From Spirochaetia bacterium (lineage in GTDB: Bacteria; Spirochaetota; Spirochaetia; UBA9216): 64,000 nucleotides of DNA. The stretch covers positions 288,001-352,000 of the forward strand of contig CAXXYH010000003.1 of the NCBI GenBank assembly GCA_963677925.2, in the 5' to 3' direction. The position numbers were made by a program, and so were the translations under genes. Shown piece by piece: positions 1 to 64,000 of the stretch. The notes under the pieces were generated by a model. The model was not told the origin of the DNA. It saw only the letters and a program-made list of their open reading frames with translations, and did no database searches. Each line of letters starts with the position of its first letter. Within the stretch, counting starts at the first letter, position 1.

Positions 1-2
1 AA

Positions 3-650
3 ATGAATTACGGTGAAGCCCTGGAGATACAGCACAAGGCGGTATCCCTCATTCAGCAGGATAAACTTTCCAATACACTTTTTTTCGTTGAACATTCTCC
101 GGTTTTAACTCTTGGCAGGCGTACTGAAAGAAAGAATATACTCGCTACGGACCAAATGCTTGAGGATGAGGGTGTTGAACTCTTTGATGTAGAACGGGGC
201 GGTGATGTAACCTATCACGGACCGGGACAGCTTGTAGGATACCCTGTACTAAGACTTGAAGAATTCGGAAAGGATCTTCATCTTTATGTCAGCATGCTTG
301 AGAGTGTAATCGAAAATCTGCTGAAAGAAGAATACGGAATTGAAACAACCTCCGACAAGGGTAAGTATACAGGGGTATATATAGGCTCAAGAAAAATTAC
401 TGCAATCGGAATAGCTGTCCGGAAGTGGATAAGTTTTCACGGCTTTGCCTTTAATGTAAAAACCAATCTGAAACATTTTGACTGGATAATCCCCTGCGGA
501 CTTGCTGACCGAAGCGTTACTTCACTTGAAAAAGAACTTCAGGAAAAAGTCGACTTTGAACTGGTAAAACAGATGACACTTAAACATTTTTCGAATGTCT
601 TTAAAGTCGACATTGCTGAAAAAAGCATAGGAGAAATACTTGAAATCTAA
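3..650 (+). CDS. lipB: Lipoyl(octanoyl) transferase, probably lacking a few N-terminal residues at the window edge
   Basis: [38 protein letters not shown] and IIPCG motifs; overlaps lipA. Confidence 0.95.
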
Positions 651-1506
651 TTCAGGCAGGCCGGAATGGCTTAAAGTAAGATACCGTGCAGGAGCTGATT
701 TTTCTTTTGTTGAAAACCTTCTTGAGTCTCTTAATCTTAATACTGTCTGTGAAGAAGCAGCCTGCCCCAACAAGGGTGAATGCTTTAACAGAAAAACAGC
801 CACTTTTATGATTCTTGGAAAAGTATGCACTAGAAACTGCACCTTCTGCAATGTATCAGGCGGAACTCCTGAAGATGTATTATCTTCTGAACCTGAGAAT
901 ATTGCACAGGCTGTAAAAGAATTAAAGTTGAAGCATGTCGTCATAACATCGGTTACAAGAGACGATCTTCCTGACGGCGGCTCCGGTCATTTTGCTGAGG
1001 TAATCAGCGAAATAAGAAAAGCCTATGCAGATGTGATTATTGAGGTTCTCATACCTGACTTCCAGGGCATTACAGATGATCTGAAAAGAGTTATTGATGC
1101 CGGTCCTCATATTATAAATCACAACGTTGAAACCGTGCCCCGGCTCTACGATGAAGTACGTCCAATGGCCGATTACCGGCAGTCGCTGGAACTTCTCGAA
1201 AAAGTTAAAACTTTTTCTGACGGGATCTATACGAAATCTGGGCTTATGACCGGTCTCGGTGAGAAAACTGAGGAAGTTATTCAGGTTTTCAGCGATCTTA
1301 GAAAAGCGGACTGTGATTTTCTGACTGTCGGACAGTATCTTGCACCTTCAGACAAACATCATCCCATAATCGAGTACACAACACCGGAGCAGTTTGACAT
1401 GTACGCGGAACAGGCCATGAAACTTGGTTTTCTGCATGTCTCATCCGCACCGCTTGTCCGCAGTTCATATCTTGCAGATGAAGCAATAAAAAATATTAAG
1501 TCCTGA
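640..1506 (+). CDS. lipA: Lipoyl synthase (radical SAM), TTG start
   Basis: [25 protein letters not shown] and C-terminal RSSY; AGGAG RBS upstream. Confidence 0.97.
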
Positions 1507-1518
1507 TTTTTACAGGGC

Positions 1519-1551
1519 AAAAAAAAGCAGCCGATCTCCAGCTGCTTTTTT
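1519..1551. terminator. Bidirectional intrinsic terminator between convergent lipA and hydA
   Basis: aaaaaaGCAGC-cgatctcca-GCTGCtttttt. Confidence 0.8.
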
Positions 1552-1565
1552 ATTTTAAGAATCTG

Positions 1566-2969
1566 TTAGACTATCTGAGGACCCTTTCTCATGAGGTACT
1601 GTCCAAAGCCCTTCTCAACGCAGAGTTTATCTCCGTCGGTAACGGTAGTTCCGCGGATGATTGTTCTCACCGGCATACCTTTGATTTCCATGCCTTCGTA
1701 TGCGTTGTAGTCAACATTCATATGATGTGTCTTTGCAGAGATTGTATGCGTCTTCTCAGGATCCCAGAATACGATATCAGCATCTGAACCTACTGAAATT
1801 GTACCCTTTCTAGGATAGAGGCCCATAGCCTTTGCTGTATTAGTAGATGTTATAGCAACAAAACGGTTAAGATCAATTTTACCGGAGTTAACACCGTTAT
1901 GGTACATTACCATCATTCGGTCTTCAATTCCGGGAATTCCATTAGGAATCATATGCCAGCCGGGTTTACCCAGTTCCTTACCTGCTTTTTTGCCGTCAAC
2001 TCCGCCTTCATAATTGAAGGAGCAGTGGTCTGTAGAAACACACTGAAGAGTAGTATTTCTTAGAGCTTCCCAGATATATTTTGCATCTTCCGGTGTTCTT
2101 ACGGGTGGTCCGCATGCCCATTTGGCACCTTCAAAACCGGGAACACGCATATCGTCTTCAAACTTGAACATATACTGAGTACATGTTTCTCCCATTACTT
2201 TGTAACCCTTTGAACGTCCAATAGCCATCTGCTCGATAGAATCGCTGCAGGACATGTGGACAACGTAGAGTTTTGCACCTGTAATGGCAGCCATGGCAAT
2301 GGCTCTGGCAGTAGCCTCACCCTCAATCTCACGCGGATGTGCGACAAGATGATACTTGGGCTCGAGTTTGCCTTCAGCAACAAGCTTTTCAGTAAGCAAA
2401 GCAATGGCATCTCCGTTCTCGGAGTGTGTCATTAACATTATATCAGCCTCTGCAGTTTTCTCCATAGCCTTATACAGCGCGGTATCATCAACCATAAAAG
2501 CGCCTTTGTAAGCCTGAAAAACCTTCAGAGAACAAACACCGATATCATTGAGGGTGGAAATTTCATTGATAGATTCTTCTGTAGGATCGGTTATAGCAAT
2601 ATGGAAACCATAATCGATGATGGTATTTCCCTTTGCCTTTTCCTGCCACATTTCAACACCCTGTTTCAGGGTCTGACCTTTCTGCTGTAAAGCAAAGTCA
2701 ATGTGAGTAGTTGTACCGCCGAATGCAGCTGCTGACTGTCCTGTGTAGAAATCGTCAGCTGTTATTGTACCGCCGAATGGCATATCCAGGTGGGTATGCG
2801 CATCGATACCACCGGGTATAAGGTATTTTCCTGAAGCATCTATAACTTCAGCGCCTTCTGAAGGAAGGTTTGATCCAATCATGGCAATTTTCTCGCCGTC
2901 GATCAGAACATCAGCCTTATAGGTGTCACTGGCGGTTACAATTGTACCGTTTTTAATAAGGGTCTTCAT
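1566..2969 (-). CDS. hydA: Dihydropyrimidinase / D-hydantoinase (HydA/HyuA family)
   Basis: PGGIDAHTHLDMPF, GGTTT, SLKVF, HSENG, VVHMS, STDHC, PNGIPGIE; GGAGG RBS. Confidence 0.93.
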   Translation of the reverse strand: MKTLIKNGTIVTASDTYKADVLIDGEKIAMIGSNLPSEGAEVIDASGKYLIPGGIDAHTHLDMPFGGTITADDFYTGQSAAAFGGTTTHIDFALQQKGQTLKQGVEMWQEKAKGNTIIDYGFHIAITDPTEESINEISTLNDIGVCSLKVFQAYKGAFMVDDTALYKAMEKTAEADIMLMTHSENGDAIALLTEKLVAEGKLEPKYHLVAHPREIEGEATARAIAMAAITGAKLYVVHMSCSDSIEQMAIGRSKGYKVMGETCTQYMFKFEDDMRVPGFEGAKWACGPPVRTPEDAKYIWEALRNTTLQCVSTDHCSFNYEGGVDGKKAGKELGKPGWHMIPNGIPGIEDRMMVMYHNGVNSGKIDLNRFVAITSTNTAKAMGLYPRKGTISVGSDADIVFWDPEKTHTISAKTHHMNVDYNAYEGMEIKGMPVRTIIRGTTVTDGDKLCVEKGFGQYLMRKGPQIV

Positions 2970-2998
2970 TGTATTACCTCCGAAAAATTACATTCACG

Positions 2999-3014
2999 AT
3001 GTTAGCGTGAACAA
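2999..3014 (-). promoter_or_regulatory. Candidate operator (TTGTTCACGCTAACAT on the minus strand) just downstream of a TTGCCT-N17-TAGAAT promoter for hydA
   Basis: Same wTGTT-N6-AACAT palindrome at 24010 and 61490. Confidence 0.55.
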
Positions 3015-3065
3015 TTACATTCTAATACCTATATATTAATCAGGCAACCTGAAATTGTCTTATAT

Positions 3066-4994
3066 TCAGGGTTTTGTATCGTTGAGAACTTTTATGATGT
3101 AAAGTGACAGATACTGTCTGAATTTTTCCTTCTTTTTTATAACATTGAAGGCGCTGTTTCTTGAAAGCAGTTCAGCAATATTCTCAACACGCTCAGGATC
3201 TGGCACAGCAAAGGCTGTTTCTCTGAGGATCTTTCTCATATAGTCACGGACCATATTCTTAACATCCTTGACGAGATTGTTTCTTGCTTCATAATCGAGT
3301 AGCGGATTCCATTCCTCCTGAAGTTCAGTAAGGGTGTTTTCAATTGTAAAACTTGTATAATTATACCTTAGCTTAAGCAATTCTACACCCTTCTTATAAT
3401 CCTGAGAGGAAACCTTTTTGACGGAACCTGCTGCCGTAGATCTTGGAACATGATTTGAATCTGAAATAGTTATCCTGGATTCTTTAGTTTCAGAGGCCGT
3501 CTTTTTAACCTTCCGCTTGCGGCGTCCACGGAACATGAATACAAGCTTTCTGAGAAAAGAAAAACTCATCCAGAACGGCATTGAACTTCTGGCTACTGAA
3601 TACAAATCCTTCCTGCGGAGATCAAGAATAATAGAAATAGGCTTCATATGAACGGCCTTATCCTCCATCCAGCCCTGAATTACCGCCTTCAGTTTGATAT
3701 TCTTTGATTCCTGCATGGCAAGATAAAGAAGTTCATAACTTAAAAGAGCAAAAAGCAGGGGATCTTCCTTTTTTATGTCCTTCACCAGTTCCGCATGATA
3801 TACCTCATCACTTGTCATGGCAGGCAGCATTCTGTACTCATTCATCGCATCAATCCAGTTATCAAGAATCTTCTTGCGGTAAAAATCATGAGCATTCGCA
3901 ACCTTTCGGTGTACAAGTGTCAGGATGGAAGACTTATGGATGTAATAAATCTTCTTGTCAACGGTCTTAATTTTTACAAGCTCAGGAAGTATTTCATCTT
4001 CCTTAATCTTCAGCTTGCCTTCAATAAACTCATGAAGATCTTTTTTTGAAAACTTGCTGTTAAGGTAGGGACCGGATTTATCCTTAAAATCATAAATATC
4101 ACTGATAGAATAATAAAAGGGTTCCTTCTTAAGCTGATCCCCTACACTTTTAAGGGCACTTTCCTTCTGCTTCTGCCGCTGTACAATACCTTTATAATAA
4201 AGAATATAACCGTGAATAAGGATGGAGGAATGAAGAATGCCCTCATCCTGACTTGTTTTATTCTCTTTATCTGAAAGTTCCTTCCTGATAAAGGCTGAAA
4301 GCTGGGTCCAGAATGTGAAAATAAACTCATCCGGCTTACGGATATTGGTTACAGCTCTGCCGGGGTTGCCCTGGATCATCTTTATTAGTTCTCCCAGTGC
4401 CCGGGTATTCTGCTTAAAAAGGGGTATCATCTTGTGGTAGATATAATTGGAATTATTTTTGTGAACCAGATAATTTCTCATCTTGTTAACAGCAAGTGAG
4501 AGAAGCCGGTTTTTTATCTGAGCTCCCGGAGCAATTATATTATTAACTCCGCTGCTGAACTTAAGACGGTAGAGCTGATTATCTTTTGAAGAATTAAGAA
4601 CTATTGTCATTTCATCAGGCATGTTCAAATTAAACAGACTGTCTTCCGGTATTCTGATGTTAATACTGTTTTCGGTAGGAAAAGGATAATCGGAATTAGC
4701 TTCAACTTTGGCAAATTCCGCTTCAACAGCTGTAGCCTGAAAACTGATGTTCTGGATAAATGTTATCCGGCTGCCCTCATATACAAGTTTACAGTCACCG
4801 GATTTTTCAAGATCGATGAGCATTGCTGTCAGAATATCATCGGTATTGGTCTCAAAAACTGAATATCGGTCATTTTCATCATTTAAAACGAGCTGATGAA
4901 TAAATTCCAGAAGGCTGTCGTAGTCAATTTCCCAGATATTTTTCCTTTTGGAATAAGCATTTATGATTCTTGTCAGAATATTGGTTCCGGCCAT
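3066..4994 (-). CDS. Hypothetical protein, 642 aa, largely helical and Lys-rich
   Basis: Long ORF with its own TTGACA-N17-TAGGAT promoter; no motif recognised. Confidence 0.8.
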   Translation of the reverse strand: MAGTNILTRIINAYSKRKNIWEIDYDSLLEFIHQLVLNDENDRYSVFETNTDDILTAMLIDLEKSGDCKLVYEGSRITFIQNISFQATAVEAEFAKVEANSDYPFPTENSINIRIPEDSLFNLNMPDEMTIVLNSSKDNQLYRLKFSSGVNNIIAPGAQIKNRLLSLAVNKMRNYLVHKNNSNYIYHKMIPLFKQNTRALGELIKMIQGNPGRAVTNIRKPDEFIFTFWTQLSAFIRKELSDKENKTSQDEGILHSSILIHGYILYYKGIVQRQKQKESALKSVGDQLKKEPFYYSISDIYDFKDKSGPYLNSKFSKKDLHEFIEGKLKIKEDEILPELVKIKTVDKKIYYIHKSSILTLVHRKVANAHDFYRKKILDNWIDAMNEYRMLPAMTSDEVYHAELVKDIKKEDPLLFALLSYELLYLAMQESKNIKLKAVIQGWMEDKAVHMKPISIILDLRRKDLYSVARSSMPFWMSFSFLRKLVFMFRGRRKRKVKKTASETKESRITISDSNHVPRSTAAGSVKKVSSQDYKKGVELLKLRYNYTSFTIENTLTELQEEWNPLLDYEARNNLVKDVKNMVRDYMRKILRETAFAVPDPERVENIAELLSRNSAFNVIKKKEKFRQYLSLYIIKVLNDTKP

Positions 4995-5002
4995 TAACAG
5001 TA

Positions 5003-5031
5003 ATCCTACCGGCGCTTCAACGCTTTGTCAA
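5003..5031 (-). promoter_or_regulatory. sigma70-type promoter; ATG lies 8 nt after -10 (probably leaderless)
   Basis: TTGACA-17 nt-TAGGAT-tactgtta-ATG, no SD. Confidence 0.65.
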
Positions 5032-5130
5032 CGATGTTATTTTTTGATGTTATTTTTTTTATTTCATCAATTTGAACTGTCAGAGGTTTTTACTTGCTTT
5101 TATTTCTTTTTTGCCTTTACAATAAATATT

Positions 5131-5895
5131 ATGAAAGATCTCAAATGGTATTTTCCGGATAATCTTTCAGCTGCAGTTGAACTATTTTCCGCTGGTAACA
5201 AACTTCATGGCGGGGGCACCTTTCTTTTCAAATCTCCGCTCAACACGCCCGGTCTGATTGATTTAAGACATATCACACAGATGAATACAATTGAAATTAC
5301 TGATGATACAATCAGAATCGGTGCGAACTGCACCTATACCGATATTTCAAAGTTTCTATCAGAATTAGATGCCGAAAATATTTTCACAGCATCGATCGGA
5401 AACGCGGCAGCAACTCCGCTGCGTAACCGAATCACATTGGGCGGCAGCATTCACGCTGCTCCGAAGTGGTCCGACATCACCGGCCCGCTTCTTGTTTCAG
5501 ACGCCGGACTTCTTATCAACGGTTCTGAAGCTTCGGTTTCTGCAAAAGACTATTACAGCAGCAGGGAACTTAGAAAATCAGGGATTATATCCGAGGTGCT
5601 TATAAAGCTTAGCAACTTAAAAGGCAGCTATTTCAGATATACCAGAACTGATTTCGATTACCCCTTCTTTACTGTCTCTGCAGGAGCAGCAGCAGAAGGG
5701 AAATTTAACGTTGCAGTAACCGGAATCTCCGGCGGTTATCTATTATACAGCGGTACCCCTGATGAAATTATTGAACAGATTGATGCAGAAGCCGTATTCA
5801 GCGATGAAAGAGGTACCGGAGCTGAATATCTGAAACACCGCCTTATGGTTGAACTTAAAAGAACTCTCTCAAAGACCGGAGGTGACAATGTCTGA
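5131..5895 (+). CDS. Xanthine dehydrogenase family FAD-binding subunit (YgfM-like, short); start MKDLKWYFP
   Basis: GGGT, IRIGA, LRNRITLGGSI; first gene of the operon, preceded by TTGCTT-N18-TACAAT. Confidence 0.85.
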   Translation: MKDLKWYFPDNLSAAVELFSAGNKLHGGGTFLFKSPLNTPGLIDLRHITQMNTIEITDDTIRIGANCTYTDISKFLSELDAENIFTASIGNAAATPLRNRITLGGSIHAAPKWSDITGPLLVSDAGLLINGSEASVSAKDYYSSRELRKSGIISEVLIKLSNLKGSYFRYTRTDFDYPFFTVSAGAAAEGKFNVAVTGISGGYLLYSGTPDEIIEQIDAEAVFSDERGTGAEYLKHRLMVELKRTLSKTGGDNV

Positions 5896-6376
5896 TTTTA
5901 TTGAGATGGATTTTATAATCAACGGCAGAAGGGAATCATACAGGTTCAACCCCGGCGATACACTGCTTAAAGTTCTGCGTGATAACGGACATACAGAAGT
6001 TCATAACGGCTGTGAAAGCGGCGACTGCGGAGCCTGTGTCGTAATCATGGATGGCAGAACGGTTAATTCCTGCGCTGTATTTGCAGCCACAGCCTCGGAA
6101 CGCGAAATTATAACAGTTAAGGGTATCGGCAGCGTTCACAAACCGCATCCCATCCAGACAGCCTTTGCCGAAGCAGGCGCTATCCAGTGCGGATTCTGTA
6201 CTCCCGGACAGATAATGAGTACATACGCACTTTTAATGAATAATCCTGATCCCGGAATAGGTGAAATTAAAAAAGCACTCGACGGCAACTTATGCAGATG
6301 CACAGGCTACAAAAAAATAATTGAGGCGGTTCAGTTATCTGCATCAAGAATGAGGGAGGCTGATAATGAAGCATAG
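5888..6376 (+). CDS. Xanthine dehydrogenase family 2Fe-2S subunit
   Basis: GCESGDCGAC, NSC, QCGFCTPG, GNLCRCTGY; GGAGG RBS. Confidence 0.95.
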   Translation: MSDFIEMDFIINGRRESYRFNPGDTLLKVLRDNGHTEVHNGCESGDCGACVVIMDGRTVNSCAVFAATASEREIITVKGIGSVHKPHPIQTAFAEAGAIQCGFCTPGQIMSTYALLMNNPDPGIGEIKKALDGNLCRCTGYKKIIEAVQLSASRMREADNEA

Positions 6377-8684
6377 TTTTAAAGAAGCCTCTGTATCTCA
6401 CCCTAAATATGATGCACTGTCACTGGCCTGCGGGAGCGAGCATTATACCGACGACTATAAAACTGATAATCCTGTTTATGTTGCCTTTCTCTATTCCAAA
6501 ATAGCCTTCGGTGAAATCATATCAATAGACACTTCTGAAGCTGAAAAAGCTGATGGTGTACAGGGGATATATCATTATGGAAATACCCCTTCTACACTGT
6601 ACACGACAGCAGGTCAGGGTTTTCCGGAACCATCTCCGTATGACTGCAGGATGTTCGATCGTTATGTCCGATTCTGCGGCGATCGTATAGCAGCTGTCGC
6701 TGCCGATGATATAGAAACTGCCAGAAAAGCCGTTAACCTGATTAAAGTTGAAATACGGGAAAAAACACCGCTTTTCGATGTTGAATCAGCGATGGAGTCG
6801 GATGCTCCGAGGCTTCATTTTGATGACGAATACCCTGCGATTCCGGTAACTTATAAACCCGAAAAAAACCTTGCCGCCGAAGTAATTATCGGATTCGGCG
6901 ATATGGAAAAAGGGTTTGACACAGCAGATGAAATTCTTGAGGACAGTTACAGCATGCAGTACGCGTCCCACTGTGCCATGGAGCCTCATTCAGTTATTAC
7001 ATATTTCGACAGCCGCGGCAGGCTTGTGATCGTTTCCGCAACCCAGGTTCCCTATCATGTAAGACGCATAACAGGAAGGGTCTGCGGCCGTGAGCTTAAA
7101 CAGATACGCGTAATAAAACCGCGTGTGGGCGGAGGATTCGGCGGAAAGCAGGAGGTTTTTCTTGAACCTGCGGCTGCATGGATAGCCTGGGACCTTAAAA
7201 GATCTGTTCGTATTATTCTTTCAAGAAAAGAAGTCTTTATCAGCAGCAGGACACGACATCCAATGCGGAGCCGTGTGAAAATCGGTTTTAAGAAATCCGG
7301 TAAAATAACCGCTCTGGAAATAGACGATCTGATGAACGCAGGAGCCTACGGACCGCATGCTCTTACTGTTCTTTCAAACGCAGGCGCAAAGGTACTTCCG
7401 CTCTACAATAAAATTGAGAATATGGCGTTCACGGGAAGGTCAGTATATACAAACCTTCCGGTAGGCGGGGCATATCGCGGTTACGGAGCTACCCAGGGTT
7501 ACTTTGCACTGAATCAGCATATAGATGAGATTTCAAGACGCTGCGGCATAGATTTTCTCGACTATGTGATGAAATGGCATATAAAATCGGGTGAAACATC
7601 CAAAGTCTTTGAAGCCCTCGGTGAGGGAAAAGAAGGCGTCAGTCAGTACATTCGGTCCTGCGGCCTTGATGAATGCATCAAAAGGGGCGCAGCCGCCATC
7701 GACTGGAAAAACAAACGCGGAAAAAAAATAAAAAAAGGAAGCCTTATAAGCGGCGTCGGCGCCTCTGTAAGCATGCAGGGGTCCGGAATTCCCGAGATTG
7801 ATATGGCAAGCTGTTATATCAAGATGAATGAGGACGGTTCTTTCAATCTGCAGACTGGAGCTACTGATATAGGCCAGGGTTCGGATACCATCCTTGCTCA
7901 GATTGCAGCTGAAGTGCTGCACACCGAAACAGCAGAATTTATTGTTCTCTCATCAGATACAGATACAACACCCTTTGATACCGGAGCTTATGCTTCTTCG
8001 ACTACATATGTAACCGGGAATGCTGTTAAAAATTGTGCTCAATCCGTTTTCAGTCAGATTATGGACGCAGCCTCTGAAATGCTGGGAATACCGGTTGATA
8101 AACTCAAGGCGGAAACAGGAATAGTAACAGCAGATAACGGAAAGAAAAGTATAACCTACGGTGAAATCTGCGCCTACAGACTTTATACTTCCGGACAGTT
8201 TCAGATTCAGGCTACCGAATCCTATGTCGGAAGTGAGTCGCCGCCCCCTTTCACAGCGCAGTTTGCTGAAGTAACTGTAGACACGGAAACCGGTGAAATA
8301 AAAGTAGTTAAATTTGTAACAGGCATGGACTGCGGAACAGCTCTCAACCCGATGCTTGCAGAAGGTCAGATAGAGGGAGCGGTCATGAACGGTATTTCCT
8401 ATGCTCTTACAGAAGAATACCTGTTCAATAAAGACGGCCGAATGACTAATCCGGACTTCGGAGCCTATAAAATCTTCAATGCAGCAGATGCTCCGGAGAT
8501 GGTTACAATTATTGCGGACAGTTTTGAAGAAACCGGACCTCTCGGAGCCAAAAGTGTCGGAGAGATTGCTCTTAACGGTCCGGCACCGGCAATTGCAAAT
8601 GCAGTCTTTGACGCTGTCGGAATAAGACTTACCCAGACCCCGTTTACAGCGGAAAAGGTATGGGAAAAACTTAACAGGGTTTAA
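6366..8684 (+). CDS. Molybdopterin-binding subunit, xanthine dehydrogenase family (XdhD/YgfN-like)
   Basis: MEPH, TQVPY, GGGFGGKQE, AYRGYGATQG, DIGQGS, GAYASSTT, GAKSVGE. Confidence 0.92.
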   Translation: MKHSFKEASVSHPKYDALSLACGSEHYTDDYKTDNPVYVAFLYSKIAFGEIISIDTSEAEKADGVQGIYHYGNTPSTLYTTAGQGFPEPSPYDCRMFDRYVRFCGDRIAAVAADDIETARKAVNLIKVEIREKTPLFDVESAMESDAPRLHFDDEYPAIPVTYKPEKNLAAEVIIGFGDMEKGFDTADEILEDSYSMQYASHCAMEPHSVITYFDSRGRLVIVSATQVPYHVRRITGRVCGRELKQIRVIKPRVGGGFGGKQEVFLEPAAAWIAWDLKRSVRIILSRKEVFISSRTRHPMRSRVKIGFKKSGKITALEIDDLMNAGAYGPHALTVLSNAGAKVLPLYNKIENMAFTGRSVYTNLPVGGAYRGYGATQGYFALNQHIDEISRRCGIDFLDYVMKWHIKSGETSKVFEALGEGKEGVSQYIRSCGLDECIKRGAAAIDWKNKRGKKIKKGSLISGVGASVSMQGSGIPEIDMASCYIKMNEDGSFNLQTGATDIGQGSDTILAQIAAEVLHTETAEFIVLSSDTDTTPFDTGAYASSTTYVTGNAVKNCAQSVFSQIMDAASEMLGIPVDKLKAETGIVTADNGKKSITYGEICAYRLYTSGQFQIQATESYVGSESPPPFTAQFAEVTVDTETGEIKVVKFVTGMDCGTALNPMLAEGQIEGAVMNGISYALTEEYLFNKDGRMTNPDFGAYKIFNAADAPEMVTIIADSFEETGPLGAKSVGEIALNGPAPAIANAVFDAVGIRLTQTPFTAEKVWEKLNRV

Positions 8685-8685
8685 G

Positions 8686-9993
8686 ATGAAAAAGAAGATA
8701 CTGCTTAAAAACTGCGTCATCGCCGACAGAACATTATTCATAGAGAACGGAGCCTTGCTGATTGAAGACGGAAGCATTAAAAAAATTACTTCAGCCCCCG
8801 ATTCAATCAAAACGGATTTAAATGATACTGATATTTTCGATCTGCAGGGCCGCCTGCTTCTCCCGGGACTGACAAATCCGCATACACACCTTTATTCATC
8901 ACTAGCAACAGGCCTGTCTCCGCTTAACACACCTAGAAACTTCTCGGAAATACTTTCAAATTACTGGTGGCCGCTTGATAAAGTTCATGATGAACAATCT
9001 GTTTACTACAGCGCTGTAGCCGGAATACTGGACGCTGTCAAGCACGGAGTCACATGTATCTTCGACCATCATGCTTCGATGAGTTTTGTTGAAGGCAGTC
9101 TTGATGTAATTGAAAAAGCTGTAAAGCTTTCCGGAATAAAGGCAGTACTATGTTATGAAACAAGCGGCCGTTACGGAATGGATAAGGTTCCTTTGCATGT
9201 TGAAGAGAATCTTGATTTTCTTCAGCGTCACACACATGATACTCATATTAAAGGAATGCTTGGTTTTCATGCAAACTTTACTCTGAGCAATTCTGCACTT
9301 GCTGAGACAGCAGAAGTTATCTCAAAATACCTTGGCGAAATCCCCATACACATTCACTGCGGAGAGGATAAGGCTGATCTTGATTTCTGTCTCGAAAGCG
9401 GATATTACGGTCCAGTAGACCGGCTTGATCGTTACAGACTGATCAATTCAAAATCAATTCTGGCACACTGTGTTCACCTTTCTCATAAAGACTATGAAAT
9501 ACTGCATGATGTTAAACCCCATATCGTAACCAATCCCGAATCAAATGCGAACAACCGCGTAGGAAAAATGGATCGTTCTATTCTGCCTTTTTTCACTCTG
9601 GGAACCGACGGGATGAGTTTTGATATGATTGCATCGCTTCGCTCAATGTATCTGCTGGGAAGGGGATATACCGAAGATATGAAAAAGCTTCATGACACTT
9701 TCTTCGGAGAAACAGCAAAACTCGTTCAGGATTATTTTCCTTCTTCAGGGACACTTGAGGAAGGAAAAGATGCAGACATCGCGGTACTCGATTATATTCC
9801 TCAGACAGAAATTAAGGCAGACAATCTGATAGGACATTTAATTTTTGGTGCAAAGGGCGGAAATGCTTATATGACCATTGCAAGGGGAAATATATTGTAC
9901 AGCAGCGGAAATATCAATTTCACTTACGAAGGAAGTTTGCGGACTGAAATCAAAAAAGCCGCGGCTGAACTTCACCGGAGGTATCATGGCTGA
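8686..9993 (+). CDS. ssnA: SsnA-like amidohydrolase
   Basis: HTHLYS, WWPLD, FDHHAS, HIHCGED, NPESNANNRVG, LGTDG; context with ygeY and ygeW. Confidence 0.8.
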   Translation: MKKKILLKNCVIADRTLFIENGALLIEDGSIKKITSAPDSIKTDLNDTDIFDLQGRLLLPGLTNPHTHLYSSLATGLSPLNTPRNFSEILSNYWWPLDKVHDEQSVYYSAVAGILDAVKHGVTCIFDHHASMSFVEGSLDVIEKAVKLSGIKAVLCYETSGRYGMDKVPLHVEENLDFLQRHTHDTHIKGMLGFHANFTLSNSALAETAEVISKYLGEIPIHIHCGEDKADLDFCLESGYYGPVDRLDRYRLINSKSILAHCVHLSHKDYEILHDVKPHIVTNPESNANNRVGKMDRSILPFFTLGTDGMSFDMIASLRSMYLLGRGYTEDMKKLHDTFFGETAKLVQDYFPSSGTLEEGKDADIAVLDYIPQTEIKADNLIGHLIFGAKGGNAYMTIARGNILYSSGNINFTYEGSLRTEIKKAAAELHRRYHG

Positions 9994-10876
9994 TCTGTCA
10001 GTAAAAATTAATGGAATTGACTTCTTAAATCCTGTAATGCCGGCTGCCGGACCGAATGTAAAAACAGCTGTTCTAATGACCAGGGCTGCACAGCTCGGGG
10101 CGGGTGCAATTGTTTCAAAAACCTTTTCAGTGAAACCTGCATCAGACCCAAGACCGACGATGAAGAAGATAAGGGATGGCGGACTTCTGAACTGCGAAAC
10201 ATGGCTTGAGGACAGTTACAGCAATTTCATTGATGAACTGCATAAAGTAAAAGAAAACAATATACCGCTCATTGTTTCAATAGGTTACAGCGCAGAGGAT
10301 GTAAATTTCCTGGGCAGTCTGCTTGAAAGGGAAATTAAACCGGACGCAGTTGAATTCTCAACCCATTACACGGGCCATGATGTTGAACCGCTGGTTGATG
10401 TAGCAGAATCACTGCGGAATAGTGTTAAGGTCCCTGTATGGATGAAGATTTCCCCGGGCTTTCCCGACATCGAAAAACTTGTACTTGCAGCAGAACCCTT
10501 TGTCGACGCTTTTGTTGCGGTTAATTCACTAGGACCGGCACTCGATTTCGATCCGGTCAAATGCAGACCTTCATTAGGTTCTGACTGGGGTCAGGGCTGG
10601 ATATCCGGACCTCCGCTGATGCCTGTTGCCCTGGCGGTTGTTCACAGGCTTTCCATGACAGTAAAAAAACCGATTGTCGGCGTCGGCGGAATCACCACCG
10701 GTGAGGATGCGGTAAAGTTCCTCATGGCGGGAGCCTCCGCGGTTCAAGTCTGTACAGCGGCTATTCATGAGGGGCCGTCAGCATACGGCAGGATTGCTGA
10801 AGAGATAAATACCTGGCTTGATGACAATAACTATTCTGAGATAAAGGAAATAATCGGACTTTATAGAAAAAATTAA
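9986..10876 (+). CDS. Dihydroorotate/dihydropyrimidine dehydrogenase-like FMN TIM barrel lacking the NxSCP catalytic motif
   Basis: NPVMPAAGP, SKT, MKISP, VNS, WISG, GVGGI, GASAVQVCTA; EFSTHY where class 1 enzymes have ELNxSCP. Confidence 0.8.
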   Translation: MADLSVKINGIDFLNPVMPAAGPNVKTAVLMTRAAQLGAGAIVSKTFSVKPASDPRPTMKKIRDGGLLNCETWLEDSYSNFIDELHKVKENNIPLIVSIGYSAEDVNFLGSLLEREIKPDAVEFSTHYTGHDVEPLVDVAESLRNSVKVPVWMKISPGFPDIEKLVLAAEPFVDAFVAVNSLGPALDFDPVKCRPSLGSDWGQGWISGPPLMPVALAVVHRLSMTVKKPIVGVGGITTGEDAVKFLMAGASAVQVCTAAIHEGPSAYGRIAEEINTWLDDNNYSEIKEIIGLYRKN

Positions 10877-10893
10877 TATCAGGAGTTTTTAGA

Positions 10894-12114
10894 ATGACAT
10901 CCGAAATTTACAGCCTCATAGAAGACCTTTCCCAAAAATACAGGGACTACACTGCAGACAATCTGTCAAAGATTGTTCAAATACCAAGTTTCAGCGGTCA
11001 GGAGGAGGATGTTATAAAAAAACTTCAGTCGCTATGCGTAACGGCAGGTTTTGATGATGTCTATATCGACGGACTCGGAAATCTGATTGGACGTGTAGGA
11101 AACGGTCCGATGAAAATTGCATTCGACGCACATATTGATACGGTAACAGTCGGTGATGAAAAACAATGGACTACTCCGCCCTTCTCCGGTGAAATAACAG
11201 AAGAACTGGTAAAAGGCAGAGGAGCAGCAGATCAGAAAGGCGGTGCAGCATCTATGATAACCGCCGGACGTATGCTGAAGGAATTGGGCTATGACGGAAA
11301 GTTCTCAGTATTTTTCACATTTACAGTCATGGAAGAAGACTGCGACGGCATGTGCTGGAAATTCATTATTGAAGAAGAAAAGCTTGTACCTGATTATTTC
11401 GTAAGCACCGAGCCCTCATCCTGCAATCTGTACCGCGGTCACCGCGGCAGAATGGAAATGGAAGTAATTTTCAAGGGAGTTTCCTGTCACGGCAGTGCTC
11501 CGGAACGCGGAGAAAGTGCTGCATATAAGGCTGCTAGAGGTGCATTAGCAGCAGAAAAACTCAATGAAGAACTGGAACCTGATGAGGATAATTTTCTCGG
11601 AAAGGGCACTGTTGTTGTTTCTGTTATGGACGCCCACGGACCGTCTCAATGCGCAGTCCCCGATCAGGCAAAACTCTATCTTGATCGAAGGCTGACATGG
11701 GGCGAAACCGAGGAACTTGCTGTAGAGCAAATTAAAAAAATCATGCCTGATGCTGAATCAGTTACAGTACCCTACTATGATAAAATCAGCTGGAAAGGAA
11801 CTAAATACGGCCAGCCGCTTTATTTCCCTACCTGGAAGATAGGTCGTGAGCATAAACTTGTTACATCAGGAGAGTCTGCGTACCGAAGCCTGTTTAACAA
11901 GGATGTAAAGGTTGACAAGTGGACTTTCTCGACCAATGCAGTGTCAGTTTGCGGGCGTCACGGAATTCCTTCAATAGGCTTCGGGCCTGGTGATGAAAAC
12001 CAGGCTCACGCACCGAATGAAGTTAACCGGATTGATGACCTCAGGCTGTGCAGCGCCTTTTATACAGCCCTTGTCTACTCGCTTGAAGCACAGCTTGAAG
12101 GTAACCAAAATTGA
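10894..12114 (+). CDS. ygeY: YgeY family M20 hydrolase
   Basis: FDAHIDTV, GRGAADQKGG, VMEEDCDG, GHRGRME, WTFSTN, AHAPNE. Confidence 0.9.
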   Translation: MTSEIYSLIEDLSQKYRDYTADNLSKIVQIPSFSGQEEDVIKKLQSLCVTAGFDDVYIDGLGNLIGRVGNGPMKIAFDAHIDTVTVGDEKQWTTPPFSGEITEELVKGRGAADQKGGAASMITAGRMLKELGYDGKFSVFFTFTVMEEDCDGMCWKFIIEEEKLVPDYFVSTEPSSCNLYRGHRGRMEMEVIFKGVSCHGSAPERGESAAYKAARGALAAEKLNEELEPDEDNFLGKGTVVVSVMDAHGPSQCAVPDQAKLYLDRRLTWGETEELAVEQIKKIMPDAESVTVPYYDKISWKGTKYGQPLYFPTWKIGREHKLVTSGESAYRSLFNKDVKVDKWTFSTNAVSVCGRHGIPSIGFGPGDENQAHAPNEVNRIDDLRLCSAFYTALVYSLEAQLEGNQN

Positions 12115-13277
12115 AATTTTATTACAGATGTTCTGACTGCGGTAAAACCTATGATATCAAACCAGATGTATATCTGTGTCCTTCATGTTCTTCAAGACAG
12201 CCTGAAAACAGGCCCCTAAAAGGAGTTCTTGAAACAACATTTGAAGGCAAAACGGATCCAGATACAAAAGATCACAAAGATTTCATTCATCGGCTCCTTC
12301 CGGTAGAAAAAAAATATTTCCCGCCTGTGCCTGTGGGAAGTACCCCGCTATGGAAGCCGGAAAATCTCCGTAGAGAACTAAATCTTGAAGAACTGTATAT
12401 CAAGGATGATACTCTTAATCCAACCGGAAGTCTGAAGGATCGTGCATCCTACCTTGTTTCCGCATTTGCTAATAAATACAGGATAAATGAAATAACAGTT
12501 GCTTCGACAGGAAATGCGGCTTCATCCATGTCCGGAATCGGAGCATCAGCAGGGCAGAAAATAAAAATCTTTATACCTAAATCTGCACCAAAAGCAAAAA
12601 TGGTTCAGTCGCTTCAGTACGGGGCAGAAGTTACTCTTGTTGAAGGAACTTATGATCTGGCCTTTGATCAGTCAATCGCTTACACGAAAGAGAACGGAGG
12701 TTTGAACAGGAACACAGCTTTTAATCCTCTTACACTTGCAGGGAAAAAAACCGCTGCTCTTGAAATATTTCTCCAGCTGGGGAAGGTTCCTGACTATCTC
12801 TTTGTTCCTGTAGGAGACGGTGTAATTCTCGGAGGACTATACAGAGGTTTTGAAGATTTAATCCGTCTCGGACTTTCAGAAAAAGTTCCGGTTATTCACA
12901 GCGTTCAGGCCGAGGGCTCAAATGCCATAAACAGAGCCTTAAAAAACGGAGATTTCTCGGATCCGGTTTCATCCTCAACAGTAGCAGATTCAATTTCAGT
13001 TGATATTCCCCGAAACGGTTATCTTGCCATGAAAAAACTGATACAGCATTCAGGAGTCGGGGTAGATGTTTCAGACACCGAAATCCTTTCAGCACAGAAA
13101 AAACTCGCATCAACCACAGGGCTGTTCGCAGAGCCTTCATCGTCCTCTGTGCTGGCAGGGCTGCTCGCATTCAGAAAACAAATTCCGGATCGTGCTGCTG
13201 TTGTTCTACTCGTAACAGGCAGCGGCTTAAAAGACATCGACGGAGCAATGAAAGGGCTTGAATTAAACGGAGTTTAA
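12111..13277 (+). CDS. Threonine-synthase-like PLP fold-II enzyme with N-terminal CxxC..CxxC zinc ribbon; TTG start
   Basis: GSTPL, NPTGSLKDRAS, ASTGNAA, PVGDG, AEPSS, TGSGLK. Confidence 0.85.
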   Translation: MKFYYRCSDCGKTYDIKPDVYLCPSCSSRQPENRPLKGVLETTFEGKTDPDTKDHKDFIHRLLPVEKKYFPPVPVGSTPLWKPENLRRELNLEELYIKDDTLNPTGSLKDRASYLVSAFANKYRINEITVASTGNAASSMSGIGASAGQKIKIFIPKSAPKAKMVQSLQYGAEVTLVEGTYDLAFDQSIAYTKENGGLNRNTAFNPLTLAGKKTAALEIFLQLGKVPDYLFVPVGDGVILGGLYRGFEDLIRLGLSEKVPVIHSVQAEGSNAINRALKNGDFSDPVSSSTVADSISVDIPRNGYLAMKKLIQHSGVGVDVSDTEILSAQKKLASTTGLFAEPSSSSVLAGLLAFRKQIPDRAAVVLLVTGSGLKDIDGAMKGLELNGV

Positions 13278-13278
13278 T

Positions 13279-15417
13279 ATGCACAAAATAAGTAATCCGG
13301 TAATCAGAACAGATGCAGCCTCCAAGGCATCAGGGAAGGCGGAATACACCGCGGATCTTGATTTTGAAGGACTTACCTGGGGTATACCTGTGGCCTCTTC
13401 AATTCAATGCGGAACTATTGAATCTATCCGTTACCCCGAACTGCCTGAAGGTTATTTTATAACAGGCGCAGATGACATAGACGGCCTTAACAGAGCAAGC
13501 ATTGTAGCACAGGATTGGCCGGTTTTTGCTGAGAAGGAAATTTCTTTCTACGGACAGACAATATGTGTAGTATCAGGACCTGACCAGAACATATGCAGGG
13601 CATTGGCAGCCAATATTAAAATAGATTATTTCCAGACAGACGCGGTTTCCGGGATCGGGGAATCTGCAGAGTGGTTCAATGATTATCATATTAAAAAGGG
13701 AGATCCTGAAAAGAGTTTCAGTTCGGCATGGAAAATCTTTGTTAATGAATTCCGTACAGGTATTCAGGAACAGGCATATATGGAACCTCAGGCAATGACT
13801 GCCGTCTATAACAACGGCAGTTTAACAATATACGGGTCACTTCAATGTCCCTATTATGTTAAGAATTCAATTGCGGCCAGTTTCAAACTTGACCCCGAGA
13901 AGATACGGATTATTCAGTCTGTAACCGGAGGGGCTTTTGGAGGCAAAGAAGATTATCCCTCAATACTTGCATCCCAGGCTGCTGCTGCTGCAATAAAATC
14001 AGGTTCCCCTGTTCGGATAGTTCTTGACCGCCGATATGACATGACCGTCACTCCAAAGCGCCACCCTTCTGTCATACGAATACGTACTGCGGTAGATAAA
14101 GAAGGTCGAATTACAGCACTCGATATAGATACTAAAATTGACGCCGGTGCCTTTCAGACTCTATCAGGTGTAGTACTTGAACGTGCAGTTTTTATCTGCA
14201 GCGGAGCGTACAATATAGAAAATCTAAAAGTTCGCGGAAGAACGATGAAAACTAATCATGTGCCTTCCGGAGCGTTCAGAGGGTTTGGAGGCCCGCAGGC
14301 TTTGTTTGCTGCAGAGATGAATATGTATGCAGTTGCAAAGGCACTTAAACAGGATCCATCCGGGTTTAAATTAAATCATTTGCTTAAAAAAGGAGACCTG
14401 TCGGTTACCGGAGGGCGTTTCCGCGAAGATATACTTCTTAAACAGATGTTTGAGAAGGTTAATAAAGTATCCGGATATACAGAAAAATATGAACGTTATT
14501 CAAAGCCGGAAAATTTGCAGAGCCGTAAGATACGAGGCATAGGTATATCATATGCTGCACACGGAGGCGCCTTTACCGGAAGCGGTGAACAGGAAATCAT
14601 AAAAAGTCTCGTAAGGCTGAAAGCTTCTCCTGCCGATTCCGACCCTGATAAACCCGTAATAACAGTGCTGGTTTCAAATGTTGAAATGGGTCAGGGAGCA
14701 TCAACCACTCTTAGAAAGATAGTTGCTGAAACAATGAATATCCCGCTTTGTAACATTGTTTTTCAGCAGCCTGATACTGCTGAGGTTCCTGATTCAGGGC
14801 CGACGGTAGCTTCCCGCACGGTAATGATTGTAGGCAAGCTTCTCGCCGATGCTGCAGCTGAACTGTCATTAAAACTCAAAGATTCTGTAAGTAATTATTC
14901 AGATGCAATTACCGTGGAAAAGCGGTATGTGCATCCACCAGGACTTGTTTGGGATGAAAAGACATTCAGCGGTGATGCTTATCCAGGATACAGCTGGTCG
15001 GTAAATGTCGTCGAAGTGGAAGTCGACAGCCTAACCAGACAGATTGAGGTAAAGGGCTCCTGGGCAGTTTATGATGTCGGAACGCCGATCGATCTTACCA
15101 TACTTAAGGGACAGATGCAGGGAGGAACAGTCCAGGCATTCGGATATTCAACAATAGAAAACATGACGCTTCGCAATGGAAAATTCGCCCAGGCTTCTTT
15201 TACAGACTATACAATTCCCACAACAATGGATTTTCCTGACACCGAATGCCAATTCATGGATAACCCATACCCCCGCGGCCCCTTCGGAGCCAAGGCTGCA
15301 GGAGAACTTCCAAACGAAGGGCCTGCTGCAGCTGTAGCAGCAGCTGTATCTCAGGCTACAGGGAAAATACAGTACAGCATACCTATAACACCTGAAATGC
15401 TCGAGGAACAGTCATGA
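13279..15417 (+). CDS. Xanthine dehydrogenase family molybdopterin-binding subunit (XdhA/PucD-like)
   Basis: QAYMEPQ, QCPYYV, GGAFGGKEDY, AFRGFGGPQ, EMGQG, GPTVASRT, GAKAAGE. Confidence 0.92.
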   Translation: MHKISNPVIRTDAASKASGKAEYTADLDFEGLTWGIPVASSIQCGTIESIRYPELPEGYFITGADDIDGLNRASIVAQDWPVFAEKEISFYGQTICVVSGPDQNICRALAANIKIDYFQTDAVSGIGESAEWFNDYHIKKGDPEKSFSSAWKIFVNEFRTGIQEQAYMEPQAMTAVYNNGSLTIYGSLQCPYYVKNSIAASFKLDPEKIRIIQSVTGGAFGGKEDYPSILASQAAAAAIKSGSPVRIVLDRRYDMTVTPKRHPSVIRIRTAVDKEGRITALDIDTKIDAGAFQTLSGVVLERAVFICSGAYNIENLKVRGRTMKTNHVPSGAFRGFGGPQALFAAEMNMYAVAKALKQDPSGFKLNHLLKKGDLSVTGGRFREDILLKQMFEKVNKVSGYTEKYERYSKPENLQSRKIRGIGISYAAHGGAFTGSGEQEIIKSLVRLKASPADSDPDKPVITVLVSNVEMGQGASTTLRKIVAETMNIPLCNIVFQQPDTAEVPDSGPTVASRTVMIVGKLLADAAAELSLKLKDSVSNYSDAITVEKRYVHPPGLVWDEKTFSGDAYPGYSWSVNVVEVEVDSLTRQIEVKGSWAVYDVGTPIDLTILKGQMQGGTVQAFGYSTIENMTLRNGKFAQASFTDYTIPTTMDFPDTECQFMDNPYPRGPFGAKAAGELPNEGPAAAVAAAVSQATGKIQYSIPITPEMLEEQS

Positions 15418-15908
15418 ACAGCAATGTAAAAATTAACCTGAAATTTAATCTGAATGGAAAAGATATTGAAATAACTGCGGGCTCTTCTGAGCGTCTGCTT
15501 GATATTCTGCGGAATAAATTTGAACTGACAGGTGTCAAGGAAGGCTGCGGTGAGGGCGAATGCGGCGCCTGCAGTATCCTGAGAAACGGAAGGCTTGTAA
15601 ATTCCTGCACTATACCTGCGGCAGCAGTAGATGGCGATGAAATTATAACCATAGAAGGTTTCAGTAAAACCGAGGAATTCAGGATAATTTCAGAAGCATA
15701 TGCTCAATGCGGCGCTGTACAGTGCGGATTCTGTACACCGGGGTTCATACTGGCAACAGCAGCTTTGCTTAGAAAAAACCCGAATCCTGATGATGAACAG
15801 ATAAAAGAAGGTCTTTCAGGTAATCTCTGCCGCTGCACAGGATACAGTATGATTATGGAAGCTGTAAAAACCGCTTCTCAAAACGGAGCACACATATGGC
15901 GGAAATAA
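15414..15908 (+). CDS. Xanthine dehydrogenase family 2Fe-2S subunit
   Basis: KEGCGEGECGAC, QCGFCTPG, GNLCRCTGY. Confidence 0.95.
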   Translation: MNSNVKINLKFNLNGKDIEITAGSSERLLDILRNKFELTGVKEGCGEGECGACSILRNGRLVNSCTIPAAAVDGDEIITIEGFSKTEEFRIISEAYAQCGAVQCGFCTPGFILATAALLRKNPNPDDEQIKEGLSGNLCRCTGYSMIMEAVKTASQNGAHIWRK

Positions 15909-16819
15909 TTAACCTCTCACCGAAAAATATAGAAGATGCACTGCTTCTGCTCGAAAAAGGTTTCATACCTGTTGCAGGCGGTTCAGATTTAATGGTCAGA
16001 CGTCATGCCTTATTAAACCAGGGCTCTTCGTTTCCATCTGATACCCGAAATCGTGATTTTCCTGAAATCTTCTATACCGGTCACATAAAAGATTTTGATG
16101 TGATTGAAAAAGACTGCTCGCTGTTTTATGCCGGGGCTTCTGTTGTCCTGTCCGACCTGATTGAACACAGTGATACCCCTCCGCCTCTAGTAGAAGCGTT
16201 AAAACACATTGCTTCCCCCGGAATACGAAATACCGCAACCCTTGCAGGCAATATCTGCAACGCAAGCCCTGCCGCGGATTCCTTACCTGTGCTGTATATC
16301 CTTGATACTGAAATTGAATGTATTTCATTAATAAATAAGAAAAACAGTAACGCCGGAACCACAATAAGAAAAGTTGCAATAGATGATTTCATCACAGGAC
16401 CGGGATCTACTGACTTAAAAGCAGGTGAACTTCTTCGCGGTATCAGCATGACATATGATTCCGATTTGCAGACGAAATTTATCAAAGTAGGAACAAGGGC
16501 TGCAAATGCACTATCCAAGCTCAGCATTGCGGCAGCATGGGAACTTGTAGACGGGAATATAGAAGATATTAGAATAGCAGTAGGGGCCTGCGGTCCGAAG
16601 GTAATAAGAAGCGAAGAAGCTGAAGACCTGTTAACCGGTATAAATCCTTCAGAAGATTATGAAAAAATTAATCGTGCTGTTGAAATATATTCCAGTCTTT
16701 TAAAACCTATTAACGATCAGCGAAGTACTGCTCTATACAGATTTAATACTGCACTTCGGCTAATAAAAGATATTATCATTTCCACCGGAGATAAAGATGC
16801 TGATACTGAAAAATCTTAA
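15896..16819 (+). CDS. Xanthine dehydrogenase family FAD-binding subunit
   Basis: AGGSDL, IASPGIRNTATLAGNICNASPAAD, PINDQRST.LYR. Confidence 0.93.
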   Translation: MAEIINLSPKNIEDALLLLEKGFIPVAGGSDLMVRRHALLNQGSSFPSDTRNRDFPEIFYTGHIKDFDVIEKDCSLFYAGASVVLSDLIEHSDTPPPLVEALKHIASPGIRNTATLAGNICNASPAADSLPVLYILDTEIECISLINKKNSNAGTTIRKVAIDDFITGPGSTDLKAGELLRGISMTYDSDLQTKFIKVGTRAANALSKLSIAAAWELVDGNIEDIRIAVGACGPKVIRSEEAEDLLTGINPSEDYEKINRAVEIYSSLLKPINDQRSTALYRFNTALRLIKDIIISTGDKDADTEKS

Positions 16820-18158
16820 ATCTTTATACGATGGTTCACAACTGTATTCTGATGTGAACCTCATTATTAACGGAAACATCATTGAGGCTGTTGTAAGTAC
16901 AGCTGACATGGATTTTTCTCATTACCCTTCTCATGAAATAATCGACTGTTCAGGATGCATAGCAGTTCCCGGTTTTGTAAATACCCATCATCATTTCTAT
17001 CAGGTACTCACCCGCAATCTTCCTGAAGTACAGAATGCCGAACTTTTTGAATGGCTGGTTTTTCTCTATGAAAAATGGAAAAATATAGATTCTGAAGCGG
17101 TTTATTATTCTTCACTTTGCGCTTCAGCTGAATTAATGAAGACCGGATGTACATGTTCAACAGATCACCATTATCTTTATCCTTCCGGTTTTACCGGTGA
17201 TATTATGGGGCTTCAGTTTGAAGCAGCCGGAAAACTGGGTTTACGTTTTTCACCCACACGCGGCTCAATGTCACTCAGCAGAAAAGACGGTGGGCTGCCA
17301 CCTGATACAGTTGTACAGACAGGTACAGAAATAATCAAAGACAGTGAACGCGTAATCCGTGAGTTCCATGATGAGGATAGATATTCCATGCAGCGGATTA
17401 TACTTGCTCCCTGCAGCCCTTTTTCTGTTACTACAGAACTCATGAAGCAAACCGCTTTACTCGCACGTGAGAAGAACGTCCTTCTTCACACTCATCTTGC
17501 CGAAACCTTCGATGAGAATGATTTCTGTATCAAGAAACATGGAATAAGGCCGCTGGAGCTGATGAAAAGCTGTGATTTTACAGGCCCTGATGTTTCATTT
17601 GCCCATGGAATACATTTTAATGATGAGGAACTTTCCTACCTGAAAGATTCAGGATGCTGTATATGCCATTGCCCATCATCCAACATGCGGCTTGGCTCGG
17701 GAATTGCCCGTATCAGAGAGATGATTGATCTCGGAATTAATGTCAGTCTTGCTGTTGACGGTTCAGCATCGAATGACAGCTGCGATATGCTGGGTGAGAT
17801 AAGAGCCGCTCTGATGCTGCAGAGAATTAAATACGGAGCATCCGGATTGACAGTTAAAGAAGCCTTCAGCATGGCCTCTGCCGGCGGAGCTAAAACACTT
17901 AATTACGATACTATCGGATATATTAAACAGGGCTATGCTGCAGATGTTGCAGTCTTTGATATCTCAGGATTGGAATACTCAGGCTCAGAGTCCGATCCGC
18001 TCGCATCACTTATTTTCTGCGGGCATAATCACACTACTAAATATACGATAGTCAACGGAAAGATTACTGTCTATAAAGGAGAACTTACAGGATTTGATGA
18101 AGAGGAACTCTCATTTAAAACAAGAGAGATATCTTCAGCGCTTCTTAATAAATTCTAA
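16797..18158 (+). CDS. 8-oxoguanine deaminase-like (AtzB family) amidohydrolase
   Basis: NTHHHFYQ, DHHY, RGSMS, APCSPF, HTHLAET, HCPSSNMRLGSG, VDGSASND. Confidence 0.85.
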   Translation: MLILKNLKSLYDGSQLYSDVNLIINGNIIEAVVSTADMDFSHYPSHEIIDCSGCIAVPGFVNTHHHFYQVLTRNLPEVQNAELFEWLVFLYEKWKNIDSEAVYYSSLCASAELMKTGCTCSTDHHYLYPSGFTGDIMGLQFEAAGKLGLRFSPTRGSMSLSRKDGGLPPDTVVQTGTEIIKDSERVIREFHDEDRYSMQRIILAPCSPFSVTTELMKQTALLAREKNVLLHTHLAETFDENDFCIKKHGIRPLELMKSCDFTGPDVSFAHGIHFNDEELSYLKDSGCCICHCPSSNMRLGSGIARIREMIDLGINVSLAVDGSASNDSCDMLGEIRAALMLQRIKYGASGLTVKEAFSMASAGGAKTLNYDTIGYIKQGYAADVAVFDISGLEYSGSESDPLASLIFCGHNHTTKYTIVNGKITVYKGELTGFDEEELSFKTREISSALLNKF

Positions 18159-18188
18159 TCTGCAAAATTTCTAAAAGAGAGGATAAAT

Positions 18189-19388
18189 ATGGAGAACAGG
18201 GAAATAAAAAAATTACTTACTGAACTTAACAGCCTTGACTGGTCAAAGATGTTCGGAGGAGATTTTCTGCTCACCTGGGATAAAACATTCGACGAACTTG
18301 ATGCCGTTTTCAAAACCGCTGAACTGCTCAGGCTGCTGCGTAAAGCCAATATATCTCCAAGAATATTTGATTCCGGTCTTGCTGTTTCAATCTTCAGGGA
18401 TAATTCCACCAGAACAAGGTTTTCTTTTGCCAGTGCTGCAAACCTGCTTGGCCTAACGGTTCAGGATCTTGATGAACAGAAATCTCAGATCGCACACGGA
18501 GAAACCGTCAGAGAAACCGCATGTATGATTAGTTTTCTTACAGAAGCAATCGGAATAAGAGATGATATCTTCATAGGAGAAGGACACACCTACATGACGG
18601 AAGTAGCAAAATCACTCAGTGAAGATTTTAAGGACGGCATTATTCCTTCAAGACCTGCACTTGTGAACCTTCAGTGCGATCTTGACCACCCGACTCAGGG
18701 TATGGCTGATACACTACACCTCATAAATACCTTCGGCGGTATTGACCAGCTCAAGGGTAAAAAGGTAGCAATGACCTGGGCATATTCTCCATCTTACGGG
18801 AAACCTCTTTCTGTTCCGCAGGGAGTGATCGGGTTGATGAGCCGCTTCGGAATGGATGTGAGTCTTGCATATCCGAAGGGGTACAATCTTATAGATGAAA
18901 CAGTTGAAATTGCAAAAGGATTTTCTGCTAAAAGCGGCGGAAGCTTTACTGTCACAAACTCAATGGAAGAAGCATTTGAAGGTGCTGATATAGTTTACCC
19001 GAAAAGCTGGGCTCCTTTCAGCGTGATGGAAAAACGTACTAAACTATTTCGGGAAAATGATCGTGAGGGTCTTGTTCAGTTAGAGAAAAACTGTCTGGAA
19101 CAGAACAAAGATTATATGTCATGGGAATGCAGTGAAGAACTTATGACTAAGACAAAAAACGGAAAAGCCGTGTATATGCATTGCCTGCCGGCAGATATAA
19201 GCGGAGTGAGCTGTGAACATGGAGAAGTAGCGGCTTCTGTATTTGACAGGTATCGTAAAACAACTTATATAGAAGCAGGATATAAACCTTATATAATTGC
19301 CGCCATGATCTTTTTAAGCAAGGTCATGAATCCTGTTTCAGGAATTCATGATCTTATTAAAAAGTCATCTTTCAGATCTCTAATATAG
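18189..19388 (+). CDS. ygeW: Knotted carbamoyltransferase YgeW
   Basis: DFLLTW, FRDNSTRTRFSF, HPTQ, WAYSPSYGKPLSVPQG, YPKSW, HCLP. Confidence 0.95.
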   Translation: MENREIKKLLTELNSLDWSKMFGGDFLLTWDKTFDELDAVFKTAELLRLLRKANISPRIFDSGLAVSIFRDNSTRTRFSFASAANLLGLTVQDLDEQKSQIAHGETVRETACMISFLTEAIGIRDDIFIGEGHTYMTEVAKSLSEDFKDGIIPSRPALVNLQCDLDHPTQGMADTLHLINTFGGIDQLKGKKVAMTWAYSPSYGKPLSVPQGVIGLMSRFGMDVSLAYPKGYNLIDETVEIAKGFSAKSGGSFTVTNSMEEAFEGADIVYPKSWAPFSVMEKRTKLFRENDREGLVQLEKNCLEQNKDYMSWECSEELMTKTKNGKAVYMHCLPADISGVSCEHGEVAASVFDRYRKTTYIEAGYKPYIIAAMIFLSKVMNPVSGIHDLIKKSSFRSLI

Positions 19389-19401
19389 TAAATGTTTTAC
19401 A

Positions 19402-19438
19402 TAAAAAGAGCTGTCCGAAGTAACACTAAGGACAGCTC
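19402..19438 (-). terminator. Intrinsic terminator between convergent ygeW and gdhA
   Basis: GAGCTGTCC-N13-GGACAGCTC with a U tract on the minus strand. Confidence 0.7.
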
Positions 19439-19478
19439 AAAATATTAGTTGGAAAAAGTGATTTAAATTTTAACCTGA

Positions 19479-20897
<1,419 letters not shown>

Positions 20898-20941
20898 GAA
20901 AAAATACTTCATTTTTTTCACATAAATCTCTGTTATATCTC

Positions 20942-23902
20942 TTACTTTTGTATGACAGACATAGAGTTTTTACCATCCATAATAACTTTAAATGGCTTAT
21001 CGTTCACAATATGGGTAAAATACTGATACTTTATAGCACCTTTAAAGTCTTTTATGTGATTCCAATCAATATTTGACCTTTTTTTCTTCTTGTGCGGAAC
21101 ATTAAAATAGCCGATATTCATTGCAACGACATTATGAAAAAAATGTGTGCCCTGCGAAGGTTCTATATCGAAATTTTCAAGTCCAACTTCAACAATTACT
21201 CTAGCCTTGCTTATTTGGGACCATAAAACAGGAATTCCAAGAAATCTATCACGCGATCCCCAGCGTCCGGGAGCAATAAGGATGTATTCTCTACCCGCTT
21301 CTTTCATCTCATCATTGAGCATTTCAATTTCCTGCTGCATTTCCATTGTCTTTGTATTATCAAAATCCTCCGGAGCTATAAAAATTATGTCTCTGATATC
21401 ATCTATGAGACCGTTTCCAAGCCCTTCTTCCGTGTAGAGAATCAGATCATCCTTATCCAGACTTTCAAAATCGATACATGCCTCATCAAGATTAACTGTC
21501 ATAGGACGGACCTGAAGCAGGTAAAAGGACGGCAGCTCATCCGCCGTTTTCATTAAATCGACGGCAAACTCTATTTCAACAGGCACTCCAAGTGCAGCCT
21601 GTGCCATCTCCAGAACCTCTTTAACAATATCCGAAAGTGGAAATACGTTATATTTCAGAATATTGGCAAAATTAATTACTCTGGGCCCCGGCGAACTGAT
21701 ACCGTCAACCATCCGCTGGTTTTCAGAATCCCAGACTGAAGCCATGTGATAAAGATTCCTGTGTTTTTCGGCAACATTGACCCGCAGCCTGGAAAGTGTT
21801 TCATATTCTCCTTTAAGAATATCCGTGTCTTTCTTATTCAGATCTATTGCATAGAAATGCGTCTGAGTAGATTTTACAATCTCCTCATCGGAAAGATACG
21901 AAACAGTAGGATATTCCGGACAGAAGCGGTAGTTTTTCTCACCGTCAACAACAGCCTGCCCCAGCCCCACAGCAATTGAAGCAACTCCGTCCGTATTTTT
22001 CATATTCCCAAGGGGATAGTAATTAAAGGACTGTCCGACTCCGGAGACATGCGGGTAATAGTAGCTGTCATAAGAACGCCCTACAACTTCCTGTATAACC
22101 ACCGCCATCCTCTCTTCTTCAATGAGGTAATTAAGATTTTCAATGTATTTTCGAGTATTATTAAGAAATACTGATGAATAAACAAGTTTAATTGCATTTG
22201 TAAGCTGTTTCAGCCGCTGCTCAATACTGTCGTCATTATTTGGGATCATATATGTCTGATAAACACCGGCAAAAGGCTGAGATTGTGAATCTTCAAGCAG
22301 CCCCGAAGAACGTACTGCAAGCGGAACCCTGACTTCTTCAAGAAAAAGCATCAGTTTTTCGTTAACAAACGGCGAGAGTCTTCCTGCAACAAATTTTTGT
22401 TTGATATCCTCGTCATCAGGACTATTTCTGAGTTCAAAAAGGTTGTTTTCATTTACAAAATCACTGAATACCGATGTTCCAATAATTGTTGTCCTTGGAA
22501 TTTTAACCAGAACATCCTTGAATTTATTCTCAAACTCGGTAGTCACCAGAAAAGAGTTAAAAAAGGCTAGACCGCGCCCTTTCCCACCGAGAGATCCTGA
22601 TCCAATTCGATTGATTACACCGTCATTCTTTAGACTTTCTAGATTAAGGCTTACTATCTTACCGCGGTTTCTCATTCGACGCAGCTTCATAAACTGCTGA
22701 AGAAGATACTTGCGGTAGGTATCGTAGTTATTAAAATCCTCAGCTTCAACCGGCCGAAGGATTCTTGCCAGCTGCATTTCTCCATGCGCAATCAGCCATG
22801 ATGAGAAATCTTTTTTCCGGCTGTGATTAAGCAGTGATTCAAGCGGCAATTCCGGAATAATTCTTTCAAAATCACCAAGATTTCTGGCCCTTGCTATTTC
22901 CCCGCCATCTTCATCCTTGAAAACCAGATCTCCGAAACCAAGATTCTCGATTATAAAATTGCGCAGATCTTTCAGAAGAAACTGGGACTGCTTATGAAAG
23001 AAATTAACCCCGAGCTGTTCAGCTCTTCTTCTGTTTGTGAGCACCGATGACTGAAGAATACAGGGCATATCAGGATTCTCATTTCTTATCTTTCCAAGAA
23101 ATTTAACTCCTGCATCTCCATCCAGAGCGTGGTCTTTATAAAACTCCATATCTGACATAACGCAGAGAATATGCTCCTGGTACTGTTCATAAAGTTCCAC
23201 ACCTTTTTCATAGTTATCGGTTACAATAACCTTTGGTCTTGTACGCATCCGGTTGTATTTCTGGTTATCATTAAGCTCTTCGGATATCAGCCGCTGAGTC
23301 TGCTCCATAATTTCGGTATATAGAAGCGGCAGGTATATTGAGATAAAGTTAATTGAATCTTCAACAAGGAGAATCACCTTAACCAGTCCGTGTTCAGTAT
23401 CATAAGGAGCATTTTTTTTATCCTCGATAAACTTAATCATTGCAAGAATAAGCTTGGAATCACCGTTCCAGAGAAATATATTCTCAATATGCTCAAGCCG
23501 GTTCCGGTTTCTGTTTACAAGCGCTATATCAGACTGTACTGTTAAAAGCAGGATCACAGGAACATCAGGCTGTACTTCCTTAATCTTGGCAGAGAGTTCA
23601 AAACTGCTCTCTTCACCCGTCCTGAGAGTTGTAATTACAAGATCAAAGCGTCTTTCGCGCAGCAGATTAAGCGCATCAGTACCGGTAGGCGTACTCGTTA
23701 TCCTTGGCACCGTAGTCAGGTTTAGCTGATGATACTCGCCTACTATCTGCTCTGAAAGTAGAGAATCATGCTCAAATATATAAGCATCATAAAAAGTTGA
23801 GATAAGAAGTATCTCTTTAACGCGGTACTGCATCAGATTATGAAAGTTATCTTCACCGTATTTAAATTTGTCATAGTAAAATCTCAGTTCTTCAAGATTC
23901 AT
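20942..23902 (-). CDS. Receiver-domain / PEP-pyruvate-binding (PPDK_N ATP-grasp) fusion protein
   Basis: Two REC-like segments (FDLVITT; LLVEDS..VMSDM..HK), then GGKGRGL, AVRSS..EDS, FAGVYQT, EIEFA, LLQVRP; no PEP-binding TIM barrel. Confidence 0.85.
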   Translation of the reverse strand: MNLEELRFYYDKFKYGEDNFHNLMQYRVKEILLISTFYDAYIFEHDSLLSEQIVGEYHQLNLTTVPRITSTPTGTDALNLLRERRFDLVITTLRTGEESSFELSAKIKEVQPDVPVILLLTVQSDIALVNRNRNRLEHIENIFLWNGDSKLILAMIKFIEDKKNAPYDTEHGLVKVILLVEDSINFISIYLPLLYTEIMEQTQRLISEELNDNQKYNRMRTRPKVIVTDNYEKGVELYEQYQEHILCVMSDMEFYKDHALDGDAGVKFLGKIRNENPDMPCILQSSVLTNRRRAEQLGVNFFHKQSQFLLKDLRNFIIENLGFGDLVFKDEDGGEIARARNLGDFERIIPELPLESLLNHSRKKDFSSWLIAHGEMQLARILRPVEAEDFNNYDTYRKYLLQQFMKLRRMRNRGKIVSLNLESLKNDGVINRIGSGSLGGKGRGLAFFNSFLVTTEFENKFKDVLVKIPRTTIIGTSVFSDFVNENNLFELRNSPDDEDIKQKFVAGRLSPFVNEKLMLFLEEVRVPLAVRSSGLLEDSQSQPFAGVYQTYMIPNNDDSIEQRLKQLTNAIKLVYSSVFLNNTRKYIENLNYLIEEERMAVVIQEVVGRSYDSYYYPHVSGVGQSFNYYPLGNMKNTDGVASIAVGLGQAVVDGEKNYRFCPEYPTVSYLSDEEIVKSTQTHFYAIDLNKKDTDILKGEYETLSRLRVNVAEKHRNLYHMASVWDSENQRMVDGISSPGPRVINFANILKYNVFPLSDIVKEVLEMAQAALGVPVEIEFAVDLMKTADELPSFYLLQVRPMTVNLDEACIDFESLDKDDLILYTEEGLGNGLIDDIRDIIFIAPEDFDNTKTMEMQQEIEMLNDEMKEAGREYILIAPGRWGSRDRFLGIPVLWSQISKARVIVEVGLENFDIEPSQGTHFFHNVVAMNIGYFNVPHKKKKRSNIDWNHIKDFKGAIKYQYFTHIVNDKPFKVIMDGKNSMSVIQK

Positions 23903-23972
23903 ATAATTCTCCCCTTTCAGCTTAAGCCGATGATCTGCCTATGGTCAATATATAACTTTTAGGTAATTTTGT

Positions 23973-24025
23973 TTGCATGATTCATTCTTATCTGGTATTA
24001 TGTATATATATGTTCGGGCAAACAT
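23973..24025 (+). promoter_or_regulatory. sigma70-type promoter (TTGCAT-N17-TATTAT) followed by candidate operator ATGTTCGGGCAAACAT (24010-24025)
   Basis: Exact 17-nt spacing; palindrome shared with the hydA and preT/AEC upstream regions. Confidence 0.6.
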
Positions 24026-24090
24026 TTTTAACACATCCGGATTACCCGCCGGACTAAAATGTTTGTAATTTTTCAGGAGGACGATATCAT

Positions 24091-25338
24091 ATGGATCTAA
24101 AAGAATTACGGATCGATGGTGCCAGATTAAAAAGCACCCTCGAAGAATCGGCCAAAATCGGAAAAACTGAGAATAATGGTCTGATTAGATGTGCCGCAAC
24201 TGATGAAGATAAAATTGGAAGAGATCTTCTTGTTAAATGGTACAAGGAATGTGGTTGTGAAATCACTATTGATGAAATGGGAAACATTTTTGCCCGTCGT
24301 CCGGGTAAGAATCCGGAACTCGGTGCAGTAATGACCGGGTCGCATTTTGACACTCAAAAACCCGGCGGAAGGTTTGACGGTATTCTTGGTGTTCTTGGAG
24401 CACTTGAGGTAATGCGTGTTATCAACGAGAATAACATTGAACTTGAAAGAGATTTTATTATAGTAGACTGGACCAATGAAGAAGGCGGCTGGTTTGCTCC
24501 CGCATGTATGGGTTCAGGTGTTTGGGTTGGTAATCATACTAAAGAATGGGCCTATGAAAGAAAGGACCGTGACGGAAACACCGTTTTCGGTGAAGAGCTT
24601 GAGAGAATCGGCTACAAGGGCACTTACCCATGCTCCCACAAAGAATGGAATATCTATGCTGCGTACGAACTTCATATCGAGCAGGGACCACAGCTTGAAA
24701 AAGAAGGAATCCAGATTGGAGCTCCCAAGGGAATTCTCTGTCTTCACTGGTATGACATCTACCTTGAAGGTACAGCCAACCAGGTTGGACCGACACCAAT
24801 GGTAGGCAGAAACGATGCGCTCCTGGCATTTTCTGAAATGAATATGGTGGTAAATAAAGTAGCTCATCAGTTCGGTGATATGGTTGGAACAGTAGGCGAA
24901 ATTCAGAACTATCCTAATTCAAGAAACATCATTCCGGACAAGGTTCACTTCACAGTAGACATTCGTTCATGGGATGATGATCATGCTATCAAAGCATGGG
25001 AAATGATGAAGAAAGAGTTTGAAGTTATTGCTGAGCGGAGAGGATGTCCTATCAGAACAGAAGAAACCTGGAAAGTAGCTCATGCACCATTCGATAAGGA
25101 TTTATGGGATCGTGTAGTAGAAACATCCGAAGAACTCGGCTATTCATCAATGCGGATGGTATCAGGTGCCGGCCACGATATGAGTGAAGTTAATCAGGTT
25201 ACCAGAGGCGCAATGATCTTTGTTCCGTCTATCAACGGACGCAGTCACGTAGAAGTTGAAGACACTCCTTATGAAGACTGTGAAAGAGGTGCAAACGTGC
25301 TTCTCCACTGTATTCTAAAGACTGCAAACGAAAAATAA
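24091..25338 (+). CDS. Zn-dependent M20 N-carbamoyl amino-acid hydrolase, probable beta-ureidopropionase (PydC-like)
   Basis: GSHFDT..GGRFDG, WTNEEG, ELHIEQG, GAGHD, SH; hydA and preTA in the same window. Confidence 0.85.
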   Translation: MDLKELRIDGARLKSTLEESAKIGKTENNGLIRCAATDEDKIGRDLLVKWYKECGCEITIDEMGNIFARRPGKNPELGAVMTGSHFDTQKPGGRFDGILGVLGALEVMRVINENNIELERDFIIVDWTNEEGGWFAPACMGSGVWVGNHTKEWAYERKDRDGNTVFGEELERIGYKGTYPCSHKEWNIYAAYELHIEQGPQLEKEGIQIGAPKGILCLHWYDIYLEGTANQVGPTPMVGRNDALLAFSEMNMVVNKVAHQFGDMVGTVGEIQNYPNSRNIIPDKVHFTVDIRSWDDDHAIKAWEMMKKEFEVIAERRGCPIRTEETWKVAHAPFDKDLWDRVVETSEELGYSSMRMVSGAGHDMSEVNQVTRGAMIFVPSINGRSHVEVEDTPYEDCERGANVLLHCILKTANEK

Positions 25339-25382
25339 ATTTACCAATAACACACAAAGCTACTATCCGTAGCATAAAATAC

Positions 25383-25408
25383 AGGCAGCTTAACAGCTGC
25401 CTTTTTTT
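25383..25408 (+). terminator. Intrinsic terminator
   Basis: AGGCAGCT-taac-AGCTGCCT followed by a T run. Confidence 0.85.
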
Positions 25409-25417
25409 AAACGTTAT

Positions 25418-26419
25418 TCAAAAAAAACTTCGGATTTTTTTAAAAATAAGAAATAAAGGATAGCCAAGACATCCGCCAGCACTGTTGAGTGCAAGATCAA
25501 GCATTGATGAATTCCTGCCGGGTATCCCGACCTGAAGTAATTCTATAAATAAACTAACTCCAAAAGAGATGCATAGCACAATTAGAAACCTGCGAATCTT
25601 TCTTTTTTTAATCTTCTGAAAGCTCAATATCGAAGAAATAAAACCCAATGGAATAAAACCCAAAAAGTTAATTACAGCGTCTCTTTGTAAATTTCTTGAA
25701 TAAAATAGATCAAAACCTGTGTTTTGCAGATAAACAGGATATATATTGCTGTTCTTTTGAGGGATAATAATATCAGAACGCTTTGATATTGTATCGACTG
25801 AAATTTCTTCGACTGCAATATCATTATTTTTATAAAAGCTTATATTTGAAATTGCCCCATGCCACGGAGCGGTACCGGAAGAGTGATTACCTATTATCAA
25901 TCGATAATTTTTTTTTGAAGGTTCAAGTTTTAAAACTAAATTGTCAGAGGTTCTTTCAAGTACACCATCAACGTACACAGTTGTTTTTTTAAATCCGCCA
26001 GCAACCTTAATTTTGTAGCTCCCCGGCTTTTCACTAAGCGGTACATAAATTTTAGGTTCTTTTCTATTATTGCTGTAATCATCTCCGTTCATTATCATCA
26101 GACTGTTTTGCCATTGACCGATTACAAACTGCTTTTTGCTATCTCCGTAAGTCAGCATTAAAAGTACGCTGAATCTTTTTTCATCGAGACGCTCAGGCTT
26201 AACAGTTAATTCAATAATAAAACCGTCATCAAAACTATGTTTTGCTAAAAAACCTTCATCGGTATATAACATAGAGTTTTTTGTAAATATCAAATCGGAA
26301 TCCGAATCTATATCAAAGCTATTAATGGATGCCTGTCCATTTTTTTTAAGACCGAAATACAAAATGAAAGACAGGATAATGATAAAAGATATGATACAAA
26401 GTAATTTTTTCAATCTCAT
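25418..26419 (-). CDS. Membrane protein with LamG/ConA-like periplasmic domain and C-terminal VanZ-like domain
   Basis: N-terminal TM; VYVDG, LIIGN, WHGAI; then INFLGFIPLG..SLFIELLQ..PGRNSSMLDLALN. Confidence 0.8.
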   Translation of the reverse strand: MRLKKLLCIISFIIILSFILYFGLKKNGQASINSFDIDSDSDLIFTKNSMLYTDEGFLAKHSFDDGFIIELTVKPERLDEKRFSVLLMLTYGDSKKQFVIGQWQNSLMIMNGDDYSNNRKEPKIYVPLSEKPGSYKIKVAGGFKKTTVYVDGVLERTSDNLVLKLEPSKKNYRLIIGNHSSGTAPWHGAISNISFYKNNDIAVEEISVDTISKRSDIIIPQKNSNIYPVYLQNTGFDLFYSRNLQRDAVINFLGFIPLGFISSILSFQKIKKRKIRRFLIVLCISFGVSLFIELLQVGIPGRNSSMLDLALNSAGGCLGYPLFLIFKKIRSFF

Positions 26420-26442
26420 TGCTTATAGTTTTTAAATTTATT

Positions 26443-26483
26443 ATCAGATTTTAGCAAGCCGTTAAAGCCTGCTAAAATCTGAT
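26443..26483 (-). terminator. Long inverted repeat after the surface-protein gene (terminator-like)
   Basis: ATCAGATTTTAGCA-N13-TGCTAAAATCTGAT. Confidence 0.55.
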
Positions 26484-26492
26484 TTAGAATTA

Positions 26493-29159
26493 TTAATCCT
26501 GTTCATATGCGCCAATAGACCAGCCTGTACTTCCATTCCCTGTTCTCAGGGTTCCATCAATATCATCAGTGAAAGACCAGCCGTTTGAACTTCCGTCAAT
26601 CGCTCCTTCTCTTACTGTTATATCTGCGCTTGAGGTAAGATGCCAATCGGCTGTCTCATCTACAAAATAAGTATTGCTGCCATCAACAAGATCGACAGAA
26701 ACATTAGAGCTTGCGCCTGTAATTGAACTATTCAGATCAGCAGCACTTATATAGTTCTCAGAACCTGAATTACCGTAGTAAAAAGAATCAAGTTGAAAAA
26801 AATTATTATTTTTTAAAGAAACCACGTCCCAGACTGATGTAGTTCTGCACAGACCATATGAACCGCCGTCGAATGTTTCATAATACTCATATACAATATT
26901 ATTATCAAAGGAAATTGTTACAGTTCCTGTATTCGCTGAAGTTTCACCAAAAGCATATGATGGAGAGGCATTACCATCTTCACCAATAATAAAAGTATTA
27001 TTTCTTACGATAAAAACAGGATTTGTACATGAGGCTAAATGGATTCCGCAGCTGCCGCCGTTAACGGGGTTAAACCTGAGATTAAACAGATTATTCAGGA
27101 TTGATGCAGTCCCTGTAAATGATGAAGCATAAACTGCATAAACGTATCTTGGCCCGGTCTGCATTTCTATAACATTATTTTTTAATATAAACCCATCTGA
27201 TGCTGAATATAATGCTACACCTACTCCTGTACTGTTTGACCCCTTTACAACTATATTATTGCTGCTGACGGTCAAATTCTGGCAGTTAGTCAGATAAAGC
27301 CCATAGGCGCTTCCTGAACTATTTATAGATTCGATAGTAAATCCGTCAATTGTAAGCCCTGTGCTTAAAGAACTTCCCGTGAACGCATATATTGTAGTAC
27401 TGGTTGAACCTTGACTTATTGTTGTTGTATTTACTGCAACATCTCTGGTCCACTCAGAACTTTCATATCCTCCGAACAACGAGACTCCATCCGCAAGAGT
27501 TATAGTCGAGGCACTGTCTATTACATATGTGCCGGATGCGACTTTTACTGTATCCCTTGCTGCAATCACCGCTTCATCAATGCCTTTCTGAATTGTAGCA
27601 TATGGAAGAACGGAAGACCCATCCCCGGTTGTATCATTTCCGGTCGTCGCGACGTAGACAGAACTGTCTGCACCCGCCTTAATAGTTGAAATTGAAATAT
27701 TACCGCCCAGACTGGACTCTGCACCAATTCGGATACAATCAAGCGCTATTGCAGAAGTTACCGTGCCGCTGCCGGTACTTCCTCCTGCATTAAGGGTCCA
27801 GAAACCGGTATCATATTCATATGTAAAAATTACAGTCTGTGCTGCAGCTGTAACAGCAGGCGACAGAAGAGCAGAACCAGGATCTCCACCTATACCCCAA
27901 CCGGACAGAGAGCCGATATTTCCGATGAAAAAATGTTCCGTTCCGGAAGAGCCGCCTGAATACAGACTTATTCCAGCCCAGCTTGTATTTGCAAACGTAC
28001 CGCTGCCAAGCTCTTCTGTTGTAAATGTCAATACAAGAGTTTCTCCTGAAGCAAGCGAGGAACTCAGATCTGCATAAGCATATTTGTCAGTAGCGGTTAA
28101 ACTGGTATCAATAATCCCGTTTGAAACGATAAAAGTACCAGAAGAGACCGACCAGACTCCTCCGACATCCGGAGTCAAACCGTCAAGTGAGCCATCCGTA
28201 CTGAAATCATCAAAAAATAAATCACTCAAAGCCGGTGAAGCTGTAGTTGCATTATTTGAGATATAAACAGCCTTGTTACCATCTTCATCTGAAACCAATA
28301 TGTTAATATAGTAAGAAGTGTTTGAGATCAAACTTCCTGCATTATAACTGGATATATTTGTCAGATTACTGCCGTTCAGTTTTGTACCGTTTAAGATACA
28401 GTCAGTGAGACTTGTTATATTATTTGCAGTGGAGATATAAACCTCATAATTGAGATTTGACTGACTTGTTGTCGTATCGGTTGCTGCAGACCATGATACT
28501 GTAAATGAAGAATCAGTAATAGATGAAATTGATAATATACCGCTGCCGCCGGGAACAGGCGGTACAGCATCTGCCCATGCTGCATATAAAGTAAGATCTG
28601 AATTTACAACATCAGAAGCGAGAATCCACTCCTGAGTAAGCAGGCTGTCTGTATACCATCCTGAAATTGAAAAGTCTGTTCTAACTGGATTCACAGGAAT
28701 AGAAACAAGCCCTCCCTTTTGCACATACTGAACAGGCAGAGACGTTCCGCCGTTCGTATTGAAGGTCACATAAAACCCAGCATATCCAAGGTTAATTACC
28801 AGCTCTGCATCTTCTCCTGCGGTAAGGTTAATTGTTGAATTTCCGGAAAACAGGACATTTCCATCTGCATCCAAAGCTTCAAGTACGAAACGCCGGTTGG
28901 GTCCTGCTTCAACCTCAATACTGATTGATTCTTCAGTAAACTCATACTCTATCGCCGACATATCATCAGCGGAAATACTTATTTTAAAGGAGATAACATC
29001 AGCTGCGGCAGTCCTGCTTTCCGCAGGGTTCAGGCCTGTATTAACAGTGACTCTTGTTGTTTCTATTAAAAAGTTGTTCAAAGGGTTACAGGTGGTGATT
29101 ACAAATATCATTGGAATTAAGAGTAATATAATTAAATACTTCATTATTTTGCTGGCCAT
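26493..29159 (-). CDS. Large Ser/Thr/Gly-rich surface (lipo)protein: InlB B-repeat, FN3-like, beta-sandwich, DUF1565/right-handed beta-helix
   Basis: Signal ending ITTC; VTFNTNGG..P..GWY..TLYAAW; TVSWSAATD..Y; VYVATTGND..PYATIQKGI; C-terminal DIDG..R..SIGAYE; GGAG RBS before 29159. Confidence 0.75.
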   Translation of the reverse strand: MASKIMKYLIILLLIPMIFVITTCNPLNNFLIETTRVTVNTGLNPAESRTAAADVISFKISISADDMSAIEYEFTEESISIEVEAGPNRRFVLEALDADGNVLFSGNSTINLTAGEDAELVINLGYAGFYVTFNTNGGTSLPVQYVQKGGLVSIPVNPVRTDFSISGWYTDSLLTQEWILASDVVNSDLTLYAAWADAVPPVPGGSGILSISSITDSSFTVSWSAATDTTTSQSNLNYEVYISTANNITSLTDCILNGTKLNGSNLTNISSYNAGSLISNTSYYINILVSDEDGNKAVYISNNATTASPALSDLFFDDFSTDGSLDGLTPDVGGVWSVSSGTFIVSNGIIDTSLTATDKYAYADLSSSLASGETLVLTFTTEELGSGTFANTSWAGISLYSGGSSGTEHFFIGNIGSLSGWGIGGDPGSALLSPAVTAAAQTVIFTYEYDTGFWTLNAGGSTGSGTVTSAIALDCIRIGAESSLGGNISISTIKAGADSSVYVATTGNDTTGDGSSVLPYATIQKGIDEAVIAARDTVKVASGTYVIDSASTITLADGVSLFGGYESSEWTRDVAVNTTTISQGSTSTTIYAFTGSSLSTGLTIDGFTIESINSSGSAYGLYLTNCQNLTVSSNNIVVKGSNSTGVGVALYSASDGFILKNNVIEMQTGPRYVYAVYASSFTGTASILNNLFNLRFNPVNGGSCGIHLASCTNPVFIVRNNTFIIGEDGNASPSYAFGETSANTGTVTISFDNNIVYEYYETFDGGSYGLCRTTSVWDVVSLKNNNFFQLDSFYYGNSGSENYISAADLNSSITGASSNVSVDLVDGSNTYFVDETADWHLTSSADITVREGAIDGSSNGWSFTDDIDGTLRTGNGSTGWSIGAYEQD

Positions 29160-29258
29160 ACTATTCTCCATATACCGGGGGCTGCCCCTATCCGCATCAG
29201 GAACCTGCAGAATTATTAAAGGTGTGAGAACTCTCTTCATGCAGAACTCCGGCTAAAA

Positions 29259-30170
29259 TTACTCAGGCCAGTTAACCTGAATATTAACATTTGTAGTTGT
29301 AGGCACCACTGTGGTAATAACCTCTGTTATCACTGCGGTAATTGCCGACTCGGTTTCAGTTGAGGAGACACTGCCGCCGCCTGTTGAGATATCTGACGGA
29401 GAGGGCGGTTTTGTAGAGACGGTGACTATTGACTGCGCAATTGCAGTAGCCATTGGTGTAACCATTCCACCGTCTGCACCGCTTGCAAGCAAAGGAGCAG
29501 ATGCAATTTCCGCCGGAGGCTCGGATGGTTCGGGAAGATCTGCACCAGCATCTTCAGTAGAATCATCACCTGCGACTTCCTCACCATCGGCTTCATCACT
29601 GCTGTCAGACTCTTCACCGTCTTTTTTTTCTTTAGTCTTTGTTTTCTTCTCTTCACCTACCGTAGCTTTTTTCCCTGTCCTGATATCGGTAACTACAGCC
29701 ATACCGTCCCATGCCATCACCTTCATCCCTTGGCCGTCACCGAGTATTTCAACATCAAGAACCGTACCCCGGACAGATGCAGTAGAGTTTGCATTTCTAA
29801 TGGTAAAATCATGATCAACACCCTCACTCGAATGCACTTCAGATCTGACATTCCCGATATCAAGGAATAGATCTGTTACAACCGTTCCTTCTTTTTCTAC
29901 AAGTTCTGATAATGTAAGCCTGGTCAGATCTTTTGCAACAACAACTGATGAATCACCCAGTATCATCACAGCTTTGGAGTTAAAACCGGTAGAAATACTG
30001 TCACCTGCAGTCAACTTATCTCCAGGGACTACAGGGCGCCATCCTCCTCCGCCTATTTTAGCCTCAACTTTACCACTCACCTCTTTGATAGTGGCAGTCA
30101 GCTCCGCCGCTGTAATTCCAACAGTTATTACAAAAATCATAAAAAAAATTATGGTAATCTTTTTAAGCAT
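29259..30170 (-). CDS. Exported FecR-domain protein with acidic/Pro-rich linker
   Basis: Signal peptide; VSGKVE..W..GD.ISTG, TASVRGT; EDSDE-rich tract. Confidence 0.85.
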   Translation of the reverse strand: MLKKITIIFFMIFVITVGITAAELTATIKEVSGKVEAKIGGGGWRPVVPGDKLTAGDSISTGFNSKAVMILGDSSVVVAKDLTRLTLSELVEKEGTVVTDLFLDIGNVRSEVHSSEGVDHDFTIRNANSTASVRGTVLDVEILGDGQGMKVMAWDGMAVVTDIRTGKKATVGEEKKTKTKEKKDGEESDSSDEADGEEVAGDDSTEDAGADLPEPSEPPAEIASAPLLASGADGGMVTPMATAIAQSIVTVSTKPPSPSDISTGGGSVSSTETESAITAVITEVITTVVPTTTNVNIQVNWPE

Positions 30171-30179
30171 ACTATCCTC

Positions 30180-31445
30180 CTATAGACTCAATGAGACTGA
30201 TGCTGTGACCTTAAACTGAATAGATTGATCAAGCATAACCGAAGAAGGGAAAAAGACATTTCCTCCTGCAGACATTCCCAAATCAGAGAGAAGTCTCATC
30301 ATGACATTCAGGTTAGCTTCAGTTCCAAGATATAAACCGGTAGAATCTGCCGAAGTATTTCCTGTACTTACAGGTCCTGCAGTGCTTCTGAAAAAAGTAG
30401 TCCCTTTGAGCATTATCATTGTGCTTTTTACTGGTTTCATTGAATATAAAGCACTGAAATAAAACAGATTCGACTGCTGTGCCGTAAAGATCACTCCGGC
30501 TGCTATCGGGGTTACAGGTGTGTACATTGTTGAAAACCCCGATGTATTTCCTTCATAAAATCCGGAATAATCTGCATCACCGCTGGAGTAATGGCCCTCA
30601 ACAGAAACTCTTGATGACAAAAAAGCAGGAATCAGATAATTCAAACCGCCGCCGGCTATATACGCAAGGATCTGATTATCCCCATAGCTTCCTCCGTTCC
30701 AGAAACCGTAAGCACTGTAAAAAAATGAAGGAAGTATAGGTATCGGCCCCATCAGCCCGGCCCCCGCATAATAAGTATTGAGCCTGTTTCCTCCTGAAAC
30801 TATCTGAGCATCTGTATGCAAGTCCTGCTGAAATAAACCTGACAGAATAAGTGTCTGCCCTGCAAACAGCGCTGGAAAGGTTATACGTAATCCTTCCACA
30901 AGTCTCGGTGATGCAAAAGGGCCCCACACAGGAACAGGATCTACAGCCTGAGCCGATAGATCCGAATGGCTCATAATTATAGTTGCTGCAGGCCCCTGGA
31001 TAAGACCGGTATAGGCAGTAAACATAGAAAAGCTTACAGCCGGCAGAGCCCAGTCTATAAAAATACCGTCACCGGTATGAGAAAAAACTTTTGTAGAAAA
31101 ATCCGAAAAAGAGAAACGGCCTGCTTTAAATGACAAATTACCCAGGCCTCCATCATCGAGACTGTATTTCCCCTGAAGTTTAAGCTGATCCAGTTCAAGA
31201 AGGAAGGCTCTGCTGTCTTTGAAAGTGTAACTGCCCTGGAATTCATAACTTAAAGCCTTGTTAATTTTACCGTTTGCCCAGCCTGCTGATTTTATCGTGT
31301 AGGAAAGGCCGCTCCAGTCAACTTCCGTCTGTCCCGAATTAAAGAGCATTGCAGGCGAAGCATCTACAGTTAATCCAAAATCATATCCGTAGGCAGTTCC
31401 TGTAAGTATGATAATCAAAAGCGCTATTATAACTGTTCTCTTCAT
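30180..31445 (-). CDS. Putative outer-membrane beta-barrel protein
   Basis: Signal peptide; aromatic-rich alternating strands (KAGRF, YSSGD, YLGTEANL); terminal strand FKVTASVSLSL. Confidence 0.6.
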   Translation of the reverse strand: MKRTVIIALLIIILTGTAYGYDFGLTVDASPAMLFNSGQTEVDWSGLSYTIKSAGWANGKINKALSYEFQGSYTFKDSRAFLLELDQLKLQGKYSLDDGGLGNLSFKAGRFSFSDFSTKVFSHTGDGIFIDWALPAVSFSMFTAYTGLIQGPAATIIMSHSDLSAQAVDPVPVWGPFASPRLVEGLRITFPALFAGQTLILSGLFQQDLHTDAQIVSGGNRLNTYYAGAGLMGPIPILPSFFYSAYGFWNGGSYGDNQILAYIAGGGLNYLIPAFLSSRVSVEGHYSSGDADYSGFYEGNTSGFSTMYTPVTPIAAGVIFTAQQSNLFYFSALYSMKPVKSTMIMLKGTTFFRSTAGPVSTGNTSADSTGLYLGTEANLNVMMRLLSDLGMSAGGNVFFPSSVMLDQSIQFKVTASVSLSL

Positions 31446-31449
31446 AACT

Positions 31450-31896
31450 TCAGCTCCGCTCTCTCATTATTTTCCCAATTATGGAAACCGCTTCACCACC
31501 GGTCATACTCCTGTATGCACCGGAATTTTTACTTATATATCCCATAAATCCAAGTTCACGGGAGGCGTAACGCGGAGAGGGAAAAATTGAATACATTAAA
31601 CCGCCTTTCATTTCAAATCCCTTCATTATTAGAAAAGAAAACTCGCCCAGGGTCATTCCGGCTGATGGTGTTCTAAATTCCTTTATCCAGTTTTTCTCCT
31701 GCAAAAGAATAAAAGCCTGAGCAGGTGCAATGTTGTCGTCCCCGAGGCCTGCAGCAGTCGCAACAAGGTATGCACCCATACCGCAGTTTAAAATTTCAGC
31801 CTCGAGAATACCGTCTATCACATCATTTGACTGGCCGAAGGCTGATAATGGAGATACAAATATCAAGGCTATAAAAAGAAATTTTATTTTGTTCAT
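31450..31896 (-). CDS. Small exported hypothetical protein; start MNKIKF
   Basis: Signal peptide (SAFG|Q); co-oriented and abutting the barrel and FecR genes. Confidence 0.75.
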   Translation of the reverse strand: MNKIKFLFIALIFVSPLSAFGQSNDVIDGILEAEILNCGMGAYLVATAAGLGDDNIAPAQAFILLQEKNWIKEFRTPSAGMTLGEFSFLIMKGFEMKGGLMYSIFPSPRYASRELGFMGYISKNSGAYRSMTGGEAVSIIGKIMRERS

Positions 31897-31903
31897 ACTT
31901 AAA

Positions 31904-31954
31904 AGTATATGTAGATGAGCTGAGTTTGCAATTTCGGTTTTCAAAAATTATAAT
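31904..31954. promoter_or_regulatory. Overlapping divergent promoters sharing one palindromic -35 (TTGCAA, 31926-31931)
   Basis: Plus: TTGCAA-17-TATAAT-6-ATG; minus: TTGCAA-16-TATACT-7-ATG. Confidence 0.6.
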
Positions 31955-31960
31955 TTTTTT

Positions 31961-34669
31961 ATGAATATAAAACATCTGCAAAAAACCTTTCTTATTCCGG
32001 TGGCATTCGTAATCTTATTCTCTCTAATGAATATTTTTACCTTCTACAGAGATGGTGAACATTTTTTTATGGATCTCTATATGAAAATGACTCCAGGACC
32101 GCAGGATAAAGAGAATATTGTTCTTCTTAATATAGATGATCTTGCAATTGCAAAAGTGGGTATGTTTCCATGGAGCCGGGCAATTATGGCAGACGGTCTC
32201 ATTCTTATGAAGGAAATGGGTGCTCAGTATGCAGTATTTGATATTGAGTACACTGAAGAAAGTCCTATGGGGCTGAACAGTGAATTTCTATATAATGAAA
32301 TTCCAAAATCGCTGGATGAAAAATTTGCAGAAATAACAGGTAATACTGAAGGTTTATTTAATGCTATAGTTTCAGGAAATATAAGTCTTTCTGATGCATC
32401 TGAATACGTGGCCCAGCTTAATGACCTCAGTATAGCATCTAAAAGTGATCTTTATGAAAAAATCAAATCTGTAGCCAGGGATAATGATGCCTATTTCGGT
32501 CTGGCAGCTGCATATTTCGGTAATTCATTTTTTACTATTAACATTCTTAATCAGGAAGAGGACGAATACTCTTCTGATTTAAAAGACTGGATAACTGAAA
32601 ATATGGGAATTAAAGTTACTGCAGAAGATAATTCAAGACTTCTTAAAGGTATTGATATCAGACCGGCGGTAAGCCAGATAAGCATGAATGCAGCGAGTCT
32701 AGGGTTCCCTAATGTTCATATTGATAATGACGGTGTAAGACGCAGAGTAAATCTTATAGCAGAATATGAGAATACTTTTTTTCCACAGCTCAGTTTTCAG
32801 GCCGTATACAAGATTCTCGGTGAGCCAGAAATAGAGATTGACAAGGACAGAATTATACTTAAAAAAGCAGCCTTTCCCGACGGTGAAAGCAGAGATCTTA
32901 TCATCCCTCTTGATAAGGACGGTTATTTCGTAATTAATTGGCCGCGTAAAGATTTTGATGAAAGCTTTACTCAGCTTTCCTACTATTACCTGGTTCTTCA
33001 TAAAAGGCAGGAAACACTTCTGGTTCAGAATCTTGAAATAATGAAAGATGCAGGATATCTGAATTACTATCAGGGCAATATGCCTATCCTTGATATCTAT
33101 AACTACACTCAGTCCTTACAGAGCGATATGCTTGAATCAGGGAACACTGAAGAGTTTAGTGAATATCAACATATACGCAATTACTTCTTTACTGAAACTG
33201 CAAACTTTCTTGGAGGTGATGCTGAAAATAGTATTGTGTCAAGAATTGACCAGATTCTTGATTCTCCAGATATCCCTGATACTCAAAAGGAACGATATTC
33301 AGAAATCAAGGTTTCAGTTCAAACCAGTTTTTCAGAAACTGCTGACCTGTTAAACAATCTGTTAAAAACCCGGGAGATTCTTTCCTCTACTCTCGAGGGC
33401 GCAATCTGCTATTTAGGTTGGACCGGAACTGCGACAACTGATAGAGGTGTAAATCCATTTGATTCCACCTATGACAATGTAGGTACACATGCATCAATTG
33501 CCAATACAATTCTAAATAAAGATTTTGTAGATATACTACCTCAATGGGTTTCAATAATAGCAGCCGTCATTCTCGTTCTTATATACTATAGAATAAAAAT
33601 AATGCTTAATCCCGTACCGTCAATTCTTACCGGTTTCGGTTTCATCATTTTAATATTTTTCTCCGGATTACTGGTTTTCTCCGTAACTGGTAACTACTTT
33701 CCTGTCCTGACTCCGGTCATGACTATATCATCAAGTTTCGTAATTCTTACAATAGTTAATTTTCTCTCGACATCAAAGGAAAAAACTTTTATTCGAAGCG
33801 CTTTCGGACAATATCTTTCAAACGAAGTTATAAACGATCTTCTTGATAACCCTGAAAAACTGAATCTCGGCGGTGAAAAAAAGAATCTTACAGCTCTTTT
33901 TACAGATGTCAAAGGCTTTTCTACAATTTCAGAAGCTATGGATCCTACAGATCTCGTTAACCTTTTGAATATGTATCTCACGAAGATGTCGGACATTATC
34001 ATGGACAGACAAGGAACAATTGATAAGTTTGAAGGTGATGCAATAATTTCATTCTTCGGGGCGCCCACCGATTTTACTGATCATGCTTATAAGGCATGCC
34101 TGGCCTCAATCGAGATGAAGAGAGCCGAAGCTATTATGAATAAAATAATTGAGGATGAAAAACTAAGTCCAAATCCGCTGTTAACCAGAATAGGACTTAA
34201 CACAGGCGATATGGTTGTTGGAAACATGGGGACGGCAAAAAAGATGGATTACACAATGATGGGCAACGCTGTTAATCTTGCGGCAAGACTTGAAGGCGTG
34301 AATAAACGTTATGGAACATGGCTTCTTATAAGTGATTCAACATATGAAGCCGGCGGCAAGGAGTTTGCCACAAGAAGACTCGACCGAGTCCGTGTAGTAG
34401 GTATAAATACCCCTGTCCGGTTGTATGAGCTGGTTGAAGAAAAATCACAGTTAGCAAAAGAGAAAAAGGAATTGCTTCAGATATTCGAAGAAGGACTCAC
34501 TACTTTTGAAGAAAGAGACTGGACCGGTGCAGAAAAACTATTCAGGCAGGCATTGAAAATTACTTCAGATGACGGACCGTCATTATATTACCTTGATCGA
34601 TGTGAAAAATATATAAAGGAACCGCCCCGTACAAACTGGGATGGTGTTTACAACCTTACCGAGAAATGA
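31961..34669 (+). CDS. CHASE2-domain class III adenylate cyclase with C-terminal TPR-like helix
   Basis: IDD..FPWSR, FDI, DNDGVRRR, three TM helices, FTDVKGFS, IDKFEGDA, DYTMMGNAVNLAARLE. Confidence 0.92.
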   Translation: MNIKHLQKTFLIPVAFVILFSLMNIFTFYRDGEHFFMDLYMKMTPGPQDKENIVLLNIDDLAIAKVGMFPWSRAIMADGLILMKEMGAQYAVFDIEYTEESPMGLNSEFLYNEIPKSLDEKFAEITGNTEGLFNAIVSGNISLSDASEYVAQLNDLSIASKSDLYEKIKSVARDNDAYFGLAAAYFGNSFFTINILNQEEDEYSSDLKDWITENMGIKVTAEDNSRLLKGIDIRPAVSQISMNAASLGFPNVHIDNDGVRRRVNLIAEYENTFFPQLSFQAVYKILGEPEIEIDKDRIILKKAAFPDGESRDLIIPLDKDGYFVINWPRKDFDESFTQLSYYYLVLHKRQETLLVQNLEIMKDAGYLNYYQGNMPILDIYNYTQSLQSDMLESGNTEEFSEYQHIRNYFFTETANFLGGDAENSIVSRIDQILDSPDIPDTQKERYSEIKVSVQTSFSETADLLNNLLKTREILSSTLEGAICYLGWTGTATTDRGVNPFDSTYDNVGTHASIANTILNKDFVDILPQWVSIIAAVILVLIYYRIKIMLNPVPSILTGFGFIILIFFSGLLVFSVTGNYFPVLTPVMTISSSFVILTIVNFLSTSKEKTFIRSAFGQYLSNEVINDLLDNPEKLNLGGEKKNLTALFTDVKGFSTISEAMDPTDLVNLLNMYLTKMSDIIMDRQGTIDKFEGDAIISFFGAPTDFTDHAYKACLASIEMKRAEAIMNKIIEDEKLSPNPLLTRIGLNTGDMVVGNMGTAKKMDYTMMGNAVNLAARLEGVNKRYGTWLLISDSTYEAGGKEFATRRLDRVRVVGINTPVRLYELVEEKSQLAKEKKELLQIFEEGLTTFEERDWTGAEKLFRQALKITSDDGPSLYYLDRCEKYIKEPPRTNWDGVYNLTEK

Positions 34670-34672
34670 CCT

Positions 34673-34702
34673 GCTGTCTGCCGACCTTAAACTGGCAGAC
34701 GG
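34673..34702. terminator. Hairpin between convergent cyclase and SDR genes
   Basis: GCTGTCTGCC-N11-GGCAGACGGC; no clear U tract. Confidence 0.5.
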
Positions 34703-34703
34703 C

Positions 34704-36248
34704 TCACCAGTCTATTGGGAAATAGTCTTTTAGAAACATTCCGCACCAGTGACGTCCTGTGTTTATACCGTCAAAAAGAGGATCACAGACTCGGGCGGCG
34801 CCGTCTACTATATCCAGCGGGGGCTGAAAATCATGCAGCTCCTGCTTCTTTTTCGCCAGCTGGGCCGGATCTTCATCGGTAACCCAGCCGGTATCAACTG
34901 CATTCATATATATTCCGTGTTCAGCAAGCTCACTCGCGGATGTGTGTGTAAGCATGTTAAGAGCTGCTTTTGCCATATTTGTATGCGGATGCCTCTCACC
35001 TTTCTTAAAACGCATAAACTTGCCTTCCATGGCAGAAACATTGACTATATGTTTGCAGCCTGTGTTCTCTTTTTTCATGAGAGGCACAAGTCTGTTGCAC
35101 AGAACAAATGGTGCTACAGAGTTAATAAGCTGTAGTTCAAGCATTTCCGAGGTCTGAATCTCACCAAGCTTAAGGCGCCAGCTGTTTGTTGTTCGCAGAT
35201 CAACCTGCTGCAGGTCGACATCCAGTTTGCCTTGAGGAAAAACAGCTTCAACTTCATGATTGTCTTCATACGCATACGGGATCTGCGATAATCTAGCCGA
35301 TTCAATCATCCCGAGACCGGGAGTTCTGGCCTCCCAGGATACAGGAACAAGAGCATCATCTGAATGACTGCTGTGTGAAAATTTCTCAATCCGGTTGAGA
35401 CAGGATTCATAATCAAAAAGAAGGCTGCGGACTTTTTCAGGAAGCGCCTCCCGCGGCATCAGTTCATTATCCATCAGATGCTGGTAAAAACCGGGCGGAC
35501 GCCGGACTGTCTGGGCAGCATTGTTTATAAGTATATCCAGCCGTCCAAACCTGTCGGTAATATGAGTACAGAATAGCTCAACACTGGGGGTGTGACGCAG
35601 ATCGAGCCCGTAGACATGCAGACGATGACCCCAGTCAGCAAAATCAGCTTCTTTCGAATATCGAATTGCGGAATCCACAGGAAATCGTGTTGTGGCAACA
35701 ACCTCAGCACCGGCCCTAAGAAGCATCAACGTTGCCTGATATCCAATTTTAAGCCTGGAACCCGTAATCACAGCAACCTGGCCTCTTAGATCTGCAGTCT
35801 GAAATCTTTTATAATAGTTCAGCTCTGCACATTCCGGACACATAGCATCATAAAAGAAATGCATGCGGGTATATTCTTTTTTACAGACGTAGCAATTACG
35901 CGGAGAATTCAGAACAAGTTCTTTATCATTATCCATCTCATCACAGGTCAGCTGCTTTGGTGCAGAAAATACGAGATTCTCCCTGGCACTTCGTATTCCG
36001 GTTGCCGCGCGTGCAGCCCGTTCATCAGCTACAGTCTCCTGCCGTTTTTTTCTGGCGGCGGCCTTCTTTCTCTGTTTTAAAACGGCATGATCCGGTTTGG
36101 ACAATGCGCCTGCGGCCTTTAGAAGTTCAATCTGTGTATCTCTGGGAATAGCAACTAACTGATCTGCATTTTCAGATAGAGCTTTTAATATATTTATACA
36201 GTTATTTATTTCTTCTTCTGTGTAATTTGATTCAGTGTCTTCGTTCAT
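34704..36248 (-). CDS. Atypical SDR oxidoreductase with N-terminal CxxC..CxxC domain
   Basis: [45 protein letters not shown]. Confidence 0.85.
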
Positions 36249-36315
36249 CTATGTTCCTGTCTTACCCTTATCTATACATATGTAAAGGCGTATAGTCAAC
36301 AGTATATTTAGATAC

Positions 36316-36346
36316 AAAAAAGCCGGAGCAGTTCATTGCTCCGGCT
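36316..36346 (-). terminator. Intrinsic terminator of panB-folD-fhs
   Basis: AGCCGGAGCA-N5-TGCTCCGGCT with a U tract on the minus strand. Confidence 0.85.
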
Positions 36347-36375
36347 GATAAATATTCAATGTATTTTATAAAAAA

Positions 36376-38139
36376 TTAAAACAGTCCTTTTACCCGCCCT
36401 GTCTGGGTATCAACATCAATCTGCCTGAATGCAGGATCTGACGCAGTACCCGGCATAAGCTTGATGCCTCCGGCAACAGGTACAATAAACCCGGCGCCCT
36501 GATATACAAGGATATCGCTGATAGGCAGAGTCCAGCCTTTTGGGCGGCCCTTCAGAGTCGGGTCATGTGACAACGAAAGATGAGTCTTAACCATACATGT
36601 ACCCAGACCGTTTAATGAACTGTCATTCTGTATCTTTTCCAGCTTGGCAGAAGCTTCTGCACTGTAGCTAACACCATCTGCACCATAAACCTGGGTAGCA
36701 ATCAGCTCAATTCTTTCCTTAAGAGGTGTGGAATCTTCATACAGAAATTTAAAATCAGGTTTTTCTTCACAGGCCTCGACAACTGCGTTTGCAAGTTCAA
36801 CCGCACCTTCACCGCCTTTTTCCCAGTGCTTTGATAAGGCAACCCTGGCACCGGCTTTCTTACAGGCTTCTCTGATGACCTCAATTTCCTTATCTGTATC
36901 AGTATAAAAGTGGTTTATACATACAACTGCAGGTACACCGCTCTTTCTGACAGTTGCAATATGGGCAAGAAGGTTTTCAAGTCCTTTTTCAACCAGTTCA
37001 ATATTCTCTTCTGTATATGCCTTATCGAGAGGTTTGCCCGGAACAACCTTCGGTCCTCCTCCGTGCATCTTTAAAGCCCTTACTGTACACACAATTACAG
37101 AACAGTTCGGAACAAGTCCTGAGAACCTGCATTTAAGATTCCAGAATTTCTCAAAACCGATATCTGCACCGAAACCGCTCTCTGTTACATGGTAATCACA
37201 GAGTTTAAGACCCACACGGTCAGCTATAATTGATGACTGGCCGATTGCAATATTTGCAAAAGGGCCTGCATGAACAAGGACCGGCTGGCCTTCGATAGTC
37301 TGCATAATGTTCGGGTTTATAGCCCGTGCCATCAGGGCAGTCATTGCTCCGCCTACTTCCAGATCATCAGCAGTAACAGCTTCGCCTTTCTTGTTGTAAC
37401 CGATAATCATCTTACCTATGCGTTCGCGCATATCCTTAAGATCTTTTGCAACAGCAAGTATAGCCATAATTTCTGATGAAACGGTAATCTGAAAACCGCT
37501 TTTCATCATAAATCCGTCCATCTTCCCGCCGAGTCCTATTATTATTTCCCGGAGTGCCTGGGCTGAAAAATCTATAGCCCATCCTATTGCAGGGTTTCTT
37601 GGATCTATATCGAGTCTTTTGAGATTCTTTTTTTCAAGCACATCATCGCCGTAGTTGAATTCATGCTGAATCCGGCTGGTAAGAGCAACCATAGCCAGGT
37701 TGTGTGCGTTAGTGATGGCGTCTATATCGCCGGTAAGTCCGAGACTGAACTCAGTAAGAGGTACACATTGTGCAAGTCCGCCGCCAGCGGCTGACCCCTT
37801 AATGTTGAATGTAGGTCCGCCTGAAGGCTGCCTGATGGCTCCGCAGACAGACTTCCCAATCTTACCAAGTCCTTCAACCAGTCCCATGGTTGTAGTTGTC
37901 TTTCCTTCACCGAGAGGAGTAGGATTTATTGCCGTAACTTCGATGTATTTTCCATCCGGTTTATCTTTCAGTCGCTCAAGAATAGCGTTGTAATCCAGTT
38001 TACCAAGGAAGTGACCATAAGGCAGAATCTCCATTTTATCAAGATTCAGTTCTTCAGCCAGCTGATAGACTGTCTTCATATCCTTTTCAGCTGCTTCAGC
38101 AATCTCCCAGTCCTTCATCTTAGTCGGATCAAGTTTCAT
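36376..38139 (-). CDS. fhs: Formate--tetrahydrofolate ligase
   Basis: [55 protein letters not shown]. Confidence 0.97.
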
Positions 38140-38141
38140 AA

Positions 38142-39047
38142 TTATAACCTCAATGCGTATTTGAATGATTTTAAAGTATTCTTCATAAGCATTGTTATTG
38201 TCATGGGACCTACACCGCCGGGTACGGGGGTAATATATCCGGCAATCTGAGAGGCTTCTTCAAAATCAACATCACCCTTAAGAACTGCTATCTTCTTTCC
38301 GGTTTTTTCACTGATTTTTTCACCTACCCTGTTTACTCCGACATCAATAACACATGCTCCTTTTTTAATCCATTGCGGCTTAACCAGTCCCGGAACACCG
38401 GCTGCAACTATCAGGATATCTGCCCTCAGGCAGTGTTCAGCCAGGTTCTTGGTACCGGTATGCACAACTGTCACAGTAGAATTAGCCCCTGCACCTTTCT
38501 GCAGCATCATATTGGCTATAGGCTTTCCAACAATATTGGAACGCCCTACTACTACAACTTCAGCTCCTTTAGTTTCAACACCGGAACGGATAATCATCTC
38601 CTGAATTGCTGCAGGAGTACATGGCGGATATTTCACCTCATCACCGCCGATCATCAGCCGTCCGACATTTACAGGATGAAATCCATCGACATCCTTATCA
38701 GGATCAATAGCATTCAGAACTTTCTTCTCATCGATATGTTTCGGAAGAGGAAGCTGAACAAGGATACCATGGATATTTTCATCCTTATTATATTTATCAA
38801 TTAATTCAAGTAATTCAGCCTCGGTTATATTTTCAGACCTTGTGTCCTGAATTTCATTATAACCGAGACTCTGTGCTGTCTTGATCTTGAGGGTTACATA
38901 GGAGATAGAGGCCGGGTTTTCACCAATAAGAATAGTAACGAGACCCGGAACTTTTCCGTACTTCTCTTTAAGCTCTGCAGTTTCTGCCCTTAATTCAGCG
39001 AGAATCTCTTCCCGTATATCTGTTCCCTTAATCAATACAGCTGACAT
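38142..39047 (-). CDS. folD: Methylene-THF dehydrogenase/cyclohydrolase
   Basis: [47 protein letters not shown]. Confidence 0.97.
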
Positions 39048-39048
39048 A

Positions 39049-39915
39049 TTAAAGCCCCAGTGCCTTTTTCAGTTCTTCAACGGCTTCGGCTTTCATGTTG
39101 AAACTGTGGTCGTTTGTAGGAAATTTTACATCCTTAACTTCACCGATAAATTCCTTAACAGCATTAACCTGAGGTGTATACATATCAGCATAAACCTTTA
39201 CAAACTTCGGAGTAAATCTCTTAAAGAGTCCGAGAAGGTCATGATAAACAAGAACCTGTCCTGCGCATGAAGGACCAGCTCCGATACCAACTGTTGGAAT
39301 AGTAAGCTGTTCTGTAATTATTGCAGCAAGCTGCTGGGGAATAGCTTCAAGAATGATTGCAAAAGCACCTGCGTCCTGCATTGCAAGAGCATCATCGAGC
39401 ACTGATTTTGCAGCATCAAGTGATTTACCCTGAACCTTGAAACCGCCCATTGTGGCAGCTGTCTGAGGTGTAAGTCCGATATGTGCAAAAACCGGGATTC
39501 CGGCTTTGGTTATCGCTGCAGCTGTAGGTGCAAAATCCTGACCGCCTTCAAACTTGATGGAATCGCAAAGACCATCCTTATAAAGGATACCTGCATTGGT
39601 TACAGCCTGTTCATTTGAGATATTGTATGACATGAATGGAAGGTCACCTACTACGTGAGCTCTGTTTACAGCCCTCATAACAGCCTTTGTATGCATCAGC
39701 ATTTCGTCCATAGTTACTGGAACAGTGTCCTTGTAACCAAGTTCAACCATGCCCAGTGAATCACCTACCAGGATAATGTCGATACCTGCTTCATCAACAA
39801 CCATTGCCTGTGGATAGTTATAAGCAGTGATCATTGATATCTTTTCGCCGTCGTCTTTCATCTTCTGAAGATCAGCAGCGAGCAATTTTTTTGTTGCTTC
39901 CGGATGTGAACTCAT
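39049..39915 (-). CDS. panB: 3-methyl-2-oxobutanoate hydroxymethyltransferase
   Basis: ITAY, LVGDSLG, GDLPFMSY, KFEGG, HIGLTPQ, GIGAG, GQVLVYHD, PKFVK. Confidence 0.96.
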   Translation of the reverse strand: MSSHPEATKKLLAADLQKMKDDGEKISMITAYNYPQAMVVDEAGIDIILVGDSLGMVELGYKDTVPVTMDEMLMHTKAVMRAVNRAHVVGDLPFMSYNISNEQAVTNAGILYKDGLCDSIKFEGGQDFAPTAAAITKAGIPVFAHIGLTPQTAATMGGFKVQGKSLDAAKSVLDDALAMQDAGAFAIILEAIPQQLAAIITEQLTIPTVGIGAGPSCAGQVLVYHDLLGLFKRFTPKFVKVYADMYTPQVNAVKEFIGEVKDVKFPTNDHSFNMKAEAVEELKKALGL

Positions 39916-40067
39916 ATTAAACTCCTAAAGTGTATAATTTAACCTATATTTACCTTGTATAATAATATAACCTATAATAGTATTTTTTAACAAGGAAAAG
40001 ATAGCGAAATTTAACTAATACTTAATTATAATGGAATTCTGAGTTCTTTTCAAACAGGAGGCATTAT

Positions 40068-41270
40068 TTGAAAATTCTTATTATCAACAGCGGTAGCACT
40101 TCAATAAAATTCCAGATATTTAAAATGGATACTGAAGAAACCATTTGCAGGGGTCTGGTTGACAGGGTTGGAAACAACAGCGTTATCAAGATTGAAACTT
40201 CGGTTTTTAAGAAGGAATTTAATATTAATGTTGAAAATCACAAACAGGGGCTAGAGACTGTATTGAATCTGCTTACATCCGATGAGACAGGCATACTAAA
40301 AGATATTTCTGAAATTGATGCTGTCGGGCACAGGCTTGTACATGGCGGAGATAAACTTACCAGGCCCATGCTGATTACTCCTGAGGTTGTTTCAGTGGTG
40401 GAAGACAATCTCAACCTTGCTCCGCTTCACAATCCTCCGGGACTTCTGGGCGTGCAGGCCATAACCTCCCTGCTTCCGGATGTTCCCCAGTGCGCAAGTT
40501 TTGATACCGCCTATTATTCCGATATGAGTCAGGCTGCCTTTTCATTCGGACTGGGCTATGAATACTATGAGAAATACGGCCTTCGGAAATTCGGATTTCA
40601 CGGAGCCTCACATAAATACATCAATCTAAGGGCTGCAGAAATGCTCGGGCTGCCTAAAGAGAAACTTCATACCGTAAGCGCACATATCGGAGGCGGTGTA
40701 TCACTTACGTCATCTATAGGATGCAGAGCTGTGGATACTTCACTAGGTTTAGGAACAGCCTGCGGTGTTCCAATGGGGACACGTGCCGGGGATGTGGATC
40801 CCGATGCAGTTTTACACCTTATAACTGAAGCAGGCTTTTCTGCAGCAGAGGTGAAGGACATAATTTATAAGAAATCCGGTCTTGCCGGAATAAGCGGAGT
40901 TTCTCCTGATTTACGTGATATTCTTAAAGCTGCAGATGAAGGACAGGAAAGAAGCGTACTTGCACTTGAGATTTTTGTACGTTCTATCAGAAAATATATA
41001 GGTAAGCTTGCCTGTACTCTAGAGGGCAGAATGGATGCACTTATTTTCACTGCAGGAATTGGTGAAAACTCAGCAGTTATAAGAGAAAAAATATGCAGCG
41101 GCCTGGAGGTTCTTGGTATAGAAATTGACCCGGAACTTAACAAAACGGCAACAGGAGTTGAAGCGGTTATAAGCAGCGGTAATTCAAAGGTTAAAGTACT
41201 TGTCATACCAACTAATGAAGAATGGATGATGGCATCAGAAACTAAAGAAGTATTAGAAAATTTAGAATAA
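40068..41270 (+). CDS. ackA: Acetate kinase family carboxylate kinase with divergent substrate-pocket motifs; TTG start
   Basis: NSGSTSIK, GHRLVHGG, APLHNP, FDTA, GFHGASH, MGTRAGD, FTAGIGEN, IPTNEE; AGGAGG RBS. Confidence 0.85.
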   Translation: MKILIINSGSTSIKFQIFKMDTEETICRGLVDRVGNNSVIKIETSVFKKEFNINVENHKQGLETVLNLLTSDETGILKDISEIDAVGHRLVHGGDKLTRPMLITPEVVSVVEDNLNLAPLHNPPGLLGVQAITSLLPDVPQCASFDTAYYSDMSQAAFSFGLGYEYYEKYGLRKFGFHGASHKYINLRAAEMLGLPKEKLHTVSAHIGGGVSLTSSIGCRAVDTSLGLGTACGVPMGTRAGDVDPDAVLHLITEAGFSAAEVKDIIYKKSGLAGISGVSPDLRDILKAADEGQERSVLALEIFVRSIRKYIGKLACTLEGRMDALIFTAGIGENSAVIREKICSGLEVLGIEIDPELNKTATGVEAVISSGNSKVKVLVIPTNEEWMMASETKEVLENLE

Positions 41271-41283
41271 ATTTGGAGTAATA

Positions 41284-42240
41284 ATGAGCGGAAGTATATG
41301 CGATGTGCCGGGAATAAAAGTCGGGCATGCACAGGATTTAACAGGTGGTACAGGATGTACAGTTATTCTGCCGGATACAGAGGCTGTATGCGGTGTTGAT
41401 GTTGCCGGCGGAGCTCCTGGAACCAGAGAAACAGACTGCCTCAATCCGGTTAATTATATCCAGACGGTCCATGCAGTTTATCTTGGCGGGGGAAGTGCCT
41501 ACGGACTGGCCGGTGCAGACGGAGTTATGAAGTGGAGCGAAGAGAATAACAGAGGTCTTGATATCGGAATAGGACTGGTACCAATAGTTCCCGGAGCAGT
41601 CCTTTTTGATCTGCCGGTAGCCGATTATAAAGCCCGTCCGGATCAAAAGATGGGGTATGAAGCCTGTCTGGCGGCCAATTCAAATGAATCAAGAATGGGT
41701 AATATTGGCGCAGGAACAGGGGCAACCCTGGGAAAAGCCAAAGGTATTGATTTCTGCATGAAGGGCGGGCTTGGAACTGCAAGCATGAAGATAGGTGAAA
41801 TCGTTGTCGGTGCAATAGTGGCTGTAAACTGCTTTGGAGATGTCATAGACAATACTACCGGCCGGATAATTGCAGGAACCAGATCAGATAAACCCGGAGA
41901 ATTTCCGGGAACTGCAAAACTGCTGGCAGAACAGGCATCAACAGGCATCAATCCGATAAAGTCAAATACAACCATAGGAGTAATTGCTACTAACGCTAAA
42001 CTGACTAAACCTCAGGCTGCAAAAGTGGCCCAGATGGCTCATGACGGCTATGCCAGAACTATAAACCCGATACATACCATGCATGACGGAGACAGTATTT
42101 TCTGTCTTTCAAATGGAGATATAGAAGCAGATTTGACCGCAATCGGCAGTATGGCAGCTGAAGTAATGGCAGTTGCAGTCATTGAAGGCGTGAAAGCTGC
42201 AAAAACCATATTCGGAATACCGGGATTAGCAGGAGAATAA
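41284..42240 (+). CDS. P1 family (DmpA/ThnT/NylC-like) self-cleaving Ntn amide hydrolase
   Basis: DVPGIKVGH, TGCTV, GGAPGTRET, GGSAYGL, GAGTGA, N|TTIGVIATNA, HDG, HT..DGD. Confidence 0.9.
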   Translation: MSGSICDVPGIKVGHAQDLTGGTGCTVILPDTEAVCGVDVAGGAPGTRETDCLNPVNYIQTVHAVYLGGGSAYGLAGADGVMKWSEENNRGLDIGIGLVPIVPGAVLFDLPVADYKARPDQKMGYEACLAANSNESRMGNIGAGTGATLGKAKGIDFCMKGGLGTASMKIGEIVVGAIVAVNCFGDVIDNTTGRIIAGTRSDKPGEFPGTAKLLAEQASTGINPIKSNTTIGVIATNAKLTKPQAAKVAQMAHDGYARTINPIHTMHDGDSIFCLSNGDIEADLTAIGSMAAEVMAVAVIEGVKAAKTIFGIPGLAGE

Positions 42241-42241
42241 A

Positions 42242-43159
42242 ATGAAAATATCAATTATCGGTTCAGGAGCAATGGGTTCACTGTTCGGAGGAAAACTTGC
42301 AGCAGCAGGTAATGAAGTTGTTTTATATGATATAAATCTGGCTCATGTGAATGCAGTAAATGAAAACGGCTTAAGAATAGAAACCCTTGCGACAGGAGAC
42401 AGCGAATTCATAAAGGTAAAAGCTTCCGACAACCCTGAAGATGTGAAAGATTCAGACATAATGATCATCTTCGTAAAATCAACGGCAACAAAAGCCGTTG
42501 CCGAATCTTTCAAAAAACATGCTTCTGATGAAACAGTAGTAGTTACGCTTCAGAACGGAATCGGCAATGAAGATCTTATAAGAGAGGTTTTCGGCGAATC
42601 AAATACCGCCGCCGGGGTTACATCTCAGGGTGCGACATTTGCCGGCCCCGGACATATCAAACACGCCGGAAACGGCCCCACCCACCTGTGTATGTCAAAC
42701 GGCAAAAACTCAAAACTTGAGGCTTTTTCCAGAGAGCTTGCAAAAGCCGGATTTGAAATTATGCTTGAAGATGATATTGCAGGACTTGTATGGAGTAAGC
42801 TTGTTATCAATGTCGGCATAAATGCATTAACTGCTTTAACAGGGCTCAAGAACGGTGAACTGCTTGATTATGAAACAACCAGGGAATTAATGAGTGACCT
42901 GGTTAACGAAGCTGTGGCAGTTGCAAAAGCAGCAGGAATACAGCTTACCTATGATAACCCTCTTGAAACTGTTTATTCAGTTGCTGAAAAGACAGGAGCA
43001 AACAGGTCATCCATGCTTCAGGATTTTGACAGGGGCAGCCGCACGGAAATAGATTTTATAAATAATGCAATAGTAAAAAAGGGACAGGAACTTGGAATTG
43101 ATACTCCGGCTAACCGAATAATTGGAGCCCTGGTAAAAACCTATGACCTTAAAAGATAG
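42242..43159 (+). CDS. panE: 2-dehydropantoate 2-reductase
   Basis: GSGAMG, FVKS, TLQNG, WSKLVIN..IN, SSMLQD..TEIDFIN. Confidence 0.93.
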   Translation: MKISIIGSGAMGSLFGGKLAAAGNEVVLYDINLAHVNAVNENGLRIETLATGDSEFIKVKASDNPEDVKDSDIMIIFVKSTATKAVAESFKKHASDETVVVTLQNGIGNEDLIREVFGESNTAAGVTSQGATFAGPGHIKHAGNGPTHLCMSNGKNSKLEAFSRELAKAGFEIMLEDDIAGLVWSKLVINVGINALTALTGLKNGELLDYETTRELMSDLVNEAVAVAKAAGIQLTYDNPLETVYSVAEKTGANRSSMLQDFDRGSRTEIDFINNAIVKKGQELGIDTPANRIIGALVKTYDLKR

Positions 43160-43342
43160 AGCTTCTTGCAAAACTCGGTTAGTTTTGCAAGAAGCTTTGA
43201 AGCAAAATTTTACATAATTTTGTAAATTATTATTTAATAACAAATTGTAAAATTTTCTTCACTTACATTAAGGTAACAATTTAAAAACTTTCTTAGTTTT
43301 TAAATTGCCTAGATAAATCAAACTGATTTAAATATTAAATCA
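43160..43342. repeat. Cluster of AT-rich inverted repeats (REP/MITE-like) between convergent operons
   Basis: 16-bp perfect IR 43160-43196; 11-bp IR 43204-43256; 13-bp IR 43277-43307; 8-bp IR 43324-43342. Confidence 0.6.
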
Positions 43343-43346
43343 TCAT

Positions 43347-43397
43347 AAAAAAAACCGCAGACATTGAACTTTAGTCAGTTCGGTCTGCGGTTTTTTT
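43347..43397. terminator. Bidirectional intrinsic terminator
   Basis: aaaaaaaaCCGCAGAC-N20-GTCTGCGGttttttt. Confidence 0.85.
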
Positions 43398-43414
43398 ATA
43401 AACCTGATTAAGAT

Positions 43415-44605
43415 TTACTGAGCTGTAATTTTATCAACAAGTACTTTCTCTCCGCCTTTGATTTCAAAGAGGAAGAGGGGCTTGTCTGCAGGATATCCGC
43501 CTTTATTGGTCCAGCTGTACTGAAGACCGTCAAAGTTCTGAATATCATTACAGTAGTCTCTGATTAAAGTTCTTTCTTCTGCAAGTTTTGCAGGATCACC
43601 AGTCACACCGGTTTCTTCGATTGCTCTTTTGATCATGTAAACAGCATCGTAGTAGTTGGGTGAAAGACTGAAGGGCTCTATACCGTCATGATCGTCCTTG
43701 AAACTCTGTCTGAAAGTATTCCATCTTGGAGTATCGAGACTTGGATCACTGTAGTTATAAAGCATGATACCATCGATTTTATCGCCGCCTGTTGTGTAAA
43801 GAGCAGCGTCATCAGCACTTGAGAATACAAGTATTTTACTCATATCTTCCCAGCCTCTGTTCTTGAGTTCGATGATAATTTTAGCTACTTTTTCTGCATT
43901 ACATGCAAAAATTATACCGTCAGGATTCTGTGCAAGGGCCTTAACGATAAGCGGACCAAAAGATACTGCATCTGATGGTACATCTACATCTTCAAGAATA
44001 TTTGCGCCAGCGTCCTTAACTCCCTTTACATGAGCTTTTGCCATGCCGGGCCATGCGCCGTAGTTTTCTACAAACTGAACAACGTTTTTAGCACCGGTTT
44101 TCTCTGCCCATGCAGTAATAATCGGTGCAAGCCTTTCTTCTGTAGGAGCAAACCATGAAATTGCCCATGGAAAATACTCAGCGGCATATTCGTAGGAAGT
44201 TGTAGCTGTAAAGCTGTAAAGTCCCTCATCAGCTGCGATTGGTACAGCAGCCATAATTACAGGTTCGGGTACGGGACCCATAACTACAAGAGCACTGTCA
44301 ACAAGCTTTGACATTTCAACAGTTCCCTTTTCAGGGCTCATAGCGGTATCAATACCAACAACCTTTACAGGTTTTCCGGCAATACCGCCGGCAGCATTGA
44401 TTTCTTCTGCTGCGTACTCAGCACCCCACTGCAGGTATTCACCGATACTTGCAATAGGTCCGGTAAGACAGTTAAGGAAAGGGATTTCCCATTCATCGAC
44501 AACGACCCCACCGCTTTCAGAAGCGCCTGCTTCCTGACTTCCGCCTGCATAAACGAAAGACATGGAGAGAAGCAGCAGAACTAAGACTGTTAAAATCTTT
44601 TTCAT
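43415..44605 (-). CDS. Liv/HAAT-family ABC substrate-binding protein
   Basis: Signal peptide then GGSQE; LTGPIASIG, EEINAAGGIAGKP, YDAVYMI. Confidence 0.9.
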   Translation of the reverse strand: MKKILTVLVLLLLSMSFVYAGGSQEAGASESGGVVVDEWEIPFLNCLTGPIASIGEYLQWGAEYAAEEINAAGGIAGKPVKVVGIDTAMSPEKGTVEMSKLVDSALVVMGPVPEPVIMAAVPIAADEGLYSFTATTSYEYAAEYFPWAISWFAPTEERLAPIITAWAEKTGAKNVVQFVENYGAWPGMAKAHVKGVKDAGANILEDVDVPSDAVSFGPLIVKALAQNPDGIIFACNAEKVAKIIIELKNRGWEDMSKILVFSSADDAALYTTGGDKIDGIMLYNYSDPSLDTPRWNTFRQSFKDDHDGIEPFSLSPNYYDAVYMIKRAIEETGVTGDPAKLAEERTLIRDYCNDIQNFDGLQYSWTNKGGYPADKPLFLFEIKGGEKVLVDKITAQ

Positions 44606-44697
44606 TTTTTCCTCCTAATATTCTAAACGCATACGCGTTTATTACAATTTATAAATATCGGATATTTTCAAATATAAAACAGTTTAAAAATATTCCG

Positions 44698-45576
44698 TTA
44701 TACCTTTTTCGGTTTTTTGAAAACATTGACAATCTTTTCAATCATCTGCCTTGTAATAACACCTTCAGGCTTTATGACAAGAACAACTATGAGAAGTATA
44801 CCATAGATTACAATATTCCAAGATTCAACAATATCCGGAAGTATCAACGGAAATCCCCATAATAGCGGGGCTGCAAGCAGGGCTCCCCACTGAGTGGTGT
44901 ACCCGCCGACAAACAGCATTGTCATACAGACACCGACAATATGGAATGTAAAATGGTTCGGTGAAATACTTCTCATAATGAAAGCATAAAGAACACCGGA
45001 CATTCCGCCGAGTGCGCTCGCCCAGGTCTGAAGAAACATACCCATCTTCTTCACATCAACCCCGAAGGATACAGCAAGCTCTCTGTCGATAAAAATTGCT
45101 GATGCTGCACGGCCAAGTCTTGAATTATCAAAACGATGTATAAGAAAACCTGTAATTATCACCATAGCGTATATGAAAATGATAAGAAATGTTCTGTTAG
45201 CCGCCGAAGTCTGTAGAATCTTGGGTATACTGAAAATACCGAGCGGACCTCCGAATGCTTCAACATTTTCAATAATTGTTTTTGTAAGATAGATAAAAGT
45301 AAAACCTACAATAACAACAGCAAAGCAGGGAGCATCACCTATAGCTATGGAAACAAGGAACCCGATTAATGCACCAAGCAATGTTCCCACTATAAAAACA
45401 ACTATAAAAGGCCAATCAAAATTGATAGCCATTAAGGCTGAAAAATATGCTGATATTGCCATATTAGCAACTGTCATAAAATGAAGCTGTCCTACCCTGT
45501 ACGGGATATAGATGGACCAGCTCATTAGTATATAGATGGCGGTTATTGCCAGAAAATAATATAAAGGTAAAGACAC
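44698..45576 (-). CDS. LivM-like ABC permease; GTG start
   Basis: Multi-TM; GGPLGI, SRLGRA, FVGG, PEG. Confidence 0.88.
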   Translation of the reverse strand: MSLPLYYFLAITAIYILMSWSIYIPYRVGQLHFMTVANMAISAYFSALMAINFDWPFIVVFIVGTLLGALIGFLVSIAIGDAPCFAVVIVGFTFIYLTKTIIENVEAFGGPLGIFSIPKILQTSAANRTFLIIFIYAMVIITGFLIHRFDNSRLGRAASAIFIDRELAVSFGVDVKKMGMFLQTWASALGGMSGVLYAFIMRSISPNHFTFHIVGVCMTMLFVGGYTTQWGALLAAPLLWGFPLILPDIVESWNIVIYGILLIVVLVIKPEGVITRQMIEKIVNVFKKPKKV

Positions 45577-45594
45577 AGTACTCCTCCTGACTTC

Positions 45595-46485
45595 CTATAG
45601 CTTGCTTCCGAATACGCCTTTCGGTTTAGCCAGAATAACAACAAGCATAATTATAAAAGCGATAGCGTTAGACCAGGAACCGGCTAGGTACCCCTGAATG
45701 ATAGCTTCCAGAACACCCAGAAGCAATCCGATAATCAGTCCGCCCGTCAAATTACCCAGACCGGCAATGATTGAAACAGCAAGAACCTTATGTCCTAAAG
45801 AATCACCAAGACCGGCAGATGCTGAACCAAGCAGAATAGCCATGAGAACTGCAGTCACACCGCCCAGAATACCTGTCAGTGCGTAACTTAAAAATCCGGT
45901 TTTCAACAGCGGAATACCTACCAGTTTTGCTCCGTTCGGATCTTCGGCAATAGCCCTGAATGCGCGTCCGGTTCTGGTCTTATAAAGCAGCCAGAACAGA
46001 AATGCTACAAAAAGAACTCCGACAATCAGGGTAAGAACCTGCCCTCTTGAAATACTGATAAGACCTACACTTATGAGTGCTCCCTTATCATTTCCAGTCA
46101 GTGCATCTGGAAAGGCAATAGGAAAACCCTGGTTAAAAGTGTGGGAAAGTATGTCGGTAATAATCATTCCCATCCCCATTGAAATAACCATTGTTGCATT
46201 TATATCAACACTGCCTCGTTTTTTCATAATATGCTGAAACATCGGTGCAGTAAGTGCGTTAACCGCAATCGCCGAAGCAATGCCTCCCAGAACACCGAGT
46301 GGTATATTATTACCGGTTAACCCCAGCACGACCCAGGATATATACATCGAAAAAACAATTACCACCGGAAAAGAAAAGTGAATAATCATCGCTACAAGCA
46401 GAAGCAGATTAAATCCCGTTACCAGCAGAACATAAATGCTTCCAAGCGAAAGTCCGTTAAATATTTGTGCTATTAATATTTCCAT
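45595..46485 (-). CDS. LivH-like ABC permease
   Basis: NGLSLGSIY, TRTGRAFRAIAED, GLGN, KPKGVFG. Confidence 0.9.
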   Translation of the reverse strand: MEILIAQIFNGLSLGSIYVLLVTGFNLLLLVAMIIHFSFPVVIVFSMYISWVVLGLTGNNIPLGVLGGIASAIAVNALTAPMFQHIMKKRGSVDINATMVISMGMGMIITDILSHTFNQGFPIAFPDALTGNDKGALISVGLISISRGQVLTLIVGVLFVAFLFWLLYKTRTGRAFRAIAEDPNGAKLVGIPLLKTGFLSYALTGILGGVTAVLMAILLGSASAGLGDSLGHKVLAVSIIAGLGNLTGGLIIGLLLGVLEAIIQGYLAGSWSNAIAFIIMLVVILAKPKGVFGSKL

Positions 46486-46488
46486 TCT

Positions 46489-47205
46489 CTATGCTCCAAG
46501 ATATGCTTCTTTAACTGCAGGATCATTCAACAGTTCTTCAGAAGTTCCGCTCTTGATTATATTTCCTGTTTCAAGAACATAACCGCGATGTGCAATTTTA
46601 AGAGCCTTATATACATTCTGTTCAGAAAGGAGGATTGTATACCCTTCTTTGTTCAGATTTACAAGAATCTCAAAAATATCGTTTACAATAATCGGAGCAA
46701 GCCCGATAGACGGTTCATCTACCATAATCATATCAGGTGATGACATCAGAGCTCTTGCTATAGCAAGCATCTGTCTTTCACCGCCGCTTAACGTACCGGC
46801 AACCTGATTTTTTCTGTTGCCTAGAACCGGAAAGGAATCATAGACAAGTTCAAGTTTTTTATCCGACTGAGAAAGGTTGTGGTGAGCGCCGAGAAGAAGG
46901 TTATCCAGAACAGTCATCGATGAAAAAACTCCGCGCCCTTCAGGAACCAGGAACATACCGCTTCTCACATTCTTATCTACAGATGTATTGGTAATATCCT
47001 TGCCTTTATAAGTAATTTTACCGTTCTCAGGAACATTTGCACCAAGGACAGTTTCCATTATAGTTGTTTTACCAGCCCCGTTGGCGCCTACTAAAACAAC
47101 AATCTCACCTTTCTTAAGTTCAAGATCAATATTTTTAAGCGCTTTTACATGTCCGTAATTTACAGAAAGGTTTTCAACACTCAGTATATTTTCATTCTGT
47201 GCCAA
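46489..47205 (-). CDS. LivF-like ABC ATPase; TTG start
   Basis: GANGAGKTT, VPEGR, LSGGERQM, DEPSIGLAP, AYLG; GGAGG RBS inside livG. Confidence 0.92.
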   Translation of the reverse strand: MAQNENILSVENLSVNYGHVKALKNIDLELKKGEIVVLVGANGAGKTTIMETVLGANVPENGKITYKGKDITNTSVDKNVRSGMFLVPEGRGVFSSMTVLDNLLLGAHHNLSQSDKKLELVYDSFPVLGNRKNQVAGTLSGGERQMLAIARALMSSPDMIMVDEPSIGLAPIIVNDIFEILVNLNKEGYTILLSEQNVYKALKIAHRGYVLETGNIIKSGTSEELLNDPAVKEAYLGA

Positions 47206-47953
47206 GATATGCCTCCAGTACTCTCTGGTCTTTCTGTACCTCAGAAGGTGTTCCCTCAAAAATATTGTCTCCGAAGTTAAGAACAGTGACCGTCTCAGCA
47301 ACATTCATAAGCATTTTCATATCATGACTTACAACTACTACTGTAATTCCCATTTCCTTAATTTTCTGAATAAGCTCACCGACCTGTTCAGTCTCCTTCG
47401 GGCCCATACCGGAGGCGGGTTCATCCATAAGCAGAATTTTAGGCTTGGAAACAAGAGCCCTTGCAATCTGAACAAACTGCCGTTCAGCCCATACAAGATC
47501 AGATGCCCATCTATCAGCAGATCCTGAAAGATTAAGCATTTCAAGAACCTCAAAAGCTGAATCGCGAAGTTCTTTTTCTACTTTCGACTGTCTGAACGGA
47601 ATTCTGAAAAAAGTATCTTTGATATCAGATTTATGATAGTCATAGACACCGCTCATTACATTTTCTATAACTTTAAGTGACGGAACAAGTTTCCCCTGCT
47701 GGAAGGTCCGTCTGATACCTAAATTGGAAATCTCATGCGCAGGTTTACCGGTGATCTCAATGTCATTCAGGTAGATATTACCCGCAGTCACCTCTAAAAG
47801 TCCGGTTATACAGTTAAACATAGTAGTTTTACCGGAACCGTTGGGGCCAATAATGCCATGAATACGTCCGTCCTGAATATCAAAACTTACGTCTTTCAAT
47901 GCCTTTAGACCGCCAAAGTGCTTACTTACACCCTTAATTGACAGCATCAACAT
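47192..47953 (-). CDS. LivG-like ABC ATPase
   Basis: FGGL.AL, GPNGSGKTT, RTFQ, MDEPASG, HDM, AYLG. Confidence 0.92.
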   Translation of the reverse strand: MLMLSIKGVSKHFGGLKALKDVSFDIQDGRIHGIIGPNGSGKTTMFNCITGLLEVTAGNIYLNDIEITGKPAHEISNLGIRRTFQQGKLVPSLKVIENVMSGVYDYHKSDIKDTFFRIPFRQSKVEKELRDSAFEVLEMLNLSGSADRWASDLVWAERQFVQIARALVSKPKILLMDEPASGMGPKETEQVGELIQKIKEMGITVVVVSHDMKMLMNVAETVTVLNFGDNIFEGTPSEVQKDQRVLEAYLGTE

Positions 47954-48162
47954 ATCCTTAAATATTTTTCCGAAATGCTTAAGAATTTACCCGAAAAAGC
48001 AGTCCGGTTGTTTGAGTATCAATTTTAAATAGGGTCTGTTAGAAAGTCAAGGGAAAGTATAGGTTTACTTTTGAAAAACATAATTAATCAGCACTAAACT
48101 ATCGTTTTCGTTAAAAAAGTATCTGTATAATATTTGGATTATGGCGGAAGGCAGATTACAGC

Positions 48163-48633
48163 CTAATGACCCTCACCTTTTATCATTAATAAGGCATGTT
48201 CAAGAATGCCTAGAAGGTAATTTGTACAGGATGTAACAGCCTTAACCGATCCCGGCAGATTGATAATCAGTGTGTTTCCATGGAGCCCTGAATACCCCCG
48301 GCTTAGAACTGCCATCGGTGTTTCCCTGTATGAATGTATTCTTATAGCCTCCGATATACCCGGAACATCCCTGTCGCACCAGGCTGCTGAAACTTCAGGC
48401 GTAATATCTCTCGGGCCAAGACCGGTTCCGCCTGTTGTAATTATCAGATCAAAAGACTCATATTGATTAAGAGCATGAAGAATAGCTTCCATCTCATCAG
48501 CAACAATCGTACCGGAAAGCTCAATCTCCTCCTGAAATTTCTGCCTTAAAATTTCAGTTATGGCAGGACCGGACAAATCTTCGTATTCACCTCTGCTGGC
48601 TCTGTCAGATATTGTAATAACAGCTGCTTTCAA
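48163..48633 (-). CDS. mog: MogA/MoaB family molybdopterin adenylyltransferase; TTG start
   Basis: TISDRASRG..EDLSGP, TTGGTG.GPRDITPE, INLPGS; GGAGG RBS 7 nt upstream. Confidence 0.88.
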   Translation of the reverse strand: MKAAVITISDRASRGEYEDLSGPAITEILRQKFQEEIELSGTIVADEMEAILHALNQYESFDLIITTGGTGLGPRDITPEVSAAWCDRDVPGISEAIRIHSYRETPMAVLSRGYSGLHGNTLIINLPGSVKAVTSCTNYLLGILEHALLMIKGEGH

Positions 48634-49045
48634 CTGTAATCCTCCCGCCTTTAATAACTTTTGCAAATATTCCGCGCCTGGGCATTATACAGTCGCCTAC
48701 CTGCTCTCTGATAGCACATCCGTGATGACATTCTTTTCCGATCTGCGTAACTTCAAGTTCAGTATCACCGATAAAAAGTCTTGTCCCTACAGGAAGGCTG
48801 TATAATTCTATACCTCTGGTTGTTATATTTTCCGCAAAATCACCGAAATTGAGTTCAATACCCTTTCCACGCATAAGATCTATATCTTCATCAGCAAGAA
48901 GGGATATCTGTCTGTGCCAGTTGCCCGCATGGGCATCTCCCTCTATGCCATGTTCAGGTTTAATTTCAAAAAAATCAACCGGTACTTTTTTCTCACCTTT
49001 CTTCTTTGAGATATTCAGTGATAACAGTTCAAATTTATTTTTCAT
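48605..49045 (-). CDS. Stand-alone MOSC-domain protein
   Basis: GIEGDAHAG..HRQISLL, GDFAEN, QIGKECH..C, CIMPRRG. Confidence 0.9.
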   Translation of the reverse strand: MKNKFELLSLNISKKKGEKKVPVDFFEIKPEHGIEGDAHAGNWHRQISLLADEDIDLMRGKGIELNFGDFAENITTRGIELYSLPVGTRLFIGDTELEVTQIGKECHHGCAIREQVGDCIMPRRGIFAKVIKGGRITVESSCYYNI

Positions 49046-49058
49046 ATTTCAGCCTTTT

Positions 49059-49553
49059 CTATTTTCTCTGCCACAGACCGGATTTTCCTCCGGATTTTCT
49101 AATCAATCTTATGGCGGTTATTTCCATACCCCGATCAACTGCCTTGCACATATCGTAGACCGTCAGAGCTGCTGTTGAAACCGCTGTCATTGCTTCCATC
49201 TCTATTCCGGTTTGACCGGAGGTTCTGGCTGTGGCGGTAATGTTTACCTTTCCGTATTTATTTCCGTTTTCACCCTCAGCTTCAATTAATTCAAAATCCA
49301 TATCGACACCGGAAATGAAAATATTATGACACATAGGTATAAGATCAGAAGTTTTTTTTGCACCGGTTATTCCCGCAATCTGCGCAGTTCCCAGGACATC
49401 ACCCTTTTTCAAACTGCCGTCACGGATAAGTCTCAAAGTTTCAACTTTCATATAAACTGAACCTTCCGCTACGGCCTCGCGTGCAGTCATTGCTTTTTCA
49501 GATACATCAACCATTTTAGGACGGCCGTCCTTGTTAAAATGCGTAAATTCCAA
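49059..49553 (-). CDS. moaC: Cyclic pyranopterin monophosphate synthase
   Basis: THF..G..MVDVSEK, KGDVL, LIPMCH, TGIEMEA, YDMCKA, KSGGKSG. Confidence 0.96.
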   Translation of the reverse strand: MEFTHFNKDGRPKMVDVSEKAMTAREAVAEGSVYMKVETLRLIRDGSLKKGDVLGTAQIAGITGAKKTSDLIPMCHNIFISGVDMDFELIEAEGENGNKYGKVNITATARTSGQTGIEMEAMTAVSTAALTVYDMCKAVDRGMEITAIRLIRKSGGKSGLWQRK

Positions 49554-49554
49554 A

Positions 49555-50517
49555 TCAGCCCCCTACTTCATGCATGCTGTGAATTGTTTTTTCAAAATCA
49601 GTCATTTCAAGATTATGTTCACCGGGTTTCATTCTGATTCCTTCCGCAAAAACTTCAGCCAATGTTTTTCCTTCGTCCAAAGCCTCCCGGATATCCATAC
49701 CTCTGTTTGAATGGAGACATGAAAGCAGCTTTCCCTCTGATGTGATTCGAAGCCTGTTACAATCTCCGCAGAATTTATGACTTATCGGATTTATAAAACC
49801 GAACCTTCCCTTCCCCTCGGGAAGCTGCCAGACCTCAGCAGGACTTCCCTTTTCGGTGATATCAATTTTAACCATACCGGGAACCTTATCGAAAACCGTT
49901 TTATTAGGAAGATATCGGTCTTCAGTCCAGCCTGAAGCCTCGCCTACCGGCATCAGCTCAATAAATCTTATCTCAATATCAAGATATTCTGCAAGCTTTT
50001 TGAACTCCAGAATTTCATCTTCATTAAAATCTTTGATGAGCACCGAATTTATTTTCAGAGGCGTTAACCCGGCTTTTAGCGCAGTGTCTATCCCCTTGAG
50101 AACTGAATCAAGTTTATCAAGGCGGGTTATCCATTTGAATTTCTCACGATTAAGAGAATCAAGACTGATATTTACCCGATCAAGGCCTGCATCTTTAAGC
50201 TTAAAGGCCATATCCGGAAGCAGAATTCCATTAGTTGTCAGGGTCAAAGTTTTCAAACCATCAATTTTACGAATATTCTGAATAAGTTCTATAAGCCCCT
50301 TTCTCACCAGAGGTTCACCGCCTGTAAGTCTGATTTTGTTTATTCCGCAGGAAACTGCAGCTTCTGCTATCTCAGTCAGTTCTTCAATTCTCAGAATCTT
50401 TGAGTGTTCTTTTTTTTCAATCCCGCCAGATGGCATACAGTATCGGCATCTGAGATTACATAAATCAGTTATTGACAGTCGAAGGTAATTGATATTACGG
50501 CTAAAGGTATCTAACAC
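49555..50517 (-). CDS. moaA: GTP 3',8-cyclase
   Basis: YLRLSITDLCNLRCRYCM, TGGEPL, FCGDCNRLR, C-terminal GG. Confidence 0.96.
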   Translation of the reverse strand: MLDTFSRNINYLRLSITDLCNLRCRYCMPSGGIEKKEHSKILRIEELTEIAEAAVSCGINKIRLTGGEPLVRKGLIELIQNIRKIDGLKTLTLTTNGILLPDMAFKLKDAGLDRVNISLDSLNREKFKWITRLDKLDSVLKGIDTALKAGLTPLKINSVLIKDFNEDEILEFKKLAEYLDIEIRFIELMPVGEASGWTEDRYLPNKTVFDKVPGMVKIDITEKGSPAEVWQLPEGKGRFGFINPISHKFCGDCNRLRITSEGKLLSCLHSNRGMDIREALDEGKTLAEVFAEGIRMKPGEHNLEMTDFEKTIHSMHEVGG

Positions 50518-52427
50518 TCTTCTTTCCTTATAATTTTTCCCGGAGCATCAAGAATGTATCCGCCAAGCCTGTTAACCTCAAGTTTAAACTGTTCAGAACA
50601 GAGAACGTTTAAAAAGGTCTGTCCTGCTTCCGAATCCAGAACCTCTGTCCTCAGAATAAAATCGTAGTCTTCCTCACCAATCGGAATAAAATCAAGTCCC
50701 ATGCTGCGGGCTGCGGATTCAACCCCCATGCCGGCATCTGCGGTGCCGGACAGTACAGCCTGTGCGACTGACATATGGGTATTCATTTCGCGGCCATAAC
50801 CTTTTATGGAATCAGCCGGTATATTTCTTTTTCCGCATAAATAATCGAATAGTATTCGCGTACCTGCACCCCGCTGCCTGTTAACAAAACTCAGTCCTCT
50901 TTCTGCCAAATCAGTTATTGAAGTAATCTTTTCCGGATTATGCTCAGCAACGATAAGCCCCTGTACCCTTTTAATACCCTTTACGATAACTACCTCATTA
51001 TCAGCCAGATACTGCTTCAGCAGATGAGTATTGTACACACCGTTTTCAGGATTAAGAACATGAACCGGGGCAATATGACATTCACCTCTTTTTACGGCCA
51101 TAACACCGCCCATTGTGCCGCTATGAGTAGAAGAAAGTCCGCTTGATCCATTTCTTATCATAATCTCGTTTATTATATCCATCAGAAGATCGTGACTGCC
51201 TATGGAAACCAGTCTTTCAGATATTTCCTCCCAGGGTTTAAGCATATAAAGCGGAACTTCCGAACCGGCAGGATAGCCTTCATACTCTCTTGGAACTTCA
51301 ACAATTGCATCGGCATTAACAAGACTCATAGTTATTCCCGCACCTCTGCTGAGCGGTGTCACAATTGTATTTTCTCCGACCTGTCCGCATTTAACCCTTA
51401 CATACTCAAGATGTTTCAATGATGAAACAAGTGGTCTTGTAAGGATACCGCTCCTTTTAAGTTTAGGTTCTGCTTTTACACGGGACATAGCTCTTATTAG
51501 AGGCTGAACAAGTCTGTCGAATACAATCCACGCAGATACAGGATATCCGGGTATGCAGATTAGCGGTTTTTCCGAGGCTTTGCCGAAAATAGCAGGCTTT
51601 CCGGGTTTTATTGCAATCCCGTGAAACAGCAGAGTTCCTATTTCTTCGATTATAGACTTTGAAAAGTCCTCGGAACCAGCCGATGAACCGGCGCCAAGAA
51701 TTACCAGGTCACATTCTTCAAGTGCCTTGATAACTGCTTCTTTCAGAAGCTTATAGTCATCCTTTACAGGAGAATACCTAAGCGGAGTGCCGCCGTATTC
51801 AGAAACCATAGCCGAGAACATCCTTGAATTGGAATCAAGAATTGCACCGGGGATCATCTGATCGGGTGTTTCAATAATTTCTGTACCGGACGGAATAATG
51901 CCTACTACGGGTTTCTTTATTACCTCAATAGCGGTTATCCCTCCGCCTATCATAGCACCTATATCCACGGGCCTTATCCTGTGCATGGATGGAATAATCA
52001 TTTCAGAACAGACAATATCTTCCCCCACCGGCCTGACATGCTGCCAGGGGACTGCGGGAGAAGTAATCACAACAGATTTTTGCTCCGCCTCACTGAGGTC
52101 TTCCATCATAATAACAGCATCCATATCATCAGGAAGAACATCCCCGGTATCAACCCATTTAAAATCAATATCCACAGATAGCTTTACCGGATTACGTGGA
52201 TCAGCTTCATGTGTGGAGGCTGATTTTACACTGATTCCATCCATAGCCGCGGCATTATGATTTGGATTCGAAAGTTTTGCTATTACAGGAGAGGAACTTA
52301 TCCGTCCTAAAGAATCTTCAACTGAAATGATTTCAGTTTTATGATTTTCTTTAAACCTGAACTCTGTGTCTATACAATTTTGTGCATCATCAAAGCTTAA
52401 AGGATTAAGATATATATTTCTTTTCAT
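50511..52427 (-). CDS. moeA: MoeA fused to a C-terminal periplasmic-binding-protein-like domain
   Basis: AAMDG, GEDI, SSAGSED, IKPGKP, PGYPVS; then GSHD, FVNRQRGAGTR, EDYDF. Confidence 0.92.
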   Translation of the reverse strand: MKRNIYLNPLSFDDAQNCIDTEFRFKENHKTEIISVEDSLGRISSSPVIAKLSNPNHNAAAMDGISVKSASTHEADPRNPVKLSVDIDFKWVDTGDVLPDDMDAVIMMEDLSEAEQKSVVITSPAVPWQHVRPVGEDIVCSEMIIPSMHRIRPVDIGAMIGGGITAIEVIKKPVVGIIPSGTEIIETPDQMIPGAILDSNSRMFSAMVSEYGGTPLRYSPVKDDYKLLKEAVIKALEECDLVILGAGSSAGSEDFSKSIIEEIGTLLFHGIAIKPGKPAIFGKASEKPLICIPGYPVSAWIVFDRLVQPLIRAMSRVKAEPKLKRSGILTRPLVSSLKHLEYVRVKCGQVGENTIVTPLSRGAGITMSLVNADAIVEVPREYEGYPAGSEVPLYMLKPWEEISERLVSIGSHDLLMDIINEIMIRNGSSGLSSTHSGTMGGVMAVKRGECHIAPVHVLNPENGVYNTHLLKQYLADNEVVIVKGIKRVQGLIVAEHNPEKITSITDLAERGLSFVNRQRGAGTRILFDYLCGKRNIPADSIKGYGREMNTHMSVAQAVLSGTADAGMGVESAARSMGLDFIPIGEEDYDFILRTEVLDSEAGQTFLNVLCSEQFKLEVNRLGGYILDAPGKIIRKEEC

Positions 52428-52436
52428 AACAGACTC

Positions 52437-53666
52437 CTAAAACCGGTAAACACGAACCGGTATACCTGAAGACAGACCTTCAGTGTCGCGGCTGATCTCA
52501 ATATAGCCGTAAGCCCGGCTTAGAGTTGTAATCATGCTTGAGCCGCCTCCAACAGGAGTCGCTTCAAAATTGTTATCTGAATTTTTCAAGAGAAAAACCG
52601 GTTTATAAGTATCACGGCCGGGAGACCCATGAATATTTTCAGTCAGGACTGCCTCAACCCAGGGTTCAACAGGAGCCAGGGCATTGCAAAGCAGATAGAA
52701 CAAATGTTTCCCGATAATTTTAAATACCATAAGAGCAGAAACCGGATGGCCCGGAAGTCCGACAAGAGGGAATCCTCCGGCGCTTGCAAGTATCGTAGGC
52801 TTTCCCGGGTTAAATGCAATTCCATGCACGAAACAGCCGGGTTCTCCGATTTTATCAAAAATTTCCATTGTAAAATCTTTATTACCGGCCGAACTTCCGC
52901 CGCTTAAAAAAACAACATCCGAGCTGGTCATTGCTTCCCTTATTGCCTTTTCCAGCAGCAATTTATCATCACTAACAACTTCGGCGCTTACCACATCAAA
53001 GCCGATTTTCTCGGCCTCAGCTCTCAAAGTATGTGAATTGATGTCTCTGATCTTTGCGGGAACAAGTACGGTATCAGAGGCTGTTATTTCATCACCGGTT
53101 GAAATTATAACAGCCGAGGGCTTTTTATAAACTTTGATATCCGTAATACCGGAAGCGGATAATACACCAATATCTGCTGAATCTATCTGCCTTCCAGCCT
53201 CAAACAGAAGTTCACCCACGCTGATATCCCTTCCGACCGGAACTACATTCATTCCCTTAACAGCAGGAACAGAAAAAGCTATTTCATCACCTATCTGTTC
53301 AGAGTATTCTATCATTACAACTGCATCTGCGCCTTCAGGCATCATTCCGCCGGTGGGGATGTAAGCGGCAGTACCTGAGCTTATTTTAAAATCCGGAGCT
53401 TTACCCATTGATACTTCACCTGCGATTTTCATAATAATTGGTATAGTCTCGGATGCCCCGGAAGTTTCAGCTGCGATTACGGCATAGCCGTCCATTGTGG
53501 ATTTTGCAAAATGCGGTACAGGATCAGCAGAGTATATATTTTCAGCGACAATTCTTCCTGAAGATTTATAAACCGCTATGTTCTCGGTTTTCCCGGGATT
53601 TGCCTTAAAATGAGTATTAATAAGTTCAAGTGCAGTATCAACTGTTACTACTTTCAACAAAGGCAT
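52437..53666 (-). CDS. moeA: Molybdopterin molybdotransferase MoeA
   Basis: STMDGYAV, TGG..P.GADAVVMIE, STGDE, SGGSS, PGKP, LPGHPVS. Confidence 0.94.
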   Translation of the reverse strand: MPLLKVVTVDTALELINTHFKANPGKTENIAVYKSSGRIVAENIYSADPVPHFAKSTMDGYAVIAAETSGASETIPIIMKIAGEVSMGKAPDFKISSGTAAYIPTGGMMPEGADAVVMIEYSEQIGDEIAFSVPAVKGMNVVPVGRDISVGELLFEAGRQIDSADIGVLSASGITDIKVYKKPSAVIISTGDEITASDTVLVPAKIRDINSHTLRAEAEKIGFDVVSAEVVSDDKLLLEKAIREAMTSSDVVFLSGGSSAGNKDFTMEIFDKIGEPGCFVHGIAFNPGKPTILASAGGFPLVGLPGHPVSALMVFKIIGKHLFYLLCNALAPVEPWVEAVLTENIHGSPGRDTYKPVFLLKNSDNNFEATPVGGGSSMITTLSRAYGYIEISRDTEGLSSGIPVRVYRF

Positions 53667-54313
53667 CAGCTCCTCCCTATAACATCAAAATCAAAAACAT
53701 TGTCTGCAATTTTTTCCATAAACTGTTTATCATGAGTAGAAATAACTATAGTAACACCTGTACTTTTCAATTTTAATAGATGAGAACCAAGTTTTTTGGA
53801 ACTCGCATCATCAAGATTTGCAGTCGGCTCATCAAGCATAAGGACTCTTTTTTCAGCTGCCAGAGCCCTGGAAATTGCAAGACGTTTCTTTTCTCCCCCT
53901 GACAAATTAGAGGCTTTTTTCTTTTCAAAACCGGATAAACCTGTCAGTTCGAGAGACCTGGAAATAATTCCGCTTTTTTCTGATTTTCTGATATCTGAAT
54001 GCAGAAGAAGTGAAATATTGCTGAATACAGTTCCTTTCAGAATATATGGCTCCTGATGTACGTATATCGAGTTGAGTTTAACTTTGTCGCTGTTTAATTC
54101 ATTTCCGCTTTCATCGAGGTAAATAACTTTCCCCGTGTCAGGAACGTACAAGCCTGCAATAAGCTTCATCATTGTGGTTTTTCCGGTTCCGTTCCCTCCG
54201 CAGAATACGGTAATCTCTCCCGGATTTATCGACATATTAACCTCACACAACACATTTGTACCCGGCTCGTATGCGAATGATAAATTGATGCTTCTTATAG
54301 AAAAATTATTCAT
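53666..54313 (-). CDS. tupC: Tungstate ABC transporter ATPase
   Basis: GGNGTGKTT, LSGGEKKR, LDEPTANLD; follows tupAB. Confidence 0.82.
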   Translation of the reverse strand: MNNFSIRSINLSFAYEPGTNVLCEVNMSINPGEITVFCGGNGTGKTTMMKLIAGLYVPDTGKVIYLDESGNELNSDKVKLNSIYVHQEPYILKGTVFSNISLLLHSDIRKSEKSGIISRSLELTGLSGFEKKKASNLSGGEKKRLAISRALAAEKRVLMLDEPTANLDDASSKKLGSHLLKLKSTGVTIVISTHDKQFMEKIADNVFDFDVIGRS

Positions 54314-54995
54314 CACTATCAGCTCCGGAACCAATTTTGATCAATATATTTACTGCAAGTGAAATCGATAAAAGTATCATACCAAGTGCAAGCCCGAGCT
54401 CAAACTGTCCCTTACTTGTTTCGAGTGAAATTGCGGTAGTTATAGTCCTTGTATACCATCTAATATTTCCTCCAAGCATCATTGACACGCCTACTTCACC
54501 GATAACCCTGCCAAACCCCGTTACAATCACAAGTATAATCTGGGTTTTAACTTCTCTTAAAATCAGAATATTCTTTTTGAATGAAGATATGCAGAAGGCA
54601 TCAAGCGTCTCGATGAGCATTGGATTGACACCGGATAATGTTGTCCAGATCATTGAAATCATAATAGGAAGAATCAGTATAACCTGTCCCAGTATTATTC
54701 CGCCCTGGGTGAAAAGCAGACCAAAAGGCCCTAGAAGACCCTGTCTGTTTATTAGAGAATAGACGAACAGACCTACAACTACAGTGGGAATGCCCATCAG
54801 GCTGTTAAAAAACACCTTAAGAGCCTTCCTTCCCGGAAAAGAGGTGAAACCCAGAAATATTCCAATAGGAATTCCTATAAGTGTGGCTAATCCGGTAGAA
54901 CTGACTGCAAGGAACAGGGAAGTCCCTGCTATATTAAAGACTTCCCTGTCGCCTGATAAAATCAGTGCAGCTGCTCTGCCTAGAAGGCTGAACAT
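54306..54995 (-). CDS. tupB: Tungstate ABC transporter permease
   Basis: PTVVVGL, GFGRVIGEVG, GGNI..TRTITTAI.LET.KG. Confidence 0.9.
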   Translation of the reverse strand: MFSLLGRAAALILSGDREVFNIAGTSLFLAVSSTGLATLIGIPIGIFLGFTSFPGRKALKVFFNSLMGIPTVVVGLFVYSLINRQGLLGPFGLLFTQGGIILGQVILILPIMISMIWTTLSGVNPMLIETLDAFCISSFKKNILILREVKTQIILVIVTGFGRVIGEVGVSMMLGGNIRWYTRTITTAISLETSKGQFELGLALGMILLSISLAVNILIKIGSGADSDE

Positions 54996-55013
54996 CAGAT
55001 AATCCTGATTAAT

Positions 55014-55886
55014 CTATTTGGCATCCGGATAAAAAAGCTGTTCGCCGTTTTTCTGAAATCCGCCGATAACAGCCTGGCCTTCTTCTGAAACCACATAATT
55101 GATGAATTCCATAGCTGCATCATATTTAACATGAGAATATTTCTCAGGATTTACAGCAATAATTCCATAGGGGTTAAAAAGTACCCGGTCACCATCGAAC
55201 TTGACTCTGAGACCGATGTCATCTTTCATAGCCAGATAAGTAGCTCGGTCAGAAATAGTATAGCCGTTCATATCATTAGCCATGGTTATGACAGTTCCCA
55301 TGCCCTGACCTGCTTCCTTATACCACTGCCCGGAAGGTGCTATTCCGGCTTCTGCCCAGATCGCTTTTTCCTTGATATGAGTTCCGGAATCATCACCTCT
55401 GGATACAAAGTCAGCCCCTGATGCGGCAATAAGCTTCATTGCGTCAGCAGCGGTTTCGGCTGAGCTTATTCCTGCGGGATCGTTTTCAGGACCGATAATT
55501 ACGAAATCATTGTACATTACATCCTTGCGGTTTACACCGTAACCGTCAGCTACAAAAGCATCTTCACGTGAACGGGCATGAACAAAGATTAGATCAACAT
55601 CTCCGTTTTCACCATGTGCAATAGCTTTTCCGGTACCCACTGCTATTACATCTACTGCTATACCTGTTTTTTCAGCAAAAGCAGGTATAAGAACATCAAG
55701 AAGACCTGAATTTTCTGTACTGGTGGTTGTCGCCATTTTGATCCGGACTTCCTCAGCGGGTTTAGTTTCCTGCTGACCGCCTGCAAATACTGCATTCACA
55801 GATAAAATCAGCAACAGAATAAGAATGAAATTTCTGACAGAGCGTACACCTGTTAAGGGCATACCGAGAGACGGGTTCGTTCTCAT
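55014..55886 (-). CDS. tupA: Tungstate ABC transporter substrate-binding protein
   Basis: ATTTSTENSGLL signature, VGTGKA, VHA, SRGDDSGTH, GQGMG, DRATY; AAGGAG RBS. Confidence 0.92.
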   Translation of the reverse strand: MRTNPSLGMPLTGVRSVRNFILILLLILSVNAVFAGGQQETKPAEEVRIKMATTTSTENSGLLDVLIPAFAEKTGIAVDVIAVGTGKAIAHGENGDVDLIFVHARSREDAFVADGYGVNRKDVMYNDFVIIGPENDPAGISSAETAADAMKLIAASGADFVSRGDDSGTHIKEKAIWAEAGIAPSGQWYKEAGQGMGTVITMANDMNGYTISDRATYLAMKDDIGLRVKFDGDRVLFNPYGIIAVNPEKYSHVKYDAAMEFINYVVSEEGQAVIGGFQKNGEQLFYPDAK

Positions 55887-56050
55887 TACTATCTCCTTTA
55901 CAAATACGGAAGGCAGTACTGTTTCCGGTACCACCCTTTTGAACGACGTTCAAAGCAGTCTACACAAATAGCTCAGTTCTTTGATACGAAATTCATCGGC
56001 CTATATTCCATACCTATTCGGCTGCAGGAAAGAAGGCTCGGACAATAATA
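55887..56050 (-). ncRNA. Moco/Tuco RNA motif (putative molybdenum/tungsten cofactor riboswitch)
   Basis: Minus strand: UCCGAGC..CCU..UAUGG..GGCC..AGGGUGGUACCGGAAACAGUACUGCCUUCCGUAUUUGUAAAGGAG, ending on the tupA RBS. Confidence 0.85.
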
Positions 56051-56184
56051 TGATTGTTGCAGTCATATTAGCAGAGATTTTTCAGCTGGGCAATAAAATA
56101 GTTAAACAAATATATAATAATCTGCAGACATAGAATTCATAAAATTATTTACATTTCATCAATCTATTGTATGATGGTTTTATT

Positions 56185-57081
56185 ATGAACTATAACTTTA
56201 AAACACTTGAAGAAAATGCAGTTAAAAAACCGTCAAAATCTGTTGCTCTGGCAATGGCGGAAGAAGATGATGCTTTAGCTGCCATAGCTGCTGCGGCCGG
56301 AAAAAATATAGTTAAACCTATTCTTGTAGGAAATCCGGAAAAAATCAAATCTATAGCGTCTCAGAGCAGTATATGTATCGAAGCCTTTGAGATTATTGAG
56401 GCTGATGGTGAAAAAGCCTGTGCACAGAAGGCTGTTGAACTTGTAAAATCAGGTAAAGCAGACTGCCTTATGAAAGGAAAAACCGCAACGTCAGTTATTA
56501 TGAAAGCAGCTCTTGATCGTGAAAATGGACTCTCGGGTTCAGGAATGCTTTCTCATTTGGCTATTATAGATATAAAGTCATACCACAAACTGCTTATTGC
56601 CACCGATGCCGCAATGAACATCGCACCTGAACTTAAAGAAAAAGTGCTTCTAACCGAAAACGCCGTTAAAATCGCTCATACGCTGGGAATTGAAAAACCT
56701 CTGGTTGCTGTTATAGGTGCCGTTGAAAAAGTTAACCCCTCCATGCCCTGCACTCTTGATGCAGCTATGCTTTCAAAGATGGCCGATCGCGGTCAGATAA
56801 AAGGCTGTATTATAGACGGGCCGTTCGCCCTTGATAATGCCATATCAAAGCACAGCTGCGAAGTTAAGGGAATAAGCGGAGAAGTCGGCGGAAATGCCGA
56901 CATTCTGCTGTTTCCCGATATTGAAGCGGCAAATGTCTTCTATAAAACAATGGCCTACTTCACCGACTGCGACATGGCCGGAATAATTGCCGGAGCTTCC
57001 GCACCGATTATTCTGACATCCAGGGCGGACAGTGAACGAACCAAATACCTGTCGATACTGGCCGGCGTTTCGCTTTGCTGA
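56185..57081 (+). CDS. ptb: Phosphate butyryltransferase family acyltransferase
   Basis: LMKG, TDAAMNIAP, AVEKVN..MP.T.DA, DGPFALDNAIS, PDIEAAN, LTSRAD. Confidence 0.88.
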   Translation: MNYNFKTLEENAVKKPSKSVALAMAEEDDALAAIAAAAGKNIVKPILVGNPEKIKSIASQSSICIEAFEIIEADGEKACAQKAVELVKSGKADCLMKGKTATSVIMKAALDRENGLSGSGMLSHLAIIDIKSYHKLLIATDAAMNIAPELKEKVLLTENAVKIAHTLGIEKPLVAVIGAVEKVNPSMPCTLDAAMLSKMADRGQIKGCIIDGPFALDNAISKHSCEVKGISGEVGGNADILLFPDIEAANVFYKTMAYFTDCDMAGIIAGASAPIILTSRADSERTKYLSILAGVSLC

Positions 57082-57118
57082 AAAAAAAGGCTGCACGTTA
57101 TTTGGTGCAGCCTTTTTT
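57081..57118. terminator. Bidirectional intrinsic terminator
   Basis: aaaaaaGGCTGCAC-loop-GTGCAGCCtttttt. Confidence 0.88.
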
Positions 57119-57131
57119 CAAAACATAGTAT

Positions 57132-58625
57132 TTATTCAAGCACCCAAAGAGCCGCAAAACCGTTTTCCACTCCGGCCAGAAGAACTTTTCCATCGTCCCC
57201 AATTGAAACTGATATAAAGTCAGAATTCTCACGGAAAAAACGTCCATTGTTAGCAAACGACTGATCAAGTGAACCATCAGAATTAATTCTGTACAGACAG
57301 GCAATTGTAATCGAATCAACATAATATCCACAGATATAAATTTTATCATCAGCCTGAACCGCAATGTCCGACGGAATAAAACCTGAATCAAAGAATGTAC
57401 TGCTGGTTCCGTTACTTCCGAAACTGGTATCCACATTCATTAAAGAATCAAATCTACCGACAAGTTCAGGCGCTGCAATTATCAACCTATCAGAATTATC
57501 TGCAGCAATTTGCATTTCAGGCACAGCTACCGGCCATTCTGCCGATAATTCTGCAATCTGCTTTATGCTTAGGTCTGTATCCAGTCTGATTACAATACTT
57601 TTTGCATCTACAACCGGCGGTCCTGCAAACGCTCCATGATATCCAAGGACATATACCATATCCCCCTGTTTCACTATATCATAAGCATCAGCGCTGACCC
57701 CGGATGTGCCGAAATGAGTTAGAGGATCAACCAGAAATACATCATCCGCAGTCATTGTACCTAAGTTATAATTATAAAGCTTGATAACAGATGTTCCATT
57801 ATCTCCACATAAGAAAACTGATTCCCCCTGGTGGAATACAGATCCGGAGACAACAAGAAAATCTGCAGTAATGTGCTCCGCATCATCTCCAAGATCTATA
57901 TAACTGACATATTGATTATAATTTATGTCTATAAGATCAATATCCGATGATGTTTTTATAATTTCATACGAGGGATAACTGCCAACGTAATCTACAATTT
58001 TTTGCTGTACGGATGTTCCATCAGTTCGAATTGAATATATTCCACCTACGGGGGATGCATAAGCAATTCCCAATCCCAAATAATATCTATCGTCTTTTTG
58101 CACAACATCACTGAATTGGGAATCAGTACCCTGAACATATGAATATACCGCACCACTATTGAAATCTGATGATAATTCACCTTTTGCAGAGCAAGTCACT
58201 GTCCCGGTAGCGATATCAGAGCTTAAAACATCTGTAGAAGAGACTCCAACTACCCATACATTATATTCTGTTCCATAAATCAAATCACTTTCTATTGTAT
58301 AAGTATAAGTTCCATCACCGTTGTCAGTATTGTAATTTGCTGTTTGTCCGGCTTCAACAAGTGCGCTTTGATCAAAATCCGAACTGTCGCTCCAGAATAT
58401 TGTATAATCTTCAGCATTATCTGAAGCTTCCCATTTTACAATTATAGAAGACAGGCTTGCACTTAATTCAATTGAAGACGGAGCATCAGGAACTACTGCA
58501 TCACCTTCATATGACGGGTCGAAGGTATTATCCCGGAGGGGTGGCTCGAATAATTCACAAGCATTAAAAATTGAGATGGATAATATAGTAATAACTGTTA
58601 ATAAAATAATTATTCTGTTTTTCAT
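57132..58625 (-). CDS. Lipoprotein with FN3-like domain and delta-60-like beta-propeller repeats
   Basis: Lipobox FNAC; PDAP..VKW..A..Y; VDTSFGSNG, VQADDKIY..G, RINSDGSLDQSF, DDGKVLLAG. Confidence 0.75.
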   Translation of the reverse strand: MKNRIIILLTVITILSISIFNACELFEPPLRDNTFDPSYEGDAVVPDAPSSIELSASLSSIIVKWEASDNAEDYTIFWSDSSDFDQSALVEAGQTANYNTDNGDGTYTYTIESDLIYGTEYNVWVVGVSSTDVLSSDIATGTVTCSAKGELSSDFNSGAVYSYVQGTDSQFSDVVQKDDRYYLGLGIAYASPVGGIYSIRTDGTSVQQKIVDYVGSYPSYEIIKTSSDIDLIDINYNQYVSYIDLGDDAEHITADFLVVSGSVFHQGESVFLCGDNGTSVIKLYNYNLGTMTADDVFLVDPLTHFGTSGVSADAYDIVKQGDMVYVLGYHGAFAGPPVVDAKSIVIRLDTDLSIKQIAELSAEWPVAVPEMQIAADNSDRLIIAAPELVGRFDSLMNVDTSFGSNGTSSTFFDSGFIPSDIAVQADDKIYICGYYVDSITIACLYRINSDGSLDQSFANNGRFFRENSDFISVSIGDDGKVLLAGVENGFAALWVLE

Positions 58626-58635
58626 GAAGGCCTCC

Positions 58636-59613
58636 TTAATAGCTCACTCTGACAAGCAGGCCCGGATTTTTTCCGACTACCGGACTGAATGCAACATTTG
58701 AAGTTTCCGGTGCCGAATCATTTGCAAATAATATTATACCGACAGTTGTCAGAACTGCTCCGGCACCGGCAGCAATTGAACCGATAAGAAAATCATTAAA
58801 AGCTGCATCACGGGATGTTTCCAGTGCAGTGAATAGTGCATCGAAATCGGAGCCGTATGATGCAGAATCGTATGCAGTATTTGCAGTGTTAAAAGCAGGC
58901 AGAGTATTTGCAAAAAGATTGTATATAAAATAACCTCCTACACCCAAACCTGCTGCACCGGCACTGGTACATATAATAGCCGGAATATCAACTCCGCCTT
59001 TATCTGCAGCGGCTGTTTTTTCAGCAGGGGCTGCAGATTCATTGCCTGCTTCAGCAGCAATATTATCATTTCCGGATTTCTCCGATGAAGAGGATTCAGC
59101 AACAGTTTCAGTTTTTTCAGGCTGTGCCTCAACAACTGTTTCGGTGATCGGATTCCCCGCCAGTTCAGCGGCTACATTCTCCAGCCCGTCTATGAGCTCA
59201 TCAAGATCTCCGTATTTGCCATTTGAGGTTGCAAGAGTTTTGGAGGTTTCGGTTTCAAGCATCTTGACCGACATCAGATACCGGCTTCCGATTTTAGACA
59301 AAGTTCCGGTAACTATAGTTTCTGCGGAAAGAAGCTTTCCTATTTCAAGCGCACATGATTCATCAGTACAGCCCGACATGGAAAACTCCATCTCATTAAG
59401 AATGGTTTCACGCTGTGATACATCAATAACTATAAATTTTCCTGTATTGAATAATTCAGCTGACAAATACTCGACAATAGCTTTCATTTCGGTCCTGGAC
59501 ACCGCTTCAGTGGTAAAATCCAAAACAGCCAGGGTGTCCTGACCAAAAACAAAGCCCGGTGTAATCAGCGCAATAAACAGCACCAAAATCCAGACAGCCT
59601 TTTTATATTTCAT
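58636..59613 (-). CDS. CsgG/FlgO/TolB_N-like exported protein with Gly/Ala-rich hydrophobic helices and a terminal beta-hairpin
   Basis: LAVLDF, ILNEMEFSMSGCTDESCALEIGKLL.A..IVTG, KMLETET; ends LLVRVSY. Confidence 0.75.
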   Translation of the reverse strand: MKYKKAVWILVLFIALITPGFVFGQDTLAVLDFTTEAVSRTEMKAIVEYLSAELFNTGKFIVIDVSQRETILNEMEFSMSGCTDESCALEIGKLLSAETIVTGTLSKIGSRYLMSVKMLETETSKTLATSNGKYGDLDELIDGLENVAAELAGNPITETVVEAQPEKTETVAESSSSEKSGNDNIAAEAGNESAAPAEKTAAADKGGVDIPAIICTSAGAAGLGVGGYFIYNLFANTLPAFNTANTAYDSASYGSDFDALFTALETSRDAAFNDFLIGSIAAGAGAVLTTVGIILFANDSAPETSNVAFSPVVGKNPGLLVRVSY

Positions 59614-59830
59614 TGTTTTTCTCCAGTTTTTTTATTGCTCAATATTAAAATAATACCTCAAAATCCACAAGTTTCTGTTTCTCTGAAATAATTATTTTTT
59701 TGTATTTCTTTTATTTATATCGGTTTAAGACTTTTTTATTCTTCATTAAAAAATTATAAACAGAATAGAATTAAAAAATAAGATTTATTGACAGCGGTTC
59801 ACCTGCTCTTTACAATCTCAGCGGAGAAAT

Positions 59831-60589
59831 ATGATGAAATTATTTACAGATACTTTTAAAGTCAGAGGATTTCAGACGGACACACACGGGAAACTGTCAA
59901 TACGAAGCCTATGTGATTATATGAATGAAGCTGCAGGAAATCACTGCATTGAATATAAGATCACAGTAGATGATCTGAATAAAATCGGACTAACATGGAT
60001 GCTCTCCCGCCTTAAGTTCCGAATTATACGACTTCCCGAAAAAGATGAAATTATCAAAGTAAATACTTGGCCCTCCGGAGCTCAGGGGCTATTCTCATGC
60101 CGTGATTTTATAGTAACAGACGATAAGGATCGGGAACTTGTGAAAGCAACCAGTGCCTGGCTGACTATAAATCTCGAAAAAAGACGCATAGTACGGCTTC
60201 CCCAGATTATAACCGAAATGCATCCGGAGCCGGGTTCTTCTAAATCTGCACTTGAAGCCGATTTTAAATCAAAAATGCCTCAAATTGAATCACAGACATC
60301 TGAATACCATTTACGGCCGGGTTACTCAGCCCTTGATATGAACCGCCATGTAACTTCAACCAGATATATTGAATGGATGATTAATTCTTTACCGGTAAGC
60401 TTTCTTGATACACATAATTTATCAGAGTTTGAAATAAGCTATAAACAGGAAATCCTTCCTGAACAGGATGCAGTTATAGTGAATGACTTTAACGGAACAG
60501 AATTATCAGGCATAAATCATGAAGTAAAGGATTCCGATTCGGGAAATATTAACTGTGTGGCCGTAAGCAGCTGGAATCCTAAATCATAA
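59831..60589 (+). CDS. Acyl-ACP thioesterase (double hotdog)
   Basis: WMLSR, V.TW, RDF, ATSAW, LDMNRHV..YIEW; upstream TTGACA-N17-TACAAT and GGAG RBS. Confidence 0.88.
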   Translation: MMKLFTDTFKVRGFQTDTHGKLSIRSLCDYMNEAAGNHCIEYKITVDDLNKIGLTWMLSRLKFRIIRLPEKDEIIKVNTWPSGAQGLFSCRDFIVTDDKDRELVKATSAWLTINLEKRRIVRLPQIITEMHPEPGSSKSALEADFKSKMPQIESQTSEYHLRPGYSALDMNRHVTSTRYIEWMINSLPVSFLDTHNLSEFEISYKQEILPEQDAVIVNDFNGTELSGINHEVKDSDSGNINCVAVSSWNPKS

Positions 60590-61471
60590 TAATCCTGCAA
60601 GATAAATTACTACGGGAATAGTAAATATCCCCATTACTGTTGAAACAATCAGCATTGAACCGGCAAGTTCTGCATCTCTTCCATACCTGACCGGCAGTAC
60701 ATAGGTGAATATAGCAGAAGGTAAACTCATTGCAATGATAAACACAGTTTTCATTGTATCCTGAAGCCCCAAAACCAAAGCTCCGAGTAATCCGGCAATA
60801 AATCCGCCTAAAAATCTTAACAGCAAACCGAAAACCAAATGTCTGTTAAAAACCATTGGTTTTCCTGCAATGGAAGCCCCGACGATAAAAGCGGCGAGCG
60901 GCATAACCCCTGAACCGCTGAATTCAGCTGTTTTTATTATTATATCCGGAAGTCTGATATTAAATGCATTAAAGAGAAAGCCGGCAACAATTGCCCATAA
61001 GATCGGGGCTTTTACCATCTCTTTAAAGCTTTTTGCGTTAAATCCGCCTGTTACCATCATTAAACCAAGGCTGAAGATAAATATATTCTGAATCTGATCT
61101 ATAATCACTTCTACATTAACAGCATATGACCCGCCCCATAATGCCATCAGAGGAATTCCAAGAAATCCTGTATTCATAAAACAAATTGAAGGACCTAAAT
61201 CCGAAAAATCTGTTCTGGTGATTTTAGAATAGATTAATGAAAAAAAGGCCAGTAAAAAAAGTGAAAAAATTACTGCACCGAAGAGTTTTGCAGTATCCAT
61301 AAACACAATTTTTGATGTATAAAGAGAATGGAAGGCCATTGCAGGCAGAAAAAAATCTGTCAAAGCCCGGCTTAATGAAGCAGAATCTATTTTATGCAGC
61401 TTTGATATAAAATATCCTGCAGCTACCACGACTAAAAGTGGTAAAATTATAATAAAAATGCTAAAAATCAA
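60584..61471 (-). CDS. AEC (auxin efflux carrier) family transporter; probable TTG start
   Basis: About 10 TM; PAMAF, FMNTGFLGIP, PSA, VSTVMG..TIP; GAAGGGG RBS. Confidence 0.88.
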   Translation of the reverse strand: MIFSIFIIILPLLVVVAAGYFISKLHKIDSASLSRALTDFFLPAMAFHSLYTSKIVFMDTAKLFGAVIFSLFLLAFFSLIYSKITRTDFSDLGPSICFMNTGFLGIPLMALWGGSYAVNVEVIIDQIQNIFIFSLGLMMVTGGFNAKSFKEMVKAPILWAIVAGFLFNAFNIRLPDIIIKTAEFSGSGVMPLAAFIVGASIAGKPMVFNRHLVFGLLLRFLGGFIAGLLGALVLGLQDTMKTVFIIAMSLPSAIFTYVLPVRYGRDAELAGSMLIVSTVMGIFTIPVVIYLAGLL

Positions 61472-61489
61472 TGGTGTAACCCCTTCGTA

Positions 61490-61550
61490 ATGTTTAGGCA
61501 AACATTTTTAGTAATAAAATGTTGCCAATTCACAAAAAACCATTTATAAT
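61490..61550. promoter_or_regulatory. Candidate operator ATGTTTAGGCAAACAT (61490-61505) plus plus-strand promoter TTGCCA-N17-TATAAT (61522-61550)
   Basis: Palindrome matches 24010 and 2999; lies between divergent AEC and preTA. Confidence 0.6.
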
Positions 61551-61558
61551 TTATCTCT

Positions 61559-61693
61559 ATGGCAGAAAATTCATCAGTTTTCAAGGCAGAACCCCTAATA
61601 ATCTTGCCCGATGATAATATTTCTGAAACTTTAGCTCAACTTGCAAACGCAAATTTATACAATAAAATTAAATTAAAGGCAAAATATTTTTGA
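61559..61693 (+). CDS. Possible leaderless 44-aa small protein upstream of preT
   Basis: ATG 8 nt after TATAAT; 44 open codons in AT-rich DNA (MAENSSVFKAEPLIILPDD...KAKYF). Confidence 0.3.
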   Translation: MAENSSVFKAEPLIILPDDNISETLAQLANANLYNKIKLKAKYF

Positions 61694-61762
61694 AGCCGTA
61701 ATCAGCGGTGTAAATATTTTTATGCAGGCATTTGTCTGTAATTTCATTCAGGAGGGTGAATA

Positions 61763-63061
61763 ATGTCTAATAACAGCAAACAGGATATGCAGAAGCAGTA
61801 TCTGTGTGAAGAAGTACCCCCTTTTAACATTGCAACTGCAATGGAAGAGGCTTCACGCTGTCTTCTCTGTCTTGACGCACCATGTTCCCAGGATTGTCCG
61901 GCCGGAACAAACCCGGGAGACTTTATAAGATCTATAAGGTTCAGAAACTTCAAAGGTGCAGCGGAGATAATTCGAACCAACAATGTGCTAGGCGGAATCT
62001 GTGCAAGAGTCTGTCCATATGAAGTACTTTGTGAAAAAGCCTGTTCAAGAACAGGAATCGACAAACCTATACAGATAGGCAGACTTCAGAGGTTCGCTAC
62101 AGATTATGAAAAAGCAACCGGATTCAAGGCACTCGAAAAGGTCGATGCTACAAAAGACAAGGTAGCAATGATTGGTTCGGGACCGGCATCTCTGACATGT
62201 GCTGCAGAACTTGCACAAAAAGGTTATCGGGTAACCATTTTTGAAGAAAAAGCAATACCTGGCGGTGTTCTATCCTACGGAGTTGTTCCTGCAAGACTTC
62301 CTCAGTACATCGTTGATGAAGAAGTTCAGCTCATTAAAGATCTTGGCGTTGAAATCGTATGCAATACAAAGATCGGTAAAGATAAAACTATCGATCAGCT
62401 GAAAGCTGATGGTTTTAAAGCTTTTTTTATCGGAGCAGGTATCCAGGCTCCCAAATCACTTGATATTCCCGGTGTTGACCTTGATGGAGTAACAAATGCA
62501 GTAGAATATTTAGGTGCAGCTAAACCGTCTGAAGGCAATATAGAACCGGGTAACAAGGTTGTAGTACTCGGCGGAGGTGATGTTGCCATGGACTGTGCCA
62601 CAACTGCACGGCTGCTTGGTGCAGAAAAGGTAATGATTCTCTATAGAAGAACCAGAGAGGAAGCACCTGCACATAAAACCGAAATGAATTATGTTGAATC
62701 ACTTGGTGTTCATATGCATTACGGATTTACACCGGCAGAGATTATAGGAAAAGACGGGAAGGTTGTTGGTATCAAGGGAGAAGGCTTCAGAGATTCATCA
62801 AAAATCGAGCTTGAATGTGACAAAGTCATTTTTGCCATTGGTCAGGCACCTGATCCTTCAGTAAAGGACATCGCAGATATAAATTTCGGTCCTAAAAATA
62901 CAATAGTTGCAGACGAAAGCAAAGACTGCCGGACAAGTGTTCCGTACATCTTTGCAGGCGGCGATATAGTAAACGGCGGAAAAACAGTTGTTCAGGCTGT
63001 TGCCGTAGGTAAAGTTGCTGCCGAAAATATCGACAAATATCTCACAAAGGAGGCAAAGTAA
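61763..63061 (+). CDS. preT: NAD(P)-dependent dihydropyrimidine dehydrogenase subunit PreT
   Basis: [43 protein letters not shown]. Confidence 0.92.
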
Positions 63062-63063
63062 TC

Positions 63064-64000
63064 ATGGTAAAGAGAAAACATGCAGATTTATCAGTTGATT
63101 TTTGCGGATTTAAATGTGAAAACCCGTTCTTCCTTTCTTCTTCACCGGTAGCAGCCACCTATGAGATGTGCGCTAAATTCCTTGAAGCAGGCGGCGGCGG
63201 AGTTGTTTTTAAAACTATAGGAACTTACATTCCTGATGAATGTTCCCCGCGTTTTGACCATGTTAGAAAAGAAGGCGAACCATTTGTCGGCTTTAAAAAT
63301 ATGGAACAGATTTCAGATCATCCTTATGAGGAAAACCTTGAATTCCTTCGCAAACTTAAAAAAGACTTTCCTACCAAATGTCTTATTGTTTCAATAATGG
63401 GAATGAATGAAGATGACTGGACAAGACTTGCCAAGGATGTAACTGAAGCCGGCGCAGATATAATTGAATGTAACTATTCATGTCCTCAGATGACCCAGGA
63501 AAACATGGGTTCTGATGTAGGTGCTAATCTTGAGCTTATTGAAAGCTTTACCAAAGCTACCCTCAAAGGAACTAACCTTCCTGTTATGCTTAAGATGACC
63601 CCTAATATTGAAAAGATGGAAATTCCTGCAAGAGCCTCAATCGCAGCAGGCGGACATGCTATTGCAGCCATTAATACTATTAAATCAATCACAGGACTTG
63701 ATCTTGATAAATTAACCGGGCTTCCGGTTGTTAACGGAAAATCATCAATCTCAGGCTATTCAGGAAAAGCTGCAAAACCAATTGCCCTTAGATTCATAGC
63801 TCAGATGAAACAGGATGAAGTTCTAAAAGATATTCCTATCAGCGGAATCGGCGGAATTGAAACCTGGGAAGACTGTGCAGAATTCCTTCTTCTTGGATGT
63901 ACAAACCTGCAGTTCACAACTTCTGTTATGCAGTACGGATTCAGGATTGTTGAAGACATGATCAGCGGTCTTTCAATCTGGATGGAAGAGAAAGGATTTA
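63064..64000 (+). CDS. preA: Dihydropyrimidine dehydrogenase subunit PreA, truncated at the window end and absent from the ORF track
   Basis: Translated by hand: [51 protein letters not shown]. Confidence 0.93.

Follow-up and report, generated by a model that had tools for sequence, protein, structure and literature searches.

Why would panB and panE lie in one tight cluster with folD, fhs, a peptidase S58 gene, a kinase gene and an importer? This arrangement occurs in the window analysed here, a stretch of 64,000 nucleotides from the genome of a Spirochaetia bacterium. The initial annotation had read it as a breakdown pathway, and our analysis points the same way: from sequence comparison, we consider it probable (about 0.6) that these genes support an anaerobic fermentation in which pantothenate or pantetheine is turned into isobutyrate, formate, CO2 and beta-alanine and ATP is gained at two steps. 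If this reading is true, two vitamin-making enzymes run backwards for energy, which is not yet described; as had been noted before, no pathway of this form was found in the literature.

Layout of the locus and pantothenate genes of the genome

Each gene was found where the initial annotation had placed it: the panB-folD-fhs unit runs divergently from the genes for an acetate-kinase-family kinase, the S58 hydrolase and PanE; the genes of a Liv-type ABC importer run towards both (Table 1). The intergenic gaps are 1 nt (panB-folD), 2 nt (folD-fhs), 13 nt (kinase-S58) and 1 nt (S58-panE). In the scanned stretch, the two sites that best resemble sigma-70 promoters fall in the divergent region between panB and the kinase gene (minus strand 40053-40025, 11/12; plus strand 39949-39978, 10/12); these are consensus matches, and overall such sites are just as numerous as expected from shuffled sequence. 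The listed start of the LivF-like open reading frame overlaps livG, and the true start probably lies further downstream. A molybdenum-cofactor and Mo/W-transport block (48163-55934), to which a Moco riboswitch at 55877-56055 belongs, separates the Liv genes from ptb. Nucleobase-catabolic genes are abundant in the window, among them xanthine-dehydrogenase-like (13279-15417), dihydropyrimidinase-like amidohydrolase (16797-18158), carbamoyltransferase-like and PreT/PreA-like (61763-63999) genes.

Table 1. Features of the cluster and of the genes considered with it
Feature	Position	Strand	Basis
M20 amidase, hydantoinase/carbamoylase family (c12)	24091..25338	+	Pfam M20
Terminator-like hairpin, end of panB-folD-fhs unit	36321..36346	-	10-pair stem, 7 G-C, then T run; consensus match only
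fhs, formate--tetrahydrofolate ligase	36376..38139	-	NF010032, 1101.5 bits (cut-off 938)
folD, methylene-THF dehydrogenase/cyclohydrolase	38142..39047	-	NF010765, 558.6 bits (cut-off 501)
panB, ketopantoate hydroxymethyltransferase	39049..39915	-	TIGR00222, 312.4 bits (cut-off 207.6)
Divergent promoter region, 152 nt, panB-kinase	39916..40067	.	Consensus matches only
Acetate/propionate-family kinase	40068..41270	+	TIGR00016, 417 bits (cut-off 293)
Peptidase S58/P1	41284..42240	+	PF03576, E 2e-48
panE-family 2-dehydropantoate reductase	42242..43159	+	TIGR00745, 290.7 bits (cut-off 141)
16-pair hairpin between convergent panE and binding-protein genes	43160..43196	.	
Substrate-binding protein, Liv-type (HAAT) ABC importer	43415..44605	-	PF13458
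ABC permease (LivM-like)	44698..45576	-	PF02653
ABC permease (LivH-like)	45595..46485	-	PF02653
ABC ATPase (LivF-like)	46489..47304	-	Family match from about residue 38
ABC ATPase (LivG-like)	47192..47953	-	
Phosphate butyryltransferase-like gene (ptb)	56167..57081	+	PF01515

The host genome is 99.63% complete, and neither panC nor panD was found in the window, as initially noted, or anywhere in the genome; archaeal PPS/PoK and coaBC were not found in it either, and coaX, coaD and coaE are present. Because panC, panD, PPS, PoK and coaBC are all missing, panB and panE cannot feed CoA synthesis through any known route. To a bacterium without coaBC, pantothenate is useless as a vitamin, so it could be burned without a futile cycle. 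The panB of the cluster is the sole true copy in the genome; it is 74-100% identical to cluster-linked panB of relatives, whereas its identity to panB of PoK/PPS biosynthetic operons in the same class is 37-45%. Across genera and families the identity is 74-86% (a same-genus genome excluded), and judged from these values panB is under strong constraint and not decaying. PanE matched subfamily-level models only, and its gene lies immediately 3' of the S58 gene in most relatives.

Conservation of the cluster among relatives

We surveyed 251 genomes of the class, counting as a pair any panB within 3 kb of an S58 gene, as read by hand from gene-position tables. S58 orthologues occurred in 37 genomes and the pair in 26. 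With an S58 identity of 52% or more required, this amounts to 26 of 33 genomes, and the pairing was seen again in Chloroflexota and Bacillota. The annotation had suggested such a search with panC scored: panC was found in none of the 37 S58 genomes, hence in none of the 26 with the pair, compared with 34/251 class-wide. For coaBC the figures were 2/26 and 128/251; this anti-correlation rests on related genomes (12 families, two with coaBC) and is also compatible with coaBC having been replaced. Around the S58 orthologues of relatives, 19 loci were fetched, two of them 3-kb contigs, and panB was present in 16, panE in 15, folD in 10, fhs in nine, the kinase gene in eight and the Liv binding-protein gene in six. 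The arrangement is not due to chance.

Dpp-type ABC importers and genes for a HAD hydrolase and metallophosphoesterases are also found near the core in relatives. Other phyla bring the gene set together as well: in an Anaerovoracaceae MAG (L091), fhs, a cyclodeaminase-domain gene, folD, a formate/nitrite transporter, an IclR regulator, panB, panE, M20, an OPT transporter and S58 share one strand; in Symbiobacterium (L083), an ECF transporter, S58, M20, panB and a class-III aminotransferase lie together; and a Rectinemataceae locus (L088) adds PduL, an aminotransferase and an aldehyde dehydrogenase. Candidate beta-alanine catabolic genes are among these neighbours. No ATP-dependent amide ligase was annotated among the conserved neighbours, and the cluster amidases all belong to hydrolase families.

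Proposed route and its enzymes

Pantothenate, and probably pantetheine as well, would be taken up by the Liv-type ABC system. Its binding protein, a member of the Leu/Ile/Val-binding family (best solved relatives, E 5e-14), scored 52 bits on the LivJ model, whose cut-off is 477. Cluster-linked orthologues were 67-98% identical in six of the 19 loci and 58-60% identical in the Rectinemataceae locus, and other lineages carry peptide- or vitamin-type transporters (Dpp, OPT or ECF) in place of the Liv importer. Pantothenate is a trace nutrient, and it is hard to see what a cell would gain from a pathway devoted to it that has two further ATP-yielding branches.

The S58 protein would convert pantetheine to pantothenate and cysteamine, as in its relative ThnT. 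It belongs to the ThnT/NylC subfamily with an N|T self-cleavage site, and N228-T229-T230, unchanged across 12 orthologues, aligns with the N-T-T of the ThnT chains (profile E 1.7e-67). The best solved match was 9CXR, a NylC-type nylon-oligomer hydrolase (E 2.7e-91); the ThnT structures 3S3U, 3TM1 and 4IHE were also matched, and ThnT cuts the pantothenoyl-cysteamine bond. Among 80 S58 homologue loci from many phyla, a gene for a pan or coa enzyme is present in 19 and one for an ECF-S, SSF or OPT transporter in 18, within 300 bp. Since the family in other phyla adjoins coaX, coaBC, panC/panD and vitamin-type transporters, its product is more likely pantothenate than pantoate, and we propose a pantetheine (pantothenoyl-amide) hydrolase. 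Two points speak against the breakdown reading here: in Chloroflexota S58 heads a biosynthetic operon, S58-DUF2520-panD-panB(-panC), and a pantetheine-cleaving enzyme would be in competition with pantetheine salvage, which a cell lacking coaBC presumably needs.

Pantothenate would then be split into pantoate and beta-alanine by an M20 amidase, which in many relatives would be of the ArgE/DapE type. An M20 deacylase of this type adjoins panE in eight loci and occurs in 10 of 61 relatives, every one an S58 genome; the host genome has no orthologue of it (best match 28% identical). An orthologue of the carbamoylase-type M20 scored 458.9 bits on NF006769 and 368 bits on TIGR01879; such orthologues adjoin fhs in five loci and occur in 15 of the 61 relatives, 14 of them S58 genomes, with 85-93% identity even between families. 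The enzyme of the window is possibly a pathway member, as a candidate pantothenase, or else a beta-ureidopropionase of pyrimidine breakdown. In the latter role it could belong to a reductive pyrimidine pathway together with the PreT/PreA-like and dihydropyrimidinase-like genes of the window, and would yield beta-alanine, from which pantothenate is built.

The initial annotation had assigned the cleavage to pantoate and beta-alanine to S58. That assignment keeps the same catabolic pathway and leaves side reactions to the M20 amidases, and we regard it as unlikely. S58 is the only core amidase in the host and four other members of its family, which lack an ArgE/DapE-type M20 orthologue, and it is directly coupled to panE; however, beside coaX, coaBC and panC/panD the destruction of pantothenate would be counterproductive, the S58 tree (a quick tree with SH-aLRT support only) groups by taxonomy and not by context, ThnT acts on the pantothenoyl-cysteamine bond, and the ArgE/DapE-type M20 is confined to S58-bearing genomes. 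The likelier pantothenase is an M20 amidase co-occurring with the cluster, and in the host this may be the carbamoylase-type M20 or S58 itself.

PanE would oxidise pantoate to ketopantoate, a reaction that is thermodynamically uphill, and PanB would cleave ketopantoate to 2-ketoisovalerate and 5,10-methylene-THF. FolD and Fhs would carry the C1 unit to formate with the gain of one ATP. Both cluster genes are second copies: an fhs paralogue (45% identical), a second folD (35% identical to that of the cluster) and a FocA-like gene lie at 1593865-1597884 of contig C3, and the cluster fhs is dedicated to the cluster. The reversibility of all the oxidoreductase and C1 enzymes named here is, taken alone, also compatible with pantoate synthesis from isobutyrate and formate.

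Ketoisovalerate would yield isobutyrate, CO2 and the second ATP through VorABC, Ptb and the divergent kinase. The host vor genes lie on contig C4, outside the contig of the window; in relatives, 2-oxoacid:ferredoxin oxidoreductase subunits adjoin panB in five of the 19 loci, with an alpha subunit of 551 bits on the VorB model (cut-off 399). The host ptb is 70% identical to a ptb directly adjoining livG in five relatives, and its product is proposed to convert isobutyryl-CoA to isobutyryl-phosphate. All nine aligned cluster kinases (that of the window and eight from relatives) carry G-x-G-T-x-x-G in the substrate-pocket segment, where three same-genome paralogues and two solved acetate kinases have T-P-L-E-G, and an isobutyrate (acyl-phosphate) kinase is proposed. 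The gene occurs in no family but that of the window; in two others, the spacer between S58 and panB holds stretches that, read by eye, resemble kinase fragments. We read the kinase, initially placed in the pathway, as dispensable. Nor does the pathway, as reconstructed, stay within 36376-47953, to which it had been confined: it extends to ptb and possibly to the carbamoylase-type M20, with vor on another contig. Apart from these two points and the S58 product, the breakdown idea was kept: the missing panC, panD, PPS, PoK and coaBC, the conserved core, and the genes for missing steps that adjoin it elsewhere lend strong comparative support to import, amide hydrolysis, reversed PanE and PanB, and ATP from formyl-THF and an acyl phosphate.

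Alternative readings and known systems

The neighbourhood might instead be composite, with no common substrate: Liv, Ptb, kinase and Vor would serve branched-chain amino-acid fermentation, FolD and Fhs purine or C1 fermentation, and S58 would be a general beta- or D-aminopeptidase, with PanB and PanE left over from a decayed vitamin pathway or acting on other 2-oxo/2-hydroxy acids. Spirochaetes ferment branched-chain amino acids to branched acids with ATP gain, and the richness in nucleobase-catabolic genes, the family of the binding protein and the subfamily-level matches of PanE fit this. We nevertheless find it doubtful, given the tight translational packing of panB with folD and fhs and of S58 with panE, the recurrent S58-panB pairing within and beyond the class, the constraint on panB, the exchange of importers in other lineages, and a binding-protein score far under the LivJ cut-off.

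A biosynthetic bypass is very improbable; here pantoate would be made from ketoisovalerate and formate-derived methylene-THF and joined to beta-alanine, perhaps cysteamine, replacing PanC/CoaBC, for example with the kinase forming an acyl phosphate, S58 as acyl transferase and the importer supplying a building block. S58 relatives can catalyse aminolysis, and the complementary distribution of panC and coaBC, the retained coaX, coaD and coaE, the co-occurring carbamoylase-type amidase as a possible beta-alanine maker, the pyrimidine-reduction genes in the window, the remodelled kinase pocket and the S58 family in the Chloroflexota operon would agree with it. However, the kinase, its sole energy-coupling candidate, is missing outside one family, with those fragment-like stretches in two others; no ligase was seen among the conserved neighbours and no cysteamine source is evident; Vor, Ptb, PduL, aldehyde dehydrogenase, formate channel and IclR neighbours and four importer types suit breakdown better; and in the Chloroflexota operons S58 stands alongside panC, not in its place.

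The proposed fermentation resembles known systems in part. The aerobic Pseudomonas route uses pantothenase, pantoate 4-dehydrogenase, aldopantoate dehydrogenase and dimethylmalate dehydrogenase. It likewise starts with pantothenate cleavage to pantoate and beta-alanine and ends at 2-ketoisovalerate, but there C4 of pantoate is oxidised and leaves as CO2, whereas here C2 would be oxidised by reversed PanE, C4 would leave as methylene-THF by reversed PanB, and energy would come via Fhs. One report describes the pantothenase as a protein still to be identified (PMC10393543). Canonical pantothenate biosynthesis (PanB, PanE, PanC, PanD) shares PanB and PanE, here genuine members of their families, but in this host PanC, PanD and CoaBC are missing, so that without CoaBC the product of that route would be unusable, and panB and panE lie with genes for hydrolases, importers and ATP-yielding enzymes. 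CoA trimming by ThnR/ThnH/ThnT in thienamycin synthesis shares the ThnT/NylC-subfamily Ntn amidase with its aligned N|T site, and a HAD hydrolase stands beside S58 in some related clusters; ThnT supplies cysteamine to the antibiotic pathway, whereas the route proposed for this cluster would consume the pantoyl part. NylC-type hydrolases, the nearest solved sequence relatives, have the same self-cleaving Thr nucleophile motif, but their natural substrates are unknown or man-made, and the context here points to pantothenoyl compounds. C1-THF substrate-level phosphorylation operates in purine, histidine and glycine fermentations, and branched-chain 2-oxoacids are fermented via Vor, Ptb and an acyl kinase. 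The proposed route has the same two ATP-yielding modules, but a single vitamin-derived substrate would feed both through the reversal of PanB.

Genes and layout of the cluster

ORF listing and profile searches recovered, at 36376-47953 of the window, every gene that the initial annotation had named there (see table). The panB, folD and fhs genes are spaced by only 1 and 2 nt, and a divergent spacer of 152 nt splits the panB unit from the kinase unit. The reductase was placed in the PanE family over both of its domains; its scores stayed below the equivalog-level models, so its exact substrate is a prediction. The binding protein of the importer matched the fold family PF13458 and failed the curated model for LivJ-type branched-chain amino-acid binding proteins (NF011933, cut-off 477) with a score of 52.2 bits.

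Cluster genes and other candidate pathway genes of the same genome (window coordinates unless a contig is named; the last column counts the S58 loci of 19 other genomes)
Feature	Position	Strand	Profile match or remark	Loci with the gene
fhs	36376-38139	-	NF010032, 1101.5 bits (cut-off 938), equivalog-level	9/19
folD	38142-39047	-	NF010765, 558.6 (cut-off 501), equivalog-level	10/19
panB	39049-39915	-	TIGR00222, 312.4 bits (cut-off 207.55), equivalog-level	16/19
Acetate/propionate-family kinase	40068-41270	+	TIGR00016, 417 bits	8/19, all in the window's own family
Peptidase S58	41284-42240	+	PF03576, E 2e-48, residues 4-312	
panE-family reductase	42242-43159	+	TIGR00745, 290.7 (cut-off 141.35, subfamily-level model); PF02558 and PF08546 both match	15/19
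Liv-type ABC importer, five genes	43415-47953	-	Converges on kinase-S58-panE	6/19 (binding protein)
ptb orthologue	56167-57081		70% identical to relatives' ptb	
Carbamoylase-type M20	24091-25338			
vorABC	contig C4, 2088259-2090601			

The 152-nt spacer contains the two top promoter-like sites of the scan, arranged back to back, and a strong terminator-like hairpin lies 3' of fhs; both are consensus matches only, and the totals of such sites in the scan equalled the shuffle expectation. When the aligned spacers of relatives were read by eye, the only conserved element was an apparent -10 box of a panB promoter. Two copies of the repeat TAACCTATA lie between the divergent units, but at least two matches were found in 16 of 100 shuffles, so it was rejected as a shared operator. 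An Rfam scan of 30000-60000 returned a Moco riboswitch and a sub-threshold Thr-leader match, and no riboswitch or leader belonging to the cluster. An SDR gene at 34704-36248 (-) was rejected as a member, since it lies behind the terminator-like hairpin and keeps its position only in the same-genus genome; its 514-aa product has a split SDR domain (residues 157-249 and 361-468) preceded by about 150 unmatched N-terminal residues.

The kinase clearly belongs to the acetate-kinase family and aligned with a solved enzyme at E 1.6e-113. In the Methanosarcina enzyme the conserved segment G-F-T-P-L-E-G around Pro232, together with Asn211, lines the acetate pocket. The window's kinase reads G-L-G-T-A-C-G at this segment and has Gly for Asn211, and it was not classed as acetate kinase proper. 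All nine aligned cluster kinases, the window's included, carry G-T-x-x-G in place of T-P-L-E-G, and the Asn211 equivalent is Gly in eight of them; T-P-L-E-G and the Asn are kept in three paralogues of the window's own genome and in the solved acetate kinases 2IIR and 1G99. Identity among the kinases within the family was 48-61% with the same genus excluded. By-eye reading of the S58-panB spacers in two other families revealed apparent short kinase remnants, a C-terminal piece at L027:4219-4606 and an N-terminal one at L028:10448-10708. Given this fast divergence and the apparent remnants, the kinase appears to be an accessory, replaceable part of the cluster.

Conservation of the core and the CoA genes of its carriers

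An S58 orthologue was found in 20 of 61 relatives' genomes, and in the 19 other S58 genomes the locus was examined with flanks of at most 9.5 kb to the left and right of S58 (two are 3-kb contigs). One of them, L037, holds a 45% S58 homologue in an unrelated context. The initial annotation had proposed a search for co-localised genes with scoring of panC; S58, panB, panC and coaBC were scored in a larger set of 251 genomes of the class with completeness of 85% or more (S58 at E<=1e-70, coaBC at E<=1e-15). S58 was present in 37 of them, and hand reading of the position tables placed panB on the S58 contig and no more than 3 kb away in 26; the remaining 11 comprise four 45-47% homologues and seven fragmented assemblies. 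The panC gene was detected in 34 of the 251 genomes and in none of the 37 with S58. The coaBC gene occurred in 128 of the 251 genomes against two of the 26 S58-panB genomes (G017 and G190); four more S58 genomes carry it, bringing the total to six of the 37, and all four have distant S58 homologues, one of which directly adjoins coaBC. As the 26 genomes represent 12 families, the independent count is small. It is unlikely, in our view, that the cluster consists of unrelated neighbours with no common substrate.

The neighbours of the core were clustered in the 19 loci and representatives annotated. An ArgE/DapE-type M20 deacylase adjoins panE in eight loci and a hydantoinase/carbamoylase-type M20 amidase adjoins fhs in five. 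A phosphate butyryltransferase-like gene (ptb) adjoins livG in five loci, and subunits of a 2-oxoacid:ferredoxin oxidoreductase adjoin panB in five, the alpha subunit passing the VorB (3-methyl-2-oxobutanoate) model, whose cut-off is 399, with 551 bits. In three loci the Liv importer is swapped for a Dpp/Opp-type ABC importer, and a HAD hydrolase and metallophosphoesterases were also found among the neighbours. Of the 61 relatives, 10 carry the ArgE/DapE-type M20, every one an S58 genome, and 15 carry the carbamoylase-type, 14 of them with S58, at 85-93% identity even across families. In the window's genome, the best match to the ArgE/DapE-type was only 28% identical and no orthologue was found.

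In the window, a block of molybdenum-cofactor and Mo/W-transport genes with its own Moco riboswitch lies between livG and ptb. This block (48163-56055) holds mog-like, MOSC, moaC and moaA genes, two moeA-like genes and a Mo/W-type ABC transporter, to which the riboswitch (55877-56055, 64.6 bits) belongs; in the five relatives ptb directly adjoins livG.

The window's assembly (5.04 Mb, 4 contigs, 99.63% complete) was searched for CoA genes. Profile searches found no panC (TIGR00018, PF02569), panD, archaeal phosphopantothenate synthetase (PPS; PF02006) or coaBC (TIGR00521), and tblastn with relatives' CoaBC, PPS, PoK, PanC, PanD and PanG proteins gave zero matches. The lack of panC and panD that the initial annotation had seen in the window thus extends to the whole genome. 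The coaX, coaD and coaE genes are kept, and with no known route from pantothenate the cell probably salvages pantetheine or phosphopantetheine. The genome has no known route by which the cluster genes could serve CoA synthesis, and, lacking coaBC, it has no biosynthetic outlet for pantothenate.

Other families of the class reach pantothenate derivatives either by panB-panC-coaBC or by an archaeal-type operon without panC, composed of a GHMP-family kinase (PoK-like), PPS (PF02006), panB, a PLP-dependent decarboxylase and coaBC. The operon was observed in several families (L039-L043, from G036, G040, G042, G046 and G053; e.g. L042:1450-6324). Replacement by archaeal PoK/PPS holds as the cause of the missing panC in those families and was rejected for the window's genome. 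The panB of this operon is 37-45% identical to the window's; cluster-linked panB is 74-86% identical, and the same-genus copy is identical.

The cluster fhs and folD are extra copies, since fhs and folD paralogues with 45% and 35% identity lie at C3:1595382-1597884. Together with an adjoining FocA-like formate channel this pair spans C3:1593865-1597884, and about 9 kb away lies a weak panB-like gene (C3:1606503-1607291) of 25% identity that stays below the TIGR00222 cut-off with 77 bits. The genome also encodes three further acetate-kinase paralogues and a second ptb accompanied by a buk-like gene.

Family and contexts of the S58 amidase

A profile of 12 S58 orthologues matched NylC-like chains at E 2.7e-91 to 1e-40, with a NylC-like nylon hydrolase at the top, and ThnT chains at E 1.7e-67. 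N228-T229-T230 is invariant in all 12 and aligns with L-N-T-T of ThnT and N-T-T of 9CXR. In this family self-cleavage takes place at a Thr/Ser nucleophile, the site being Asn-Thr in ThnT and NylC. By these alignments the window's protein is assigned to the ThnT/NylC branch of peptidase S58/P1; ThnT is a pantetheine hydrolase.

A scan of reference genomes with the S58 alignment yielded 80 loci from many phyla at 45-69% identity. A pan or coa enzyme gene was found at 19 of them (14 within 3 kb), an ECF S-component, sodium:solute symporter or OPT transporter within 300 bp at 18, and one or the other kind of gene at 33, for example ECF-S, S58 and coaBC in Agathobacter, or S58 adjoining coaX. This company of CoA-salvage genes and vitamin-type transporters suggests a widespread, undescribed salvage of pantetheine to pantothenate where only type III pantothenate kinase exists. 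S58 adjoins coaBC in L074, L117 and L060 and coaX in L082, L093 and L097, and an ECF S-component lies just upstream of it in ten Bacillota loci. In four Chloroflexota loci (L057:10001-13957, L069, L053, L098), S58 comes first in S58-DUF2520-panD-panB(-panC), apparently a biosynthetic pantothenate operon.

The cluster gene set recurs as independent assemblies among these 80 loci. In an Anaerovoracaceae MAG (L091), one strand carries fhs, an FTCD_C-domain gene, folD, a formate/nitrite transporter, an IclR regulator, panB, panE, M20, an OPT transporter and S58. ECF transporter genes accompany S58, M20, panB and a class-III aminotransferase in a Symbiobacterium MAG (L083). The locus of a Rectinemataceae MAG (L088) combines fhs, panB, S58, PduL, a Liv-type importer, M20, panE, a class-III aminotransferase and an aldehyde dehydrogenase; the last two with PduL would fit breakdown of released beta-alanine via malonate semialdehyde. 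In a Bacillota MAG (L110:10001-12900), the gene immediately after the S58 homologue is an fhs that shares 70% identity with that of the window. Among S58 proteins from other genera, the nearest (69%) comes from L046, labelled 'uncultured Vibrio sp.'; it falls inside the window's family in the tree, and neither panB nor panE lies less than 10 kb from it. The locus is either a mislabelled bin or a transfer.

In a quick tree with SH-aLRT support only, S58 followed taxonomy and not context, and a separate catabolic S58 clade was rejected; the Symbiobacterium and Anaerovoracaceae copies grouped with salvage-context copies of their own phyla. Judged by these contexts, one function that would fit them all is the liberation of pantothenate from pantothenoyl amides, for example pantetheine, which would feed CoA salvage in some bacteria and breakdown in this one. 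The ThnT-like assignment in the initial annotation stood, and its proposal that S58 cuts pantothenate to pantoate is disfavoured. If S58 releases pantothenate, hydrolysis of pantothenate itself would fall to an M20 amidase, for the window's genome a tentative assignment; a catabolic pathway in which S58 is the pantothenase is possible but less likely.

Predicted pantothenate/pantetheine breakdown and its alternatives

We propose, with a probability of about 0.6, that the cluster encodes a pathway breaking down pantothenate or pantetheine. After import, S58 would cleave pantetheine to pantothenate and cysteamine, and an M20 amidase would cleave pantothenate to pantoate and beta-alanine. PanE would then oxidise pantoate, and PanB would split ketopantoate into ketoisovalerate and methylene-THF. 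FolD and Fhs would take the latter to formate with ATP, and Vor, Ptb and the kinase would convert ketoisovalerate to isobutyrate and CO2, again yielding ATP. The gene content, order, conservation and co-occurrence were observed; each reaction and its direction are predicted from them. The catabolic direction is favoured because the cluster amidases are of hydrolase families, with no annotated ATP-dependent amide ligase among the conserved neighbours, because four importer families occupy the same position, because ATP-yielding enzymes are linked to the core, with a formate channel and an IclR regulator in one version, and because the absence of coaBC leaves pantothenate no anabolic fate. The initial annotation had reached a catabolic interpretation from the window alone; the conserved core and the panC/coaBC pattern support it in part, and the role of S58 and the placement of ptb and vor have been refined.

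Several points count against breakdown. The redox and C1 steps are all reversible, pantothenate is scarce in nature, and cleavage of pantetheine runs counter to its salvage. A non-orthologous replacement would likewise leave coaBC and panC nearly excluded. The carbamoylase-type M20 may be a beta-ureidopropionase, given the PreT/PreA-like and dihydropyrimidinase-like genes in the window, and would then supply beta-alanine for synthesis. Such nucleobase-catabolism-like genes, which may explain both the Moco block and this M20, include a xanthine-dehydrogenase-family Moco subunit, the dihydropyrimidinase-like amidohydrolase (16797-18158) and a carbamoyltransferase-like protein at 13279-19388; the PreT/PreA-like pair lies at the window's end (61763-63999).

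The cluster could instead be a biosynthetic bypass to pantetheine or 4'-phosphopantetheine independent of PanC and CoaBC, in which ketoisovalerate and formate would give pantoate, the remodelled acetate-kinase-like enzyme or another donor would activate it, and S58 would act as an Ntn transferase to amine partners. Such a route would account for cluster lineages that retain coaX, coaD and coaE but nearly always lack panC and coaBC. Its sole energy-coupling candidate, the kinase, is dispensable, and we therefore regard it as very improbable.

Read as breakdown, the cluster would be a fermentative catabolic set of known enzyme families whose substrate and logic have not yet been described. Pantothenase has been known for about sixty years. 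The aerobic Pseudomonas route also begins with hydrolysis and ends in ketoisovalerate, but it oxidises C4 of pantoate; we know of no sequences for its pantoate 4-dehydrogenase, aldopantoate dehydrogenase or dimethylmalate dehydrogenase. A 2023 article (PMC10393543) describes the pantothenase protein as still unidentified. Full-text searches of the main text of freely accessible papers returned no work linking reversal of panB/panE, folD/fhs and an S58/M20 amidase to pantothenate breakdown.

If correct, the catabolic assignment would give vitamin B5 breakdown in bacteria its first gene-level account and its first anaerobic route. PanB and PanE would run physiologically in reverse, and the presence of panB/panE would have to be interpreted differently when vitamin prototrophy in microbiomes is predicted automatically. 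Bacteria that lack coaBC would use pantothenate as fuel instead of as a vitamin, making them possible sinks of B5 in anoxic communities. The widespread S58 subfamily, whose solved members are mainly known as nylon hydrolases, would gain a likely natural role in pantothenoyl-amide hydrolysis. The ArgE/DapE-type M20, the carbamoylase-type M20 and S58 are the candidates for pantothenase.
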